This document shows positions 1 to 63,001 of a DNA stretch of 63,001 nt, in pieces. Every line of letters starts with the position of its first letter. The stretch's first letter is position 1. The DNA comes from Candidatus Roizmanbacteria bacterium (GTDB taxonomy: Bacteria > Patescibacteriota > Microgenomatia > UBA1406). The stretch covers positions 1 through 63,001 of the forward strand of contig JANLHL010000045.1 of the NCBI GenBank assembly GCA_024654535.1. The letters run 5' to 3'. The notes below the pieces were generated by a model. It was not told where the DNA came from. It saw nothing but the letters and a program-made list of their open reading frames with translations, and did no database searches. A program made the position numbers and the translations under genes.

Positions 1-1
1 G

Positions 2-292
2 AAAATAACAACCGCTATCATAGGTCTTATTATCTTGTTTGCAACACTTGCAATAGTGGCACTTGTTGAAAATGTTTTTGGAGTCGGGTTGGGAATAACA
101 AGAAATATTTACTTTACCCCAATAGGCGTGACACAACCACAGGTAAAAAGCTGTTTAGATAATGCGGGCTATCAATTGGTCCCGAGACCAAGCGGTGGCT
201 CCTTTGCTACAGCTGCTGAGCATTCGAATTGGGCCTGCTGCACAGTTGATGCTGGTACTGGTAATATAAGCGCCTGTCGACCAAGTTGGTAA
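2..292 (+). CDS. partial CDS (5' end outside window), hypothetical membrane-anchored protein with Cys-containing tail
   Basis: Frame of ORF 35..292 stays open back to base 2 (KITTAIIGLIILFATLAIVALV...). One hydrophobic helix then four Cys. No family recognised. Confidence 0.35.
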   Translation, partial: KITTAIIGLIILFATLAIVALVENVFGVGLGITRNIYFTPIGVTQPQVKSCLDNAGYQLVPRPSGGSFATAAEHSNWACCTVDAGTGNISACRPSW

Positions 293-340
293 AAGTAAAC
301 TCTCTTGACTCATGAATAAAAACCCTGTACGTTTATTGGT

Positions 341-664
341 ATGACGTGGACAAGTTGCCTTATAGACGGAGTGCCAACCCTTAAGTGTTTGGAGGTTGTC
401 TTTCAAAACATACTCCTTGCGCTTGGTGGGCTCATTTTCGTCATCCTTCTCGTTTTGTTTATTTATGGCTCAATCACCATCCTCACCGCTGGCGATAATG
501 CAGAAAAACTGAAAAAAGGTAAAGGGATTTTCACCTCTGCAATTATTGGTGTGGTGGTTATTGCGGGAGCATATGTAATACTACTTGCACTTGAACAAAT
601 TTTAGGGATAAACGGTCTCACGAAGTTCACTATTCACGAAGTCGCAGTACCCACCATTCCCTAA
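341..664 (+). CDS. small two-TM protein, type IV secretion pilin-like (TrbC/VirB2-like)
   Basis: 107 aa. Two long hydrophobic helices flank a short charged loop (ILTAGDNAEKLKKGKG), the pattern of CPR T4SS-pilin family proteins. Confidence 0.45.
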   Translation: MTWTSCLIDGVPTLKCLEVVFQNILLALGGLIFVILLVLFIYGSITILTAGDNAEKLKKGKGIFTSAIIGVVVIAGAYVILLALEQILGINGLTKFTIHEVAVPTIP

Positions 665-862
665 TTATTTCGCTGCACCGGGGGAAAGCATAAGCACGCG
701 TACTTTTTCATTATTCGGAACCGGAGAGACTGACTGTGTACGATCAGATAAAAAAGAACGAGCAAATAAACCGAGAAAAAATATACCGAGAAAGAATAAA
801 AACCATCCGAAAACTCGCTTCATACTAAAGAGTATACTGTATTTGTATGATAAAATAGACAA

Positions 863-1687
863 GTGAAACAAACACTATTTTTTTCTGTCATCATACCAAC
901 GCTAAATGAAGAACGCGACCTTCCACACCTCTTGTCTGATATTCACAAACAAAAACCTACCAATATAGAAGTATTGATTGCAGACGCCTACAGCAGTGAC
1001 AAAACGTCGACTATACTAAAACAAACTTCTCAAAAACTTCCTCTGTCAATTCTACAAACAAAGAAAAAAAACGTATCCCACCAGCGAAATACAGGAGCAA
1101 AGAATGCACGGGGGAAATATATTATCTTTTTGGATGCTGACAGCAGACTTCCTCCTCAATTCTTCTCTAAGCTTGAGGAGTTTATCATACATAATAAAGG
1201 ATTTCTCTATAGCCTACGAATGTCAACAAATGAGCAAAAAAATGAATACGTTTTTTTGCTTGAGATAGGAAATTTGGTAATAGATTTTTTTAATAGAGTT
1301 GGAAAGCCTTTTGCGGCGGGAACGGGTATTGTGGTACACCGAGAGCTTTTCTATGATCTTGGCGGTTTTGACGAATCTCTCAAGCTTGCAGAAGATCACG
1401 ACTTTGTACAAAGGGCACGAAAAGCGGGTATTCATCTTTGTATTCCTACTGAGCCAACGCTTCACTATTCATTTCGAAGGCCTCAACGCATCGGTTACTT
1501 GCGGTTCCTTGTGCAATATCTTATAGCTAGTATGTACACACTTACCGGAACCGAGATAAAAAAAGATCTTTTTGATTACCCAATGGGAGGTTCTCTCTAT
1601 ACAAAAAGCCTTCCTTCTCCTTTTCCGTTCAAAGTAGATAAGCTAAGCAAAAAACTCACCCGCGCATTCAAGCTCTTATTCGAATGA
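863..1687 (+). CDS. glycosyltransferase family 2
   Basis: N-terminal FSVIIPTLNEE and the FLDADS DXD motif. GTG start per ORF track. Confidence 0.85.
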   Translation: MKQTLFFSVIIPTLNEERDLPHLLSDIHKQKPTNIEVLIADAYSSDKTSTILKQTSQKLPLSILQTKKKNVSHQRNTGAKNARGKYIIFLDADSRLPPQFFSKLEEFIIHNKGFLYSLRMSTNEQKNEYVFLLEIGNLVIDFFNRVGKPFAAGTGIVVHRELFYDLGGFDESLKLAEDHDFVQRARKAGIHLCIPTEPTLHYSFRRPQRIGYLRFLVQYLIASMYTLTGTEIKKDLFDYPMGGSLYTKSLPSPFPFKVDKLSKKLTRAFKLLFE

Positions 1688-2386
1688 GCGAAGTAGTGTG
1701 ATACCATAGACCGCTTTTGCATATGGTCTCAGTACGCGTGACACCTCTTCTAATGTTGTTCCGGTTGTTACAACGTCATCTACTATACAAACTGTCTTCC
1801 CTTCTACAGAAGGGACCACGTGCTCGTTTATGTGGTATAGGCCACGAACATTTTTTCTTCGCATGTTTGATGACATTTTCGACTGTGGTTCACGCTCTGA
1901 TAATTTCTCCACAAGCGATACTGTTGGAATGGCAAAAGCTTGCGTAAGGATGTGGGCAAATACGCTCGATTGATTAAAACCTCGAATGCCCACAACACTC
2001 TTGTGTAGTGGTATTGGGACAAATATATTCGGTTTGATATGTACAAAATAATCATAGAGACTCATCCGCATGTCGTGAGGAACACATGAAAACAAATCAA
2101 CAACCGCCTCTGGCTGTCTCTTATATTTTGCATATTTCACCACCCTCCCACCCATCCCCCTATAGAGAAAGAGTGAAAAAATACCAAAAAGGTTGGAGTT
2201 TCTTCTACATCCCCAATGCACGGTTCCATGTGAACTCGGTTTGTGACATACGTAGCACTTCTGCACACGACATGGTGTTACTTTTTTTGAACACGTAGCA
2301 CATACGTAAACACCGGGGATATGACAGTTAATACAAAACCGGGGGAAAAAATAGTTAAGTAAGGGATGCAGATTTTTTGATAGCAT
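1676..2386 (-). CDS. comFC: ComF family protein (phosphoribosyltransferase domain)
   Basis: N-terminal Cys pairs (CINCH, CATC, CYVC). C-terminal PRTase motif [13 protein letters not shown]. Confidence 0.8.
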
Positions 2387-3338
2387 CTAATACTGGGGGG
2401 TGTTCTTTGAGGTACTGTTTTGTTTGATCAATTCCCTGCCCAATAGTCTCTTCTTTATACTTTATAAATGCGCCACTTTTTTTGAGTACGCCCTTTTGTA
2501 TGGCAACCTCAATTATTGCAGATAAAACATCGATTCCTTCTGGGGTTATGACTATTTCTACCTGTTTGAACGGAGGAGCAACTTTATTTTTTATTACCTT
2601 TATGCGCGCACGAGCCCCTGTGACCTCGTCTCCTTTTTTAATAACCTGTATTCTACGAACGTCCATACGGATAGATGCGTAGAACTTTAACGCAAGGCCC
2701 CCTGGCGTTGTTTCTGGGTTTCCAAAAAAAACACCAATCTTCTGACGCATCTGATTGGTAAACATGGCTATGGTTCTAGATTTAGAAAGAACACCTGTAA
2801 GTTTACGTAGTGCTTGTGACATAAGTCGAGCCTGCATGCCCATTACAGAATCACCCATTTCTCCTTCTATCTCTGCCCGTGGAACAAGAGCCGCTACAGA
2901 GTCTATAATTACCAAATCTATACCACCACTCCTAATAAGTGTTTCTGTTATTTCCAACGCCTGTTCTGCTGTGTCTGGTTGAGATATTAACAAATTCTCT
3001 AAGTCCACACCCAATTGTTGTGCCCATACAGGGTCAAGAGCATGCTCTACATCTATAAACGCTGCGGTTCCACCGTTTTTCTGTGTTTCAGCAATAACCG
3101 AGAGACAGATTGTTGTTTTTCCAGACGCCTCTGGTCCAAAGATTTCTACCACCCTACCCTTTGGCAAACCGCCCACCCCAAGGGCTTCATCAAGTGAAAA
3201 AATGCCTGTTGGCAAAACGTCAACCTTTTCTTTGGTTTTGTCACCCATTCGCATAATAGAACCCTTACCAAACTGTTTCTGGATTTCTTCAATCGCCATA
3301 TTTATAGCAGCGAGCTTTGGATTTTTTTGTTCTACCAT
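2355..3338 (-). CDS. recA: recombinase RecA
   Basis: Walker [10 protein letters not shown], and [22 protein letters not shown], typical RecA core over the full 327 aa. Confidence 0.97.
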
Positions 3339-3408
3339 GCCCTATAGACTATCATACAAAAATAAAAAAACAAGGGATTATACTCAACATTTGAGGTATA
3401 CTATACCT

Positions 3409-4014
3409 ATGGATTCCTTTATATTAGATACTAATTTTTTTATAAATCTTCAGCGACCACTCGGTCTCGGATCTTCAAAAGAAGAGGTTGTTGATTCGTT
3501 AATTAAAAAAACTGAGGTCGCAGTAAAAAAACACGAACTTGAGCTATTAACAACTCCGGCATCTTTTGAAGAATTGGTGGGTTTTTTTGAGGACCAAGAA
3601 GATGTTAGAAAAAAACTTCTTCGTGTTATTACCATACAATCCCCCGACACCTCCACCCTGTCTTTACAGGCTGGTCTATTTGTCGATCTCGTTGAAGAAA
3701 TAGGGAAAAGGCTATATAAAGGACTTCGAATTACCGAAGAAACAATTCGCACTGTCATACAAGACTCAGAAAAAGACACAAGATCGCTTTCTGAAACGTA
3801 CGTAAAGCTACTACGAGAACGCTATAGAAAAGCAACGAGAGAGGGTTTTCTTGACTCTACGGTAGATTTGGGTCTTATATTTTTGGCCCGCCAAAAAAAC
3901 GGCACCTTAGTGAGTTCTGATAATGGACTACTGCTGTGGGCACAGCGTTTTGGATGCAAACAGCTCTTTCCTGAGCATTTTGCAATCAAACTAAGCGCTC
4001 TATTCAATGTTTAA
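3409..4014 (+). CDS. PIN-domain-like protein (RNA-ligase-partner MJ_0950-like)
   Basis: The ATG at 3409 gives MDSFILDTNFFINL, a PIN beta1-Asp motif, with ...VSSDNGL near the C-terminus. The upstream part of ORF 3202..4014 is antisense to the recA 5' end. Confidence 0.5.
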   Translation: MDSFILDTNFFINLQRPLGLGSSKEEVVDSLIKKTEVAVKKHELELLTTPASFEELVGFFEDQEDVRKKLLRVITIQSPDTSTLSLQAGLFVDLVEEIGKRLYKGLRITEETIRTVIQDSEKDTRSLSETYVKLLRERYRKATREGFLDSTVDLGLIFLARQKNGTLVSSDNGLLLWAQRFGCKQLFPEHFAIKLSALFNV

Positions 4015-4569
4015 CAAGCGCGAAAAAAAACGGGCCAGTTTTTCTGTATCTGTATCGATGGACTTTTCTAAGAAAGGAATGTGTTCTTCTAAAAGGGTTT
4101 TTATTTGTTCTCGCACTTCTTCGTCTTTGGGAAGAAGTAGTGAAACCGAAGTCAGGTTATTATCGCTGTTGTAAAGACGCAGTATCCATTCTGGTTCCTC
4201 TACAGCAATAGAAAATGCATGAATGTGAGAAAAGGGTATTATGTCCCCATACCAATACACCCCAAAGCTTGAAACTTTATGTTTACCACTAGACGGAGGA
4301 GTAGTTATTCTGAGAAAATAAACAAAGATAACTGCCCAAACACCAACGATGAGCACATATTCTGTGATGAACAAAAACAATAAGGACAGAGCAAAACCCA
4401 ACACAACGAGTAATTTAATAAGGTGGGGAGACTTCTTTTTATAAACATGCGTGGGGGCCTCCCATTCAACGGCGTGTATTTTCTTGTTGTTTTGTGATTC
4501 AAGCATTATACTTATAATAGTTTCTTTTATTAGTAAACGCAACAATATGGCAATAATACAAAACGACAA
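4000..4569 (-). CDS. hypothetical membrane protein
   Basis: Two adjacent TM helices followed by a soluble C-terminal domain. The start could instead be the internal Met at 4506. Confidence 0.5.
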   Translation of the reverse strand: MSFCIIAILLRLLIKETIISIMLESQNNKKIHAVEWEAPTHVYKKKSPHLIKLLVVLGFALSLLFLFITEYVLIVGVWAVIFVYFLRITTPPSSGKHKVSSFGVYWYGDIIPFSHIHAFSIAVEEPEWILRLYNSDNNLTSVSLLLPKDEEVREQIKTLLEEHIPFLEKSIDTDTEKLARFFSRLLNIE

Positions 4570-4774
4570 AAGAAGAAAAGAGCTTGAACGTCTCTACTCA
4601 AAACCATCTCTGCAGCTTAATACACATTCTGACAAAAAGCCTTACCGTAACTCGGTGGTGGATGATTTTTTAACAGCGTACCGCCCAACACTTATGAAAG
4701 ACGCTTTTGTTAGTATTATTACACTTTTTGTTTTAATTCTTTTCCAGCTGGTTCTTGTTCGCTTCTTGAAATAA
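4547..4774 (+). CDS. small tail-anchored hypothetical protein
   Basis: Internal ATG of ORF 4451..4774 (MAIIQNDKRRKELERLY...) with a C-terminal TM helix. Overlaps the 3' end of the next gene, so support is weak. Confidence 0.3.
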   Translation: MAIIQNDKRRKELERLYSKPSLQLNTHSDKKPYRNSVVDDFLTAYRPTLMKDAFVSIITLFVLILFQLVLVRFLK

Positions 4775-5342
4775 GCAAGTCTTCTTCACTTCCTATCAAC
4801 ATAAGCCTTGGCTTTTCAAGAAGAGACAACAAAAAAGGGTCTTTGTTTTTCTTTCTGAACGTAAACTCTTCATAATTCATAACACTGTAGTTTATCTCAA
4901 TTTTCCTTCTCTCGCCCTCCTCTTGCGCTATATGTGAGACTTCTCGCAAAGAAACATTTCCAACTACACACAAATCGATCTCGTTTTCCTCTCTTTGTAA
5001 CTGGCGATAAAAAAAGGCGGTAAGGAATGCAAATCGAACTTTTCCTAAGCGTGGTTTTTCTGTAAGAATACGTCCCCCGAGGCCCGTTTTTTTTGCTGTC
5101 ATTCTTAATAATTCATCGTAAAATAACCCACGTGTGTTCGCTTGAAAAAAACGCTTCCTTCCAACCGGTTCCATGCTCACTATCTTTTTTTTCTCCAAAT
5201 ATACAAGCGCTTCTCTGACCGCATTAATTCTCTCTTTTGTTAGTCTTTCGATATGGCGCATATGAAAACGTTCATGAGGGTTCTCATATAACAAGAGAAG
5301 TATTTTTGATTTTGTTTTTGAAAAAAAAGGAATGTCGTGCAT
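4719..5342 (-). CDS. winged-helix transcriptional-regulator-like protein
   Basis: The Met at 5342 gives MHDIPFFSKTKSKILLLLYENP...IERLTKERINAVREALVYLEKKKIV (wHTH). Its start abuts the stop of the upstream gene. Confidence 0.6.
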   Translation of the reverse strand: MHDIPFFSKTKSKILLLLYENPHERFHMRHIERLTKERINAVREALVYLEKKKIVSMEPVGRKRFFQANTRGLFYDELLRMTAKKTGLGGRILTEKPRLGKVRFAFLTAFFYRQLQREENEIDLCVVGNVSLREVSHIAQEEGERRKIEINYSVMNYEEFTFRKKNKDPFLLSLLEKPRLMLIGSEEDLLISRSEQEPAGKELKQKV

Positions 5343-6475
5343 TACACAATTTTTACTTGGTTGCCCGTTGGTAACAATTCGAACCAAATTTTTCCGCGGG
5401 TAAATTCAAGTTCTTGTCCTGACTCATCATACAGGCGAATTTGCGAAAACCGGTCTTTTTTCTTCCACGTGGCGCTCGTTGCTTTTCCATCATGTATCAA
5501 CATTGCCTTTCCGCTTCCTAGTGTGTCGTATAGTAGGTGTTGCCCTTTGTCATAGCCATCTTGTGCGTCTGATTCGTCCATGAATAAAATCACAATATTT
5601 TTTGTCGCTAACTGTTTTCCCATATCCTTATCCATGTGTTTTTCTCCGCCATTTTCTCTCATGTATACGTTTGTTTGTGGGTCATACGTCCAGAGAACAT
5701 TGAACGCTGGACTTTTGTCCCAAAAACCAAACGCAACGCTTTGCTCTTTTGGTCTTTTTTCCAAGACTGGGTCGTCTTTGAACACCCACGGAGTAAAACC
5801 CTCGTCCCAAGCAGCGCCTTCTTTGTCAGCCGAAGCTAAACCCCTCTGCGCCCCCTTTTTCCACAAAAGCTCTGTGCTTGAATACATAGTGTGTTCTACC
5901 GCCACCCCAGGCAGCCTGTCATAGTCGCGCCAGAACACCGGAAACCCAACAGAAAATTGATTAAGGTCGTTATAGCCCGCCCAATCCATCTTCTCTATTT
6001 GTCCAAGGGCATCTGCTGGCCCAGGAGTATTTGCCCCACCTACGTGCGCATAAAGTGGATAACTACCAAATCCTCCAATAAAATCCAAAAAGTAGACGCG
6101 CGCACTCCGAACAGGACCAACCATCTTTGCATCTTGGCAATAAAAAACAGAGAGAAAGCGGGTAATCCCCCCTTCCGCCACTGCCTCAAACACCACGTTT
6201 GCACTACTAAGACCCGACTGTGGTCGAGCCTCGGTTGAGTTTTCGACCATAACCCCCAACGGCCTTCTTTTTTCCCACGCGGTGCGGTTTGATTTTCCAT
6301 ACATCTCTCCGTTTAGCGGACACTCCTCGGTTTTCGGTTCTTCTGTTTGGGTGTTTGTGCCTGAAGAATTAGCCGTTGTTGTCCCTGACACATTTCTTCT
6401 TACTGTCACCAAATAGCCAATTACAAAGGACGCGGCGAACAAAACGAGAAACGTTGCTATATATTTTTTTTCCAT
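5342..6475 (-). CDS. DUF3048 domain-containing secreted/lipoprotein
   Basis: N-terminal TM/signal. PLGVMVENSTEARPQSGLSSANVVFEAVAEGGITRFLSVFY is the characteristic DUF3048 block. Confidence 0.75.
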   Translation of the reverse strand: MEKKYIATFLVLFAASFVIGYLVTVRRNVSGTTTANSSGTNTQTEEPKTEECPLNGEMYGKSNRTAWEKRRPLGVMVENSTEARPQSGLSSANVVFEAVAEGGITRFLSVFYCQDAKMVGPVRSARVYFLDFIGGFGSYPLYAHVGGANTPGPADALGQIEKMDWAGYNDLNQFSVGFPVFWRDYDRLPGVAVEHTMYSSTELLWKKGAQRGLASADKEGAAWDEGFTPWVFKDDPVLEKRPKEQSVAFGFWDKSPAFNVLWTYDPQTNVYMRENGGEKHMDKDMGKQLATKNIVILFMDESDAQDGYDKGQHLLYDTLGSGKAMLIHDGKATSATWKKKDRFSQIRLYDESGQELEFTRGKIWFELLPTGNQVKIV

Positions 6476-6490
6476 ATAATTTTGAATGTA

Positions 6491-6937
6491 TCACATAACC
6501 CCAGCTTTCACAACGGCCTTTTTTTCTTCTTGAGACAGCTCAGACTCTTTTCCTTTGCCGTTCTCGACTTGTTTCATATAAACCCTCATTCCTTCTCTTG
6601 TAAATAAGAACGTCATAACGACACCAGCTCCCCCGTCATCCATAAGAGCAAAGCAGTAGCTTTGTTCGCCCCCGACTCTTTCGAAGGGGTTAAAACGAAC
6701 AAATCCATATCGAGATAGTTTTTTTATCCCTCTCTTTTTTTCTTCATCAAGCTCCTTTTGTATATCGCTAAGCAGGGAGTTGTTTTTTTCTTGTCTTCCA
6801 AAAACCTCATCTATGGCGTGTTTTATTCCCCTTTGTTTATATGGAAAGAGGTTTCTAAGAAAAAAAACAAGATATAACACACCAATAGTTACAAGGAATA
6901 ACCATGCGCTGAGGATAATTATATATATATTTGACAT
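6491..6937 (-). CDS. DUF4446 family protein
   Basis: N-terminal TM helix, then YGFVRFNPFERVGGEQSYCFALMDDGGAGVVMT. Start placed at the internal Met (MSNIYIIIL). Confidence 0.65.
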   Translation of the reverse strand: MSNIYIIILSAWLFLVTIGVLYLVFFLRNLFPYKQRGIKHAIDEVFGRQEKNNSLLSDIQKELDEEKKRGIKKLSRYGFVRFNPFERVGGEQSYCFALMDDGGAGVVMTFLFTREGMRVYMKQVENGKGKESELSQEEKKAVVKAGVM

Positions 6938-6973
6938 ATGTGGGTTACTACTGCTTAAATAAGTATAGCGAAT

Positions 6974-7687
6974 ATGAAACAAAAAGCAATTACCGTGTCT
7001 GTTGTTATTCCCGCATACAATGAGGAAAAAAACATAGAAAGAACCCTCTCTTCTATACTCTTACTGAGGCCTGTTCCAAGTGAGATCGTTGTCATAAACA
7101 ACAACTCTTCTGACAAGACGGGAGATTTGGCTAGGAAAATGGGGGTTCGGGTTATAGAAGAGAACGTACGGGGAATATCTACTGCACGAAATGCTGGTTT
7201 TAATGCTGCGAAGGGAGACCTCCTTATTCGTTGCGACGCAGACACGGTCGTCCCACAAGACTGGATCCAGACGGTCGTAGATTCTTTCAAAGACGTGTCG
7301 GTTGTTGCGGTTACGGGCCCGGCGGATTATTTTGATGACACCCTTCCTGATTGGGTGTCTCGTTCGTTTGGCTTTTTTCAAAACGTCTTCTATTTCCAGC
7401 TGTCGCGTCTTTTGTTGGGACACCACGTTCTTTTGGGTTTAAACTGTGCAATAAGAAGGGACGGGTGGAAAAAAATATCAAGTTCTGTGTGTACGAATGA
7501 CAAAATAATGCACGAAGATATGGATCTTGCTATCCATATTAACCCATATGGAAAAATAGCCTATGTCCCAAGGTTGAGGGTGAAAACATCTCTGAGGAGG
7601 CTCCATAGGCCGTTTTCACTTTTTGTGGTATACCCAACAAAGTGGGTTATTACCATAATAAAACATTTTTTTCCTCACAAAAAATGA
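6974..7687 (+). CDS. glycosyltransferase family 2
   Basis: VSVVIPAYNEEKNI and the CDADT DXD motif. Confidence 0.85.
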   Translation: MKQKAITVSVVIPAYNEEKNIERTLSSILLLRPVPSEIVVINNNSSDKTGDLARKMGVRVIEENVRGISTARNAGFNAAKGDLLIRCDADTVVPQDWIQTVVDSFKDVSVVAVTGPADYFDDTLPDWVSRSFGFFQNVFYFQLSRLLLGHHVLLGLNCAIRRDGWKKISSSVCTNDKIMHEDMDLAIHINPYGKIAYVPRLRVKTSLRRLHRPFSLFVVYPTKWVITIIKHFFPHKK

Positions 7688-8493
7688 AAAAAATCTCTCT
7701 TTCTCTCCCTTCGGGAGAAGTTTTGAAATATAAAGAGGAGGGGGTGGGAAAGACGCTGATTTTGTTACACGGGCTAGGTGTTGATTCTGTTATTTGGGAA
7801 AGGGTGGTCCCCCTTCTACAAAACGATTTCCGCGTTCTCTTGGTTGATTTGCCTGGTTATGGCTTAAATACCAACCTTTGGAATGGAAGCTTTGATGTTT
7901 TTTCTTCTTTTTTTAACACTCTTTTTTCTGCCGAAAGAGACGCATCTGTTGTTGGTTATTCTTTTGGGGGGAATATGTTGTTGAGATATGTGCAAAAAAA
8001 GGGGGTCACACTACCACGTTTCATTGTTTTTTTATCTACCCCGATAAGAAAGGGGGTTGTCTCCCTTTTTGTTTCTTTCTTATCCTTCTTAGTTTCTCTT
8101 TCTCGTGCTGTAAGCGTGAGGGTTGTTTTGTTCTTACTTTCCACCAAGGTTCGCTATTACCTTCTTAAAAAAACAGGCCTTATTTCTATAAAGGACGGGC
8201 CTATAATTGATTTCTGCGTCGACTCTTTAATGGCGTTTAAGAACCCTTCTTATTTATGTAAAAGCCTGTCGTTCGTCTTTCTTCCTTTTGTAAAAAAGAG
8301 GGTTGTAGGGGTTGGGGTAGTGGGGATCTTTGGAGAAAAAGATGGGTTTGTAAAAGAAAAAAGAGATGGTCTTTTACTTACGTCTTCTTTTTCAGACTGT
8401 AAAACACAAACAGTTTTACAAACCCACCACCTTTCCCCACTAGAGAACCCGGAGGGTCTTGTGCAAAAAATTAAGGAGTCGTTGGGGGTGTAA
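7684..8493 (+). CDS. alpha/beta hydrolase
   Basis: The ATG at 7684 overlaps the upstream stop (ATGA). Motifs LILLHGLGVDS and nucleophile elbow GYSFGG. Confidence 0.7.
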   Translation: MKKISLSLPSGEVLKYKEEGVGKTLILLHGLGVDSVIWERVVPLLQNDFRVLLVDLPGYGLNTNLWNGSFDVFSSFFNTLFSAERDASVVGYSFGGNMLLRYVQKKGVTLPRFIVFLSTPIRKGVVSLFVSFLSFLVSLSRAVSVRVVLFLLSTKVRYYLLKKTGLISIKDGPIIDFCVDSLMAFKNPSYLCKSLSFVFLPFVKKRVVGVGVVGIFGEKDGFVKEKRDGLLLTSSFSDCKTQTVLQTHHLSPLENPEGLVQKIKESLGV

Positions 8494-8507
8494 AAAATTA
8501 GTCTTTT

Positions 8508-9062
8508 TTATTTGTGTGGGGCGTAACCAAAAACATCCAAGACTTTTCCAACCGTCTCCATTGGGCCGGAGGAGTATGTGTCTATCACTAAATTAAAATG
8601 CTGTGGGCTCCAAAAATCATAGTCTCCGTAGAGTTTTTTCCACTTTTTTATATTCCCCCCCTCTCTTTCTTGAATTTGTCGTTTTGCTTGCTCCACTGTG
8701 GTTTGATCCCTATTAACCAACCTGTCTATCCTTAGCTCATCCTTACAAACAAGAAGAACTCTTAAGACCCTCCCGAGCTCTCTCGCAACAAATCCAGCGA
8801 GCCAGGCCTCGTAAATAAGCTTCTCTTCGTTTTTTAACTTATTAAGTGTCATTTCCTCAATGTCTCTTTCCCATTGGTCGTCTCTTGTATCAGACCCCGA
8901 ATACTTTTCATCGAACCCTCTTTTTCGGTCGAACTCTCTTTGTATGTCCCCTACATTTATTCGTACCCACCCAGACGGCCCCAGGGTGGAGAAAAGGTTT
9001 TTTGCGAGGGTTGATGTCCCGGTGGCTGGTCTGCCGGAGATGGCTATGTTTTTGTACTTCAT
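8508..9062 (-). CDS. cytidylate-kinase-like P-loop kinase
   Basis: N-terminal P-loop IAISGRPATGTST. Size and layout match (d)CMP kinase-like proteins. Confidence 0.6.
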   Translation of the reverse strand: MKYKNIAISGRPATGTSTLAKNLFSTLGPSGWVRINVGDIQREFDRKRGFDEKYSGSDTRDDQWERDIEEMTLNKLKNEEKLIYEAWLAGFVARELGRVLRVLLVCKDELRIDRLVNRDQTTVEQAKRQIQEREGGNIKKWKKLYGDYDFWSPQHFNLVIDTYSSGPMETVGKVLDVFGYAPHK

Positions 9063-9063
9063 T

Positions 9064-10170
9064 TTATTCTTGTGAACGAATAGGCATAATTATATGAATA
9101 AAGTTGTTTTTTCCTTCTGCTTTAAAAAGCCCTGGAGTATTTGGTTCTTCCATCTCAAAAACAACCTCCTTCGCTTGGTTTATAGAAAAAAAGGCAGATA
9201 AAAATTTGTGATTAAAAACAATTTTATTATTTTTTCCTTCTTTTCCCAGTAGGGGGATATTGAGGCGCGCTTCCCCGTTGGTTGAGCGCACCGAATAAAG
9301 CTCAATCTCGGTGTCTTTTATTGTTAGCTCTACCATATTGGACCCTTCTTTCGAAAAAAGAGAGACCGTCTTTAGTGCGTTTTGGAAATCTTCTGCTTTA
9401 AAGCGTGCCGAGGTTGCTGCTTGCTGGGGGATAGCCTTTTCATATGGGGGGAATTCTCCTTCTAAAAAACGTATGGTTATGTAGCTGTTTTCTGCTACCA
9501 CCCTCATCCTTGAGTATTCCTTGTCTATTTGTACTTTGGTCTCCTCTTTTCCGAGGGTTTTTAGCGCTGTTTGTATGCTTTTTGAAGGAATTATAAACTT
9601 CCTCTTTGTTTTTTTTATTTTTTCTTCCCCTTTTTTTGTTACGAGAGAAAGACGAAAACCGTCTGTAGCTACCATAAATATTCCATCCTCTCTTATGTCA
9701 TAAAAAATTCCGGTGAGAATTGGTCTTGTTTCGTCCGTTGCGGCTGCAAAGGCGACCTCTTCTACTTCTCTCTGTTTAAAAAGGTTTCTTTCTTGGTCTT
9801 CCCACTCTCCCTCTTGTTCTGTAGGAAACAAAGACTCATCTACGGTGGGAATCTTCACAACCCCAGCGGATGTTTTAATGTGAAGGTCATTCTTTACCTT
9901 TTCCACAACTATTTTTTCGTCTCTCACGTTTTTTATTACCTCTAAGAAGGTCTTGTAATCAACCAAGACCTCCCCTTCTATATCTACTTTTCCACCTACT
10001 TTTCCATAAAAAGAGTCTGCCAGGTTGGTTGTCCGCAGGGATATCCCACTACTGTTTGCTTTTATTAAGACTCCTTTAAGGGCCTCTATATCACCCAGTT
10101 TGTATGAAGTAAAAAAACCTGCGCTTTGGAGAGTTGTTAAGAGCTTTTCTCGTAGAATAGTGTATTTCAT
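9064..10170 (-). CDS. dnaN: DNA polymerase III beta sliding clamp
   Basis: 368 aa, immediately downstream of dnaA. Three-domain clamp-like repeat pattern, with ...IIMPIR near the C-terminus. Confidence 0.88.
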   Translation of the reverse strand: MKYTILREKLLTTLQSAGFFTSYKLGDIEALKGVLIKANSSGISLRTTNLADSFYGKVGGKVDIEGEVLVDYKTFLEVIKNVRDEKIVVEKVKNDLHIKTSAGVVKIPTVDESLFPTEQEGEWEDQERNLFKQREVEEVAFAAATDETRPILTGIFYDIREDGIFMVATDGFRLSLVTKKGEEKIKKTKRKFIIPSKSIQTALKTLGKEETKVQIDKEYSRMRVVAENSYITIRFLEGEFPPYEKAIPQQAATSARFKAEDFQNALKTVSLFSKEGSNMVELTIKDTEIELYSVRSTNGEARLNIPLLGKEGKNNKIVFNHKFLSAFFSINQAKEVVFEMEEPNTPGLFKAEGKNNFIHIIMPIRSQE

Positions 10171-10191
10171 ACCTAGTACTAATAGTAATGG

Positions 10192-10200
10192 TGTGGATTA
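10192..10200. promoter_or_regulatory. DnaA-box-like 9-mer in the dnaA-dnaN spacer
   Basis: TGTGGATTA is the reverse complement of TAATCCACA, one mismatch from TTATCCACA. Confidence 0.3.
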
Positions 10201-10287
10201 GTTTATATAATGACCCAATAAATAGCAATTAGTTTTTAGTAAGGCCCCCAACCAATAGTAACTTTTGGTGGAAAAGTAGGTGTACAA

Positions 10288-11607
10288 CTAAAAGAAGAGC
10301 CTAATTTTATCTATTTTTGTGCGTACAAGATCGTTCTGTGACAAACCGTTCATTATTTTCTGTACCCCATGGAGAACGGTTGTGTGGTCTTTTCTACCTA
10401 GAAGGTGTGCAATTTCCTCATAAGTAAGAGGGGTCTGTGTTTTTAAAAAATACATACAGACGTGACGTGCGAACACTATGTCTTTTTTTCTCGTTTCAGA
10501 GCGAATTTCTTTTAGGGATATACCAAGCTCTTTTCCTACCTCTCGAAGGATATCTTTTGAGCTTGTTGTTTTGTTTTGTTGGACCCCCGACTGTGACAAA
10601 AGGCGCTCTATTTGATTACTACCAACATCTATTCCCGAGTTCTTAAGTGCCATAACCTTAAGTAAAAAACCCTCTATTTCTCTTAAGTCGTCTAGGGTTG
10701 AGCAAACAACCTTTGCCGTTTCGATGTCTATATCTATTTTTTTGAGGCGTGCCTTAATAAGAAGAATTGCTGTTTTTAGCTCAAAGTCTGGTCTCTGCAC
10801 ATCTATAACAAGCCCACTCAAGAAACGAGATATAAGACGTCTCTCTATGTTTTTAATTGACCTCGGCGGTTTGTCTGAAGTAAAAACAACCTGCCTCTTT
10901 TTTGTCGTTAGAGCATTAAACGTGTGGAAGAGTTCTTCCTGTATGAAGTCTCTCTGGGAAACAAACTGTATGTCGTCTATTAAGAGAGCGTCGAGGTTTC
11001 TCATCTTTTGGCGGAAAAGAGAGGTTGACTTGTTTTTTATCGACTCTACCAGCAGGTTGGTAAAACCTTCAGCAGAGCAATATAAAACCTTTTTAGTGGT
11101 GTTTTCAACAATTTTTCTTCCTATAGAGTGGAGAAGGTGTGTTTTTCCGACACCGACACCACCCCAAATAAAAAGAGGGTTGTATACCAGGCCGGGCCCA
11201 TTGGCAACCGTAATCGATGCAGCGTGTGCGATCTGATTAGAAACAGACACCGCATAATTATCAAAAGAGAAAAGAGGGTTTAAACCCGACCTTTCTATTC
11301 TACCTTCTCCCTCTTTTTCTTTCTGGGGGAAGAGGGGTCCTATTTCTCCGTTTTCCTTCCCCGCCCCTTTTGAAACAACAGAAACGCTTTTAAAAGAGCT
11401 TCCCCCGTGTTTTTTTAGCTTCTCAACTATAAGGGTTTTATATTTTTTTTCTAATATAAAACGCACCCCATCATTCGGGCACTCTACAACCCAACCCCCC
11501 GGCTCTCTGAGGGAAAGCTTTGTGTTTTTAAAAAAAGAACTGTAGGTGACGAGTGAGGTTTCTAGGGCAATCTCGTCTAGTATGTTTTTCCACGACACTG
11601 TTTCCAT
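10288..11607 (-). CDS. dnaA: chromosomal replication initiator DnaA
   Basis: Walker A GGVGVGKTHLL, Walker B LLIDDIQF, and the C-terminal DNA-binding signature HTTVLHGVQKI. Confidence 0.97.
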   Translation of the reverse strand: METVSWKNILDEIALETSLVTYSSFFKNTKLSLREPGGWVVECPNDGVRFILEKKYKTLIVEKLKKHGGSSFKSVSVVSKGAGKENGEIGPLFPQKEKEGEGRIERSGLNPLFSFDNYAVSVSNQIAHAASITVANGPGLVYNPLFIWGGVGVGKTHLLHSIGRKIVENTTKKVLYCSAEGFTNLLVESIKNKSTSLFRQKMRNLDALLIDDIQFVSQRDFIQEELFHTFNALTTKKRQVVFTSDKPPRSIKNIERRLISRFLSGLVIDVQRPDFELKTAILLIKARLKKIDIDIETAKVVCSTLDDLREIEGFLLKVMALKNSGIDVGSNQIERLLSQSGVQQNKTTSSKDILREVGKELGISLKEIRSETRKKDIVFARHVCMYFLKTQTPLTYEEIAHLLGRKDHTTVLHGVQKIMNGLSQNDLVRTKIDKIRLFF

Positions 11608-11649
11608 TATGTGTTGTTGTAATAAACCAGATTAATAATCACAAGCTTT

Positions 11650-11672
11650 CTTGTGGAGAACTTTTCCACAAG
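11650..11672. promoter_or_regulatory. inverted pair of DnaA-box-like 9-mers (candidate oriC / dnaA autoregulation site)
   Basis: CTTGTGGAGAACTTTTCCACAAG contains TGTGGAGAA (rc TTCTCCACA) and TTTTCCACA, each one mismatch from TTATCCACA. Lies just upstream of dnaA and is followed by AT-rich sequence. Confidence 0.45.
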
Positions 11673-11806
11673 AATAATATCTTTCTTCTTCTTTGTCAAC
11701 AACATTTGTTATGTTTATATACAACGGGAAACATTTGGTATACAATGTACGAGTGAAAACAAAAAAAACAAAAAATCTAAGCGCTCAGGTCGAAGAAATA
11801 CTTAAG

Positions 11807-12145
11807 ATGTCAGCCCCCACAGACGTTATTATGAACGATATAAAAATGAGTAGGGTTGACATAAAAAACACCTACGGAAACATAGATCTTATAAAGTCTT
11901 TTTCCCTTGATTTGGCGTCGAGGATATGGAAAACACAAAAACTAGAGAAGTTGCTGCAGGAAAAAACAAAAGAACTTACAAAGATGGGGTTAAAGAGACA
12001 AACCGTCCTAAAAAAGAAGAGGCAGTTTCTACGACAAGTAGGGGCGGGTGTCTTTGGCTCGTCGCCAATAGAAAAAGACTCTCTTCTGACAAACGACACC
12101 CTAGAGATCGAGGTATCTAAAAAGAAGAAGTTGTTGATTAATTAA
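11807..12145 (+). CDS. hypothetical Lys-rich protein
   Basis: Only an ORF (internal ATG of 11693..12145) filling the dnaA-secD gap. No recognisable domain. Confidence 0.3.
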   Translation: MSAPTDVIMNDIKMSRVDIKNTYGNIDLIKSFSLDLASRIWKTQKLEKLLQEKTKELTKMGLKRQTVLKKKRQFLRQVGAGVFGSSPIEKDSLLTNDTLEIEVSKKKKLLIN

Positions 12146-12155
12146 GGCAAGGAGA

Positions 12156-13499
12156 ATGAAAAAAAACACCCTTTCCATAATTGCCGCCTTTTCTTTGTTT
12201 TTTCTTTGGTTCTCCCTTCCCCCAACAACAGCCATGGTCCCCTTTTTGAACAGGACCCTTGTTTTAAAACCAAAAACCATTCGCGTCCCCCTTTTAAACA
12301 AGCAGATAAATACCACCCGCACAATGAGGTTGGGGCTGGATCTGCAAGGTGGGAGCCGGCTGGTTTTTTTACTAGACACCTCAAAAATTAATAAAGAAAA
12401 CGTACCCGCAGCGGTATCAGCAGCACGCGATATTATAGAGAGAAGGATAAATTTTTTTGGAGTTAGTGAACCCCAGCTATCTTTATTAAGAGATGGAAAT
12501 AGCTATAGGGTTGCTGTAGAGCTACCCGGCGTGAAAGACCCTGCTCAGACAGCAAAAACAATAGGACAAACGGCGCAGTTGGGGTTTGCGACGTATAAGG
12601 AAGAGGTGGTAAAACAAGGCACCCAGAGCGCTACGGTCCCATCGTTTATCCCCACAAAACTAACCGGCGCATACCTGAAGAAAGCAACGCTGGTTTTTGA
12701 TCAGAAATCTGGTTCTCCCCAAGTGGGGATACAATTTAACAGAGAAGGGGCGCGTCTTTTTGGGGAAATTACAAAAAACAACAAAAAGAAACCCTTGGCA
12801 ATCTTTTTAGACAACCAATTATTAACAGCCCCTATAGTACAGGACGAAATTAAAGATGGAAACGCTGTTATTTCTGGTAGTTTTAAGGTTGAAGAGGCAA
12901 AAACCCTCGTTAACCAACTCAATGCAGGGGCCCTGCCGCTTCCTGTTCGACTCCTTGAACAAAAAACAATAGAGCCAACCTTGGGAAAAGAAAATGTACA
13001 AAAGAGTCTTGTGGCTGGGGTGGTCGGCCTGTTGTCGGTGATTGTCTTTATGTTGGTTGTTTATGGAAAGAATGGGGTTTTGGCAACCATCTCTTTAGTT
13101 TTATATGCGCTATATAGTGTTTTTGTTTTTCAGGTTTCGGGGATTGTATTAACCCTCTCTGGAGTAGCGGGATTTCTACTTTCTATTGGTATGGCGGTTG
13201 ATTCAAACATACTTATTTATGAGCGTATTAAAGAAGAAAAAATTGGAAATAAAGACGTAGCTATGGCTACCAGGTTGGGTTTTAATAATGCGCTTAAGGC
13301 AATAAAACAAGCAAACACAAACACTCTGCTTATTGCTGCAATTCTATTTAATCCGTTCAACTTTTCGTTTTTACCAATATCTGGTGCTGTTCGGGGCTTT
13401 TCATTAACGCTTGCCATCGGAGTGATATTAAGTTTGTTAACGGGGGTTTTTGTTGTAAAAAATATATTATGGTACGTTTATAAAATAGACAAAAAATAA
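12156..13499 (+). CDS. secD: protein translocase subunit SecD
   Basis: LGLDLQGGSRLVF motif, periplasmic domain, and a C-terminal 6-TM block. Confidence 0.93.
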   Translation: MKKNTLSIIAAFSLFFLWFSLPPTTAMVPFLNRTLVLKPKTIRVPLLNKQINTTRTMRLGLDLQGGSRLVFLLDTSKINKENVPAAVSAARDIIERRINFFGVSEPQLSLLRDGNSYRVAVELPGVKDPAQTAKTIGQTAQLGFATYKEEVVKQGTQSATVPSFIPTKLTGAYLKKATLVFDQKSGSPQVGIQFNREGARLFGEITKNNKKKPLAIFLDNQLLTAPIVQDEIKDGNAVISGSFKVEEAKTLVNQLNAGALPLPVRLLEQKTIEPTLGKENVQKSLVAGVVGLLSVIVFMLVVYGKNGVLATISLVLYALYSVFVFQVSGIVLTLSGVAGFLLSIGMAVDSNILIYERIKEEKIGNKDVAMATRLGFNNALKAIKQANTNTLLIAAILFNPFNFSFLPISGAVRGFSLTLAIGVILSLLTGVFVVKNILWYVYKIDKK

Positions 13500-14350
13500 T
13501 GATTCAATTCCTAAAGAACACAAAAATAACCCTTACCATTTCAGGTCTATTAATAGTTGTTGGGCTTATGAGCATTTTTATTTATGGGTTTAACTATTCA
13601 ATAGATTTTGTCGGGGGGGCAGCCGCAGAGTTTGTGATGGGACCAAAAAACGAACAGAAAGTAAGGGACCACGTGAACAAACAGTACCCTTCGGCCACCA
13701 TTCAGAAAAGCGGTGATAGTTTGTTAATTAAGGAAAAGAACTTAACGAAAGAAGGTGCACAAAAAATAGCAAACCAAACTCAAGGCGTTCGTCTAGGTTC
13801 TTTTGAAACAATAAGCCCTTCGGTAAGTACAGAAAACATATCAAAAACAATTACGGCGTTTGCTGTTGCCGCGGTAGGCATATTGTTATACGTGGCCTAT
13901 TCCTTTAGTGGTTTTCGTTATGCGTTAGCTGCCGTCATAGCGATGTTTCATGACACCGTACTGCTTATGGGGGCATGGTCATTGTTCGGTAGGTTTTTTG
14001 GCGCTCAGTTTGACATCCTTTTTGTGACGGCACTTCTTATCATTATGTCGTTTTCTGTACACGACACCATAATTATATTCGATAAATTAAAAGAAGAAGA
14101 AAGCGCAGGTCGTTATGGCAGTTTGGAAGAAAAAATAAACGCCGCCCTAACCCTTACCATCGTGAGATCAACAAATACCTCCATAACAACAATCCTTGTC
14201 TTAGCCTCGCTGGTTATACTAGGAGGAAGCGCAACTCGTTGGTTTTCAATATCACTGCTTATTGGTATGCTTTTTGGAACTTACTCATCTCCTTTTATTG
14301 CTGCACCAATGTATTATTTTTTGACCCGTTTTTTCAAAAAGAGAACATAA
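13499..14350 (+). CDS. secF: protein translocase subunit SecF
   Basis: GFNYSIDFVGG motif and a 6-TM block. Start overlaps the secD stop. Confidence 0.93.
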   Translation: MIQFLKNTKITLTISGLLIVVGLMSIFIYGFNYSIDFVGGAAAEFVMGPKNEQKVRDHVNKQYPSATIQKSGDSLLIKEKNLTKEGAQKIANQTQGVRLGSFETISPSVSTENISKTITAFAVAAVGILLYVAYSFSGFRYALAAVIAMFHDTVLLMGAWSLFGRFFGAQFDILFVTALLIIMSFSVHDTIIIFDKLKEEESAGRYGSLEEKINAALTLTIVRSTNTSITTILVLASLVILGGSATRWFSISLLIGMLFGTYSSPFIAAPMYYFLTRFFKKRT

Positions 14351-14369
14351 AAGGTATACTGTATACATA

Positions 14370-16112
14370 ATGCGCCGCACCTGTTTTTTTCTTTTACTTT
14401 TTATCTCTTTACTAATTACACCTCGGGTTTTTGCAAGCGAACTAGATGACATAAACAACCAGATAAACGAGATACGAACACTACTCGAAGGGTCTAAGAG
14501 CGCAACAAAACCACTGGAAGAGACGTTGAGCAAAGTAGAAGCAGATTTCAAAGCGGTGGAAAACAATATAAGCTCTATGGAAACCGATATTGGAATAAAG
14601 CAAAGAGAAATTTCCGATGGAGAAAAAAAACTTGGAGAAGAAAAGGGTGTGTTTGATATTCGGGTGAGGTCTTACTATAAAAACAGTAGACACTTCTTAG
14701 GAAATTCTATTGGTTACTTTGTGAGCAACAACGTTACGGAGGCGGTAAGAAAATATTTTTATCAGCAGCGAATAGTACAAAAAGACCGTGACGCCATACT
14801 AAAAACCGCCTTTTTTATTACAAAGCTTGAGGAGAAAAAGAATACACTCCAACAAGAGCAGTCTAAGTTGTCCGAAGCAAAAAAACAACTTGATGAGCAA
14901 AAAAAATTCTACGAGTCAGAGGTAGGAAAGGCAAAAAACTATCAAAGCGGACTAGAAAAACAAATAAGCGAGCTTGTTGCCCAACAGCAGACACTAATAG
15001 CGCAGCGCTTATCCGCGCTCAGCCTACCACAGTCGGCTTATACGAGCTCGAACGGATGCTCTTCCGATCTAACAAATGGACGAAGCCCAGGATTCTCTCC
15101 GTCGTTTGGTTTTTTTACATTTGGAGTTCCTCACAGGGTAGGAATGAGCCAGTATGGTGCAAAGGGACGCGCAGAGGCAGGACAGAGCGCAGAGCAGATA
15201 CTTAAGTTTTATTATAATGCAGACTACACAACAGGGTATGACACAGGGATCAATATTCACGTTGTTGGCAGTAATGAATATGGAGAGTCGTTTGATAACA
15301 ACTGGAATATAGAGGAATATTTGCAACACGTTTACGAAATGCCCTCGGCATGGCCACAGGAATCTCTAAAAGCTCAGGTTATTGCTGCTCGATCTTATGT
15401 CTTATCTTATACGGGTAATGGATCGAGTGAAATTTGTCCTAATCAGCATTGTCAGGTAGTAAAGCAGACAGCACACAACAATCCCTGTGATGGTTGGTGT
15501 CAGGCGGTTAGGGACACGGCCGGCATAGTTATGACGTCGGGAGGGTCCCCCATCTCGGCTTATTTTTCCTCAACTGCCGGTGGGTATATCTACTCGTCGA
15601 GTAGTAGTATTTCTTCTCGGGCGTGGACAAAAAACGCGCAAGACGGGAACGGATCATACGGTAGTTTTGACAACGTGCGCAATAACGCATACGACAAAGA
15701 GTCTCCTTGGTTTTATTGTGATTGGGGATCTCGCCCTAGCTATGGTGGGACCGCATGGATGAAGAGCGAGGAGGTGGCTGATATTGTAAATGTTCTTTTG
15801 TTGACACAAAAAGATCAGTCAACAATTGCAAACGTATATCAAGTAGACGCACCGAACCCCGCCGGCAAGGATACGTGGGATACGAACAGAGTGAAAGATG
15901 AGTTGAAAAACAGAGGAGGTAGTCCGTTTAGTTCTGTAAGCTCAGTTGGTATTAATGCGGACTTTGGTGGTGGCGTTACGACATCGGTAGTAATAAATGG
16001 AGATGCAGGAACCCAGACATTCAGTGGAGATGTTTTTAAGACGTATTTTAACCAACGAGCCCCCGCAAACATTCAAATAGTTGGCCCATTATTCAACGTA
16101 GAGAGAAGATAG
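14370..16112 (+). CDS. SpoIID/LytB domain protein with N-terminal coiled coil
   Basis: Signal peptide, a roughly 200-aa heptad-rich region, then SpoIID-type blocks (LKAQVIAARSY, AYFSSTAGG). Confidence 0.78.
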   Translation: MRRTCFFLLLFISLLITPRVFASELDDINNQINEIRTLLEGSKSATKPLEETLSKVEADFKAVENNISSMETDIGIKQREISDGEKKLGEEKGVFDIRVRSYYKNSRHFLGNSIGYFVSNNVTEAVRKYFYQQRIVQKDRDAILKTAFFITKLEEKKNTLQQEQSKLSEAKKQLDEQKKFYESEVGKAKNYQSGLEKQISELVAQQQTLIAQRLSALSLPQSAYTSSNGCSSDLTNGRSPGFSPSFGFFTFGVPHRVGMSQYGAKGRAEAGQSAEQILKFYYNADYTTGYDTGINIHVVGSNEYGESFDNNWNIEEYLQHVYEMPSAWPQESLKAQVIAARSYVLSYTGNGSSEICPNQHCQVVKQTAHNNPCDGWCQAVRDTAGIVMTSGGSPISAYFSSTAGGYIYSSSSSISSRAWTKNAQDGNGSYGSFDNVRNNAYDKESPWFYCDWGSRPSYGGTAWMKSEEVADIVNVLLLTQKDQSTIANVYQVDAPNPAGKDTWDTNRVKDELKNRGGSPFSSVSSVGINADFGGGVTTSVVINGDAGTQTFSGDVFKTYFNQRAPANIQIVGPLFNVERR

Positions 16113-16125
16113 TTGAATTAGATAT

Positions 16126-18399
16126 ATGGTACGAGAAAACTACAAAAGAAGGTATACGGAGCACGTCGTTGAAGAGAAGAAGATTGCGCTTTTGGTATAC
16201 GAAAAGGAGACAAAAGTAACCGAATATTTACAACAGCGACTGTCTGGTGTGTACGACGTATACAAACAAACAGACCCGACCTCAGGAATAAAAAAGGTAT
16301 TTGATTTAGTCATTTTCGTAAATTGTTTTCCCCAAACGCATACGGAAATTCAAAAACAAAAAAATACAGTATTTTTAACTTTTTTTAACACCCCTCTCTT
16401 TATTGAAAGACTTGCGTGGTGTAAAAAATACCTTTCGCGATACAAAATTGTAAATATTGGATTCTCTGGAAGAACGCCGCATGAGCTTATAGATTTTGTC
16501 TTGTTCAAAACGAGAGTTCCCTATTCGTTTGACTTCTCTTCCCCGTCGTACGTACCCTCCGCTATTTCTTCCAGTAAGCCATTTGTGGCGACAACATATT
16601 TTTTCTCTTTTTTGAAGTGGGTTTTTGGTCTTGTTGTTTTAATAAATGTTTTGTATGTGGTCTTGTTGGGTTCGCTGTTGTTTCTTATTTCAGACATATC
16701 TCAAAGTTCGTCAATCACACAAATGGAAAAAAAGATCCCCCTCACTAAGGCGGTATATGGTGGGGCGAAGGGGCTCTCTGTTTTTTCTAGAAACACGCTA
16801 TTTTGGCTTCCTTCAAATAGCCTGTCGACACTACTTGATGCGTCTGGATCAACACTATCTTTAATAGAGGGAGGGATGGAGTTTGTCGATAACTACACAG
16901 CGTTTACATCTTTGTTGTTACAAAAAACGAAAGGGCCTCAAGAAATGGCGCAAATACAACTAAGGCTTGACGCAATAGATAAGAATATAAAATCACTTCT
17001 GAAAGACACAAACACCATGCGAAACAGTTGGGTTCGTGTTCCTGCCTTTATGTTCGAAGAAAAGAAGAAGAACATACTGAATCAGTTAAACACCGCAAAC
17101 CAGTACCTAACTGTTTTTAGTGGAGTACAAAAAAATGTGTCAGAGTTTTTTGGAAGAGACGGAAAACGACGATACTTGGTGTTATTTATGAATAATATGG
17201 AGCTGCGTCCTGGGGGCGGGTTTATTGGTTCTGTGGGGGTTGTTGATTTTGATCACTATACACTGACCCAGCTTCGTATCTACGACGTTTACTCGTTGGA
17301 CGGGCAACTTAAAACACACATAGATCCACCGGAACCTATCCGAAAATACCTCTCTCAACCGCATTGGTTTTTGAGAGATTCTAATTTTTCTCCCGATTTT
17401 CCAACAAACGCCGTAGAGGCACTTTCGTTTGTTCAAAAAGAGGTTGGTTGGAGCTCTTTCGATGGGGTCGTGGGGGTGACGTTTTCAGCTGTTCAAGATA
17501 TGATAGGAGCATTCCCTGGGCTAACCGTTTCTGATTATAATGAGCGCATAACCTCAGATAATTTTTTTATAAAAGCAGAAGGGTATGCAGAATATAAATT
17601 TTTTTCAGGTTCGCATAGCAAGAAAAATTTTCTCGAGGCCGTTGCAAGCGTTATGCAACTAAGGATCGAGACTGGAGATTTTGACAAAATACTCTTAGCT
17701 AAGAAACTAAATAATTTGCTTGACGAAAAATTTATAGTGCTTCACTTTAAAAATCAGCAATTGCAAGATATGACCGAAAATAACTCATGGAGTGGAGCTG
17801 TTGCGCAGCAACAATGTAAAACCCAAGAAAAATGTTTTTTAGATTATATATATGTCGTTGACTCAAACCTTGGAGTAAACAAATCGAATTTCTATATGCA
17901 GCGAGCAATTCGCTTAGACGTTGATATAACAACTAAGGGAGAGGTGGAAAACAGTCTGACGATAGAATATAGAAACGAATCGAGTAGTAAAGCACAAGTT
18001 GGAGGCGAATACAAAAATTATTTACAGGTTATACTACCAAAAGATATACGTGTTACTGATGTTTCGATTGATGGTGCCTCGGTAGGAGAATATGAAGTAA
18101 ACACACAAGATTTAAAAACCGTAGGCCTGTGGGTAACTGTTGTACCCGGCGCAAGCCGTAGTGTAGTAATAGAATACAGCTTTGTTCGAAAGATAGACGC
18201 AAAAACAACATACCAACTGATCGTACAGAAACAAATAGGATCGATAAACAACGATTTTATTTTTGAGATGAGTTCGCCCCCCGCTATGGGGTTTGTAAAA
18301 ACAAATTTTCCCGCTGTTGTGCAAAGCGCCAAATTGGTGTATAATACATTTTTAGAAAAAGACCGATTATTATTAGTTTCCTTTTCTCCAGATGAGTAA
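16126..18399 (+). CDS. DUF4012 domain-containing membrane protein
   Basis: TM helix near aa 170. The block FMNNMELRPGGGFIGSVGVVDF is characteristic of DUF4012. Confidence 0.72.
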   Translation: MVRENYKRRYTEHVVEEKKIALLVYEKETKVTEYLQQRLSGVYDVYKQTDPTSGIKKVFDLVIFVNCFPQTHTEIQKQKNTVFLTFFNTPLFIERLAWCKKYLSRYKIVNIGFSGRTPHELIDFVLFKTRVPYSFDFSSPSYVPSAISSSKPFVATTYFFSFLKWVFGLVVLINVLYVVLLGSLLFLISDISQSSSITQMEKKIPLTKAVYGGAKGLSVFSRNTLFWLPSNSLSTLLDASGSTLSLIEGGMEFVDNYTAFTSLLLQKTKGPQEMAQIQLRLDAIDKNIKSLLKDTNTMRNSWVRVPAFMFEEKKKNILNQLNTANQYLTVFSGVQKNVSEFFGRDGKRRYLVLFMNNMELRPGGGFIGSVGVVDFDHYTLTQLRIYDVYSLDGQLKTHIDPPEPIRKYLSQPHWFLRDSNFSPDFPTNAVEALSFVQKEVGWSSFDGVVGVTFSAVQDMIGAFPGLTVSDYNERITSDNFFIKAEGYAEYKFFSGSHSKKNFLEAVASVMQLRIETGDFDKILLAKKLNNLLDEKFIVLHFKNQQLQDMTENNSWSGAVAQQQCKTQEKCFLDYIYVVDSNLGVNKSNFYMQRAIRLDVDITTKGEVENSLTIEYRNESSSKAQVGGEYKNYLQVILPKDIRVTDVSIDGASVGEYEVNTQDLKTVGLWVTVVPGASRSVVIEYSFVRKIDAKTTYQLIVQKQIGSINNDFIFEMSSPPAMGFVKTNFPAVVQSAKLVYNTFLEKDRLLLVSFSPDE

Positions 18400-19066
18400 C
18401 ATTCGATTAGTAGCACAAAAAAGAACCGTTAGCGGAAAGAAAGTAAAAAAACTTAGGCGAGAGGGGAAATTACCCGCAAACATATTTGGTAAAGATATAA
18501 AATCGCTTGCTATTCAAATTGAAGTGCCAGTGTTTAAAAAGGCATTCAAAATAGCACATACAACCCACGTAGTCTATGTTGATGTTGATAAAAAAGAGTT
18601 TCCGGTCCTTATCCAAACACCTCAATATCACCCCATTACAGGCACATTGTTACACGTCGATATGCGAAAAGTCGACTTAAAGCAGAAAGTAGAAACAGAG
18701 GTTCCTGTTCAGATAGTTGGAGAACTTTCCGTTGTTAAGTCGGGTGAAGCAGACGCTGTTCGTGTTTCAGATACTGTACTTATAGAATGTTTGCCAACCG
18801 ACATACCAGAGGAGTTTACAGTAGACATTTCAAAGCTAGTTGGAATTGGCGCAGAGGTGAAGGTTGGAGATTTGCCAAAGAGTGACAAGTATGTTTTTCT
18901 TGATCCAGTCGATAAAATACTCATACAAATAGCAGAGGCGAAGAAAGAAGAAGAGGTGGTTGCCCCAATCGAAGAGCCCGCAGCTGAAGCTCAAGAAGGC
19001 CAAGAAGAGGTTAAAGATCAGGCGAAGGATGAAAAAGAATCCAAAGAAGAACAGCCTAAAAAGTAA
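18392..19066 (+). CDS. rplY: 50S ribosomal protein L25 / general stress protein Ctc
   Basis: N-terminal RTVSGKKVKKLRREGKLPANIFG and a long Ctc-type beta domain plus an acidic/Lys tail. Confidence 0.9.
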   Translation: MSNIRLVAQKRTVSGKKVKKLRREGKLPANIFGKDIKSLAIQIEVPVFKKAFKIAHTTHVVYVDVDKKEFPVLIQTPQYHPITGTLLHVDMRKVDLKQKVETEVPVQIVGELSVVKSGEADAVRVSDTVLIECLPTDIPEEFTVDISKLVGIGAEVKVGDLPKSDKYVFLDPVDKILIQIAEAKKEEEVVAPIEEPAAEAQEGQEEVKDQAKDEKESKEEQPKK

Positions 19067-19964
19067 TATAGTTGAGAGTATTTCTCGGCTTAAACTTGTA
19101 AAAAAAGGTGTTCGCAAAGGCCAGAATGGAAAGTTCTTAATAATTGGCGGTTCAAATCTTTTTCATAGTCCTCCGCTTTGGGCTGCACAACTCGCCTCTC
19201 ACTTCGTCGATTTGGTATTTGTTTATTCACCCGCATTTATAAATAGAGAAATAATTTTACAATCAAAAACTTCTTTTAGAAACGGGATTGTTATAGAATC
19301 GAATGAACTTGAAGATTATGTTCGCGAAGCAGACGTTATACTATTAGGTCCGGGAATGAAAAGGAGAGGAAAAAGGGTAAAAAAGAGTGTGGCTGTAAAT
19401 AGCGCAGCAGAAGCGTTATCCTTACTTGACGAAGGGCAACTTACCCAAACCCTTACACATTATTTGTTAACCAAATATCCAAATAAAAAATGGGTACTCG
19501 ATGCTGGAGCACTCCAAGAAATTGAACTTTTAGACATGCAATCAAATATGATTGCTACCCCTCACGAGGGTGAATTCTCTCGCCTGTTTCCACAAAACAA
19601 GAAAGATAAGAGAATACAGCCAATTCTTGAAGAATACGTTTCTGTTGTAGGCAAGCACCCCTCTACGTGGCTTATTAAGCACAGGGGGAAAGATTATGTG
19701 GTGGGAAAGGGCAAGGTACCAGTTGTGGTGGAAAACGGAAACGAGGGGTTGACTAAGGGTGGTACAGGCGATGTTCTATCCACGTTGGTAGGGATACTGC
19801 ACATACATAACGATGCTCGGACTTCCTGTGCTTGTGCATCCTATATTTTAAAAGAAACCGCAGATGTTCTTTACAAAGAAAAAGGCCCTTTTTACACTAC
19901 GAGCGAATTGGTGGAAAAAATACCCTCAGTGATTTGGGGTTATATGTCAAAATCCCAACGTTAA
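19029..19964 (+). CDS. NAD(P)H-hydrate dehydratase-like carbohydrate kinase (YjeF C-terminal family)
   Basis: KFLIIGGS... and GGTGDVLSTLVG motifs. The start is uncertain: the first in-frame ATG overlaps the rplY 3' end. Confidence 0.62.
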   Translation: MKKNPKKNSLKSNIVESISRLKLVKKGVRKGQNGKFLIIGGSNLFHSPPLWAAQLASHFVDLVFVYSPAFINREIILQSKTSFRNGIVIESNELEDYVREADVILLGPGMKRRGKRVKKSVAVNSAAEALSLLDEGQLTQTLTHYLLTKYPNKKWVLDAGALQEIELLDMQSNMIATPHEGEFSRLFPQNKKDKRIQPILEEYVSVVGKHPSTWLIKHRGKDYVVGKGKVPVVVENGNEGLTKGGTGDVLSTLVGILHIHNDARTSCACASYILKETADVLYKEKGPFYTTSELVEKIPSVIWGYMSKSQR

Positions 19965-20525
19965 GTTGTGAGTACTGTTCTGGCTAACATCTATCTTCCT
20001 TTTCCAATCAACCGACAACATTTTTTTTCGTGGAATATCTGGGTAGTACACATACCCGTTAGTGACGCCATAATCAAGTAATTCCTTTGTTAATATAACG
20101 TCATCCTTACAGTACGCGCTTAATTCTTCAATTTTTCCTTGACGGTATAACTCGATGGCGTGTAGTCCGTGTCCACTCTTACCTTTTCCGAGCGTTGCTT
20201 GGACAAGGTCATCTAACGGAAGTCTTTTGCCAAGTAGGTTTTTTATGTCGTCAAGTAGATCGAAATGGGGTAATTCTAAAATATTTCCGACGTAGTATTC
20301 ATTCAATACGACCAAGTCGAAGTGGTGTATGTTGTATCCAATAATAAGAGAGGAGTGCTCGAGAAGTTGGAACAATTCCGAAAGCTCAGATTCTAAATAT
20401 GTAGATATTATCTTCGTTGCATAGTCGTATGCAGCGACAACCGATACTTTAAGTTTCTTATAATCGTTATTTACCTCCCTAAACGAATACTTTGTTTCGA
20501 TATCGATAACAACTGGTTGCAGCAT
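19947..20525 (-). CDS. DnaQ-like (DEDD) 3'-5' exonuclease, RNase H-fold
   Basis: VVIDIET (Exo I), IIGYNIHHFDLVVL (Exo II), HGLHAIE...CKDDV (Exo III). Start placed at internal Met MLQPVV. Confidence 0.65.
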   Translation of the reverse strand: MLQPVVIDIETKYSFREVNNDYKKLKVSVVAAYDYATKIISTYLESELSELFQLLEHSSLIIGYNIHHFDLVVLNEYYVGNILELPHFDLLDDIKNLLGKRLPLDDLVQATLGKGKSGHGLHAIELYRQGKIEELSAYCKDDVILTKELLDYGVTNGYVYYPDIPRKKMLSVDWKRKIDVSQNSTHNLTLGF

Positions 20526-20568
20526 AATGAGGTACTTTACCACATAGTAAGAAAAAGAAAAACTTGTA

Positions 20569-21297
20569 TTACTGTGCGAATTTATTGAGTCCAACTTTTT
20601 GAAGAATAACAAGCGAAAAATGTTGGAAATACCCCAGAAGCATAAGAAGGCCGATGCCCATAATTAATAGTGCGCTTACATACTGTAACAACAACCCAAA
20701 CTTTCCCAATTTGCGCAACAGCGGAGATATTGTTTTAAATAACAAACCAGTTATAACAAATGGCAATCCGAGACCAATCCCATACAAAATAAGGAGGGTT
20801 GTTCCCTGAAGGATGGTTTCTTGTTGACTCGACCAATATAAAATTATACTCAGCACAGGTCCTATACACGGTGTCCACGCAAGCGCGAAGGCAATCCCTA
20901 TGAGAAATGCTCCACGGTCATCCCCCAACCCAAATTGTGAGGAGGTGTCTATTTCCCTTTGAGGCAAAAAATGCATAGGGATTATATTTAGCGATGATAG
21001 ACCCAGCAGGATAAAGATTACACCAATTGCCCGATTCGTTATCGGTGCGTATGGGGCAAGAAATTTTCCTACTATACCGATACCTGCACCCATAAGTACA
21101 AACATCAACACAAACCCACAGGTAAATAAGATGCTTGTTTTTAATATTCTCATTTTGTGTCCTTTTACCAACCTGTCCATCGAGAGGTTGGTTAAGTACA
21201 TGAGGTATAGCGGAACGAGTGGCAACAAGCAGGAGGCAAAAAAGGTTGTTATACCAGCAAAGAAGGCGATTGTATAAGTAATTGTAGTGCTAGGCAT
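20569..21297 (-). CDS. ccdA: cytochrome c biogenesis protein CcdA / DsbD-family thiol-disulfide transporter
   Basis: 6-TM protein with a Cys in TM1 (FFASCLLPLVP) and a second (WTPCIGPVL), the CcdA signature. Confidence 0.78.
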   Translation of the reverse strand: MPSTTITYTIAFFAGITTFFASCLLPLVPLYLMYLTNLSMDRLVKGHKMRILKTSILFTCGFVLMFVLMGAGIGIVGKFLAPYAPITNRAIGVIFILLGLSSLNIIPMHFLPQREIDTSSQFGLGDDRGAFLIGIAFALAWTPCIGPVLSIILYWSSQQETILQGTTLLILYGIGLGLPFVITGLLFKTISPLLRKLGKFGLLLQYVSALLIMGIGLLMLLGYFQHFSLVILQKVGLNKFAQ

Positions 21298-21301
21298 GTG
21301 G

Positions 21302-22432
21302 TTAGCTTACAAAATAGCCCTGCAAAAAGAAACAGAAGAGTGTGAGTTGGCAGACTAAAAAAACACCACCTATCCCCAGTTGGACTTTCTTTGGCAGATG
21401 AGACAAAGCAATGAAGAATGAAAAAGCAAACAGACTGTAGCGAGGAATGGAGGAGAATGTTCCAGTAAACGTTGGGATAAGAATACTTAGTATTGAGAAA
21501 AATGCGAGAAAAATTGGCAAAGGGTTTTCCTTCCAGTCTTTATATTTTTTGATGAATACGTATACACTACCCGTCATACATATCGTAAAGAGGAATAATT
21601 CCATACAGGCAATTACGTAGGCGAAATCAAATTGTGCCGTAAAAAGAATTTTTATATATCGATAATAAACCTGTGGCAACAGTACTAGATTGGTCGAACG
21701 AGCCGCAAATGCAGACTGGGCATGAAAAAAAGCGAGTGGGTCGCCAGTTGTTTTCAATAAAAAAAGTGCATACAACATAAATCCAGCGATGGGAAGAAAT
21801 GGAAGTGCAAGAATCTTCCAGCCAGTCTTTTTATAGAGAAGATAGGCTTGGTATACAAAGAGAATAGCTAAAAGAACACCAAATAACCTGGTTAGTGCAG
21901 AAAAAAAACCAAAGATTCCTGCCCGTGCCCATTGTTTTTTCTGAAAAAAAAATAGCGCCCCCATGAAGAAAAATAAAAACAGGCTTTCTGTGTAGACTGT
22001 ATGAAAGTAAAAGGATGTAGGAAAAGCCACATAAAGAAGGAGAAGTGAAAGAATGTTTTTATTTTCTATTTTTGATAGAACAAGCGAAAGAAAAGCCAAG
22101 CCCCCCACGAAAGCAGCATTAGAAATGACGAGCCCAGAAACAAGTAAGTTTTTATTAACAACAAAACCCACCATATGTATGAGTATTGGGTAGAGTGGGA
22201 AAAAAGCATATTCAATCTGATAATATACCCCTTCCGCTATTAACAAATAATGGGCACCGTCGAAATTGGCAAGTGAGGTGAAGAACGGATTCATATTATA
22301 TTTTTGTGCAAATTCCCCATAAGGAAAGAAGCCGGTCTGGTGGATTTGTGGAACTATAAAAAGAAAGGCGGTGAATAATATAAAGATATGAGCAATTGAG
22401 ATTGCTAAAGCTAAGAGTACGGCTTTTTTCAT
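21302..22432 (-). CDS. polytopic membrane mannosyltransferase-like protein (PIG-V / GT-C-like)
   Basis: About 10 TM helices. The N-terminal loop motif NFDGAHYLLIAEGVY is seen in the PIG-V-like family. Confidence 0.55.
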   Translation of the reverse strand: MKKAVLLALAISIAHIFILFTAFLFIVPQIHQTGFFPYGEFAQKYNMNPFFTSLANFDGAHYLLIAEGVYYQIEYAFFPLYPILIHMVGFVVNKNLLVSGLVISNAAFVGGLAFLSLVLSKIENKNILSLLLLYVAFPTSFYFHTVYTESLFLFFFMGALFFFQKKQWARAGIFGFFSALTRLFGVLLAILFVYQAYLLYKKTGWKILALPFLPIAGFMLYALFLLKTTGDPLAFFHAQSAFAARSTNLVLLPQVYYRYIKILFTAQFDFAYVIACMELFLFTICMTGSVYVFIKKYKDWKENPLPIFLAFFSILSILIPTFTGTFSSIPRYSLFAFSFFIALSHLPKKVQLGIGGVFLVCQLTLFCFFLQGYFVS

Positions 22433-22436
22433 ACTA

Positions 22437-24899
22437 CTATTGTAGCAGGTGTTGTTTCTGTAGGAATGTGTGTATAAAGAATACGATGTTTTTTCTTTTT
22501 ATAACAAGCAGAAACAATAGAGCAAGTAGAATGACAGACGATATGTAAGTAACTATCCCGTTTTTTTTAACTGCCTTTATACTATTTGATTTTTTTGTAG
22601 CCCCCAGAATCAAGCTGCCTTTTTTTGGTGTGTTAACAGCTATTTTTGTCAGTATATTTTTGAGAGGGATAGTGCTGTTTTGTTGTTTTATATCAATTAT
22701 TCCAGACGTTGGTGTTGGGTAAGTTATTGTACTTTGCGTTATCTTGCTCTGTGGAGGAGGCGTTGGGGTCGGCGACGGGAAAAATGATTCGGCATATGTT
22801 GGGTCAAATTTGAGAGTGTATGTATAGGACTCTGGTGGGTCGTTTACTATTTTCCCACGTATTTTTTCCCAAATAGTGTTTTTCTGTGCAATTTGACCTA
22901 TATGAATGGTGAAGTCACCGCTAGTGATTCCCTGCGCAAGTAATGTATAGATACCTGTTGTGGCTTCTGGTATAAATACGAGACCATCTTGTTCGTTGTA
23001 GGTTGTGCCGTCGTGTTCAACGGAGAGAGATATAGGAGATTGAATCATAAACAGAAGGGATGGTGTTATTATAGTAGGGGTGCCTTCAGAAAGAGCTTTT
23101 TGAGCAAAGAGATGTGGAGGCATATATTGTAGAATTTTTTGTATTCCACCCTTTGTATATACGATTTCGCCGTGATCTAGTGGAAGGCCCACGCTTTGAG
23201 CAGAGACGATTTGAGCTGAAATAACTGGGACAAGGCCATCACCGTTTTGAGACACTGTATCTATAGGTTCACCATCAATGAAATTTTGGAAAGTTTTATG
23301 GAAGGCAGACTGAGGTTTGGTATGCAGAAGCGTTGGCGTGAGCTTAGATAGTCCGTAAATAGTAAATATGTTTTCACTTGTATGGGGTATGGGTTTTGTT
23401 AGGCTACTTTGGATTGATAGAGAAGAAAAACTAATAGCCTTGTCATTTTGATCAATCAGAAAGTTGTATGTTGGGAAGAGATCAAAGAGCACGGGTAGAG
23501 CTCGAGACAACGTCTGTTTGTCTGTTTCAATCCCCTTCTTTTCAAGCGCAAGTAATATCTGTTGACCCAACCATAACAAGTCGTTACTTTTACTTATTTC
23601 ACCAGCCTCAAGGGGGCTATATACCTGCATAACACCTCTGTGAGGCGTTCCAACAGTTATAAGTCTGTAAGTGAGCTCTGGATGTTTATCCGCAAAGACT
23701 CTACCAACAAGCCCACCTAAGGAGTGTCCAATGAGAACAATTTTGGTTCCCGGATGTTCAATCCACAAGGTATTTTTGAGAGTTGTATAAAGTTCATCTG
23801 CTGATTCTTCAACATGTCTTCTCCAGTCGTATGGAAAAAGCATATAATCAGATCCTTCTTTAAAGTGTAGCTTATTAAGCGTCTCAAGCAAGCCATCATA
23901 TTCATGGACAAATGGCGCCAATTTCCAATCCTGTGACGGAATGGTTTTGCCGTGTAAAAGCGCATCCATATTCCACGATGACCCAAAACCTGGGAGAATA
24001 ACGGTGAAGATAGTTTCTGGTAGAGTATCAATCGCTTCTATAAGATGCCATATATTTTCTGTGTCTCGACCTGAATAAAACAGGTATGTATGATCATTTT
24101 GATTAATAACAGAAGGCGTAATTATGTGGTTGTTATCATATGGTTTGTCTTTTGAAATAATCTGAGTGCTGTCTGACCAATGTGAATCACACGTCAACTT
24201 ACCACTTGTTTCTGTTTTAAATATTCCCGAAGCGTCTGGTTTGTGATAATACAGTGAAAATTCATCATTGTTTTTTTGAATGAACGGACCATCGCCATAC
24301 AATATGAAAGGATTGTTAGGACAGCGAGTCCAGCTATGAGCATCGGTAGAGTAGGCTGCCCCAATTTTCCATCCATCATTTTTCCATCCAGAGTATAACA
24401 ACCAGTATGTTTCTCCGTCTTTAAGGAGAAATGGAGATGCTACATCATCTGCATCCCATGTATTTGGTAGTGGAGATAGTTCAAGGCGCTCACTATTACT
24501 ACATTTGAAATCTGAGTTACACAAAACGGAGAGTATGTTGTATGAGCCACCCACCTTCTTGCTATAAAAAAGACGAATAGTTTGGCCATCTATGAATATT
24601 CGAGGAGTGCCAACATCTTTGTCAAGCATTAGGATTTCTCGAGAGTTTTCCCAGATTTGGCCATTTGTGCTATCCGCATAAATAAGACCATATGTTCCTT
24701 TTGTACTTTGTGCCGAAAAAATACCCCTAAAAAGACCTTCGTAATAGAAAACATGACTTTGAAACAACGACGTATATCCCACTGGCATAGTTACAGAGAG
24801 CGGATTGCGATCTGTTTTATACTGTGGCTCTGCTGCTCGGACAGCACCTGCGAATAGCAGTAGTATAAGTGCAAACATAAACCAAGCCCATTTTTTCAT
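22437..24899 (-). CDS. surface-anchored fusion protein: N-terminal beta-propeller-like region + LCAT/PGAP1-like lipase domain + Pro-rich linker + C-terminal TM anchor
   Basis: Signal peptide. WxxGxxYS-type repeats (YSGWKNDGWKIGAAYS). FPYDWRR and LIGHSLGGLVGRVF...VGTPHRG (LCAT-type). PSPTPTPPPQ linker and a terminal hydrophobic helix. Confidence 0.7.
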   Translation of the reverse strand: MKKWAWFMFALILLLFAGAVRAAEPQYKTDRNPLSVTMPVGYTSLFQSHVFYYEGLFRGIFSAQSTKGTYGLIYADSTNGQIWENSREILMLDKDVGTPRIFIDGQTIRLFYSKKVGGSYNILSVLCNSDFKCSNSERLELSPLPNTWDADDVASPFLLKDGETYWLLYSGWKNDGWKIGAAYSTDAHSWTRCPNNPFILYGDGPFIQKNNDEFSLYYHKPDASGIFKTETSGKLTCDSHWSDSTQIISKDKPYDNNHIITPSVINQNDHTYLFYSGRDTENIWHLIEAIDTLPETIFTVILPGFGSSWNMDALLHGKTIPSQDWKLAPFVHEYDGLLETLNKLHFKEGSDYMLFPYDWRRHVEESADELYTTLKNTLWIEHPGTKIVLIGHSLGGLVGRVFADKHPELTYRLITVGTPHRGVMQVYSPLEAGEISKSNDLLWLGQQILLALEKKGIETDKQTLSRALPVLFDLFPTYNFLIDQNDKAISFSSLSIQSSLTKPIPHTSENIFTIYGLSKLTPTLLHTKPQSAFHKTFQNFIDGEPIDTVSQNGDGLVPVISAQIVSAQSVGLPLDHGEIVYTKGGIQKILQYMPPHLFAQKALSEGTPTIITPSLLFMIQSPISLSVEHDGTTYNEQDGLVFIPEATTGIYTLLAQGITSGDFTIHIGQIAQKNTIWEKIRGKIVNDPPESYTYTLKFDPTYAESFFPSPTPTPPPQSKITQSTITYPTPTSGIIDIKQQNSTIPLKNILTKIAVNTPKKGSLILGATKKSNSIKAVKKNGIVTYISSVILLALLFLLVIKRKNIVFFIHTFLQKQHLLQ

Positions 24900-25004
24900 G
24901 AGCCAACTTTAGCTGCTGCCTATATAAGATACAACAGACTATAGTCTGCAAATATAACCAGAAATTCCTATCAGGACAAGCTTTTATCTATCCGTTGAAC
25001 GGAA

Positions 25005-25808
25005 TTATGGAAGCAAAATATGTTTGTTTTTTAAAACAAGCAAACCCTCTTTTGTAAGCTTTCGTACTATACTATTAACGCGGTTTTTGTCTTCGTGAAA
25101 AAAGGAGTGTAAATTATCTAAAGGTATTTTCTGTTCATTGACTAATAAAGCAACTATTGCGCCCCTAAGTTGTCTATTTGATCCGATAAACGGCGATTGT
25201 TTTACATAGTGCTTACTCTGAAGGTTGTTTCGTTTTTTTTCTTTTTTGAGCATACTCCCGTAATCCATGAGAGCCCAATACCACATTCGAGGATTTTTAA
25301 CATATAACGTTTTTTTAACCAGTTGTGCAATATCAGTATCGGATATGGCAGATATCTTTGGGAAAAAATGATATAAAAAAACAGTTCGTATATTGGTCTC
25401 AACAAACGCGTGTGGTTTATTCCACGCATAGGTTGCAATTGCGCAAGCAGTTGCATAACCGATTCCGGGGAGTTCGCATAGCTTTACTATCGAAGAAGGA
25501 ACCGATCCACCGTATTGATTTTCAATTAATTGTGCAGTCTGATGCAAATATTTTGCTCGTCTGTTATATCCAAGTCCCTGCCAAGCAACCAGAACTTCTT
25601 TCAGCGGTGCGTGTGCAAGTTCGGTCAATGTTGGAAAAATTGCTAAAAAGTTGGTGTATTTAATAATAACCCTCTCAACCTGTGTTTGTTGTAACATTAT
25701 TTCAGAAACGAGTATCGAGTATGGGTCGTGAGTTTTTCTCCAAGGCAGAGTCCGGCCGTGCTGTTTGAAATAATTGAGTATTTTTTTTTGAAAAAGCGCT
25801 GTGTCCAT
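25005..25808 (-). CDS. HhH-GPD DNA glycosylase, MutY-like, lacking the Fe-S cluster loop
   Basis: LPWRKTHDPYSILVSEIMLQQTQVERV and HhH LPGIGYATA. There are no Cys after residue 125, and the C-terminus looks winged-helix-like. Confidence 0.78.
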   Translation of the reverse strand: MDTALFQKKILNYFKQHGRTLPWRKTHDPYSILVSEIMLQQTQVERVIIKYTNFLAIFPTLTELAHAPLKEVLVAWQGLGYNRRAKYLHQTAQLIENQYGGSVPSSIVKLCELPGIGYATACAIATYAWNKPHAFVETNIRTVFLYHFFPKISAISDTDIAQLVKKTLYVKNPRMWYWALMDYGSMLKKEKKRNNLQSKHYVKQSPFIGSNRQLRGAIVALLVNEQKIPLDNLHSFFHEDKNRVNSIVRKLTKEGLLVLKNKHILLP

Positions 25809-25811
25809 GTA

Positions 25812-26822
25812 TTATTTGTTCTTAAGTTCTGTATCAAAGAAGTGAATCGTTCGTTCTGTCGCGCTGTTCCACCCATCGGGCATTAAGTTATGATCGGCGT
25901 TTGGGTATAAAAAAAGCTCTACGTTTTTATCCTTACTTTTGAGCACTTTATAGAGTGCATCTGACCATTGCCAAGGTACCGCCGTATCGGTAAGCCCCTG
26001 GTGGATTTGTATGGGAGCCTGTATCCAAGAGAGATATGCTGTTGGGGAGTATTTTTGGATATCGTAGTTTTTTTCGAAATCTGCTATAGCTTTTCTCAAG
26101 GCTTTTCCTTCGTCTTCAAATTCATCGGTATAATAGAGTACAGAATAGGGAAATGGTTTTGAAACGGGCGCCCACAATACCGTTGGTATTTTTTTACCAG
26201 AAATTTCAAGGGTTGTGAGCGCTATTTGTCCTCCGTTGCTATGTGCCCAAATGCCAATGTTTTTTGTGTCCGGCTTTGCGGAACTAGTTGCTAATGTGTC
26301 AGAAAGAGAACTGATCGAAGATAGCAACGTTAAAGAGGTTGTGTATGTTTGAAATCTCTCTTCAATAGAATCGTATGAAGGAATATCAGATTCTCCATAT
26401 CCAAGAAAATCTGGGGCTAGCGTAATATATCCACTACTTGCTAGAGCTTCTCCTACTCGACTTGTACCCACACCCGTTTCGTATATATCTTTATCGACGT
26501 ACCCACGGTATAATACCACAATTGGGTACGTGCCACTTTCTGTAGGAATATTTGCGAGACCAGTTACCTTTTTCCCCTCGACATAAAAAACAAATAAATA
26601 TGATTTTATTTTTTCTGAATGTGAAATTTCTTTAGAAAAAAAGATTTTGCTTTTTGCGAAATGTATTTTTCGAAGATTTGGATAACTATATCGCTCAAGG
26701 GGTTTTGGTTGATTGGTCTTTGGGGGTGATTGAGCTTTGTTTTGTTCAAATCGCGTAAAAAGTAATACAGAAAGTATGCCACCAACGCACATCGCAAAAA
26801 TAAAGAATAAAAAAGTACGCAT
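25812..26822 (-). CDS. alpha/beta hydrolase (S9 / dienelactone-hydrolase-like), membrane anchored
   Basis: N-terminal TM helix, nucleophile elbow GIWAHSNGG, and C-terminal ...ADHNL. Confidence 0.7.
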   Translation of the reverse strand: MRTFLFFIFAMCVGGILSVLLFTRFEQNKAQSPPKTNQPKPLERYSYPNLRKIHFAKSKIFFSKEISHSEKIKSYLFVFYVEGKKVTGLANIPTESGTYPIVVLYRGYVDKDIYETGVGTSRVGEALASSGYITLAPDFLGYGESDIPSYDSIEERFQTYTTSLTLLSSISSLSDTLATSSAKPDTKNIGIWAHSNGGQIALTTLEISGKKIPTVLWAPVSKPFPYSVLYYTDEFEDEGKALRKAIADFEKNYDIQKYSPTAYLSWIQAPIQIHQGLTDTAVPWQWSDALYKVLKSKDKNVELFLYPNADHNLMPDGWNSATERTIHFFDTELKNK

Positions 26823-26826
26823 GAGC

Positions 26827-27537
26827 TTATTGTACCTTTGTTTTTGAAGTGAGGTTTAATAAAATTGCAGTATATGTATAGGTATAAACCATGCGGAAAA
26901 AATGTGATTTGCTGACACCATAGCTTCGCGCAGTGTAATATACGGGCACCGTTTTTATGTGGAAGCCCATTTGCTTTGCGTAAAACAATAGTCGTAGGCA
27001 GTATTCGCCATAACCATGATAAATCGATTTAAGGTCGAGTGAGTGCAGTTTTTTTGCGGAAACTGCATAATAGCCACTCGTATTGTCGATTATTGGGAAT
27101 CTAAATAGATTTTTCAGAACAAGGTTAAAAAAGTAACTTATCCAATATCGCGTTTTTTTTTGCATTCCGCCCCCAGTAACAAATCGAGATGCTACAACCA
27201 AATCTGCGCTTGAGAGAACATCTATTAACGTAGGAATAATGCGCACGTCGTGGTTAAAATCTCCATCCATCCCGACTACAACATCTCCACGTGCATGTTC
27301 TATACCCATTAGTATTGATTTTCCCAAATCAGGTTCCCCTTTTCGCACATAGCACACAACCCGGTCGTTTTGATGAAATACCTTTTTTACGATATAGCCT
27401 GTTTTGTCAGGGCTATCGTCGTCGACAACAATAACCTCCTGTATCGATACGCTTTTTATTTTAAGAATTTGTCGAATGAGCTTAACAATATTTTCAGATT
27501 CATTAAATGTTGGGATTATGATAGAAATCGTTTTCAT
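26827..27537 (-). CDS. glycosyltransferase family 2 (polyprenol-phosphate sugar transferase-like)
   Basis: ISIIIPTFNESENI, VVDDDSPD, MDGDFNHD. Confidence 0.85.
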   Translation of the reverse strand: MKTISIIIPTFNESENIVKLIRQILKIKSVSIQEVIVVDDDSPDKTGYIVKKVFHQNDRVVCYVRKGEPDLGKSILMGIEHARGDVVVGMDGDFNHDVRIIPTLIDVLSSADLVVASRFVTGGGMQKKTRYWISYFFNLVLKNLFRFPIIDNTSGYYAVSAKKLHSLDLKSIYHGYGEYCLRLLFYAKQMGFHIKTVPVYYTARSYGVSKSHFFRMVYTYTYTAILLNLTSKTKVQ

Positions 27538-28250
27538 TTTTTTTGGGCAAGTATGATTATGCTGGATCCAAATGGTAAATTAAAATAGGCCAGAATTTTG
27601 GACTCGATGCGAATACATGCGTAGAGTATGGCATTAATATATTTGTGAGGACTGGATACATAGTGTGTGGCCTTTTTGTTTCTCAACAAGATCCTTGAGA
27701 TTACAAACAAAGGGAATGTGCTGGCAAAAATATACGAAGAGCGAATTATGGTGAATCCAGCATCCTTCACTGTCCATTCAAGACCTTTTTTATTAAATCG
27801 AATACGTGCCTGCATTACTCTATCATGCTCTCCGAATAAAGATTGATGCGCACAATCGGTAATAAGCAACCAGCTGTTCTTTTTTAATACTCTTCTTGCC
27901 TCACTTAAAACCACTTTTTCGTTTATTTGTTTATGATAAAGGACGTCCAATATTGTTACGCAATCAAATATATTTGCGTGAAACGGTAAGGAGTTTGCAC
28001 TTCTATTTATAACCGTAACTTTATTTTTTTTTGCATAGAACCAAGCTTTTTTGTTTTGTTCTATTCCTGTGACAAACCCGAAGCGATCAAGAAATTTTGT
28101 TGTAAATCCAGTTCCACAACCTATATCCAATATGTTTGCGTTGTGAAGATCTGTGAGTTTTAACATAGTAGATAGGTAGGCTCGTTTTCCTCTAAACCAC
28201 CAATGCTTTTTCTCGTGATTATACATATCGGCGTACTGTCTGTCTTGCAT
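27534..28250 (-). CDS. class I SAM-dependent methyltransferase
   Basis: Motif I ILDIGCGTGF. Overlapping start/stop with neighbouring genes. Confidence 0.8.
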   Translation of the reverse strand: MQDRQYADMYNHEKKHWWFRGKRAYLSTMLKLTDLHNANILDIGCGTGFTTKFLDRFGFVTGIEQNKKAWFYAKKNKVTVINRSANSLPFHANIFDCVTILDVLYHKQINEKVVLSEARRVLKKNSWLLITDCAHQSLFGEHDRVMQARIRFNKKGLEWTVKDAGFTIIRSSYIFASTFPLFVISRILLRNKKATHYVSSPHKYINAILYACIRIESKILAYFNLPFGSSIIILAQKK

Positions 28251-28251
28251 A

Positions 28252-29358
28252 TTAGGTTGGTAGCGTTTCTCGAATCGCTTGTACTACAGAGCGAACATCT
28301 TGTTCACTCAGAGTAAGGCCTGATGGTAGATATAATCCTTCGCGGGCTAATCGAGTACTAACAGATAAGGGAGAGCCAACCACACACAAATTTTTTAAAG
28401 CCGGTTGCCTATGGAGGGGGAAAAAAAACGTTCGGGTTTCTACCCCTTTTTTATATAGCTTTTCCATGAAGGTTGATCGACTCATTTGAGCAGAACTTTG
28501 TAAATGAACCGAGTACATCCAGTACACGCTTTTAGCATATGATTTTTCTATTGGCAAACGTAAATGTGAAACGTCTTGTAGTAGAGAAGTATACAAACGT
28601 GCTGTTGCCCTCTTTTTTTTAATATACTCTTGAAATCTACTCATCTGTCCTATTCCTAGAGCAGCTTGTAAGCCTGATAGTCTATAGTTAAAACCAATGG
28701 CGCGGTGAAAAAAACGCTTGGTCGGGGAATGGGCTAAGTTTCTCAGCGAAATCATTTTTTTATAGAGGTTTTTATTATTGGTTACAATCATTCCCCCTTC
28801 TCCAGTTGTTATTATCTTATTTGCGTAAAAACTAAAAATTCCAAGAGTACCAAACGTACCTACTGCTCTATTTTTATAGAGTGCTCCATGTGCCTCAGCA
28901 CAGTCTTCTATAATGAAAAGTTTGTGCTTACGAGCAATTTTAGTTAAGAGAGACATATCAGCAGGATGCCCAAGCAGGTGTACTACCAGTATTGCTTTGG
29001 TTCGAGGAGTAATTGCTTTTTCTACCTGAGCAGGGTCAAGATTCCCTGTTTCTACGCCGACGTCGACGAGTACTGGAATGGCTCCGCAATAGATAGGTGC
29101 TAGCGCACAAGAGATGATAGTAAGATTGGGAACAATAACTTCATCGCCCACACCTATTCCAAGCGCCACACAAGACAGATGTAGTGCAGCGGTGCCATTG
29201 GAAACCGATACCCCGTAGCGAGCGCCAGTAGAAGCGGCAAATATTTTTTCAAACTCAGCTACATATTGACTACTTCCCGATATCCATCCACTCGTTAAAC
29301 ACTCTTTTACTTTTTGAAAGGATTCGGGCGCAATTGCAGGTTCACTTACTGGAATCAT
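28252..29358 (-). CDS. DegT/DnrJ/EryC1/StrS family sugar aminotransferase
   Basis: Start at internal Met (MIPVSEPAI). Typical layout, with the SFYANKIITTGEGG block carrying the PLP Lys. Confidence 0.85.
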   Translation of the reverse strand: MIPVSEPAIAPESFQKVKECLTSGWISGSSQYVAEFEKIFAASTGARYGVSVSNGTAALHLSCVALGIGVGDEVIVPNLTIISCALAPIYCGAIPVLVDVGVETGNLDPAQVEKAITPRTKAILVVHLLGHPADMSLLTKIARKHKLFIIEDCAEAHGALYKNRAVGTFGTLGIFSFYANKIITTGEGGMIVTNNKNLYKKMISLRNLAHSPTKRFFHRAIGFNYRLSGLQAALGIGQMSRFQEYIKKKRATARLYTSLLQDVSHLRLPIEKSYAKSVYWMYSVHLQSSAQMSRSTFMEKLYKKGVETRTFFFPLHRQPALKNLCVVGSPLSVSTRLAREGLYLPSGLTLSEQDVRSVVQAIRETLPT

Positions 29359-29770
29359 TTGAATTGAAAAACAACTTATTTGTCTGTGCGTACGGGCCAT
29401 GTTTAACCTCAATAATTTCACTATCTTCGATGGCCGTTAGCCCATGTCCAAGAGAGTGGAGTATGATAATGTCACCACCATGGATAGTTCTTTTATCAAT
29501 AACGGTTTTATCTTTGGTAAAAAAAGTAACACAAATAGTGCCGCGTATAATATATAAAACTTCCTCTGTAGTTTCTATATGAATGTTCCTTTTTGGATGT
29601 GTGTGTGGTTTCCACTCGTAACCAGCTTTTGCATGGTGTGTTCCCACCTGTAGCGACCTTTCGTGTTCGGTAAAAAAAATGGGACCGTACGGCCTAAGGT
29701 CGGGGGTAATTATTGTTGCGACTCGTTTTTTTTGATAGGTAATATATTCTTTTTTTTGATTTGAACCCAT
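29342..29770 (-). CDS. cupin domain protein
   Basis: HTHPKRN...EEVLYIIRG...GGDIIILHSLGHG, a two-motif cupin pattern. In an operon with the aminotransferase. Confidence 0.6.
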   Translation of the reverse strand: MGSNQKKEYITYQKKRVATIITPDLRPYGPIFFTEHERSLQVGTHHAKAGYEWKPHTHPKRNIHIETTEEVLYIIRGTICVTFFTKDKTVIDKRTIHGGDIIILHSLGHGLTAIEDSEIIEVKHGPYAQTNKLFFNSNDSSK

Positions 29771-29847
29771 TGGACCAAGATATTTTCAATGGTAGAAGTA
29801 TATACCAAAACAAAAAAATATGTCGTTTATATTTAAATCGGTGTACA

Positions 29848-31416
29848 ATGGAGATGTTAAATAATTATTTACTGTTAGGTTTATTGAATATTTACATCAA
29901 GACCGCCATAGTTGTTTTGTGTGCTTCTTTGATAGTTTTTTTACGCCAGCTCCCCGACTATTGGGCTGCTATACATACTCCAACGGGTTATGAATATTCA
30001 GGACAAGCTTCGTGGTTTGATCCTTGGGATGTGAATGTGTATGTAGGAGCAATTCGTTATGGGCAGAGCGGGCATATTTTACTTGTCAATCAATATAGAA
30101 CGGATAATACAAAAGAGGCGTTTCTATATCCGCTCTATACTCTTACCGGATATTTCGTTCGTACGATTAATCCCTATATTCTTTTTCATGCACTTGGGGC
30201 GGGTGTTGGTATGGGTTTTTGTTTGATTCTATATGTACTCGCATACTTGGTATTCAGAAAATTTTGGTACAGCCTATGTGCAATGATCCTCACGAGTTCA
30301 GGTGGTGGATTTGGTTGGATGTTTAAAGATGGGTTTAAAAGTGCGGACACTTTTGTGACGAGCTTTACCATGATGAGCGGTTTTCAGCGCGCCCACGAAG
30401 GGATCGGCACGATACTATATATATGCTCTCTAATGTTTTATTTTTTTGCTACCCAAACACCCTTTTCTTCACGGCGGTTTCAATATCTTGCTATTTCAAC
30501 AGCTTCATTAATAGCGTTAATACTCTTTTATCCCTACTACCTACTCATATATGCGCTTGTTGCGGGAGCATTTACATTCATTTATGTTAGGGAAAGAGAG
30601 AAAAAAAAGCCTTTATTCATATGGGTTAGTATCTCTCTTGGATTTTCTGCCATACTATCGTTGTTCTATTTGATACACCTGCGTATGACTAGTCTGGCGA
30701 GCGCCACAACAGAAAATTTACACAATCTCACCTCAGGCACACTCGTACTGGGATACGGACCATTAATACTCTTTTTTTTAATACAGATATATTTGAGAAA
30801 AAGAAATTATACAAGTGCATTACCACGGTTCTTATGGTTATGGGTAGGTATTTCTTTTTTTTCAGCGTATTTACCCTTTGGTTTTTCACGCTTTTATTTT
30901 AGAGGCCTTTATTTCCCGCTTGTACTATTGGCACTTGCGTATACGCTACAATTACGGTATGCAGCACAGAGAAAATTGCTCATACTTTTTTTGTGTATGT
31001 TTTTACCACTGACATCATTGTATATTTTTTCGAAACGAATGAACGAAGCGGGCAAAATTAATCAGTGGTTTTATTATTCACGTGAAATAGGCGATGCCTT
31101 CAGGTATATTCGAAGCGACTCAAAAAATGGCGTACTAAGCGGGTATATACTCGGTAACTACATTCCTCCAAAGACAAACAAATCTGTATATTTTGGACAT
31201 AACATTCAATCTACCAATGGGAAAATTAGACAAGCCCAGTTGAGAAATTTTTATTCGGGGAAGCTTAGCACGAGTGAAGCAAAAATATTCTTAGGCAAAA
31301 ATAACATATCGCTTATTGTATATGGTCCTGAAGAACGCACGTTCGGGGGGCACGTATACCCATTTATGAGAAAAACCTATTCAAACTCTAGAGTTCAAAT
31401 ATATACAGTTTTATAG
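29848..31416 (+). CDS. polytopic membrane protein, GT-C-type glycosyltransferase-like
   Basis: More than 10 predicted TM helices plus a soluble C-terminal domain. Start at the ATG at 29848 (MEMLNNYLLL). Divergent from the glycan operon. Confidence 0.5.
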   Translation: MEMLNNYLLLGLLNIYIKTAIVVLCASLIVFLRQLPDYWAAIHTPTGYEYSGQASWFDPWDVNVYVGAIRYGQSGHILLVNQYRTDNTKEAFLYPLYTLTGYFVRTINPYILFHALGAGVGMGFCLILYVLAYLVFRKFWYSLCAMILTSSGGGFGWMFKDGFKSADTFVTSFTMMSGFQRAHEGIGTILYICSLMFYFFATQTPFSSRRFQYLAISTASLIALILFYPYYLLIYALVAGAFTFIYVREREKKKPLFIWVSISLGFSAILSLFYLIHLRMTSLASATTENLHNLTSGTLVLGYGPLILFFLIQIYLRKRNYTSALPRFLWLWVGISFFSAYLPFGFSRFYFRGLYFPLVLLALAYTLQLRYAAQRKLLILFLCMFLPLTSLYIFSKRMNEAGKINQWFYYSREIGDAFRYIRSDSKNGVLSGYILGNYIPPKTNKSVYFGHNIQSTNGKIRQAQLRNFYSGKLSTSEAKIFLGKNNISLIVYGPEERTFGGHVYPFMRKTYSNSRVQIYTVL

Positions 31417-31424
31417 TAAAGAAC

Positions 31425-32642
31425 CTATTCGTATCGGAGTGCATCTATTGGCTGTAAGTCTGCTGCTTTTTTGGCCGGATATATGCCAAATATGAGTCCA
31501 ACTATTGTAGAGACTCCTACTGCAAGAGCGAGTGAAGATGGAGAAACGATGAAGGGTATATTAGCCACTTTGGTTATGCCATACGTGGCACCAACGCCTA
31601 TAGCTATCCCAATAGCACCGCCAGAAACGGTTAGCACGACAGATTCTATGAGAAACTGTAATAAAATATCTCTACGTTTTGCTCCAAGCGCCTTTAATAG
31701 ACCAACCTCTTTGGTTCTCTCGGTTACGGTGACAAGCATAATATTCATAATACCAATACCACCAACAACGAGTGAAATTGCAGCGATTCCTGCGAGTAGG
31801 CTTGTCAATAGCCCGGTGACAGTTCCTAACGTTGAGAGCGCATCCTTGGAGCTCCTTAACGAAAAATCTGGGTCTGCACCGTCAGCAATTTTATGGCGAG
31901 TAATGAGCAGTGACCGTATGTCTTCCATTGTTTGATCAATAATATTAGTATTCTTTGTTTCAACCAGTATTGTTTGTACGAAGTCTTGTCCGAGCAAAAC
32001 CTTCATTGCGGTTGTATAGGGAACATAAATATAATCATCTGGATTTACAAAACCAGAAGCTCCCTTTTGATCGGCAACACCGATAACCCTGAACGACCTA
32101 TTATCTATTTTTACTATCTGTCCTACCACCTCTGAGCCTTCTCCGAACAGATCTATTGCAACCTGATAGCCCAAAACTGCAACACGAGATAATCCAGAAA
32201 CGTTATCTGCAGTTACAAATGTTCCTTGTGTAGTGCTGATTGTTTGTATTGCAGCATATGATTCCGCAACGCCTTGTATTGATGAGTTTACTTTCTGGCC
32301 GTTTGCAACGACTTGAAAAGAACGAGTAACGACTGGTGAAACCGATTGTATATTGAGGCTCGGATTTGTATTTAGTATTGCTTCTGCATCTGCAACGGTA
32401 AGTGTTTTTACGCCCGCAGTACCAGAAGGGCCTTGGGAAAGTGAACCTGGGAATATTATGACAAGGTTAGTGCCAAATGAGGATATTTGGTCGGTGATTG
32501 CCTTTGTTGCACCCTGTCCAAGCGAAATAATGAGTATTACAGCAGCAATACCGATAATGATGCCCAACATAGTGAGAAGTGTTCGCAAAATATTAGATCG
32601 CAGCGCTCCGAGTGCTGTAATAAATAGTTCACCGATTTGCAT
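31425..32642 (-). CDS. ABC transporter permease, MacB/FtsX family
   Basis: N-terminal TM, a large extracytoplasmic domain, and a C-terminal FtsX 3-TM block (GIMNIMLVTVTERTKEVGLLKALGA). Confidence 0.9.
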   Translation of the reverse strand: MQIGELFITALGALRSNILRTLLTMLGIIIGIAAVILIISLGQGATKAITDQISSFGTNLVIIFPGSLSQGPSGTAGVKTLTVADAEAILNTNPSLNIQSVSPVVTRSFQVVANGQKVNSSIQGVAESYAAIQTISTTQGTFVTADNVSGLSRVAVLGYQVAIDLFGEGSEVVGQIVKIDNRSFRVIGVADQKGASGFVNPDDYIYVPYTTAMKVLLGQDFVQTILVETKNTNIIDQTMEDIRSLLITRHKIADGADPDFSLRSSKDALSTLGTVTGLLTSLLAGIAAISLVVGGIGIMNIMLVTVTERTKEVGLLKALGAKRRDILLQFLIESVVLTVSGGAIGIAIGVGATYGITKVANIPFIVSPSSLALAVGVSTIVGLIFGIYPAKKAADLQPIDALRYE

Positions 32643-33348
32643 GTGTTTTGTCTGAATTTATAGTGTCGCTTTTAATTGTGCCATCGTGTAATCGGATTAC
32701 CCTTTTTGCGTACGCAGCTATGTCATCCTCGTGCGTTATGAGTACGATAGTATTTCCCTGCCTATTTAGTTCTTGAAAGAAATCCATGATCGTATGCGCT
32801 GTTTTACTATCGAGGTTTCCCGTTGGTTCATCAGCAAGTATTATACTTGGATTCATAACAAGTGCTCGAGCTATAGCAACTCTCTGAATTTGTCCTCCTG
32901 AAATATGGTTCGATAAATTCTCTGCTTTTTCTTCTAACCCAACGAGTTTTAGCGATCGCAACGCTTTGTCTTTACGTTGATCTGGTGGTATATCTGCATA
33001 CATCATTGGTCTCTCAACATTCTTTAACACACTAGTACGAGGGAGTAAATTGAAAGATTGGAAAATGAAACCAATTTCTCTGTTTCTGATTTCAGCAAGC
33101 GCATCTTCATCATATTCTGTTATATCCTTCCCTTTTAGAAAGTATTGACCATCTGTTGCGTTATCAAGTGCCCCCATAATGTGCATCGTTGTTGACTTTC
33201 CAGAACCAGATGGGCCCATTATGGCTACAAATTCATTCTTGTAAATATCAAAAGAAATATCTTTTAATGCTTGATACGTCTGTGTGCCGGTTATGTAATC
33301 CTTACTAATATTTTGGAATGAGATCACCGGTACCTGTTTCGTCGTCAT
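32629..33348 (-). CDS. ABC transporter ATP-binding protein (MacB/LolD-like)
   Basis: Walker A GPSGSGKST, signature LSGGQIQRVAIARAL, Walker B ILADEPTGNLD. Confidence 0.93.
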   Translation of the reverse strand: MTTKQVPVISFQNISKDYITGTQTYQALKDISFDIYKNEFVAIMGPSGSGKSTTMHIMGALDNATDGQYFLKGKDITEYDEDALAEIRNREIGFIFQSFNLLPRTSVLKNVERPMMYADIPPDQRKDKALRSLKLVGLEEKAENLSNHISGGQIQRVAIARALVMNPSIILADEPTGNLDSKTAHTIMDFFQELNRQGNTIVLITHEDDIAAYAKRVIRLHDGTIKSDTINSDKTHANR

Positions 33349-33353
33349 AGATA

Positions 33354-34673
33354 TTATTGTCCACCCGGAACAGTGTTTGTAGATCGGGTAACTTGTCCGT
33401 TCTGGAGTGCGGTTATAACTTCTGTACCTTCTTTTATTCCGCTCATTATTTGAGTCTTTTCTATACCAACGAGCCCAATGGTAACCGGTACGAAAATTGG
33501 TTGTTTTGTTTTTACGTCGAGTACTTGTACGGCCTTACCACCTTTGTATGGTTTTACCGCACTGTTCGGTACGAGTAGTATATTTTCTTTTTTAGCAACC
33601 TCTATGTCAACATTTGCCGTCATAAGAGGACGTATTGCAGGGTCTGCTTTTTTGAGTCGTAAGTAAACTGTGTAAAGTATAACACCTGCCTCATCGTGTC
33701 CATATGTATCGACACGCTCCACTATTGCTGGGAACGTTTTTTGTGGAACTGCATCTATGGTTATTTCTGCAGTATTTGCTGGTTTTACTTTTGCAATATC
33801 GACCTCGTTTAATTCAACCGACACTATATATGCACTATCCCCTTGTGCCACAACGATGACTGGCGAAAGAGTAGATGCATTTGTAGAAAGAAGAGCTTTA
33901 ACAGTATCACCTGTCTGAACGGCGAGATTATAAATTGTTCCCGGGGCTGTTGCTTTCACAATAGAACTTTGTGTTGCATTATAGGCAAGGTAGGTTGACT
34001 GTGCACTCGCTTGAGCCGCGGCAATTGCAGTATCTGCCTCGAGATACTTTTTCTCAGTTGCGGTAAAAGACTCTTGAGATATAGTCCTAGCAGAATCTTT
34101 ACTATCTATTTCTTCCTGAGTATATGGCCTACCAGTCTCAGGATTATTTGCGCCAACACTTCTTTTATAGTCAAGGTATGACCGAGCGCTTTGCGCATCC
34201 AACACTGCTTTTCGTGCTGTTTCGAGCTGTGATTGTAGTGTGAGTTTACTTTGTTGTGCTGTTTTTAAAGCAGAGAGCGCACTTGTATAGTTTGCATATA
34301 GGTTTGCTTTTTCCTGTTCTGTTGCAGTGCTTTGTACTTCAAATAATGGGTCGTTTGTGTTGACTATATCACCGTTTTGTACATATAGTTTTGTAATAAT
34401 CCCGCTCGTCGGAGAGTATATATTTACTCTGCCGCCAGATGACACGTTTCCTGTTTCTGAAACAAGCTCCACAATGTTTCCCAGCTCGACCTTTGTAGTT
34501 ATATACAGCGGTTGTTTCTTACCTTGAGAAACAGATTTTATGATGAATAAAAGCACAAGTATGCCTATAACTAGGGCAACTTTTTTCCATAATCCCAATT
34601 TTTTAAACCATCCCCACGAACCAGTAGTTTTTTTTACAATAAACGACCAGCTATTATGTTTTATTTTTTTCAT
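33354..34673 (-). CDS. efflux periplasmic adaptor (HlyD/MacA family)
   Basis: N-terminal TM, lipoyl-like halves (GIITKLYVQNGDIV / GTIYNLAVQTGDTV), and a coiled-coil hairpin. Confidence 0.8.
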   Translation of the reverse strand: MKKIKHNSWSFIVKKTTGSWGWFKKLGLWKKVALVIGILVLLFIIKSVSQGKKQPLYITTKVELGNIVELVSETGNVSSGGRVNIYSPTSGIITKLYVQNGDIVNTNDPLFEVQSTATEQEKANLYANYTSALSALKTAQQSKLTLQSQLETARKAVLDAQSARSYLDYKRSVGANNPETGRPYTQEEIDSKDSARTISQESFTATEKKYLEADTAIAAAQASAQSTYLAYNATQSSIVKATAPGTIYNLAVQTGDTVKALLSTNASTLSPVIVVAQGDSAYIVSVELNEVDIAKVKPANTAEITIDAVPQKTFPAIVERVDTYGHDEAGVILYTVYLRLKKADPAIRPLMTANVDIEVAKKENILLVPNSAVKPYKGGKAVQVLDVKTKQPIFVPVTIGLVGIEKTQIMSGIKEGTEVITALQNGQVTRSTNTVPGGQ

Positions 34674-35106
34674 GATTGTGTTGTTCTAATGCGTTATATG
34701 TATTATTTAGAATGGTAAATAAGTTTTTTTTGTCGAGAGGTGAAATTTTTTCCATAAGGTATGACATTCTCTTCATTTTAGTGCTCGTTGCTTTTTTTAG
34801 TTTTTTTTCACCCGCTTGTGTTAAGTGTATCAAAACCAAGCGTCTATCGTGAGTATCGTGAGTGCGCTCAACAAATCCACGTTCAACCAGTTTTTCTACT
34901 AAGCTTGTTGCCGAGGGCAGCGATATAACAAGATCATCTGCAATTTTCCCCATCGTGTTTTTACCCTGAGAGATTGCAGAAAGAGCCTGAAGTTTGCCCA
35001 TGCTTAATTCTTCCTCGTTTAGAGCCGCTGTTTGTTTTCTTAAGAGCCGCATAACCCTGTGTATGAGTAAAAAAATTTGTTCTTCAGAGCTTTCTTTTTG
35101 AAACAT
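34654..35106 (-). CDS. MarR family transcriptional regulator
   Basis: wHTH block ...MGKIADDLVISLPSATSLVEKLVERGFVERTHDTHDRRLVLIHLT. Confidence 0.85.
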   Translation of the reverse strand: MFQKESSEEQIFLLIHRVMRLLRKQTAALNEEELSMGKLQALSAISQGKNTMGKIADDLVISLPSATSLVEKLVERGFVERTHDTHDRRLVLIHLTQAGEKKLKKATSTKMKRMSYLMEKISPLDKKNLFTILNNTYNALEQHNHEKNKT

Positions 35107-35171
35107 AGTTCTACTTATTAATAGTTAGATAAGCTAAGTATATATACTATCGATAGGTTTTGCAAGCGTTA

Positions 35172-35684
35172 CTACAGTTTTCGACTGTCGTACCCCCAAT
35201 GAAGGAGGGCTTGGCGCTGCTTACGCCTGCACAGTTGATCTCTACGAATACAATTTTTCTCTATTTGTGCCACGTGGCGGCGCATAGCTCGCCACCGCCT
35301 TATTTGTCGAGTATCTTCGTGTGGTATTCGCCTACCCATAAAGTAGCGACAATACCACAAAAACCATCCTTGCGGGTCCTCGTGGTATATCCACCCCTTT
35401 TCTTGCCAGACTACCAGCGGTTGCGAGGCATTCACTCGATAGAAATTTTTACCGGGATCCTTTATATGACTATTCAAATTATTTTTGCTGAACCACTCTT
35501 TGGGAAATTCAGCGCTATTGACCGTCTCATATTTCCCGCCAAATATGCCCAAATCTATCATTAGGTGTGGGGTAAGCTCTGGAGTAAATAGAGGATCAAA
35601 ATGTTCGCCAACCGGCTCGGTGAGTTGGTAGCGGTAGTTTTTTTGCAAAAAATTATTGACAACGACGATTTTTTGAATGGTCAT
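35172..35684 (-). CDS. conserved hypothetical protein
   Basis: 170 aa with a Trp/Arg-rich block GWFLWYCRYFMGRRIPHEDTRQIRRW. ATGA overlap with the upstream gene. Family not recognised. Confidence 0.5.
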   Translation of the reverse strand: MTIQKIVVVNNFLQKNYRYQLTEPVGEHFDPLFTPELTPHLMIDLGIFGGKYETVNSAEFPKEWFSKNNLNSHIKDPGKNFYRVNASQPLVVWQEKGWIYHEDPQGWFLWYCRYFMGRRIPHEDTRQIRRWRAMRRHVAQIEKNCIRRDQLCRRKQRQALLHWGYDSRKL

Positions 35685-36739
35685 TTTGCTAGATATTTTT
35701 TGTAAAATGCAACCGTGTTTTGCATAGCAGGGGTAAACGATGAATCGGCAATGTTGTGACCACCACTCGTGTATTCGTAGAACTCGTGTACCACTTTTGT
35801 TTTATCTAAAAGCGCCATAAGATCTCTACTATAACCGATGTTCACTACCGTATCGTCTATTGCGTGATTGATTTGGATCGCACCCTTTAGGTCCGAAAGA
35901 AAGCTCGTTGGTGCCATATCGTGCCAAAACGCACTATCAGAACCAGGACTTCCATAGCGATCAGATACGTGTTGGCGAGTATTTTGTCGAGGTGAAACGC
36001 TTGGTCTGCGCTGATAACTACTATCGCTTATGCCGTATTTTTGCATGTCAGTGTACGAATAGACTGCTCCTGCCCAGATAGAAACGGCAGGAATTGTCGG
36101 TTTTACAGCAAATGCGCGCATAACAACATTACCTCCCATACTGTGTCCCCACAAACCAATTTTTGATGGATTGACAAAATCTGTCTTCTGCAGCGCGGCA
36201 ATTGCGTTCAGCGTATCTATGACATAGTCGGCAGAATAGTATGCGCCCGTTGCAACACCCTCAGAAGTTCCATGACCACGCAAATCTATCTTAAAAACGA
36301 CAAAACCATTTTTGGCAAGATAATCGACGTAGTCTTCATATTTTACTGTCGTTTCGTATTGGCTCGGTGGTATGTACCCGTGCACAAACACAATAGCGCT
36401 CCATCCGTTCTTTGGCATTTCTCCTGTGGGGATGGTGAGAAGTCCTTGGATTGTCAGCTTATCTGAATCATAGCTCGTTATGTACGAGGTATAGTTTGTA
36501 TACTGCTCATAGACTTCACGATTTCCAAGCGTACTCTCGTATGTTCTGCTTCGTAAATAAGGAATAGTGAGCTCATAAAGTGGGTATGGTGTTGGAATAC
36601 TGTCTCTTGTAGTTAAAGAGTGGAACGGATTAGTAAGTGTTGAGGTGGGAAAAAAAGTGCGTGAAAATATGTACAATCCGGCCATACTCACCACTGCGAG
36701 CAAAATGAAAGCGGTTATTTTTTTTGCCATGCGTACCAT
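35681..36739 (-). CDS. alpha/beta hydrolase (S9 peptidase/esterase-like), membrane anchored
   Basis: N-terminal TM, VFVHGY, nucleophile elbow GLWGHSMGG, and C-terminal GGHN. Confidence 0.75.
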   Translation of the reverse strand: MVRMAKKITAFILLAVVSMAGLYIFSRTFFPTSTLTNPFHSLTTRDSIPTPYPLYELTIPYLRSRTYESTLGNREVYEQYTNYTSYITSYDSDKLTIQGLLTIPTGEMPKNGWSAIVFVHGYIPPSQYETTVKYEDYVDYLAKNGFVVFKIDLRGHGTSEGVATGAYYSADYVIDTLNAIAALQKTDFVNPSKIGLWGHSMGGNVVMRAFAVKPTIPAVSIWAGAVYSYTDMQKYGISDSSYQRRPSVSPRQNTRQHVSDRYGSPGSDSAFWHDMAPTSFLSDLKGAIQINHAIDDTVVNIGYSRDLMALLDKTKVVHEFYEYTSGGHNIADSSFTPAMQNTVAFYKKYLAK

Positions 36740-36874
36740 TGTAACGCATTTATTCTCACGAATTATACGTAAAATTATTGCTCAAAGGGCATACGCGTGT
36801 GGTAATATATATGTTGTTCTTTGAAAGGAAGAAAACAATTTCCCCGGTAGCTCAATGGTAGAGCGTCCGACTGT

Positions 36875-37434
36875 ATAGTATCAGTGGTGTAAAATATACT
36901 GTAGCAATGAAAGATAAACGTACTTATAGAGATCGTGCGGCATATATAATCAAAGCCGTTACTAAGCGTAGGAAGAAGCTTAAAAAAATGGCGGTAGATT
37001 ATCTCGGAGGTCAATGTATCTTTTGCGGTTATAATAAACTTGATGATGCACTCGAATTTCATCATATAGACGCGACAAAGAAAGATTTTGGCTTAGCGAA
37101 AAGAGGCCTCACGAGATCGTGGGAGAAAATAAAACAAGAGCTTAATAAATGTGTTCTTGTTTGTGCGAATTGCCACAGAGAAATACACACTGGAATAGTG
37201 CAGCTTTCAGCAGAAATGTTGATTGAAAAACAGGGTGAATTCAGGGAAACCTAAACCTGCCTTAGGTAGGTATGGCAATCCTGAGCCAAGCTTAGTGAAA
37301 GACACAACAGTAACTAGGAAGGTGCAGAGACTAGAGAGTGAGGAGTCTTACCAATAACCTCTCAATAAGCGCCCTGTCCCTCTAATAAAGGGAAAAAGAT
37401 AGTCCATTCTTTACAGAAATGTAAAGATAAAATG
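36875..37434 (+). ncRNA. group I self-splicing intron (560 nt) in the tRNA-Asn anticodon, between nucleotides 35 and 36
   Basis: The 5' exon ends in U, pairable with G36901 (P1: CUGU/GUAG plus AGUAU/AUACU).
Core elements: P GAATTCAGGGAAACC 37237-51, Q AATCCTGAGCC 37277-87, R GGTGCAGAGACTAG 37321-34, S AAGATAGTCC 37396-405.
Pairings: P3 CAGGGTG/CGCCCTG, P7 GACTA/TAGTC, P8 CCCT/AGGG, P9 TCTTTAC/GTAAAGA.
The intron ends in G37434. Confidence 0.8.
36907..37254 (+). CDS. intron-encoded HNH endonuclease
   Basis: CIFCGY...ALEFHHID...CVLVCANCHREIH is an HNH/Zn-finger signature. Starts 3 nt after P1 and its last ~24 nt overlap P3-P4. Confidence 0.85.
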   Translation: MKDKRTYRDRAAYIIKAVTKRRKKLKKMAVDYLGGQCIFCGYNKLDDALEFHHIDATKKDFGLAKRGLTRSWEKIKQELNKCVLVCANCHREIHTGIVQLSAEMLIEKQGEFRET

Positions 37435-39017
37435 TAATCGGCAGGTTCGAGGTTCGAATCCTCGCCGGGGAGCCAGTTGGCACTTAATATACCAAGTTTA
37501 GCCTCATTAAGAACTTGGAGTGCAGGAGTGTATTCGACCTCCACTATTTTCTTATTTTGTACCCATATCTTTTGGAAGAAAAAGTGTAGATAAGCACGCT
37601 TGTGGTCGATGTCCGAATCCTCATAAGTTTGAACGATATTTCGAGTAAGTTTAAGTACTTCGTTAATGATGGAAGTATCAATAGTGTTGGTCTTATCCTG
37701 TTCTAAAAGTTCTTTCTGAATAACTAAGGCTTCTGCATCTAGTTGAGTATTGAATTTTTGGAGTTGCTCAGCAGATAGTTTGTTATCAAAGTAATCTTTT
37801 TCAATCTTTATTCTTTTTTGATCTACTGCATCTCTTTTGTTAAATAATGCCTTTTTAGCGTGTTGAATACGATCAATACTTTCATCGTAAACACGAGTAA
37901 TGTTGGTTTCAACAGCCTTGATAAATTCATCTGTAAAGGCAAGTTTATCGACTTCTTGTCTTACTTGGTCCTCTAAGTCAGTAAGCAGTACATATCTTGA
38001 AGGGCAACCACCACGCTTACCTGTTTGAGAGCAGTGATACATCCCAATCTTGCCATTACCAGTTTTATACTTCTCATGATAATGCCATTCCGCAACATAA
38101 CGTCTTCCGCAGTCTTTACAAAAGACGATACCCCTAAGAAGAAAGTTGTGCTTTCTTTTGCGTAAGCCATAATCACCTTTTTCTGAGAGTATTTTTTGGA
38201 CTAATTCAAAAGTAGGTTTGTCGACTAGCGGCTCATGTTTTCCCTTACCCACTTGTCCTCCGTGTCTCATCTCTCCCCAATAGAATGAGTTCTTGAGCAT
38301 ATTTCCGACAATGGAATATTGAATCGGTTTACCTTTTCTTCCAGTAACCCCATTCTTGTGGAGATACTGGCGAATATCATAAATCGCATAATCACGAGTT
38401 GCATACAGTTTAAATGCTTGACGGACAAAAGGTGCTGTATCAGGATCAGGAATAACAATCTTTTTGTCGTAAGAACCCTCAGGATTTTTATTGACAACAT
38501 TTAGATAACCTAACGGAGCCCAAGACGGATAATATCCTGCCTTAAATTTTTCTGCCGCTGTTTGTTTGACTTTATAGCTAGTCATGCGAGGAAAGAAGGC
38601 GTTCATCACCGCCATCATTTCATTCATTGTTCTGCTTACTGGATCACCATTAATCACTCCCGAAAGTGGAACGATTTTAACCCCACATTTTTCTAGTTCG
38701 CTAATAATAAAACAATATTCAAAAGTATCACGAGATAGTCGGGATATGTCTTGAACAACGAGATATTTGATGTCCTTTTTGGAACACCGACTTAATAGGG
38801 CTTGGAAGCTTGGTCTGTTTAAAGTTGTACCTGAAATCCCATTATCAACGTAGCAATCTTCAGCTAAGTACCCACCCAATTCTTGAATCTTTTCTAGCCC
38901 CTTAATCTGTTGGGTTTCAATACTGAGATTATCTACCTGATCCAGGGTACTTACTCTTGCGTAAAGAATGCACTTTGGTTTATCTCCATGTTCTGTAATA
39001 TCTTGTTTTAATCTCAT
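37362..39017 (-). CDS. large serine recombinase (integrase) 1; the last ~35 codons are antisense of the tRNA-Asn 3' exon and intron
   Basis: Catalytic ILYARVSTLDQ, recombinase domain, Zn ribbon (CKDCGRRY...CSQTGKRGGCPSRY), and a coiled-coil. The ORF reads through the junction at 37475 (..ILSANWL|PGEDSNLEPAD..). Confidence 0.9.
   Translation of the reverse strand: MRLKQDITEHGDKPKCILYARVSTLDQVDNLSIETQQIKGLEKIQELGGYLAEDCYVDNGISGTTLNRPSFQALLSRCSKKDIKYLVVQDISRLSRDTFEYCFIISELEKCGVKIVPLSGVINGDPVSRTMNEMMAVMNAFFPRMTSYKVKQTAAEKFKAGYYPSWAPLGYLNVVNKNPEGSYDKKIVIPDPDTAPFVRQAFKLYATRDYAIYDIRQYLHKNGVTGRKGKPIQYSIVGNMLKNSFYWGEMRHGGQVGKGKHEPLVDKPTFELVQKILSEKGDYGLRKRKHNFLLRGIVFCKDCGRRYVAEWHYHEKYKTGNGKIGMYHCSQTGKRGGCPSRYVLLTDLEDQVRQEVDKLAFTDEFIKAVETNITRVYDESIDRIQHAKKALFNKRDAVDQKRIKIEKDYFDNKLSAEQLQKFNTQLDAEALVIQKELLEQDKTNTIDTSIINEVLKLTRNIVQTYEDSDIDHKRAYLHFFFQKIWVQNKKIVEVEYTPALQVLNEAKLGILSANWLPGEDSNLEPADYILSLHFCKEWTIFFPLLEGQGAY
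37467..37491. repeat. attL-type junction: 25-bp direct repeat copy 1 (GGGGAGCCAGTTGGCACTTAATATA)
   Basis: Identical 25-mer at 58980-59004. The first 9 nt are the tRNA-Asn 3' end and the rest is the antisense of the recombinase 3' coding end. Confidence 0.8.
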
Positions 39018-39066
39018 ATATTTACTAACTAATGAGTAAACTTCCTATATCTATATAATCAAGCGT

Positions 39067-39342
39067 TTACTCATGAAAAGCACTCCGGATCGTTCTTTTG
39101 CATCGTTCTTCCTGTGCTTGTTCCATTAATAACTGACACCATTGTTGAGCAAGCTTATCCACATCAAACGGGGGTTGCGTATTCTTCCCATTTGGCAACG
39201 GGGACTTTAGTCCTGTTGGGTTGGTAGGTTTGTCCTTTCTAACTGATATCTCTCCTTGTGATATTTCGGGACACGATTGAGCCAACTTACTGTTATCAAG
39301 TGTTTTCTCTGATTTGGTAAATTGGCTCTTTCGTTTACTCAT
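39067..39342 (-). CDS. small hypothetical protein
   Basis: 91-aa ORF tightly packed between the resolvase-like gene and the recombinase. Confidence 0.45.
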   Translation of the reverse strand: MSKRKSQFTKSEKTLDNSKLAQSCPEISQGEISVRKDKPTNPTGLKSPLPNGKNTQPPFDVDKLAQQWCQLLMEQAQEERCKRTIRSAFHE

Positions 39343-39344
39343 GG

Positions 39345-39686
39345 TTATTTGCCTTTAACACCGCCTTGAACAGTTTTTATTTCAACGCCTACTTCCTTGA
39401 TGTACTGTTGCATTGAAATTGATTTGACCTTTTCTCTTGATAGACGATCAATATTGGCGCAGACAATGCAGTCTATTTCAACGGTCCCAATAACTAAAAA
39501 CATTTGAGACAAACCACAGCCTGGTAGGTTTTCTGATGATTTTGAGTCAATATACAAAGCTGTTAACTCTAAAGATTCCTTTTCGCAGTATTGTTTTATG
39601 CTATTCTCTTGATCTTCAAGGGATTTTTTATTACCTGTTGCTGACCGTATATAACCTACGGCAACTTTTTTTGTGTTATTCTTCAT
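39345..39686 (-). CDS. stand-alone resolvase-type catalytic-domain protein (no DNA-binding domain)
   Basis: GGAGGTG RBS. VGYIRSATGNKKSLEDQ...IDRLSR aligns with the YxRVST...DRLSR pattern of serine recombinases, but reads R-S-A-T where R-V-S-T is expected. Confidence 0.6.
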   Translation of the reverse strand: MKNNTKKVAVGYIRSATGNKKSLEDQENSIKQYCEKESLELTALYIDSKSSENLPGCGLSQMFLVIGTVEIDCIVCANIDRLSREKVKSISMQQYIKEVGVEIKTVQGGVKGK

Positions 39687-41067
39687 GCAATTTCACCTCC
39701 TCTCTATTCGAGTTTGCTAATTGATTAGGGAAATAGTCTGTTTTCAAGAGGGCGGTATCCACAGAAGGACGACTACTATCAAAAAGTGAAGAGTATGAGG
39801 CATTTCTCAGGCTAAATAGGTCTTCGGGACTCTTAAAAGTCTTAAAAGAAAAAGGTAGAAAATGATGAAAAAACAATATATTACTGAGGATAATTGTGGA
39901 CAATATAATTCCTTGTGCTTTCCCCTTATTGTTACTGCTCTTACTACTATGTTTAGTGATACTCCTGATGTGATATTTGTTATTCACCTTAGTTGTATCT
40001 ATTCCATACAAGTACCCAGGATTCTGACTTCCTCGTCTTTCGATTAGGTTTCCAAGCTTCCACAATGTCCTTCTGAGGGTGCTTTGGGAGATGTTTAATC
40101 GCTCACAAATCAGATTGGACGGCTTTGCTTCGAAGTAAATCTCGTTAAATAGTTTTAGACAGTTAGTATCACCTATGATGTCAGTAGGGATTGTTGGAAG
40201 CACCTTCATTTCCTGCTTATTCAGATGGGATGATACTTTTTCGTTTTGACTAATCTCGTCTGATCCTAGTATTGGAGTGTAGTCAGCTTTTTCGTAGGAG
40301 CTTTCCATGGATAGCGTTTTAGTTTTGAGAGAAGAAATGACTGCTTTTAGGACTGCTACGCCTCGCTTTTTAGCTACCTCCAAAGACATGGGTTTGATGA
40401 GTTGGATTTCTAGCTTTGGAGGTATGTTTTGGTTAACTTTTTGATTTGCCTTTAAATATTCGAGGACATGTTTATATGTTTTGATATTGCAGTAACCGTC
40501 AATGTAAAGGTTTTTAATCAGGTGGGAATATTCCTCATCAGGGTCTAGGGCACTAGTTTTAATGTTCATCTTCCCGACAATAAATCTCTTGGCTAACTTA
40601 TCTAATGCCTTTGTGACTTCATCAAACTTATTAAATGGATGGCGACAGCAGATTTCAACATAACCATAGGTGATATGGTCAACAAGTATTTCAATGCCGT
40701 TACTTTTCAGGGAGTCGATAAAATCTTGGATTCTTTTTTCGGGATACATTCCATCAACATGGATGACGTTTTTGATGTAGTCGATGTAAGCCCAATGTTT
40801 ATATTCAAGCTTTCCGTTTGCTAGTCCGTATTTTGGAAGCAATATCTTTACCTCTAGGGGAGAATAGGTGTGGTTATGGAAGTTGGTATAGATTTTATTG
40901 GATTGACCAACACTAAACTTCGGGTCAGTGAACCCAAATAGTTTACTAACTAATAAGGAAAGTGGAGTGCTTGATGAAACGAAAAGGGAGGCTTTTACTC
41001 TGTGGATGTAAAAGTATTCCTTAGGGGTTGAATAATCTATTTGGATGTTAGAAAAATTAGTATTCAT
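39676..41067 (-). CDS. hypothetical protein with internal HTH, possible replication/initiator protein
   Basis: 463 aa with an HTH-like ERLNISQSTLRRTLWKLGNLI. The N-terminal half loosely resembles the Rep-like protein at 55533-56672 (ILLPKYGLANG vs LSLPKLLFGNN). Confidence 0.45.
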   Translation of the reverse strand: MNTNFSNIQIDYSTPKEYFYIHRVKASLFVSSSTPLSLLVSKLFGFTDPKFSVGQSNKIYTNFHNHTYSPLEVKILLPKYGLANGKLEYKHWAYIDYIKNVIHVDGMYPEKRIQDFIDSLKSNGIEILVDHITYGYVEICCRHPFNKFDEVTKALDKLAKRFIVGKMNIKTSALDPDEEYSHLIKNLYIDGYCNIKTYKHVLEYLKANQKVNQNIPPKLEIQLIKPMSLEVAKKRGVAVLKAVISSLKTKTLSMESSYEKADYTPILGSDEISQNEKVSSHLNKQEMKVLPTIPTDIIGDTNCLKLFNEIYFEAKPSNLICERLNISQSTLRRTLWKLGNLIERRGSQNPGYLYGIDTTKVNNKYHIRSITKHSSKSSNNKGKAQGIILSTIILSNILFFHHFLPFSFKTFKSPEDLFSLRNASYSSLFDSSRPSVDTALLKTDYFPNQLANSNREEVKLHEE

Positions 41068-41142
41068 AATCTGAATACCATTTTCCTAAAAAGGGCGAAG
41101 GGAATATAACCTATACACAAGCGTCTAAAAAGGAACTGCAGT

Positions 41143-41961
41143 TTACAAGCCGATAAAAGGTAGGTATGAAGCTAGAAGATTTTCGTATGCCTTGATACCC
41201 TTGATGATGTCGAGATATGTAGTCGTGTCGTTTTCATTAATGTGAGCCTTTTGCCATTCCTTATCAACTTCTTTTACTGATCCAAGCTTTATTTTCCCCC
41301 AGTACCATTCCCGATACTTTCGAACATTGGGAGTCGTGTCTGCGTGGGGTTTATAATAGGACATAAATTCGTTTGTTTTCATCATTTCTTTTGCTTTTCG
41401 AAGTTCCTCATCAACATCGTCATAGGTGGAAATAGGAGAAACAAAAATAGCTATCTGATTAAGTGCAGGCCATGCCCCCAATAGTGAAAAATCAACAGTC
41501 TTTGCCTCGGTAGGTTTGAATAGAGTGTCATCGACAGCACCACAGAGGATTGCTTGTTTGATTGCATCAATAAAATACGGTGGTCGTTTAAACTCGTAGC
41601 AGATTAGGTTGCACTCAGCATCAAATGTTTCAGGTAATGCGTTTTGCGAGCTAGTTATAAAATCGTAAAATTCAGGGAAATTCTCTTTAACCTCTTTTAT
41701 CCTTGAATATTTTGAGAGATCAATTATTCCAGTCTTATTTTCTATAAACCAACCCTTTTCGTAACTATCTAACTGCTTCTTAAACTCGCCCAAGGTGAAT
41801 AAATCGGTAACACCATATGCTTTTCGAAGGTTTGGAAGCATTTGAAGAAACTTGTCTTTATCAAAAAAGATAGCTAAATCCTGATAGAGGATGTCTTTCT
41901 CTGTACGAATATCAATCCGTAACCCATGAAGATAGGATTTATCAATTTTCTTAATTTTCAT
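41143..41961 (-). CDS. hypothetical protein (weak paralog of 57165-57851)
   Basis: 272-aa ORF and first gene of the minus-strand backbone operon. Local similarity LRKAYGV...FKKQL vs LYRDKYSV...FDEWL. Confidence 0.55.
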   Translation of the reverse strand: MKIKKIDKSYLHGLRIDIRTEKDILYQDLAIFFDKDKFLQMLPNLRKAYGVTDLFTLGEFKKQLDSYEKGWFIENKTGIIDLSKYSRIKEVKENFPEFYDFITSSQNALPETFDAECNLICYEFKRPPYFIDAIKQAILCGAVDDTLFKPTEAKTVDFSLLGAWPALNQIAIFVSPISTYDDVDEELRKAKEMMKTNEFMSYYKPHADTTPNVRKYREWYWGKIKLGSVKEVDKEWQKAHINENDTTTYLDIIKGIKAYENLLASYLPFIGL

Positions 41962-42099
41962 ATATATTTTCAGACTCTCAACTACATTGTACTAAAAATA
42001 TGACTTCTAAGGCGATTTATAGGTTTATTTATAGGGTAAAGCAAGATGAAAAGTGATAAAATATGATTGTTTAGTCGAGAATATAAAAGAAAATAAATT

Positions 42100-42993
42100 A
42101 TGGATAATACGAGAATTAACATTCTTCATATTTGGACAGAGGACAATCTTCGATTACAGGGTGTCCATTACGATTCGGGTTCAAAAAATACCTGTGTATT
42201 GTGTATCCATGGCATGTCAGGAAATTTTATAGAAAACTACTTCGCTAGTGTTTTGGGTGACACATTGTCAAATCAAAATATTGGTTTTGTTTATGGTCAT
42301 AATCGTGGATATAACCACATCAACGACATCGTTAAAAAAGAAGCGGATGGCAAATTCAAGACAGTAAGAATTGGTGCTATGTATGAAAGGTTTGAAGAAA
42401 GCATTAATGATATAGATGCGTGGTTGAACGAAGTAAAAAGATTAGGCTATAAAAAGGTTGTACTCTTGGGTCATAGTTTGGGATGCAATAAGACAATCTA
42501 TTTTTATAGTAAGAAACAACCAAAAGACATAGCAGGGGTAGTTTTGGCTTCTCCTCCTGATATGGTTGGTTTATTTGAAAAGACAGAATATCAACCAAAC
42601 CATAAAGAACTGTTATCGGAAGCAATTAGCAATATCAAAGACGGAAACCCAAGAAAGTTGGTCAGTGGAACGGTTTGGGATTGGTATCAATTGTCTTCAC
42701 AAACATATTTCGACTTATCAGAAACTAAAGGTTTGGTAGACAACCTTCCTGTTTTACGAAGTCCTGATAAATTTGAGGAATTATCGCAAATAAATGTACC
42801 GATACTTGGAATAATGGGAGAACTTGATGATATTGCGATTAAAACACTTGAAGAGGATATGGACTTAATAGCCTCTAAAGCAGAAAAATGTCCTTCTTTT
42901 ACAAAAGAGTTCATAAAGGGAGCCAATCACACATACGATCAACAAGAAGAAGCCTTTGCCAAAGTTGTAACCGATTGGGTAAAAAAATTATGA
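42100..42993 (+). CDS. alpha/beta hydrolase
   Basis: VLCIHGMSGN, nucleophile elbow LLGHSLGCNK, C-terminal GANHTY. Confidence 0.75.
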   Translation: MDNTRINILHIWTEDNLRLQGVHYDSGSKNTCVLCIHGMSGNFIENYFASVLGDTLSNQNIGFVYGHNRGYNHINDIVKKEADGKFKTVRIGAMYERFEESINDIDAWLNEVKRLGYKKVVLLGHSLGCNKTIYFYSKKQPKDIAGVVLASPPDMVGLFEKTEYQPNHKELLSEAISNIKDGNPRKLVSGTVWDWYQLSSQTYFDLSETKGLVDNLPVLRSPDKFEELSQINVPILGIMGELDDIAIKTLEEDMDLIASKAEKCPSFTKEFIKGANHTYDQQEEAFAKVVTDWVKKL

Positions 42994-43550
42994 AAGACTT
43001 TTTAGAATTGGCTCGGAAATTTGGATATGAAGAAGTTGAGAGGACGGGAATGCCGCTCAAACTTCATGTAGATTTGGCATGCCAGGTTGGGAAGAGATTA
43101 GCAGAGATTTTGGGAGCAAATGTAGAAATCGTTGAAATTGGAACACTTCTTATGGATTGTATGATCGGCCAGGCCATTAAACAAGGGAAACTTAACGAGC
43201 ATATTCGAATGTCTGCTGAGAAAGCAGATGAATTGCTTTCCCATTCAAATCTTTCAAGCAAAGATAAGGAAAATATAAGGCATTGTGTGCTTGAACATCA
43301 CGGTGCGGATAAATTTTATTCCTTAGAGTCTGAAATTTGTTGTAATGCTGATTGTTACCGATTTACTTCAGTTAAGGGGTTTTCCTACGCCATGAGATAT
43401 ATGAGAGAGATGCCTTTCGTTGATATGGTTAATCTTTTGGAAAATAAAGTGGCAGAAAAATGGGGATTAGTTAGCTTAGATATTTGTAAGAAAGAACTAT
43501 CACCACAACATTCAGTACTGAAATCATTTCTTAAAAAACTAAAGGCGTGA
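42990..43550 (+). CDS. HD-domain-like protein (HD dyad reads M-D)
   Basis: ATGA overlap with the upstream gene. LKLHVDLA...GTLLMDCMIG...CVLEHHGADKFY follows the HD-superfamily spacing, but the canonical H of the HD dyad is Met. Confidence 0.55.
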   Translation: MKDFLELARKFGYEEVERTGMPLKLHVDLACQVGKRLAEILGANVEIVEIGTLLMDCMIGQAIKQGKLNEHIRMSAEKADELLSHSNLSSKDKENIRHCVLEHHGADKFYSLESEICCNADCYRFTSVKGFSYAMRYMREMPFVDMVNLLENKVAEKWGLVSLDICKKELSPQHSVLKSFLKKLKA

Positions 43551-43585
43551 ACAAAATTATATAGTTACTGCCCAAATGATAATAA

Positions 43586-46500
43586 ATGAGCGAATTTTCA
43601 GAACAGACAATCATTGATGAAAAGGGTCTTAAAATACTTGCTTTAGCATTTGATGAGCTATTTATAGACATTCAGTCTTTTGGAGCAAAAGACAAGACAG
43701 CGGATGTAGATGGAAGAGTCAGGCTTAGGGATGGAAAAAGCAAAAACTTAAACAAAGTTCTTGAGTTTCAATTAAAAAGCACCAAGAAGGTAAAGGGTAA
43801 TAAACACAGGTTTGATCGTAAGGATATTGACTATCAACTTTCATGCAATATCCCCACTCTAATGTTTGTTGTAGATGTGACAAGTAAGAAAACGTATTGG
43901 TATTATTTTCCAAATAATGTTAATAAACTTGATATAGGGAAAAGTTACGAAACTAAAACGCTTGATCTCAAAGGGTGTGAAGTCGATGGTAACTCTAAAG
44001 AACTTAAAGAATTATGGGAAAAGATAGCAAGTGTTGAACCTTCAGAAATTTCTTCGAAAACTGCAACATCAGAACTTGAGTTAGACGTAAGAGCTGACAA
44101 AACAGAAACATCCTCACAAGTTCGAGCAGTACTAAGCTATGAGGCAACCTCCGAATATCAATCAGAACTAGATAATGCCCGAGATTTAATAAACAACAAC
44201 AAACCCCTCACTGCCTTAAGTATCCTCGAAGATTTAAAAAAGCGTGTATGGAATAAAACTTCTGATAATCTAGTTAAATTTCGAATATTGACCAACATTG
44301 GAGCATCCAAACTTGCCTTAGATCAGGAGACAGAAGCATGTAAGTTGTTTCTTGAGGCACTCCAATACAATCCCGATGATGAAAAGGCATTAGCAAATGT
44401 TTCTTTAGCTTATTTATTATCAGGAGATAGCGCTCAGGCAATTACTTATGCACTCAAAACATTAGATAAGAATCCTTCCAACCCCCAAGCGTTATCTGTT
44501 TTTTTGCAAGCAGCTGATAAAAAGAAACGTGATAGTTATCTAGATAAATTATCGAGCACTCTCAAAAACTCACCTGAGGTGTATTTTTCACTTGGATTCG
44601 TTGAACAGAAAAATGATAACTACGAGCAAGCAATTCCTTACCTACGTAAAGCGTTGGAGCTTGATGATGGCAAATCATTAGAGATACCAAGTACATTAGC
44701 GGGAGCATTGATAGATAAAAATGTCCCAGTCCTAAAGAAACAGGAGCTTGAAGGTTTAACAAAGAAAGATAATGCGGAGGTTGAGGAAGCGATAGGACTT
44801 CTAGATAAGGTTTGGGGTAAGGTTGAAAATACTGAATTAGCAAAAACAAAAGTTAGTTGGTTGGTAAATCGAAGTTTTGCGAAGAGAGTTTTAGGTAAGT
44901 ATGACGAAGCCTATGAAGATGCAAAAAAAGCATGCGAACTTGATCCTGACAATTTTAATGGGATACGAAATTTTGCAATCCTTTCTTTTGAGATGAATAA
45001 GTATGACGAAGCAATCAAGCTTCTTGAGCCATTTAAAAACTCTAAAGAATTTCCTCAAGCTACTTATTTGATGGGATTAGTAGTAAGAGAACGTAAAGAT
45101 TTTGATAAGGCTATTGCACTAATTCTGAGTCAATTGGAACAACCGAATATAACAGACGATACTAAAGAAGATGGATTAGCACTTCTTATTGAAACGTATC
45201 TGATGGCGGGAAAACCTGATGATGCAGAAAAATATATAAACGATAATCTGAAAAAGAATGAAAAGAACTTAATGTTATTAGTTTTCAAGTCAAAACTTTA
45301 TCAGGATAGAGGGCAACAATCAGAGGCGATAGAACAAATTAAAAAGGCATATAGCTACTTAACTGAGACATCTTCTTACCATGACAAGTTTATGGTCGGA
45401 AGCCAACTATATAAACTTCAACAGTTTAAAGAAACTCAAGCGATTTACGAGGAGATAGTCGATAAATCTGTTTACTCTCAATTGTTGTATCGGCTTTTGT
45501 ACACCTATTACGAAACCAATAGTTACGCAAAAGCACTGGCTCTCAGTCGGTCAATAATTCAAAAACAAGGACCCATTGACGATGTATTAAAGATACAAGC
45601 TGCCATTTTGGAAGAACAAGGTGATCTCGATGGAGTTATAGCAACTTATGATATGGCGATTGAAAATAATCCTAATGACATCTCATCAAAGGTTCAAAAA
45701 GGGTTTGTGTTACTTAGGCAAAATAAATTTAAAGAAGTAGATAAGTATTTAGATGAGACAATTTTCGATTTAGAAACACTTTCGGAAACAATGAGATTCC
45801 GATTGGGATACCTCTATGCTCTTCGTGGAAAAATAGATGAATTCCTTACAACCATTTACGAAACTAGACGGAAATTTTATGACGATGAAAAAGCGCATGT
45901 GGAATACATTCAGCTGTTCTTCATGAGAACAAAAGACACTGAGTCCATTCTTGCCCCAAAAGAAGTTAAGGAAGGGACTGGGGTTGTTTATAAACTTCCC
46001 AATGGTCAGTTGGAACGCTTTGTTATTGATGATAGAGAAGATGCGTCCAAAGCACTTAAAGAAATTAGACCAAGCGAGGAGTTGGCAAAGAAATTAATGG
46101 GTAAAAAGGTTGGAGACAAAGTTGAAATTAAGCCAAGAGTGATTGTAGAAATAACGGAAATCAAGAGTAAATATGTCCATGCTTTACACGAAAGTATGGC
46201 GTTACACCAATCATTGTTTAGCGATACGCCTGGTCTGCAAAGTATTCAATTGGGTGAACCTAAAAAGAAGGGTGAATTACCTGAAGGATTTGACGTTATC
46301 GAGAAACAAATTACCGATCAATATGACCATGCACAAAAGGTGGAAGCTCTTTATAAGAATAAGAAGATTACCATCGGAGCTTTTGCGAATTTAATTGGTA
46401 GAAACATAATTGAAGTTTGGGGTGGGATGGTAGCCGAGGAAAGGTTGGGTATAAATTACGCAAGAGGTGATCTGCAAGAAAGGATCACTGCTGTTGCTGA

Positions 46501-47434
46501 ACTCAAAGATAATATTCAACTTGTTATTGATCCAATAGCTCTACTCACTATTCACTCGTTGGACATTAAAGACCTAATGATAAAGGCTTACGGAAAATTA
46601 GGAATAGCTCAATCGACTTTAGATTTAATCAATCAACAAATATCACAATTGGAACCTATTAAAGAAAAGGGCTATCTAACTTTAGGCAAACAAGGAGAGC
46701 AATTTACCAAGTGGGAAGTCAAACCTGAGACTATAAAAAAGAACATCAAATATTTAAAAGATTTGAGCCAATGGATTAAAGACAACTGTGAAATACTTCC
46801 AATTACAGAAATGGAAGACATTACTAAAGAACAGAAAGAAGATTTAGAAAAACTCTTTGGTATCCCTTCCATAGATACAGTTTTAATTGCGAGAACTAAA
46901 GAGAAGCTTTTATTTTCTGATGATCAACCGTTAAGAGAGGTTAGTAAAAACGAGTATCACGTTAATGGGATTTGGACTCAAGCTCTTTTAATGAATGCAT
47001 TGGGTAAGGGCTTTATAACTCAGGAGCAATATGACGACTATGTTCTTAAACTTGTGGGTTTAAATTATTACTACACAAGCGTAAGTGGCAAAAACTTGTT
47101 TTACGCTCTAGGGAAAGCTAACTGGAAGCTCGAAGAACCATTTAAGAGTGCTTTAAGAATGTTAGAGCCATCTTTTACTGATACCGATTCATCAATAAAT
47201 GTAGCTGTCGACTTTTTATATGATGTGTTTACGCAAAAAGTGATACTTGGAGATGTAAATCCAATTTTATTTAGTTTGCTTGATAGTTTAACCAAAGATA
47301 GGCTTGTAGGTGGAGTTTTAGGAAAGTTGATACAGGATTTGAAAAAAAGATTTTATTTAATACCTCTAGATTTAAAACTTATTCTTGATGCAGTAGAAAT
47401 TTGGAACAAAGCAAAGATAGTCAAAACCCAGTAA
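43586..47434 (+). CDS. 1282-aa multidomain protein: DUF4365 (restriction-endonuclease-fold) + long TPR array + GreA/GreB-C-terminal-like domain + PIN-like domain
   Basis: aa 1-150: ADVDGRVRL...EFQLKST (DUF4365 pattern).
aa ~190-790: repeated A..Y..AL...P TPR units.
aa ~800-850: RPSEELAKKLMGKKVGDKVEIK (GreA C-terminal-type motif).
aa ~970-1130: IQLVIDPIALLT and LLFSDDQPL (PIN-type acidic motifs). Confidence 0.8.
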   Translation: MSEFSEQTIIDEKGLKILALAFDELFIDIQSFGAKDKTADVDGRVRLRDGKSKNLNKVLEFQLKSTKKVKGNKHRFDRKDIDYQLSCNIPTLMFVVDVTSKKTYWYYFPNNVNKLDIGKSYETKTLDLKGCEVDGNSKELKELWEKIASVEPSEISSKTATSELELDVRADKTETSSQVRAVLSYEATSEYQSELDNARDLINNNKPLTALSILEDLKKRVWNKTSDNLVKFRILTNIGASKLALDQETEACKLFLEALQYNPDDEKALANVSLAYLLSGDSAQAITYALKTLDKNPSNPQALSVFLQAADKKKRDSYLDKLSSTLKNSPEVYFSLGFVEQKNDNYEQAIPYLRKALELDDGKSLEIPSTLAGALIDKNVPVLKKQELEGLTKKDNAEVEEAIGLLDKVWGKVENTELAKTKVSWLVNRSFAKRVLGKYDEAYEDAKKACELDPDNFNGIRNFAILSFEMNKYDEAIKLLEPFKNSKEFPQATYLMGLVVRERKDFDKAIALILSQLEQPNITDDTKEDGLALLIETYLMAGKPDDAEKYINDNLKKNEKNLMLLVFKSKLYQDRGQQSEAIEQIKKAYSYLTETSSYHDKFMVGSQLYKLQQFKETQAIYEEIVDKSVYSQLLYRLLYTYYETNSYAKALALSRSIIQKQGPIDDVLKIQAAILEEQGDLDGVIATYDMAIENNPNDISSKVQKGFVLLRQNKFKEVDKYLDETIFDLETLSETMRFRLGYLYALRGKIDEFLTTIYETRRKFYDDEKAHVEYIQLFFMRTKDTESILAPKEVKEGTGVVYKLPNGQLERFVIDDREDASKALKEIRPSEELAKKLMGKKVGDKVEIKPRVIVEITEIKSKYVHALHESMALHQSLFSDTPGLQSIQLGEPKKKGELPEGFDVIEKQITDQYDHAQKVEALYKNKKITIGAFANLIGRNIIEVWGGMVAEERLGINYARGDLQERITAVAELKDNIQLVIDPIALLTIHSLDIKDLMIKAYGKLGIAQSTLDLINQQISQLEPIKEKGYLTLGKQGEQFTKWEVKPETIKKNIKYLKDLSQWIKDNCEILPITEMEDITKEQKEDLEKLFGIPSIDTVLIARTKEKLLFSDDQPLREVSKNEYHVNGIWTQALLMNALGKGFITQEQYDDYVLKLVGLNYYYTSVSGKNLFYALGKANWKLEEPFKSALRMLEPSFTDTDSSINVAVDFLYDVFTQKVILGDVNPILFSLLDSLTKDRLVGGVLGKLIQDLKKRFYLIPLDLKLILDAVEIWNKAKIVKTQ

Positions 47435-47442
47435 ACAGCAAA

Positions 47443-47466
47443 GAAGGCTAGTATTACCTAGCCTTC
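47443..47466. terminator. bidirectional hairpin between convergent genes
   Basis: GAAGGCTAG-tattac-CTAGCCTTC is a perfect 9-bp stem, 9 nt after the stop of the 1282-aa gene. There is no clear U-tract. Confidence 0.45.
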
Positions 47467-47486
47467 CTTGGGTGTCTTCCCACTAT

Positions 47487-47714
47487 TTATTTAGAGGAAT
47501 TAATAGAAGTGGACTTCTTTATTTTAACCACCTCTTTCACTTCTTGCACTGGTGGTACTTCTACTTTCTGTTTTGCTTCCGCCAGTCGTGCTTTACGTTT
47601 TAACATATATCTGCGGTGAGCTTCCTTCGCTTTCTCGCCTGATTGGTATTTTTTTCTTGCGATCTGACCCTTCTCAGATTTTGCATAACGGATTTGTGCT
47701 TCACTCCATGCCAT
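47487..47714 (-). CDS. small Lys/Arg-rich hypothetical protein
   Basis: GGAGGTG RBS 6 nt upstream of the ATG at 47714 (MAWSEAQIRYAKSEKGQIARKKY...). Confidence 0.55.
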   Translation of the reverse strand: MAWSEAQIRYAKSEKGQIARKKYQSGEKAKEAHRRYMLKRKARLAEAKQKVEVPPVQEVKEVVKIKKSTSINSSK

Positions 47715-47971
47715 AAATATCACCTCCTTTTTTGTTTATTAAACTTCTAATCATCTATATCTATTATCAAAACAAACCTCACTAAAGGCACTCCCGTAGT
47801 AACTGGAAACCACTATATATAAGGGTGGCAGAATCTTTGATTTATACCTGCAGATCAGGTAAAATGAATATGTTGAGTTAACAAATCTAGGTTTGTTCCT
47901 CACTGAAAATAATAGGAAAATTTTAAGAAAATCGTGTACCTACTATTTATTAGTGGAAAAGGAGCAAACTT

Positions 47972-48922
47972 ATGAAAAACATTACAATACTGCAACCAAA
48001 AGCAGAGTTTAGCGAACAGTTACAAGACAGACTTTCAAGACTTGGTGACATCACTTATATAGACAGCCTCCGAGAATATTCCCTAGAAGAACTTATCCCT
48101 CTCGTTAAACACGCAGACATTCTAGCCTTTGATCCTGACTCTGTTGGTGGAGTGGAAAAAGCACCTGCACGACTACAAACTTTACTTGAAGCCATGCCGA
48201 CAGTTAAAGGACTGGCTCTTAATACCTCAGGCTTTGAATATGTTAATAAAGAGTATCTCCGAGAAAGAGATATTGTTACCTCAAATGCTCCTTACTATTA
48301 TGTTGAAGCTATCGCTCAGCATACAGTTGCTCTCTTAATGGGTTGCGCTAAACGAATATTCCTAGCAGACCGAAGAACAAAAAAGAAAAAGTATCGACTT
48401 GATTTAGGGAGAGAACCAAGTCATTTATCAGTTGGCATTATTGGACTGGGTCATGTTGGAGAGAGGGTAGCAAAACTCTGTCAGGGATTAGGAATGAGTG
48501 TATCCGCCTACAACCGAACACCTACTCGAATGGAATTTGTTCACAGACGAAAATTAGATGAAATCCTGCATAGCTCTGATGTTATTCTTTTGCATCTAGC
48601 ACTAAATGAAGAAACAAAAGGGTTTTTATCCCTAGAAGAAATTCATAGGATTAAAGATGGGGCAATCGTTATCAATACAGCTCACAGATTACTAGTAAAT
48701 GAGCAGGAAATGGCGAATGCACTAAAGTTTGGGAGAATCGACCAATATTGTTTTGAAGCAGACTCCGTTAATGGATCACCGCTAAAGGATATTGAAACAG
48801 CAATCGCCTTTAAACCTTTCGGTTGGTATACAAAGGAAGCATTAAACAGAAATAAAGAGATATGGGTAGAAAATATCGCAGGGTTATGTCGAGGAAACCC
48901 TACTAACAGGATTGCCTTGTAG
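47972..48922 (+). CDS. D-isomer-specific 2-hydroxyacid dehydrogenase family protein
   Basis: GGAG RBS, the NAD-binding motif VGIIGLGHVGERVA, and a catalytic-domain layout. Confidence 0.85.
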   Translation: MKNITILQPKAEFSEQLQDRLSRLGDITYIDSLREYSLEELIPLVKHADILAFDPDSVGGVEKAPARLQTLLEAMPTVKGLALNTSGFEYVNKEYLRERDIVTSNAPYYYVEAIAQHTVALLMGCAKRIFLADRRTKKKKYRLDLGREPSHLSVGIIGLGHVGERVAKLCQGLGMSVSAYNRTPTRMEFVHRRKLDEILHSSDVILLHLALNEETKGFLSLEEIHRIKDGAIVINTAHRLLVNEQEMANALKFGRIDQYCFEADSVNGSPLKDIETAIAFKPFGWYTKEALNRNKEIWVENIAGLCRGNPTNRIAL

Positions 48923-49054
48923 GTATATAAATCAATTGTGGGACATTCCTATAACAGGTGAAACAATCGCTAGTTTAAAACAGGTATCTTTCATACATTT
49001 AGCTTCAAACGCCTCGTAAATCGCATTTAAACGCTTTGTACGAGGTAATATTCT

Positions 49055-50461
49055 CTACCGAAGTAATAAACCATCTTCAATTGAGCTGATTAGTTTTAAC
49101 ATGATGTCATTTAAGCTTTTTTCCTCTAACGTGGTCGGCAGGGAGTCAATAATATTTAATATTGATACTCTTCTAAATTCCTTTACCATATTTTTAATTT
49201 GGAGTTCAGGATGTAGCGCAAAAATCAGTCCTTCTATTGTTTCAAATGCTTTGAAATATCGGACAATGCCTACCGGTACTTGAAAACCGTTTCTTTGCAA
49301 CAAGTTTAAAACCTCCACCAATATTGGTCCTGATTGTTTTTGTTGTGCAAGGTATGTTTTTGAGTCAAATGTGCTCACTAGTTTTTCGGAGATCAAATCA
49401 TATCCTTTTCTTACTTCTGCTAAGTTATTTGGAGTATTTTCACCACAAAGAGAAACTAAGGAATTAAATGCATCGTTAGAATTCCCAGTTAACATTGATC
49501 TTAAATATCTAAGAATCAAAACCCTCTCTTTTTTCGATAGTGTTCCAACAATGCCAAAATCAATGAAAATCAATTCTCCCTTTTCGTTATAAATTACATT
49601 TGCAGGGTGAGGATCGGCATGGAAAAAACCATGAATATGTGACATTTCAAGGGTATTTCTTATCAGTTTATTTACAATCAACTTGCCATCAAAATTTAAC
49701 GATTTTAGTTTGTTTAATATGACTGTATTCTTGTCTCTCTTTGCTTGAATTATTTGTGAAAGACTATATCCGTCAACATACTCCATTACTAACACCTTGT
49801 TTGTGGAATATTTCTGATAAACTCGAGGACCACGAATACCATCTTTAACTATATTTTCTAACTCGTTAAACCTCTCAATATTTGCAGCCTCAAGTTGATA
49901 GTCCAATTCGTCTTTAGTCCATATTTCAAACTCTTCGACAATTTTTATCATCTTATTTGCAGGTTTTAAAATTACATCTGCTATTAATGCAATTTTCCTA
50001 AGTAGGGATAAATCAGAATCTACATTTTTCTTTACATTTGGTCTCTGCACTTTTACTGCGACAACACTTCCGTCTCTCAAATATGCTTTGTGAACTTGTG
50101 CAAAAGATGCTGAGGCTATTGGAGTAAAGTCAAATTTGGAAAACAATTCTGACGTGGTGGAATTTAACTCTCGATTTATTATTTCCTCAACGTAGTGTTT
50201 GGGGAAGGGAGGAACCTTATCAAGTAATTTATATAATTCGTTACAATAAGTGTCGGATAGAAAGTCAGGTCGAAGAGCCAACATCTGTCCTAACTTAACA
50301 AATACAGAACCTAGCTTTTCAAGTGATAGCCGTAAAAATACCGCCTGTTTATCTTCAGGATCGTTCTTTATTTTTGACCAAATAAATATATAGAACGAAA
50401 ATGAAAGAAAAACCGACACAATCTCACCAAGTCTAAGAAATTGATTAATTTTACTTCTCAT
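49055..50461 (-). CDS. ABC1/UbiB-family atypical protein kinase
   Basis: LGSVFVKLGQMLALRPD, ASASFAQVHKA, VAVKVQRP, HADPHPANV, IDFGIVG. Confidence 0.85.
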   Translation of the reverse strand: MRSKINQFLRLGEIVSVFLSFSFYIFIWSKIKNDPEDKQAVFLRLSLEKLGSVFVKLGQMLALRPDFLSDTYCNELYKLLDKVPPFPKHYVEEIINRELNSTTSELFSKFDFTPIASASFAQVHKAYLRDGSVVAVKVQRPNVKKNVDSDLSLLRKIALIADVILKPANKMIKIVEEFEIWTKDELDYQLEAANIERFNELENIVKDGIRGPRVYQKYSTNKVLVMEYVDGYSLSQIIQAKRDKNTVILNKLKSLNFDGKLIVNKLIRNTLEMSHIHGFFHADPHPANVIYNEKGELIFIDFGIVGTLSKKERVLILRYLRSMLTGNSNDAFNSLVSLCGENTPNNLAEVRKGYDLISEKLVSTFDSKTYLAQQKQSGPILVEVLNLLQRNGFQVPVGIVRYFKAFETIEGLIFALHPELQIKNMVKEFRRVSILNIIDSLPTTLEEKSLNDIMLKLISSIEDGLLLR

Positions 50462-50483
50462 ATATTAATTATACTGATATAGG

Positions 50484-50858
50484 TTATTCTTCTACCACTT
50501 TCTCTTTATCCTTACAATTTGCACAAACTATGATTTTTTGAGTTGATTTCTCAAAGAACCCGATAAATGCCTGGGATCCTTTCTTTAAGGGTTTACCGCA
50601 AAGAGAACAATGAACATCTTTGTTGAGAGTGATAGATTGGTAGCCAACAATTGAGTCTTCACCTGAATCAATATAACTTCTTAGTTTCTTATCAATCGCA
50701 TCCCATACTTCTCCGTGGATTTCTAAATAATCTTCTACTAGATTTCTTAACAGATTAGAAGTGGAAATACGATGTTTCTTTGCCTTACTTGAAATTTTGT
50801 CGTAAAGCTCTTTTGATACTCTCGTATGAACAACCTTCTCGTTTTTATTATCATCCAT
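50484..50858 (-). CDS. ribbon-helix-helix (CopG-like) + C-terminal zinc-ribbon protein
   Basis: GGAGGTG RBS before the ATG at 50858. HTRVSKELYDKISSKAKKHRISTSNLLRNLVEDYL is RHH-like, with C-terminal CSLCGKPL...CANC. Confidence 0.6.
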   Translation of the reverse strand: MDDNKNEKVVHTRVSKELYDKISSKAKKHRISTSNLLRNLVEDYLEIHGEVWDAIDKKLRSYIDSGEDSIVGYQSITLNKDVHCSLCGKPLKKGSQAFIGFFEKSTQKIIVCANCKDKEKVVEE

Positions 50859-50881
50859 ATTATTTTTCACCTCCTTTAATC

Positions 50882-50897
50882 ACAATGTATACATTGT
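50882..50897. promoter_or_regulatory. perfect 16-bp palindrome, candidate operator of the RHH gene
   Basis: ACAATGTATACATTGT lies 24 nt upstream of the RHH gene start and is followed by a third CACAAT half-site. Confidence 0.45.
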
Positions 50898-51029
50898 ATC
50901 ACAATATAGACGTATGTCAATTCTAACCAGTAAACTGAGTGGTTCTTATGACGTACCTTCTTTCCTTTAAAATTGTTATACTGACTATGTACATGATGAT
51001 GGTTACTCAAGTTTAAGAGGAGAAAATAT

Positions 51030-51317
51030 ATGAAAATTGCATTAGTAGGGTTAGTTCTTGGTTTAACATTGTTTGCTGTTGTTCCTCTCGCTCATGCCGA
51101 AGCCGATGAATGTCCTGCCGCTCCTTCGATTGCCGCACATTACTTACACGAACAGGGAATAAAGTCAGGGAGTGAGACTTTTAAAAATGTTGTATCCGTT
51201 ATCTCCAAACAAATGGGACCACAAACAGACTTTAATAATGTTAAAGCTTGCGATACAGAACAATATAAGAGGCTTGTGATATTTAATGTTGTTAATAGTT
51301 TGAATTATAGTAAATAG
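51030..51317 (+). CDS. small secreted hypothetical protein
   Basis: AGGAG RBS, a signal peptide (MKIALVGLVLGLTLFAVVPLAHA), and two Cys. Confidence 0.55.
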   Translation: MKIALVGLVLGLTLFAVVPLAHAEADECPAAPSIAAHYLHEQGIKSGSETFKNVVSVISKQMGPQTDFNNVKACDTEQYKRLVIFNVVNSLNYSK

Positions 51318-51326
51318 GGCTTAGTA

Positions 51327-52907
51327 TCAAGCTGAAATAGCCATACAAGGCTTTACTTTCTCGATTTCTTCTCTGATTTGAGCTACAAGCCTAAAGTCAG
51401 AGAAAGCCTTGATAATACAAGCTAATTGCGTGGTTATATTAGTGTTACGATTCTCGAGCCACGCTTGACGATCAGCATAATTTAAGATCGTATCGAAGGG
51501 TTTTATCGCTTCGTATTGCACCGTTTTGTTATCTAACCTCAGGTTCTGAAATACCAACTTCACTAATTGACGCTTTTCCTCAATTTCAGAACTTAAAAAA
51601 AGGTCGTATGCTCGATTAGACAATTCCAGCAAGTATTTAACCGTTATATAGTAGTTATCTTCGGCTTCCTGAAGCATGCTTAGTCGGGTATCAATTTCAG
51701 TTATATTATCTCGGAAGGTTTGATAGTATCTGTCATACGCATCGTCAGTAATACGCCCTTTCAATTTATCAAGATAAAGATTGTCCATCATTGTAGTTGT
51801 GGTTTTATGTTCTGTTGTTAGTTTCTCAAATTGCTTATTCTGAAAATCCATTTTTCCTTCATGAACAGTCTTCAGACTTTCGACTACTTTTTCCAGTACC
51901 CATTTGGGGATTCTCAAGCGTTTAAATATACTACCTATTTGTTCGGTCAAATTCTCTTCTGTTACCCACTTTGCACCGTGCTTACCATTGTGCTGTGTAC
52001 AATGGTAGTAGACGTGTCCCTTGTGCTTCTCAGGGGTTATAGCTAGACCACAGTAGCCACAGCGGAGCAGTCCACGATAGATATATGGTTTGCCTGCGTA
52101 CTTAAAAGGTTTCTTGCTGAAGCTTGCCTTAACTTGCTGTACTTGGTCAAAAAGTTCTTTGCTTATAATTGGCGGGTATTTATGTTTGTACTGCTTGTTT
52201 TTCCAAGTCATTATGCCGTAGTAGAAGTGGTTTTTTAGTATCTTATCTGTCATACCCTTTGACCAATCGACCCCATACTCTGATTTAATTTTTTGGCGCA
52301 GTAATTCCATAGAGAAGCTACTAGCTGAGTACCATTCGTAGGCTTTCTGAACAATCTTTGAGGGAAAATCATCTATAACAATCTCAGTTTTATCTTTACT
52401 TATTGGCACTCGTTTGTACCCGTAAGGAGGTCTAGTTGGATATGTACCCATTCTTAGCATTTGCTCTTGGGCTCGTTTTACATTATCGCTGATAGCGTCT
52501 GAGTAGTACTTGGCAAGACCTAGGCTTATACTGAAATTGAACTTCTCAACTGCTGAAAGATGACTATTGATGACCTGTCCATCAGATACGAAATGTATTT
52601 CAATCTCATCCTTAAGAGCCTTTTCATAGAGAATAGAAACTCGCTTATCAAATATGTTGCGGGATAGTCGGTCAACTTTATCGAAGCCTACTGCAACCTT
52701 TTCTTTTTGTGAAAGAATAAAATCAAGAATGTTATCAAAATCGTCCCGCTTACTCTTGTATGCACTTTCATCAAAACTAAACGCTTTTATTATTGGGTAG
52801 CCTTTATTTTGAAAGTATTTTTTAAGTCGTGCAGTTTGTGCGGGTAAAGAGTTACCAGCATCCTTTTGTTCTTCTGTGCTAACTCTTGAAGTTATTATGG
52901 CTCTCAT
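51327..52907 (-). CDS. large serine recombinase (integrase) 2
   Basis: Catalytic IITSRVSTEEQ, recombinase domain, Zn ribbon (CGYCGLAITPEKHKGHVYYHC), and a coiled-coil. The C-terminal region is homologous to recombinase 1 up to ..WL. Confidence 0.9.
   Translation of the reverse strand: MRAIITSRVSTEEQKDAGNSLPAQTARLKKYFQNKGYPIIKAFSFDESAYKSKRDDFDNILDFILSQKEKVAVGFDKVDRLSRNIFDKRVSILYEKALKDEIEIHFVSDGQVINSHLSAVEKFNFSISLGLAKYYSDAISDNVKRAQEQMLRMGTYPTRPPYGYKRVPISKDKTEIVIDDFPSKIVQKAYEWYSASSFSMELLRQKIKSEYGVDWSKGMTDKILKNHFYYGIMTWKNKQYKHKYPPIISKELFDQVQQVKASFSKKPFKYAGKPYIYRGLLRCGYCGLAITPEKHKGHVYYHCTQHNGKHGAKWVTEENLTEQIGSIFKRLRIPKWVLEKVVESLKTVHEGKMDFQNKQFEKLTTEHKTTTTMMDNLYLDKLKGRITDDAYDRYYQTFRDNITEIDTRLSMLQEAEDNYYITVKYLLELSNRAYDLFLSSEIEEKRQLVKLVFQNLRLDNKTVQYEAIKPFDTILNYADRQAWLENRNTNITTQLACIIKAFSDFRLVAQIREEIEKVKPCMAISA
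51353..51461. repeat. 109-bp near-identical repeat, copy 1 (recombinase C-terminal tail coding)
   Basis: Matches 59350-59458 with about 3 mismatches. Identity stops exactly after GAGCCA. Confidence 0.8.
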
Positions 52908-54295
52908 TTTTTATTTAAATATGTAGAAACTTCTTCGGAGAATTTATTGACTAGATTCATTGAATATATGACACCCAAACTTTCGTTTTCATCAGAACTT
53001 ACTAAAGAGGGCACCCCGATCATACATCCATTCTTATCTACAGCTAGACCTCCAGAATTCCCATGGCTGATTTTAGCCGAAGTTACAATTAAACCATCAC
53101 CTGGAAAACTACTTACTAGACCATCAGTAACGGTTAAACTATAACCTCCACTAATTGCAGGGTACCCAAAAATACGTACAGACTCACCTAATTTTAGATT
53201 TTCATTGGTGCATCTAGCGGTATCATCGAATGTCGGGAATTTCCGAGGATACTCACCAGCATATTTTTTATCACTTTCGTCGTAATAAGCAGCATAAATT
53301 GATACATAGGCTAGATCATATTTGTCGCTCAAGCCTGGAATAACAATCGGATGTGCCAAATAAATATCTTTTGGTTGTCCTGTCTTGGGGTCTGGTAAGA
53401 CCACAATACATCCTTCTTCGTCAACGTGGAGGTTGTTTTTATCTTGAGGGATGATATGTGAGTTCGTGAGTATTATACCTTCTTCGGTCATTATTGTGCC
53501 CGAACCCCCAGACGTTTCTTCATTTTTTACAGTGCTTGGGCAGAAAATGTTTACTACAGAAGAAGCAATCTCTTCTTGATTGTAATCAGATTTTTGTGCG
53601 TTTTTTGATGTGTCTATTGTCTTGAATGCCGAACCATTCTGTGTGTTGGAAGAGGTAGTTTTTACTGTCGTATCAGTGCCGAATGAACCATATAAAGCCA
53701 AAAGTATGAATACCCCACCTATAATAGTCCAAACCCAATTCCAAGTACCAAATTTTGAGGGCACAATTTTATCGTGATATTTTTTCCTCCAGTACTCATT
53801 AATCGTGTTTTGTATGGGGATTAGAGGTAATACACTCAGAGTGCTTAACCACCAATAAGGCTCTGGGAGTTTATAAAGTAAAACCAAAATAAAGTAGGCT
53901 GTTGCTAAAGTACCAGCTTCTAAACCTCTTGTTTTATCAATACTTTTTATCGCTTTTGAGACTTCCCGAAACAAATAGTAGGATGTTAATATTGAGAAGA
54001 ATGCCCGTGCCAAAGGGGTAACTTTCAAATCTCGCTCTGCTTTTAACGATTTCCATTGCTTATAGAACCAGTAAATATCATAAAGACCAAGGGTGACGGT
54101 AGATAATACAATAAGCTTAGATATAGAGATTACATAAGGATAGGGCGATGTATTTGAAGTGAGATAATCAGTTGTGGTCTCATGTTTGGTATGTATGTTT
54201 TCTGTTGATATGTTTTGTTTATCAATTTTTGTTCCGCATTGCTGACAAAAATCACCATCTTCTGGGTTTTGTTTTCCGCATTCTGGACAGTACAT
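52904..54295 (-). CDS. zinc-ribbon + multi-TM + trypsin-like (S1C) serine protease fusion
   Basis: MYCPECGKQNPEDGDFCQQCG, about 5 TM helices, and a protease triad context (TNSHIIP, KYDLAYV, SHGNSGGLAV). Confidence 0.78.
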   Translation of the reverse strand: MYCPECGKQNPEDGDFCQQCGTKIDKQNISTENIHTKHETTTDYLTSNTSPYPYVISISKLIVLSTVTLGLYDIYWFYKQWKSLKAERDLKVTPLARAFFSILTSYYLFREVSKAIKSIDKTRGLEAGTLATAYFILVLLYKLPEPYWWLSTLSVLPLIPIQNTINEYWRKKYHDKIVPSKFGTWNWVWTIIGGVFILLALYGSFGTDTTVKTTSSNTQNGSAFKTIDTSKNAQKSDYNQEEIASSVVNIFCPSTVKNEETSGGSGTIMTEEGIILTNSHIIPQDKNNLHVDEEGCIVVLPDPKTGQPKDIYLAHPIVIPGLSDKYDLAYVSIYAAYYDESDKKYAGEYPRKFPTFDDTARCTNENLKLGESVRIFGYPAISGGYSLTVTDGLVSSFPGDGLIVTSAKISHGNSGGLAVDKNGCMIGVPSLVSSDENESLGVIYSMNLVNKFSEEVSTYLNKK

Positions 54296-54299
54296 ATTA

Positions 54300-54689
54300 T
54301 TAGTATTCCTCGTGCTTCATTCCGATCGTTGGAATAAAACGCACTAAATTACTTATAAGATAAAATGGTGCAATAATAAGCGAGGTGGCGCTCCACCAAC
54401 CTAAAAATAAAGTGGTAAGTGTCTTTTTTTTGAACTCTCGGTTTATACATTTTTTGCAAAATCTGCCTTTTACTGATGAGTATCGCCGTGCAAATATCAT
54501 TCCTATATTTTGATTAAACTCAACATTTTTAGTTGGCGCAAGACTACCACAAAGTTGGCACCCCCTTGTTTGTTTGGCAAAGTAGGTTTCGACTGATCCT
54601 TGTACTTGTTTTTCTTCAAGAGGCTCGCCACATTTATGGCAAAACTTTGCGTCTGCGTTAGTGTTTGAATTACAATTTTGGCAAAGCAT
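54300..54689 (-). CDS. double zinc-ribbon membrane protein
   Basis: MLCQNCNSNTNADAKFCHKCG plus CQLCGS...FCKKC, and a C-terminal TM helix. Confidence 0.62.
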   Translation of the reverse strand: MLCQNCNSNTNADAKFCHKCGEPLEEKQVQGSVETYFAKQTRGCQLCGSLAPTKNVEFNQNIGMIFARRYSSVKGRFCKKCINREFKKKTLTTLFLGWWSATSLIIAPFYLISNLVRFIPTIGMKHEEY

Positions 54690-54690
54690 T

Positions 54691-55353
54691 TTATTTCCTA
54701 AAAGTGGTTTCTATCTTTCCTGCCTGATACCCATTTATCGTTTGTAATAATAAAGATGATTTCAGCTTTTCTACGGTAGCGTTAGATAAATTTTTAGCTT
54801 CAGGTACACTTTCCATTAAAGTGTTAAAACTGAAGTCAGAGTATTTTGATATGCAAAAATCCATTTCTTGAGATAGATCTTTTAGTGCCTTATCAAAGTC
54901 ATATCCTCTCCAAGTATCAATAAACTTATCTAATGAGAATGATCTGAAATTGTTTAGTTCTTCTTTATCATCTAGTAATGCTTCTGCTAACCAAAGTCTG
55001 TAACCACCCAATACAGTTGAAGTATAAACATTTTTTAATTCCTCAATAGTTTTGTAAGGCTGTTTGTTTAGCTCGTCCTTATTCTCTTGAATAAATGCCT
55101 CAAAGGCATTAACTGATAGTCGTTCTAGCAATTCCCAGATATATATAGAGGACAGGGCATTAAATCTCTTTCTGTCTTTGTCGTCAGCATTATATACTTC
55201 AACGAATTTTTCCCAAACTAAATCAAACTTACTTTTCTTTACCTTCGTCTCATCTTTTGTTGTTTCCCCAGATTGAGTATCTATCCTTGTTCCGCAATAC
55301 CGACAGAATTTACTATTCTCAGAATTGTGCTTACCACATTTATGACAATACAT
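54691..55353 (-). CDS. zinc-ribbon protein with uncharacterised helical C-terminal domain
   Basis: MYCHKCGKHNSENSKFCRYCG. The remaining ~185 aa have no recognised family. Confidence 0.62.
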   Translation of the reverse strand: MYCHKCGKHNSENSKFCRYCGTRIDTQSGETTKDETKVKKSKFDLVWEKFVEVYNADDKDRKRFNALSSIYIWELLERLSVNAFEAFIQENKDELNKQPYKTIEELKNVYTSTVLGGYRLWLAEALLDDKEELNNFRSFSLDKFIDTWRGYDFDKALKDLSQEMDFCISKYSDFSFNTLMESVPEAKNLSNATVEKLKSSLLLQTINGYQAGKIETTFRK

Positions 55354-55354
55354 A

Positions 55355-55549
55355 TTATTTAGAGTCCTTATTTTTAAGAAAGATATCTAGATTCTCCCTT
55401 TTTATTCTATATTGTTTTCCCGCCTTTACGGCTATAAGCTTTTCCGCTCGTACCCATCGATAAACAGTTAAATAGGCAACCTTTAAAGTTTTAGAGACTT
55501 CCTCTATGGAGTAATATTGGCTGTGTTTCATATTAGTTATATTTAACAT
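55355..55549 (-). CDS. excisionase-family (MerR-type) HTH DNA-binding protein
   Basis: YYSIEEVSKTLKVAYLTVYRWVRAEKLIAVKAGKQYRIKRENLDIFL is the typical Xis/AlpA-like HTH. Confidence 0.72.
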   Translation of the reverse strand: MLNITNMKHSQYYSIEEVSKTLKVAYLTVYRWVRAEKLIAVKAGKQYRIKRENLDIFLKNKDSK

Positions 55550-56672
55550 TGTTTAACATTTTGTCTTGAAAGTCAACTAGTTTTAATGGCTCAAACTTAT
55601 TTAAGTGTTCAAGAACTACTTTGAGTGGGCTTTGAGAAGTGGGTAGTTTTATCGCTTTTGCTTCTGCAATCAATCTATACCAGTTTCTCTGACCATACTT
55701 GCTAAACATATTTCTTAGTTCACGAGGTGTTGTGCTATCAAAAATTTGTTTTAGTCCATAGAGTTGTATTGTTTTGCGTATCCCAATGTTTGGATTGTTG
55801 ATTATAAGGTCAGCTAGCAATGACTTAGAGCTTGTTGGCTTGTAATCGAATAGGAGAAGACGCTTACTTTCAATCTCATCAAGATAGTGAATTAAGACTT
55901 GTTTTGCAATATCAGAGTTAAAAAGCTCCTTAAAGGTAAATACAGATTGTATACCTAGAGTTTTGAAGAGTTGTTTAATCTTTTGGCGTTTGTTAAGTCG
56001 TACTTCCATCCGCATTACCTCTAGTCGTTTTCTTTCTTTGAAAGTTTCAAAAAGATTGAGCTGTATAGAATTATCCTTTTCGATTGCTCGTTTTTCGCTT
56101 TTCTTAGCCATTTCGATATCTTTAATTTTGTCGTAAAAGGCTACTTCATAAGAATTAGCGTGCCATTTGTAGCTGTGTCCATCATTTCGGTAGTCTGTTT
56201 GATTTACATCTAGTGCCAATGAGATATTTGCTTGCTTAATCTTGCCAATTAAATAGTGAGGCGTTGTGCCGTCAGTTAGTGGGATATTTTTTGAATAGTG
56301 AATTGATGAAACAGGCGAGTTGACAAGAGTCTGGGTAAAAACAAGTACACCCATAGATTTCAGACGTAGTCTTAACTTTTCTACAATTTTTGGAAAATCT
56401 GTCTCTACGAGTTCATCAAAGTTATTACCAAATAGAAGTTTGGGTAAAGATAATTCTATAGAAAGAGTTGGCTCGAAACGTCCTGATATATTAAAACGTT
56501 TCGAAAGAGTAAGTCGAGGTTTATAAATACCATTTTCCAGCTCCGTTCTTGTAGGATTTTGAACCAATGTAAAAAACCCACGAGCGGCGTTCATTTTTTC
56601 TTTTTGAAATAACTTCATGTCTGCTATATGAAACATGTTTTTATCCAGTGTTAATTTGATTGTGTCCAACAT
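55533..56672 (-). CDS. replication-initiation-like protein (phage CRI / gene II-like)
   Basis: N-terminal MLDTIKLTL and LSLPKLLFGNNFDEL resemble rolling-circle initiators of the gene II/X family. Assignment is tentative. Confidence 0.5.
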   Translation of the reverse strand: MLDTIKLTLDKNMFHIADMKLFQKEKMNAARGFFTLVQNPTRTELENGIYKPRLTLSKRFNISGRFEPTLSIELSLPKLLFGNNFDELVETDFPKIVEKLRLRLKSMGVLVFTQTLVNSPVSSIHYSKNIPLTDGTTPHYLIGKIKQANISLALDVNQTDYRNDGHSYKWHANSYEVAFYDKIKDIEMAKKSEKRAIEKDNSIQLNLFETFKERKRLEVMRMEVRLNKRQKIKQLFKTLGIQSVFTFKELFNSDIAKQVLIHYLDEIESKRLLLFDYKPTSSKSLLADLIINNPNIGIRKTIQLYGLKQIFDSTTPRELRNMFSKYGQRNWYRLIAEAKAIKLPTSQSPLKVVLEHLNKFEPLKLVDFQDKMLNNVKYN

Positions 56673-56967
56673 ACATTTTTGTTACATCTTCAAACTTTTT
56701 AATTACCGCCCTTTCAATTTGTTGTGCTACATCTTTGTTTATCGGATGGAAAACATTAAAACTACTGTTTGTTGTTTTTCGAGTAGGGTATGTCAAACGA
56801 TACCCGCCCTCTGGTCTTGTGTAAATACCAATAGAGCCCAAATATAGGCAACCGTCAAATACCAAGCTTGCAAACCCTACTAACCCGTTACTGGGCTTAA
56901 CAGGTACTATCTGTAATTCAGTTATTCTGTCTTTCATATGATTTATTTCTTTTTTTTCTTTGGTCAA
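56641..56967 (-). CDS. spoVG: SpoVG family nucleic-acid-binding protein
   Basis: ITELQIVPVKPSNGLVGFASLVFDGCLYLGSIGIY...YPTRK...FHPIN aligns with the B. subtilis SpoVG core, including HPIN. The start may be the ATG at 56937. Confidence 0.75.
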   Translation of the reverse strand: MTKEKKEINHMKDRITELQIVPVKPSNGLVGFASLVFDGCLYLGSIGIYTRPEGGYRLTYPTRKTTNSSFNVFHPINKDVAQQIERAVIKKFEDVTKMYVGHNQINTG

Positions 56968-57085
56968 TTTCTATAAGTATGGAAAAAAAGTCAGTGAATT
57001 TTTTTAACTCATCAGCAGGCAAAACACGTTTGTTTGTAAGTGGCGTTTGGTTCTGCTCTACTGGAAGTGTAACCTTCGTTTTCAT
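56918..57085 (-). CDS. 55-aa hypothetical protein (below the ORF-track cutoff)
   Basis: Hand-translated: MKTKVTLPVEQNQTPLTNKRVLPADELKKFTDFFSILIEIDQRKKRNKSYERQNN. Fills the gap upstream of spoVG. Confidence 0.3.
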   Translation of the reverse strand: MKTKVTLPVEQNQTPLTNKRVLPADELKKFTDFFSILIEIDQRKKRNKSYERQNN

Positions 57086-57164
57086 TGATTAAAGATTAGG
57101 ACTTAGGGTTAAGAAAGTATGTGTCTGGAGCTATTGAGTAACAGTAGTTACCAACAATTCACTG

Positions 57165-57851
57165 TTACGAGAGAATTTTTTTATATCTGTGATATAAAGT
57201 TTTCATGTAGTCTTCGTTTATTCTTCCGATTTCATCATCAGGATAATCTTTACTTAATATGTCGGCGATCTGAGCAAACGACTTTTGTTTTTTACGAAGT
57301 CCACATATTTTTTTTGCGAGGTCTAAAGTTGGAATATTTCTAACTTTAATTTTTGGCAATGTTTGTAAAATTGCAGATATTTCATCCCATCTATTATTTA
57401 TAAAATTTAGAAATTCTGTCTTACCCATGTGGTTAAATATTTTAATATCAATGAATTTTTGTTCTTTATCAACCTCTTGTGTGATCTGAACTTCGGATAA
57501 ATATGGTGCATATTTTTTATTGCATATAATATACATTATGAGTGGTAGAAACCAACTCGAAACGGGTTCTATTTTTAGTTGTTTCATGAAATCTATTAAG
57601 TCCCCAGTAAGTTTAAGAACTTCATCTGTTGATAACCATTCATCAAATTGCTTAGTGTTCATTCCAGAAGGAGGGACACTATATTTGTCTCTATATAATT
57701 TTATTTTTTTTTGGAAACTATCTGATTTTAATAGTACACTCCATGCTCTTGCAGCTTTATTATTATTTAAGGGTTCAAAGGTGTCAGTGTCGTGGTAGTA
57801 ATCTAACCTATTTTGTTTCATTACATTTTCTATGGCAAATAAATTCTTCAA
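57165..57851 (-). CDS. hypothetical protein with C-terminal HTH-like segment
   Basis: 228 aa with LAKKICGLRKKQKSFAQIADIL near the C-terminus. Weak paralog of 41143-41961. Confidence 0.55.
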   Translation of the reverse strand: MKNLFAIENVMKQNRLDYYHDTDTFEPLNNNKAARAWSVLLKSDSFQKKIKLYRDKYSVPPSGMNTKQFDEWLSTDEVLKLTGDLIDFMKQLKIEPVSSWFLPLIMYIICNKKYAPYLSEVQITQEVDKEQKFIDIKIFNHMGKTEFLNFINNRWDEISAILQTLPKIKVRNIPTLDLAKKICGLRKKQKSFAQIADILSKDYPDDEIGRINEDYMKTLYHRYKKILS

Positions 57852-57892
57852 TTGTATTATAATTGATATTGTTACTCTAAGGTAGTAAATAT

Positions 57893-58432
57893 ATGGTCAA
57901 AAAAAATACAACGAAAACAAAAATGGACAAGACTACATCAGGAATAATCATTTACTTAATATCTTCTCTAAACGGAGTTCTCGGAAAAACACACCTTCAA
58001 AAGCTCATTTTTTTAGCAGATTTACTAGCCTCAAAGAAATTTAACAAACCTATCACCAAAATGAAGTATATTCGTTATACTCATGGACCATATTCACAGA
58101 GCCTTGGTGAGTATGTAAAGTGCTTAGTTTCAGGTAATTTCATAGAGGAAAGGCGGTTTCCTTTTATATCAAACCCCAATAAACGCTATTCTAGATTTTA
58201 CGACAAGAAAAAAACTGATGTGAAAAATTTTCTGGTAGAAAGTATTGGCGCAGAAAAAATGTTACTGATTGATGAAATCGTACAATCGTATGGCAACAAA
58301 AGCTTACAACAAGTATTGGATTTTGTTTATTCCTTAGAAGAAGTTAAAGACGCTAAATTTGACAGTCCTATTAAATTAGCTAAGGATATTAAGGTAAAAG
58401 ACGTGGAACCTACAGATGAAGTCCCATTTTAG
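57893..58432 (+). CDS. Panacea (DUF4065, SocA-like) domain antitoxin
   Basis: LGKTHLQKLIFLADLLASKKFNKPITKMKYIRYTHGPYS is the DUF4065 signature. Confidence 0.78.
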   Translation: MVKKNTTKTKMDKTTSGIIIYLISSLNGVLGKTHLQKLIFLADLLASKKFNKPITKMKYIRYTHGPYSQSLGEYVKCLVSGNFIEERRFPFISNPNKRYSRFYDKKKTDVKNFLVESIGAEKMLLIDEIVQSYGNKSLQQVLDFVYSLEEVKDAKFDSPIKLAKDIKVKDVEPTDEVPF

Positions 58433-58434
58433 GC

Positions 58435-58884
58435 ATGACACCAACTTTTTCTAAATGGGATATTGTATACCCTCTGAGATACCCCGAAACTATACTTTGT
58501 TCAAGTTGTCATAAATCTTTCACTATCAATCCACAACAATTATGCGAGCACTGTAATCACTCTAATCACGTCTCGAATGTTATAGCTAAAGTTCGTCCAA
58601 TGATACTTTGGATTGATAAAATAAGATGGTATGACAGTATGACCTTCGGAATACCCCTTTCTACGTCCGACTTTTTTTCCGATACCCATAACCAAGAGAT
58701 TAAAATAGAACACTGTATTTTTTTCGATAAAAGATACGAGAGCCCTATGAGGGCCGTCTTAGCTCAAGCAACAAGAACAGATGGTAATGTATTATTGGCA
58801 AAACATAAAGTTGGCCACATCGCAGACTCAACTATAAAAACGCAAATAGAAGAAAAGCTTTGGGTCTGGTTATTCGGGAGCTAA
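58435..58884 (+). CDS. MazF/PemK-fold toxin-like protein with inserted zinc ribbon
   Basis: Starts 3 nt after the antitoxin stop. Motifs in MazF order: WDIVY, KVRPMILW, GIPLSTS, AVLAQATRTDGNVL. A CSSC...CEHC insert lies between the first two motifs. Confidence 0.55.
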   Translation: MTPTFSKWDIVYPLRYPETILCSSCHKSFTINPQQLCEHCNHSNHVSNVIAKVRPMILWIDKIRWYDSMTFGIPLSTSDFFSDTHNQEIKIEHCIFFDKRYESPMRAVLAQATRTDGNVLLAKHKVGHIADSTIKTQIEEKLWVWLFGS

Positions 58885-58979
58885 AACGCTGGTGTAATAT
58901 TAAACGCCTCATAGAGCGTTTTGATAGATACTAAACTAACATCTAACTTAACTTTCCTTTTCCTAAATGCGTTTACCAA

Positions 58980-59004
58980 GGGGAGCCAGTTGGCACTTAA
59001 TATA
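58980..59004. repeat. 25-bp direct repeat copy 2 (GGGGAGCCAGTTGGCACTTAATATA)
   Basis: Identical to 37467-37491 and preceded by TACCAAG, which also precedes the junction at 62891. Confidence 0.8.
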
Positions 59005-59028
59005 ACCAAAATTTGGTAAAGTAAGATT

Positions 59029-59349
59029 ATGGACTTAAAACAATTAACCGCAAAAGCAAAAGAAGTTAAAGAGCTTTATTCAAAGCATAATGAAAAAAGT
59101 GGCGAGAAAACATGGAGTAACGCTGAATACGCCCAAGGTCTTGTTGGTGACGTAGGTGATTTAGTAAAACTCTTAATGGCTAAGAATAATTTTAGACATT
59201 ATGACAATCTTGATGAAAAAATTGCACATGAATTATCCGATTGTCTGTGGTCGATTCTAGTAATTGCTGACGATCTTAAAGTTGATTTAGAACCTGAGTT
59301 CGCTAATACAATGAATGAACTCAAAAAAAGAATTACTGACAATATGTAG
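59029..59349 (+). CDS. MazG-like nucleotide pyrophosphohydrolase
   Basis: EYAQGLVGDVGDLVKLLM...ELSDCLWSILVIADDLKVDLE is a small all-alpha MazG pattern. Confidence 0.72.
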   Translation: MDLKQLTAKAKEVKELYSKHNEKSGEKTWSNAEYAQGLVGDVGDLVKLLMAKNNFRHYDNLDEKIAHELSDCLWSILVIADDLKVDLEPEFANTMNELKKRITDNM

Positions 59350-59524
59350 TAACTTTCTCTATTTCCTCTCTGATTTGAGCTACAAGCCTAAAGTCAGAGA
59401 AAGCCTTGATAATACAAGCTAATTGCGTGGTTATATTAGTGTTACGATTCTCGAGCCAGTTGTCACTTAATATACCATGTTTAGCCTCATTGATAGCTTG
59501 GAGTGAAAGTGTGCCTAATTTCAA
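59333..59524 (-). pseudogene. 3' fragment of a recombinase-1-type serine recombinase gene with an intact tail
   Basis: The translation ..LQAINEAKHGILSDNWL matches recombinase 1 (LQVLNEAKLGILSANWL). It is followed by ENRNTNITTQLACIIKAFSDFRLVAQIREEIEKV, identical to the recombinase 2 tail. No catalytic domain is present. Confidence 0.7.
59350..59458. repeat. 109-bp near-identical repeat, copy 2
   Basis: Matches 51353-51461. Identity ends after GAGCCA at 59453-58. Confidence 0.8.
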
Positions 59525-59566
59525 GATTTATTTGTAAACCTCCAAATAATCTTGGATAATAAAATT

Positions 59567-60208
59567 ATGAAAAGCAAAAAAAGAAGTGTCCCGACTGGAT
59601 TGTTTGTTAGCTTGATTATTATTTTGGTTGTTTTCATCAGTTATTTTTATTTTCAAAGTTCGAAAAGTGTTAGTATTCAACCTGTATCTTCCATAACGAC
59701 TGATCAAACAGTAAATTGGAAAGAATATAAAAACGATCTATATACAATTAAATTTCCATGGACTAATGCGGAAGTTTTTGATCGGCCATCAATGCCCAAC
59801 TTTACACAAGGATTTCCATTTGGTAAACGGTATAAATCTTTAAAAATCGTTTCTCCAGGAGACTTAGCTGTTAGCTACTTAGAAATCCAAAGCTATATTA
59901 AAAATGATTATGGTAGCGATCATAAAAGTGTTATCAGTTCTATATTTTCGGATTATATAATTAGGTCGAATCAGCCTAAAAATATAGGAAAAATTACAGG
60001 AAACGAGTTTGTGATCACTAATCCAAAGTGGCCTAGAGTTAAAGAAAATGGAGGACTGCTAATGTTTGTTGTTGATTCAGGTAAATACACTCACTTTTTC
60101 TTTACGGGAGTTGATTATGAATTAGATAATCAGTCAAAACCAATATTGAAGGTAGATACACAAGAGGAGTTCGAGAATATTCTGTCAACGGTTGACTTAT
60201 TAGATTAA
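59567..60208 (+). CDS. membrane-anchored hypothetical protein
   Basis: ATG at 59567 (MKSKKRSV), one N-terminal TM helix, and an unknown extracytoplasmic domain. Confidence 0.5.
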   Translation: MKSKKRSVPTGLFVSLIIILVVFISYFYFQSSKSVSIQPVSSITTDQTVNWKEYKNDLYTIKFPWTNAEVFDRPSMPNFTQGFPFGKRYKSLKIVSPGDLAVSYLEIQSYIKNDYGSDHKSVISSIFSDYIIRSNQPKNIGKITGNEFVITNPKWPRVKENGGLLMFVVDSGKYTHFFFTGVDYELDNQSKPILKVDTQEEFENILSTVDLLD

Positions 60209-60304
60209 ATTAATTTTTCCTAGAGAGATGTTTTAAGACGAAGTCTGGCTGTGTGTTTGTTGCTAACTCTTCAAAATTATAGAACTTTCTATTTCCTTAA
60301 GTAC

Positions 60305-60333
60305 TTGAAATTTAGAAAGTCTCATGATACAAT
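60305..60333 (+). promoter_or_regulatory. sigma70-like promoter of the TrpR/YerC-like operon
   Basis: TTGAAA, a 17-nt spacer, then TACAAT, directly abutting the palindrome. Confidence 0.5.
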
Positions 60334-60359
60334 GCACTAATGTACTAGTACATTAGTGC
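60334..60359. promoter_or_regulatory. perfect 26-bp palindrome, candidate operator
   Basis: GCACTAATGTACT|AGTACATTAGTGC. The centre GTACTAGTAC resembles CTAG-centred TrpR operator half-sites. Lies 8 nt before the regulator ATG. Confidence 0.55.
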
Positions 60360-60367
60360 TAAACAAT

Positions 60368-60619
60368 ATGAAAAACAACAACATAAATGAACTAGTAGAA
60401 GCCTTTTTGCAGGCAAAAAACAAGGAAGATGCATTAGACTTATTAAAAGGGTTGCTAACAGCTAAGGAATTGGATGAAATAGCTCGTAGGCTTCAAATTG
60501 TAAAATTATTAAAGTCGGGCATGACCCAGCGTGAAATAGTAGATAAGCTTAATGTAGGTATAGCTACAGTTACCAAAGGATCAAAAGAACTAAAAACTGG
60601 AAGATTTAAAAAAATATGA
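60368..60619 (+). CDS. TrpR-like / YerC-YecD family regulator
   Basis: LLTAKELDEIARRLQIVKLLKSGMTQREIVDKLNVGIATVTKGSKEL. Confidence 0.78.
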   Translation: MKNNNINELVEAFLQAKNKEDALDLLKGLLTAKELDEIARRLQIVKLLKSGMTQREIVDKLNVGIATVTKGSKELKTGRFKKI

Positions 60620-61530
60620 AACAGACGGATCTAAGTTTGATTCCATATCTTCAATTAACTGCAGCAATGGCTATAGTGGGAAGTTCTATGGTGGTTGGTA
60701 AAATTATTACTTCTAGCTTCCCTGTATTTTTAGCTTCAGGACTAAGCCTCGGAATAGCGTCATTGATATTTGTATATTTATTGATTTTTTCTAAATACAG
60801 CATACCTAAACTTAACAAAAAGGATTTACTAGTTATCCTTTTACAGGCATTTTTGGGAACATTTATTTACAGAACATTATTGTTATACGGTTTAAGATAC
60901 ACAACCGCTATGCAATCCGGAATAATAACTAGCACAGGGCCTGCTGTTATAGGTGTACTTTCTTATCTTCTATTAAGAGAAAAAGTAACAAAGAATAAGC
61001 TGATAGGAATAATTTGTTCGGTCTTAGGTGTGTTGATAATCAATTTAAATACAGTTTCTGCAACATCCGAACAAAAAGCTGCTCTCTTATTGGGTTTTAG
61101 TTTAGTTTTTGGAAGTGTAATTGTAGAAGCCTTGTTTAGCGTTTTGGCTAAGATGGTGTCAACCAATGTGACCCCTCTAGTTATGGCGGCTTTTGTTACA
61201 TTTTTTAGTTTTGTTATGTTTTTGCCATTTTCAGTTTATGAAGGCTTAAGGTTTAATTATGCACAAACAAATATGGCCGATTGGGTTTCAATCGTCTATT
61301 ATGGTTTGTTTGTGACTGTTATTTCATTCCAATTATGGTTTAGGGGATTATCTAAGGTGGATGCGTCTGCTGCAGGAGTTTTTATGGGTGTAGTGCCAGT
61401 AAGTAGCCTTATATTAAGTTATTTTATACTGAAGGAGCCGTTTTATTTGTCCTACTTAGCTGGTGCGGCTTTTGTTATATTGGGTATATCGTTTATTTAC
61501 AAAAGTCACAAATATGAACCCAACAAATAA
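60616..61530 (+). CDS. DMT superfamily (EamA) transporter
   Basis: 10 TM helices in two EamA halves. ATGA overlap with the regulator gene. Confidence 0.85.
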   Translation: MKQTDLSLIPYLQLTAAMAIVGSSMVVGKIITSSFPVFLASGLSLGIASLIFVYLLIFSKYSIPKLNKKDLLVILLQAFLGTFIYRTLLLYGLRYTTAMQSGIITSTGPAVIGVLSYLLLREKVTKNKLIGIICSVLGVLIINLNTVSATSEQKAALLLGFSLVFGSVIVEALFSVLAKMVSTNVTPLVMAAFVTFFSFVMFLPFSVYEGLRFNYAQTNMADWVSIVYYGLFVTVISFQLWFRGLSKVDASAAGVFMGVVPVSSLILSYFILKEPFYLSYLAGAAFVILGISFIYKSHKYEPNK

Positions 61531-62230
61531 CACTAGAAAAATTGGCATTATTGGAGGAGTAGGCCCTCAGGCTACTCAGTTTATATATGGGAAGATAATT
61601 GAGTTATCACAGACCAAATACGGTGCTAAAAACAATGACGACTACCCGAAAATATTAATTGAAAGTGTCCCTGTGCCTGATTTTATTTCTGATACTTCCC
61701 AAATTGAAGTTGCAAAAAGGATGCTGATCAAATCTACCCAATCTTTAACTAGTGCGGGGGCAACAAGAATATGTATTGGTAGTAACACTGTCCATATTCT
61801 TCTTGAAGAATTACAAAAAAACACAGAAGTTAAGTTTATTTCGATGATCGAATTGGTAGCCAAGAAATGTGTTGAACTTGGTTTTAGTAAAGTAGGCTTG
61901 CTTGGAACGCCAGTTTTGATTAAATCAGGCTTATATGAGCAAGAAATGAAAAAACATGGAATTGAATTAGTTTTACCAACAGAAAATGAAAGTGAGATTG
62001 CAGACAGTATTATTCGTGATGTTCTTGCAGGTCAAAAGTCGTTTGATAAAAAGCAAGAATATATTGGGGCCTTAAATGATCTATTTAGTAGAGGTGCACA
62101 AACAATCATCTTGGGTTGTACCGAACTTCCGTTAGCGATTAACTACGAAGCCTTAGGTAATAGGACAATTAGTTCTGATGAGATTCTTGCCGAAGGTTTG
62201 GTTGACTATTACTACAATTCAAACGAATAA
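61514..62230 (+). CDS. aspartate/glutamate racemase family protein
   Basis: IGIIGGVGPQAT and ILGCTELP. The first catalytic-Cys position reads GSNTVH instead of CNTAH. Confidence 0.82.
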   Translation: MNPTNNTRKIGIIGGVGPQATQFIYGKIIELSQTKYGAKNNDDYPKILIESVPVPDFISDTSQIEVAKRMLIKSTQSLTSAGATRICIGSNTVHILLEELQKNTEVKFISMIELVAKKCVELGFSKVGLLGTPVLIKSGLYEQEMKKHGIELVLPTENESEIADSIIRDVLAGQKSFDKKQEYIGALNDLFSRGAQTIILGCTELPLAINYEALGNRTISSDEILAEGLVDYYYNSNE

Positions 62231-62234
62231 AATT

Positions 62235-62711
62235 ATGATTGAACAAATAGCACTTGACTACAGCGATGCTCTTAAGGCTCTCGACATCGAGCATAAAATT
62301 TTAGAACACCCGCACTTAGTTAACCCTGAAGAAGTTCAAGGATTTTTGGGTGAAACTGTCGCCGACTGTGTAGCCTCACTAGTCATGAAGGCTGATGACA
62401 AATTTGTAGTCATCCTCAAAAAAGGTGATGACCACTTAAACTTCAAGAAAATAAAGAAAACATTGGGAGTTGGTGATCTACGTTTTGCTACAAAAGAAGA
62501 ATTTACTGAAATTACGAAATTGCCTTTTGGTGCGGCTAGGATATACATCCAAGGATTAGACACATACATAGATCAGAGAGTTTTTGACAAAGAATATCTA
62601 AATGGTGGTACGGGTAGCTTTACTTGCACTTTTAAATATAAGACGGCTGATATGAAGAAAATCCCAGGGAGTACTGTCCTTGAGGTTTCGGATGAGCCTA
62701 GTTTTTTATAA
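62235..62711 (+). CDS. YbaK/EbsC-like aminoacyl-tRNA deacylase domain protein
   Basis: Size and blocks (KILEH...SLVMKADDKFVVILKKGDDHLNFKKIKK...GGTGS) fit the YbaK/ProX editing-domain family. Confidence 0.68.
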   Translation: MIEQIALDYSDALKALDIEHKILEHPHLVNPEEVQGFLGETVADCVASLVMKADDKFVVILKKGDDHLNFKKIKKTLGVGDLRFATKEEFTEITKLPFGAARIYIQGLDTYIDQRVFDKEYLNGGTGSFTCTFKYKTADMKKIPGSTVLEVSDEPSFL

Positions 62712-62756
62712 ATAAGTTAGCATTGAACTGCGACCGCTTGTTAATGAACTAGTTTA

Positions 62757-62897
62757 TTTCACCTTCTCTATTTCCTCCCAAGCTTGAGCTGCAAACCCAA
62801 AATAAGAGAAGGTATCATCATCAAATATGATTGTATATTTCGCAGACTAACTCCCATCTCCACTTCCCTATTCCTGAACGCATGTACCAAGGGGAGC
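62757..62897 (-). pseudogene. decayed recombinase tail plus attR-type junction
   Basis: The reverse strand reads L-PLVHAFRNREVEMGVSLRNIQSY, then after a frameshift FDDDTFSYFGFAAQAWEEIEKVK*. This is homologous both to the tail at 58885-58986 and to the tail at 51327-51455. Confidence 0.5.
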
Positions 62898-63001
62898 AAA
62901 TTAAGGTTTAGATTGTCACTAAAGTCCATAACATTATTTAATAGTTAAGTTGACACTAATATTATATTGTGAAATACTGAGAGCGAATATGGATATTAAA
63001 A

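Follow-up and report, generated by a model that had tools for sequence, protein, structure and literature searches.

A TPR-GreA/B-C-PIN gene with an N-terminal DUF4365 domain, carried as cargo of a serine-recombinase element at a tRNA gene

The TPR-GreA/B-C-PIN (TGP) conflict system was defined by Kaur, Iyer, Burroughs and Aravind (eLife 2021, PMC8195603; Pfam PF20698) as a constant core of TPR, GreA/B-C and PIN domains joined to one of 13 N-terminal effectors or adaptors, with REase, HNH, TIR, SIR2, PNPase and EAD10 modules among the options. The same authors described TGP genes as "mostly standalone genes" and put forward RNA polymerase (RNAP) docking and transcript cleavage as their hypothesis of function (PMC8195603). 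Among the entries in the source data of their Figure 2 are REase+TPR+GreAB-C+PIN proteins of 1320-1321 aa that bear the name 'DUF4365 domain-containing protein', with DUF4365-annotated examples from Rhodoferax jenense and Pseudomonas syringae (PMC8195603). The only experimentally tested relative is Agp, which in E. coli ECOR25 forms an abortive-infection system with Bab (Ibarlosa et al., bioRxiv 10.1101/2024.11.07.622273). Agp senses phage T5 and triggers abortive infection, the S628L mutation in its GreA/B-C domain abolishes T5-induced signalling, and Bab-independent (PIN-dependent first-line) activity was not detected (bioRxiv 10.1101/2024.11.07.622273). DUF4365 nucleases are also known from SPARDA, where TmuRE degrades DNA non-specifically once activated; Q62/K64 is its proposed active site, and Q62A/K64A serves as the inactive control (PMC10810196).

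We analysed a stretch of 63,001 nucleotides, hereafter the window, in which three co-directional open reading frames on the + strand (42100-42993, 42990-43550 and 43586-47434) encode proteins of 297, 186 and 1282 aa. An initial annotation had read them as a three-gene defence operon. We find instead that the third, giant gene is probably a self-contained TGP conflict-system member of the REase-effector class, with the hydrolase and HD-fold genes before it as unrelated cargo. The 'TPR-GreAB-C-PIN module' that the initial annotation mentioned is real, being the family of Kaur et al. with its own Pfam entry; its two suggestions of novelty, that no N-terminal DUF4365/REase fusion of this kind and no experimental characterisation were known to it, do not survive the Figure 2 source data and the E. 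coli work.

Assignment of the giant gene (43586..47434, +) rests on the ORF, on Pfam and on homologues, 22 of which have the full architecture; its C-terminal module is carried by 4,052 cluster representatives. The chain opens with a DUF4365 domain of the PD-(D/E)xK, or REase, fold (residues 1-150; 43586..44035, +), which matched PF14280 at 37.3 bits with the whole protein and 41.4 bits with the N-terminal fragment (cut-off 24.3), and the Aga_REase model of PADLOC over residues 4-109 (E 7.6e-9). Its motifs D42-G43 and Q62-x-K64 (Q62-L-K64) are conserved in the proteins P0001-P0009 and P0018. A TPR array follows (residues ~190-744; 44153..45817, +), with TPR_1/2/8/12/14/16/19 all above the Pfam cut-off; it is presumed to be a sensor or scaffold, and similarity to all distant relatives starts here.

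The GreA/B C-terminal-like domain (residues ~790-865; 45953..46180, +) fell under the Pfam cut-off in a single-sequence search (E 0.013), and its identification comes from profile and structure comparison. The two top matches of the family profile in the PDB were GreA 1grj (E 1.9e-4) and GreB 2p4v (E 2e-3), and the top Foldseek matches of the AF2 model (pLDDT 88) were GreA, GreB and Rnk, over ~75 columns at an rmsd of 2.0-2.6 A. Few stretches of the protein are as well conserved as this block, in which G839, G843, K860, K862 and Y863 are near-invariant. The PIN domain (residues ~961-1135; 46466..46990, +) is of the PF20698 type, matching residues 980-1121 to profile positions 1-137 of 138 (E 9.4e-23, 81.4 bits, cut-off 27.8), and Foldseek paired it with PAE2754 and SMG6 (PDB entries 1v8p, 2hww and 2dok). 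Over 23 homologues, in which we assessed conservation of catalytic-type residues, its conserved acidic residues are D982, D1097 and [DE]1112-D1113, while most members have Q1009 where a PIN domain canonically carries its second acidic residue. The chain ends in a helical extension (residues 1136-1282; 46991..47431, +) comprising helices H387-537 of the AF2 model, with mostly high pLDDT, which is conserved with the core and alignable in all relatives. Re-examination by Pfam, profile and AF2/Foldseek thus bore out all four domains named in the initial annotation, including a nuclease fold at each end (PF14280 at the N-terminus, PF20698 at the C-terminus). Judged by their residues, the nuclease motifs of both ends appear intact: D42/Q62-x-K64 in DUF4365 and D982/D1097/D1113 in PIN.

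Set beside the published REase class of TGP, the giant protein has the same domain order, a length within the same range of ~1250-1340 aa, the same PIN family, a GreA/B-C domain between TPR and PIN, and a variable N-terminus on a constant core. The gene is likewise mostly standalone, with few conserved neighbours across the 39 TGP loci that we fetched. It differs from published TGP in lineage and vehicle: the chromosome is probably that of a member of the Patescibacteria, and the carrier is a serine-recombinase element inserted at an intron-split tRNA gene. Nothing about it differs in kind. Agp shares the TPR-GreA/B-C-PIN core, but its N-terminus carries a BASS11 amyloid motif and it signals to a separate partner, the Bell-domain, pore-forming-type protein Bab, whereas the giant protein has a folded DUF4365 nuclease as effector in the same chain and neither the BASS11 motif nor an adjacent Bab-like, Bell-domain gene. 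The N-terminus belongs to the same Pfam family as the SPARDA DUF4365 nucleases (DREN/TmuRE; PMC10810196, PMC12205087) and carries the Q-x-K active site at the same positions, 62 and 64. Unlike SPARDA, it comes without an APAZ domain: the PADLOC match covers profile positions 5-112 of 429, and the remainder of the protein is TPR, GreA/B-C and PIN. Nor is an Argonaute partner apparent among the adjacent genes, which are the hydrolase and HD-fold genes upstream and a 78-aa ORF without a Pfam match downstream. PADLOC v2.0.0, one of the checks that had been proposed, called no system at the locus; it has no model for the TGP core. With GreA, GreB, Gfh1 and Rnk the protein shares the C-terminal globular fold and the motif LAKKLxGKxxGDxV, but it lacks the complete N-terminal coiled-coil finger that reaches the active site, only part of the second helix being alignable, and, unlike in Gre factors, its domain forms part of a much larger multidomain chain of 1282 aa.

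The first of the two small genes (42100..42993, +) encodes an alpha/beta hydrolase (DUF1749/Hydrolase_4), assigned from Pfam and a GHSLG nucleophile elbow with Ser126. The second (42990..43550, +) encodes a 186-aa protein with no Pfam match, Pfam HD included, and no PDB match by sequence profile; its AF2 model (pLDDT 97.3) nevertheless retrieved YpgQ (5dqv), 2pjq and 2pq7 in Foldseek at a probability of 1.00 and TM scores of 0.65-0.74. It thus shares the all-helical HD-superfamily fold with YpgQ-type hydrolases and differs from them at the metal-binding motif. Across 21 sequences of its family the canonical H...HD...D pattern is lacking: an invariant M55-D56 (M55-D56-C57) replaces the H-D doublet and H28 is Q in 3, while H103-H104 and D121 are conserved. 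The earlier description of a 'degenerate HD' protein with M-D for H-D was right about the fold and the doublet; 'degenerate' does not fit a strictly conserved M-D-C in a large, highly conserved family.

Much of the case for a three-gene defence operon lies in its layout, which we confirmed in full. An ATGA overlap joins the first two genes (ATG 42990-42992 on TGA 42991-42993), and the second gene's start at 42990 is backed by 20 homologues with an identical starting Met. From its stop (43548-43550) to the start of the giant gene at 43586 runs a 35-nt gap, in which a scan called no promoter-like site. Co-transcription of the small genes and the giant gene is possible. Downstream, a hairpin with a perfect 9-bp stem and a 6-nt loop (47443-47466; folding and shuffle test, dG -17.6 kcal/mol, z = -3.2, equalled by 0/200 shuffles) lies between the giant gene and the 78-aa ORF that converges on it, for which Pfam gave no match. 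It has no T-run on its + side, and is probably a terminator or an RNA-stabilising element; the blastn match with relatives L001/L002 continues through it to position 47469, and that with L011 also spans it. As one three-component operon, the hydrolase and HD-like proteins would be accessory effectors or regulators, for example as enzymes that break down a nucleotide signal. The neighbourhoods point the other way. In L011, where the giant gene is 89% identical and the element backbone the same, the upstream slot holds an Asp/Glu racemase and a Peptidase_S66 gene; L001 (93%) and L003 (74%) have neither small gene; and the sister element L012 keeps the HD-like gene beside a giant gene reduced to ~35 codons. 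The hydrolase occurs near 0/39 fetched TGP loci. For the HD-like gene the count is two distinct places, which belong to one element family. It lies directly upstream of the giant gene in the window and of the giant gene's remnant in L012, and in L007/L008 it follows an HNH-TGP gene at a distance of 1.4 kb downstream. Both small-gene families have hundreds of members at 52-90% identity, far more than the giant protein has close relatives, and often stand in housekeeping or metabolic settings among aaRS, RecO, RecA and RecJ genes; few conserved neighbours is also what Kaur et al. report for TGP (PMC8195603). Co-occurrence of the three genes is thus not conserved across homologous loci, and because the slot is swapped in L011, the giant gene is lost in L012 and the hydrolase is found at none of the fetched loci, the three genes are not a conserved unit. 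We therefore rejected the three-gene defence operon, which we consider very improbable, and regard the hydrolase and HD-fold genes as unrelated cargo in a swappable slot, not functionally required. A lineage-specific link between the HD-like gene and TGP is conceivable, given its recurrence in two related elements.

The giant gene itself is cargo of a ~14-kb large-serine-recombinase integrative element at a tRNA gene, on what is, judging by the source names of homologues, probably a Patescibacteria (CPR) chromosome. The left end of the element is a 25-nt direct repeat (37467..37491) to which an intron-split tRNA contributes its 3' end and of which an exact copy lies at 58980-59004, with a serine recombinase (37362-39017) at this end. 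The probable right border of this element, element A, at 51326..51461, coincides with the 3' tail of the serine-recombinase gene that follows. A segment 92.6% identical to this border closes the cargo of the L011 element (L011 13826-13961), and the border is repeated at 59352-59458 (repeat D1). The window carries tandem elements at one att site. The left border of the swappable slot is a divergent intergenic (promoter) region at 41951..42095, common to L011 (82.6% identity with 4867-5011) and L012 (as part of a 79% match). Against the L011 giant gene, the first ~600 nt are 58-66% identical, after which identity jumps to 99%. As this pattern indicates, the N-terminal nuclease module is exchanged by recombination between near-identical cores, with a breakpoint near codon 200. 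N-terminal modules among relatives comprise DUF4365, HNH (HNH_2), Mrr-like (Mrr_cat) and helical types; among 114 full-length representatives, DUF4365 is found in 3 and a Mrr-like domain in 74 (nearest relatives). Neighbour genes differ at every independent TGP locus examined and include serine and tyrosine recombinases or integrases, a D5 primase, HpaII restriction-modification with Vsr, Mrr, MmeI and AAA_15/21 ATPases. Relatives were found on 19 plasmids, 8 of them conjugative, and in 0 of 50,697 phages. The mobile-element setting of conflict or defence type that had been proposed for the locus is upheld by this company.

That the giant protein acts in defence, that it binds RNAP and what its two nucleases attack we infer by analogy, from the model of Kaur et al. 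2021, the work on Agp and the DUF4365 nucleases of SPARDA. On this view the GreA/B-C domain would dock at the secondary channel of RNAP, the TPR array would sense a phage- or invader-induced change and/or drive oligomerisation, and the PIN domain would cut transcripts at the polymerase. The DUF4365 nuclease, activated by the TPR/GreA/B-C sensor and not by guide-target pairing as in SPARDA, would degrade DNA indiscriminately, so that the cell stops growing or the infection is abortive; by comparison with TmuRE, its likely output once activated is the non-specific degradation of nucleic acid. Even in Agp, the sole studied case, PIN-dependent first-line activity was not detected, which leaves the PIN step tentative. 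Of the earlier proposal of a 'two-nuclease, repeat-sensor protein with accessory hydrolases', the conflict-type protein with two nuclease folds on a mobile element stands, and the accessory hydrolases fall away.

Such a gene might serve the mobile element, by excluding competing elements or plasmids or by addiction-like stabilisation, and not anti-phage defence of the host. Its constant place in element cargo beside recombinases, the plasmid-borne relatives and the tandem elements at one att site, which make inter-element competition plausible, are in keeping with this, as are SPARDA-type DUF4365 systems, which are reported to act against plasmids (10.1101/2025.04.08.647717). We give it a small but real chance, since the only tested TGP system acts on phages, T5 and others, a conserved antitoxin-like partner is absent, and the natural deletion in L012 shows that the element persists without it. 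It is less probable still that DUF4365 is the sole or principal effector and attacks the DNA of the invader, with the PIN domain structural or regulatory or the GreA/B-C domain making no contact with RNAP. The Agp result, the Q1009 substitution and the missing coiled-coil finger all lean that way; yet D982, D1097 and D1113 vary little or not at all among relatives at only 17-30% identity, the GreA/B-C block is highly conserved, and a mutation in it inactivates Agp. A housekeeping role in transcription quality control, as a Gre-like factor with nucleases, could be read from the GreA/B-C domain and from the chromosomal setting of the window, with DnaA and SecD upstream. This has next to no chance of being correct: the family is patchy across phyla at ~30% identity, the gene sits in an integrative element bounded by direct repeats, its N-terminal effector is swapped between relatives and the sister element L012 has lost the gene.

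With the giant gene taken as a self-contained TGP member, one speculation about its neighbour deserves mention, unlikely as it is. The Pfam-less HD-fold protein with its M-D-C motif could be a lineage-specific modulator of TGP in this Patescibacteria element family, for example by hydrolysing a nucleotide that gates the nuclease, and this would explain why three related elements, those of the window, of the L012 remnant and of L007/L008, have the HD-fold gene by TGP. In a weaker form of this idea, single-chain REase-TGP proteins would act as RNAP-surveillance immunity in ultra-small symbiotic bacteria, which have very few characterised defence systems.

For annotation, the giant gene can be entered as a TGP defence gene of the REase class instead of as part of an unknown three-gene system, and neither of the small genes merits the label 'defence-associated'. 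The giant gene offers a compact single-gene candidate for testing TGP with a fused nuclease effector, with Q62/K64 and D982/D1097/D1113 as candidate active sites. Its near-identical relatives capture effector-module exchange and cassette swapping in the upstream slot in progress, and the locus as a whole documents the spread of a TGP gene on serine-recombinase elements in bacteria that probably belong to the CPR.

We found that the giant protein encoded by gene 3 (43586-47434, +; 1282 aa) has a four-domain architecture. When the whole protein was searched against Pfam, a DUF4365 domain at residues 41-110 scored over the cut-off, many TPR families matched across residues ~190-744, and PF20698, titled "PIN domain associated with the TPR-GreAB-C-PIN system" (TGP), matched residues 980-1121 (E 9.4e-23). 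The single-sequence match to the GreA_GreB C-terminal domain was sub-threshold (residues 798-860, E 0.013), and we rechecked it two ways, with a family profile against the PDB and with an AlphaFold2 model compared by Foldseek. The top two PDB matches of the profile, A1, built from the C-terminal 538 residues of 17 homologues, were E. coli GreA (1grj, E 1.9e-4) and GreB (2p4v, E 2e-3). The model of the C-terminal region (pLDDT 88.1, pTM 0.76) likewise matched GreA, GreB and Rnk best (~75 columns, rmsd 2.0-2.6 Å), followed by the PIN domains PAE2754 (TMt 0.68), SMG6 and EST1A. Across 23 homologues, residues G839, G843, K860, K862 and Y863 of the GreA/B-C block and D982, D1097, [DE]1112-D1113 and R1117 of the PIN domain were near-invariant, and D42-G43 and Q62-x-K64 were kept in the DUF4365 subgroup. 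Q62 and K64 are shared with the DUF4365 nuclease TmuRE, where they form the proposed active site and Q62A/K64A was made as an inactive control (PMC10810196). Given this conservation of the DUF4365 and PIN motifs, both nuclease domains look catalytically competent.

The initial annotation had called the operon uncharacterised; both the architecture and a related system are already represented in the literature. Kaur, Iyer, Burroughs and Aravind (eLife 2021, PMC8195603) described a constant yet fast-evolving core of TPR repeats, GreA/B-C and PIN, the latter domain undetected before their study, with an effector or adaptor domain of one of 13 kinds, REase and HNH DNases among them, on its N-terminal side. 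Many proteins in their Figure 2 source data are listed as "REase+TPR+GreAB-C+PIN", and two of these, MBB1073428.1 (Rhodoferax jenense, 1321 aa) and MBF9246381.1 (Pseudomonas syringae pv. tomato, 1320 aa), carry the NCBI name "DUF4365 domain-containing protein"; the architecture of the giant protein is thus already published. One TGP family member has been studied experimentally: Agp of E. coli ECOR25, which with its neighbour Bab protects by abortive infection against T5 and phages related to it, whose signalling is abolished by S628L in the GreA/B-C domain, and for which no Bab-independent activity was found (bioRxiv 10.1101/2024.11.07.622273). The DefensePredictor paper (PMC13092281) contains nothing bearing on TGP, and PADLOC called no system at the locus.

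When 1.84 billion cluster representatives were searched with a profile, 4,052 proteins proved to carry the C-terminal module, 2,192 of them at E <= 1e-30 and most ~1250-1340 aa long. A scan of reference genomes with the giant protein alone returned no relative; with a 10-sequence alignment, relatives at ~30% identity were found in Poribacteria, Nostocales, Latescibacterota, Chloroflexi, Bdellovibrionales, several CPR lineages and one Methanomicrobiales archaeon, their similarity beginning near window-protein residue 190 in every case. Source names on homologues included Moranbacteria, Nomurabacteria, Paceibacterota and Patescibacteria group, which makes a CPR host probable for the window. TGP relatives lay on 19 plasmids and in none of 50,697 sequenced phage genomes, and a low-sensitivity scan of IMG/VR with two peptide patterns returned none. 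Among the loci fetched for homologues, relatives adjoined tyrosine integrases and a D5 primase (L005), an HpaII R-M system with Vsr and an Mrr nuclease (L010), or AAA_15/AAA_21 ATPases, a Gp49 toxin-family gene and an MmeI-type enzyme (L009).

We observed that the module N-terminal to this core is exchangeable. DUF4365 occupies the N-terminus of the window protein and of homologues P0001-P0009 and P0018, HNH_2 that of P0010, an Mrr-like REase that of P0011, P0012, P0015, P0016, P0019-P0021 and many genome loci, and a helical domain that of P0013, P0014 and the Poribacteria loci; a short cyanobacterial domain is a further type. Among 114 full-length top representatives, 74 carried an Mrr-like and 3 a DUF4365-like N-terminus. 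At short range, the TPR, GreA/B-C and PIN regions of P0002 and P0003 match those of the window protein at 93-97% identity, but their DUF4365 domains at just 48-55%. At the nucleotide level, window 43586-44185 and positions 6753-7350 of comparison locus L011 share 58-66% identity over the first ~600 nt and 99% just after, marking an abrupt recombination breakpoint at about codon 200. This jump in identity shows that the DUF4365 domain and linker were exchanged between otherwise near-identical genes, so that N-terminal exchange is visible even at short evolutionary range. Separately, a TGP relative in a Nostoc indistinguendum MAG (L024, 7713-8010) has an N/Q-rich repetitive N-terminus (…VVQGNDNRVVQGDNNTVIQGNNN…), which may resemble an amyloid-type signalling motif such as BASS11 of Agp.

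Gene 3 is preceded on the same strand by an alpha/beta hydrolase gene (gene 1, 42100-42993, +, 297 aa) and an HD-like gene (gene 2, 42990-43550, +, 186 aa). The ORF list also offers an earlier start for gene 2 at 42888; because the Met encoded at 42990 is the start in 20 homologues of 184-205 aa, all except two of them 184-191 aa, we consider the ATGA overlap with the gene 1 stop codon (42991-42993) real. A 35-nt gap separates the end of gene 2 at 43550 from the start of gene 3 at 43586, and a hairpin with a perfect 9-bp stem and 6-nt loop (47443-47466; -17.6 kcal/mol, z = -3.2) lies 3' of the giant gene. These three plus-strand ORFs and their junctions had all been described correctly from the sequence. 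Facing the giant gene across the hairpin is a convergent, Lys/Arg-rich ORF of 78 aa (47487-47723, -) that had no family match. This ORF also stands beside the giant gene in L011 (96%) and in L001/L002 (47%), and L003 has a small HTH_3-type gene at the corresponding position; it could be a regulator, or its shared position could simply reflect common descent.

Contrary to what had been proposed, the three genes do not form one system, as four lines of neighbourhood evidence indicate. The L011 giant gene is 89% identical to that of the window and sits on a common backbone (serine recombinase 94%, 463-aa protein 88% identical). DNA similarity spans the divergent promoter region (window 41951-42095) and picks up again one base before the giant start codon, from 43585 onward (84% over 5.4 kb); in the intervening slot, L011 has Asp/Glu racemase and Peptidase_S66 genes where the window has the hydrolase and HD-like genes. 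Upstream of the giant gene, L001 (giant 93% identical) carries divergent HTH_17 and N6_N4 methyltransferase genes, and L003 (74%) has no co-directional gene. L012 is a sister element (272-aa protein 85%, HD-like protein 90% identical). There the HD-like gene is accompanied by a glyoxalase gene and an alpha/beta hydrolase gene differing from the window's, and after these comes a remnant of the giant gene: at 7621-7908, its first ~35 codons (85% identical) give way to unrelated sequence and yield a 95-aa ORF. With the remnant beside an intact HD-like gene, L012 is a natural deletion derivative that lost the giant gene and retained the HD-like gene. None of the 39 fetched loci that matched TGP contained the window's hydrolase, and the HD-like gene occurred at just two distinct places, L012 and L007/8, which represent one group of elements; in L007/8 its position is 1.4 kb downstream from an HNH-TGP gene, behind acetyltransferase and 2-hydroxyacid dehydrogenase genes.

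Both small genes behave as ordinary genes elsewhere. The HD-like family comprises at least 389 clusters, many 57-90% identical. In L013 its members sit within extended runs of small enzyme genes, and in the Nomurabacteria-type contigs L015/16 they are flanked by IleRS and RecO. At least 258 clusters make up the hydrolase family, which occurs in Patescibacteria, Saccharimonadales and Nanoarchaeota; one member lies amid aaRS, RecA and RecJ genes (L044), and another adjoins RibD_C and a UvrD/PDDEXK helicase (L045). The three genes thus do not travel together. The stretch flanked by the shared promoter region and the TGP gene is best seen as a slot for interchangeable cargo, filled in the window by genes 1 and 2; these may be transcribed together with the TGP gene, and a functional link to it is not supported.

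Gene 1 encodes a DUF1749/Hydrolase_4-type serine hydrolase that is intact and has its Ser126 within GHSLG. Gene 2 had no Pfam match, and its family profile retrieved no HD structure from the PDB; the best matches, to PXR at E ~0.3, were rejected as chance, and a weak PADLOC match to PDC-M43B (E 0.013) was disregarded. Its predicted model (pLDDT 97.3) adopts an HD-superfamily fold, with B. subtilis YpgQ and structural-genomics relatives as nearest structures (TM 0.65-0.74), and it is this predicted fold only that settles the HD-type assignment. Gene 2 had been called a degenerate HD protein; M-D does replace H-D, but the protein is not decayed, since M55-D56-C57 is invariant and marks a conserved variant. 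Also invariant are H103-H104-G105, E113-S-E115 and N119-x-D121-C122 (alignment A2 of the family, mean column identity 70%, proteins ~186 aa). The family is common in CPR genomes, housekeeping contexts included.

The window is chromosomal, with DnaA (10288-11607), SecD and MacB/FtsX-type genes. A group I intron of ~560 nt (Rfam RF00028 at 37145-37426, 89.5 bits) interrupts the anticodon loop of a tRNA gene (36843-37478, +); the intron contains an ORF that, as read from the sequence, has an HNH-like motif (…CANCHREIH…). ARAGORN missed this tRNA gene, and brute-force splicing gave several incompatible anticodons (Thr, Tyr, others). Its 3' end, ...GCCGGGGAGCCA, is the attachment site of integrative elements; DNA resembling this region flanks the recombinase in L003 (66% over 640 nt). 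The tRNA gene is directly followed by a large serine recombinase gene (37362-39017, -), a Resolvase-N protein, two backbone genes without assigned function and the plus-strand cargo; beyond the giant gene lie a D-2-hydroxyacid dehydrogenase (47972-48922, +), an ABC1 kinase, a NikA-like protein and another large serine recombinase (51327-52907). The tRNA end is contained in a 25-nt repeat (37467-37491) that has an exact copy at 58980-59004 and an 84% identical copy at 59450-59474. This second recombinase gene has a 3' tail (51355-51461) that is repeated at 59352-59458 and also ends the L011 cargo. As we read them, these repeats indicate at least two serine-recombinase elements in tandem at one tRNA site, the first at about 37.5-51.3 kb and bearing the TGP gene, the second at about 51.3-59 kb. 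A prophage reading was dropped because PHROGs gave no phage-structural match for the element backbone. Two-copy short repeats near the cassette junctions (D11, D15, D16) are possible chance matches and were left uninterpreted.

The second element also holds a minus-strand cluster (52904-55353) encoding a 463-aa protein (Zn-ribbon, DUF4234 and trypsin-like peptidase) followed by two Zn-ribbon proteins, and a SocA/Panacea antitoxin-domain gene (57893-58432, +; E 4.7e-12) with, immediately 3', a 149-aa ORF lacking a family match (58435-58884, +); the latter two may form a toxin-antitoxin pair. D-2-hydroxyacid dehydrogenase genes recur in element cargo of the window, L001, L007, L011 and L013, in L013 near HD-like genes. 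Acetyltransferases, glyoxalases and short-chain dehydrogenases occur as well, and taken together these genes suggest that CPR elements draw on a common pool of small metabolic cargo genes.

With its four domains, conserved catalytic-type residues, modular effector and standalone habit linked to mobile and defence settings, the giant protein is supported as a defence or conflict protein, the part of the earlier interpretation that stands. By analogy with Kaur et al., Agp and SPARDA nucleases, its TPR array would serve infection sensing and/or assembly, the GreA/B-C domain would dock at the RNAP secondary channel, and the PIN domain might cleave RNA at the polymerase. DUF4365, once activated, would degrade DNA non-specifically, leading to cell arrest or death. 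The protein is a further example of the published TGP class.
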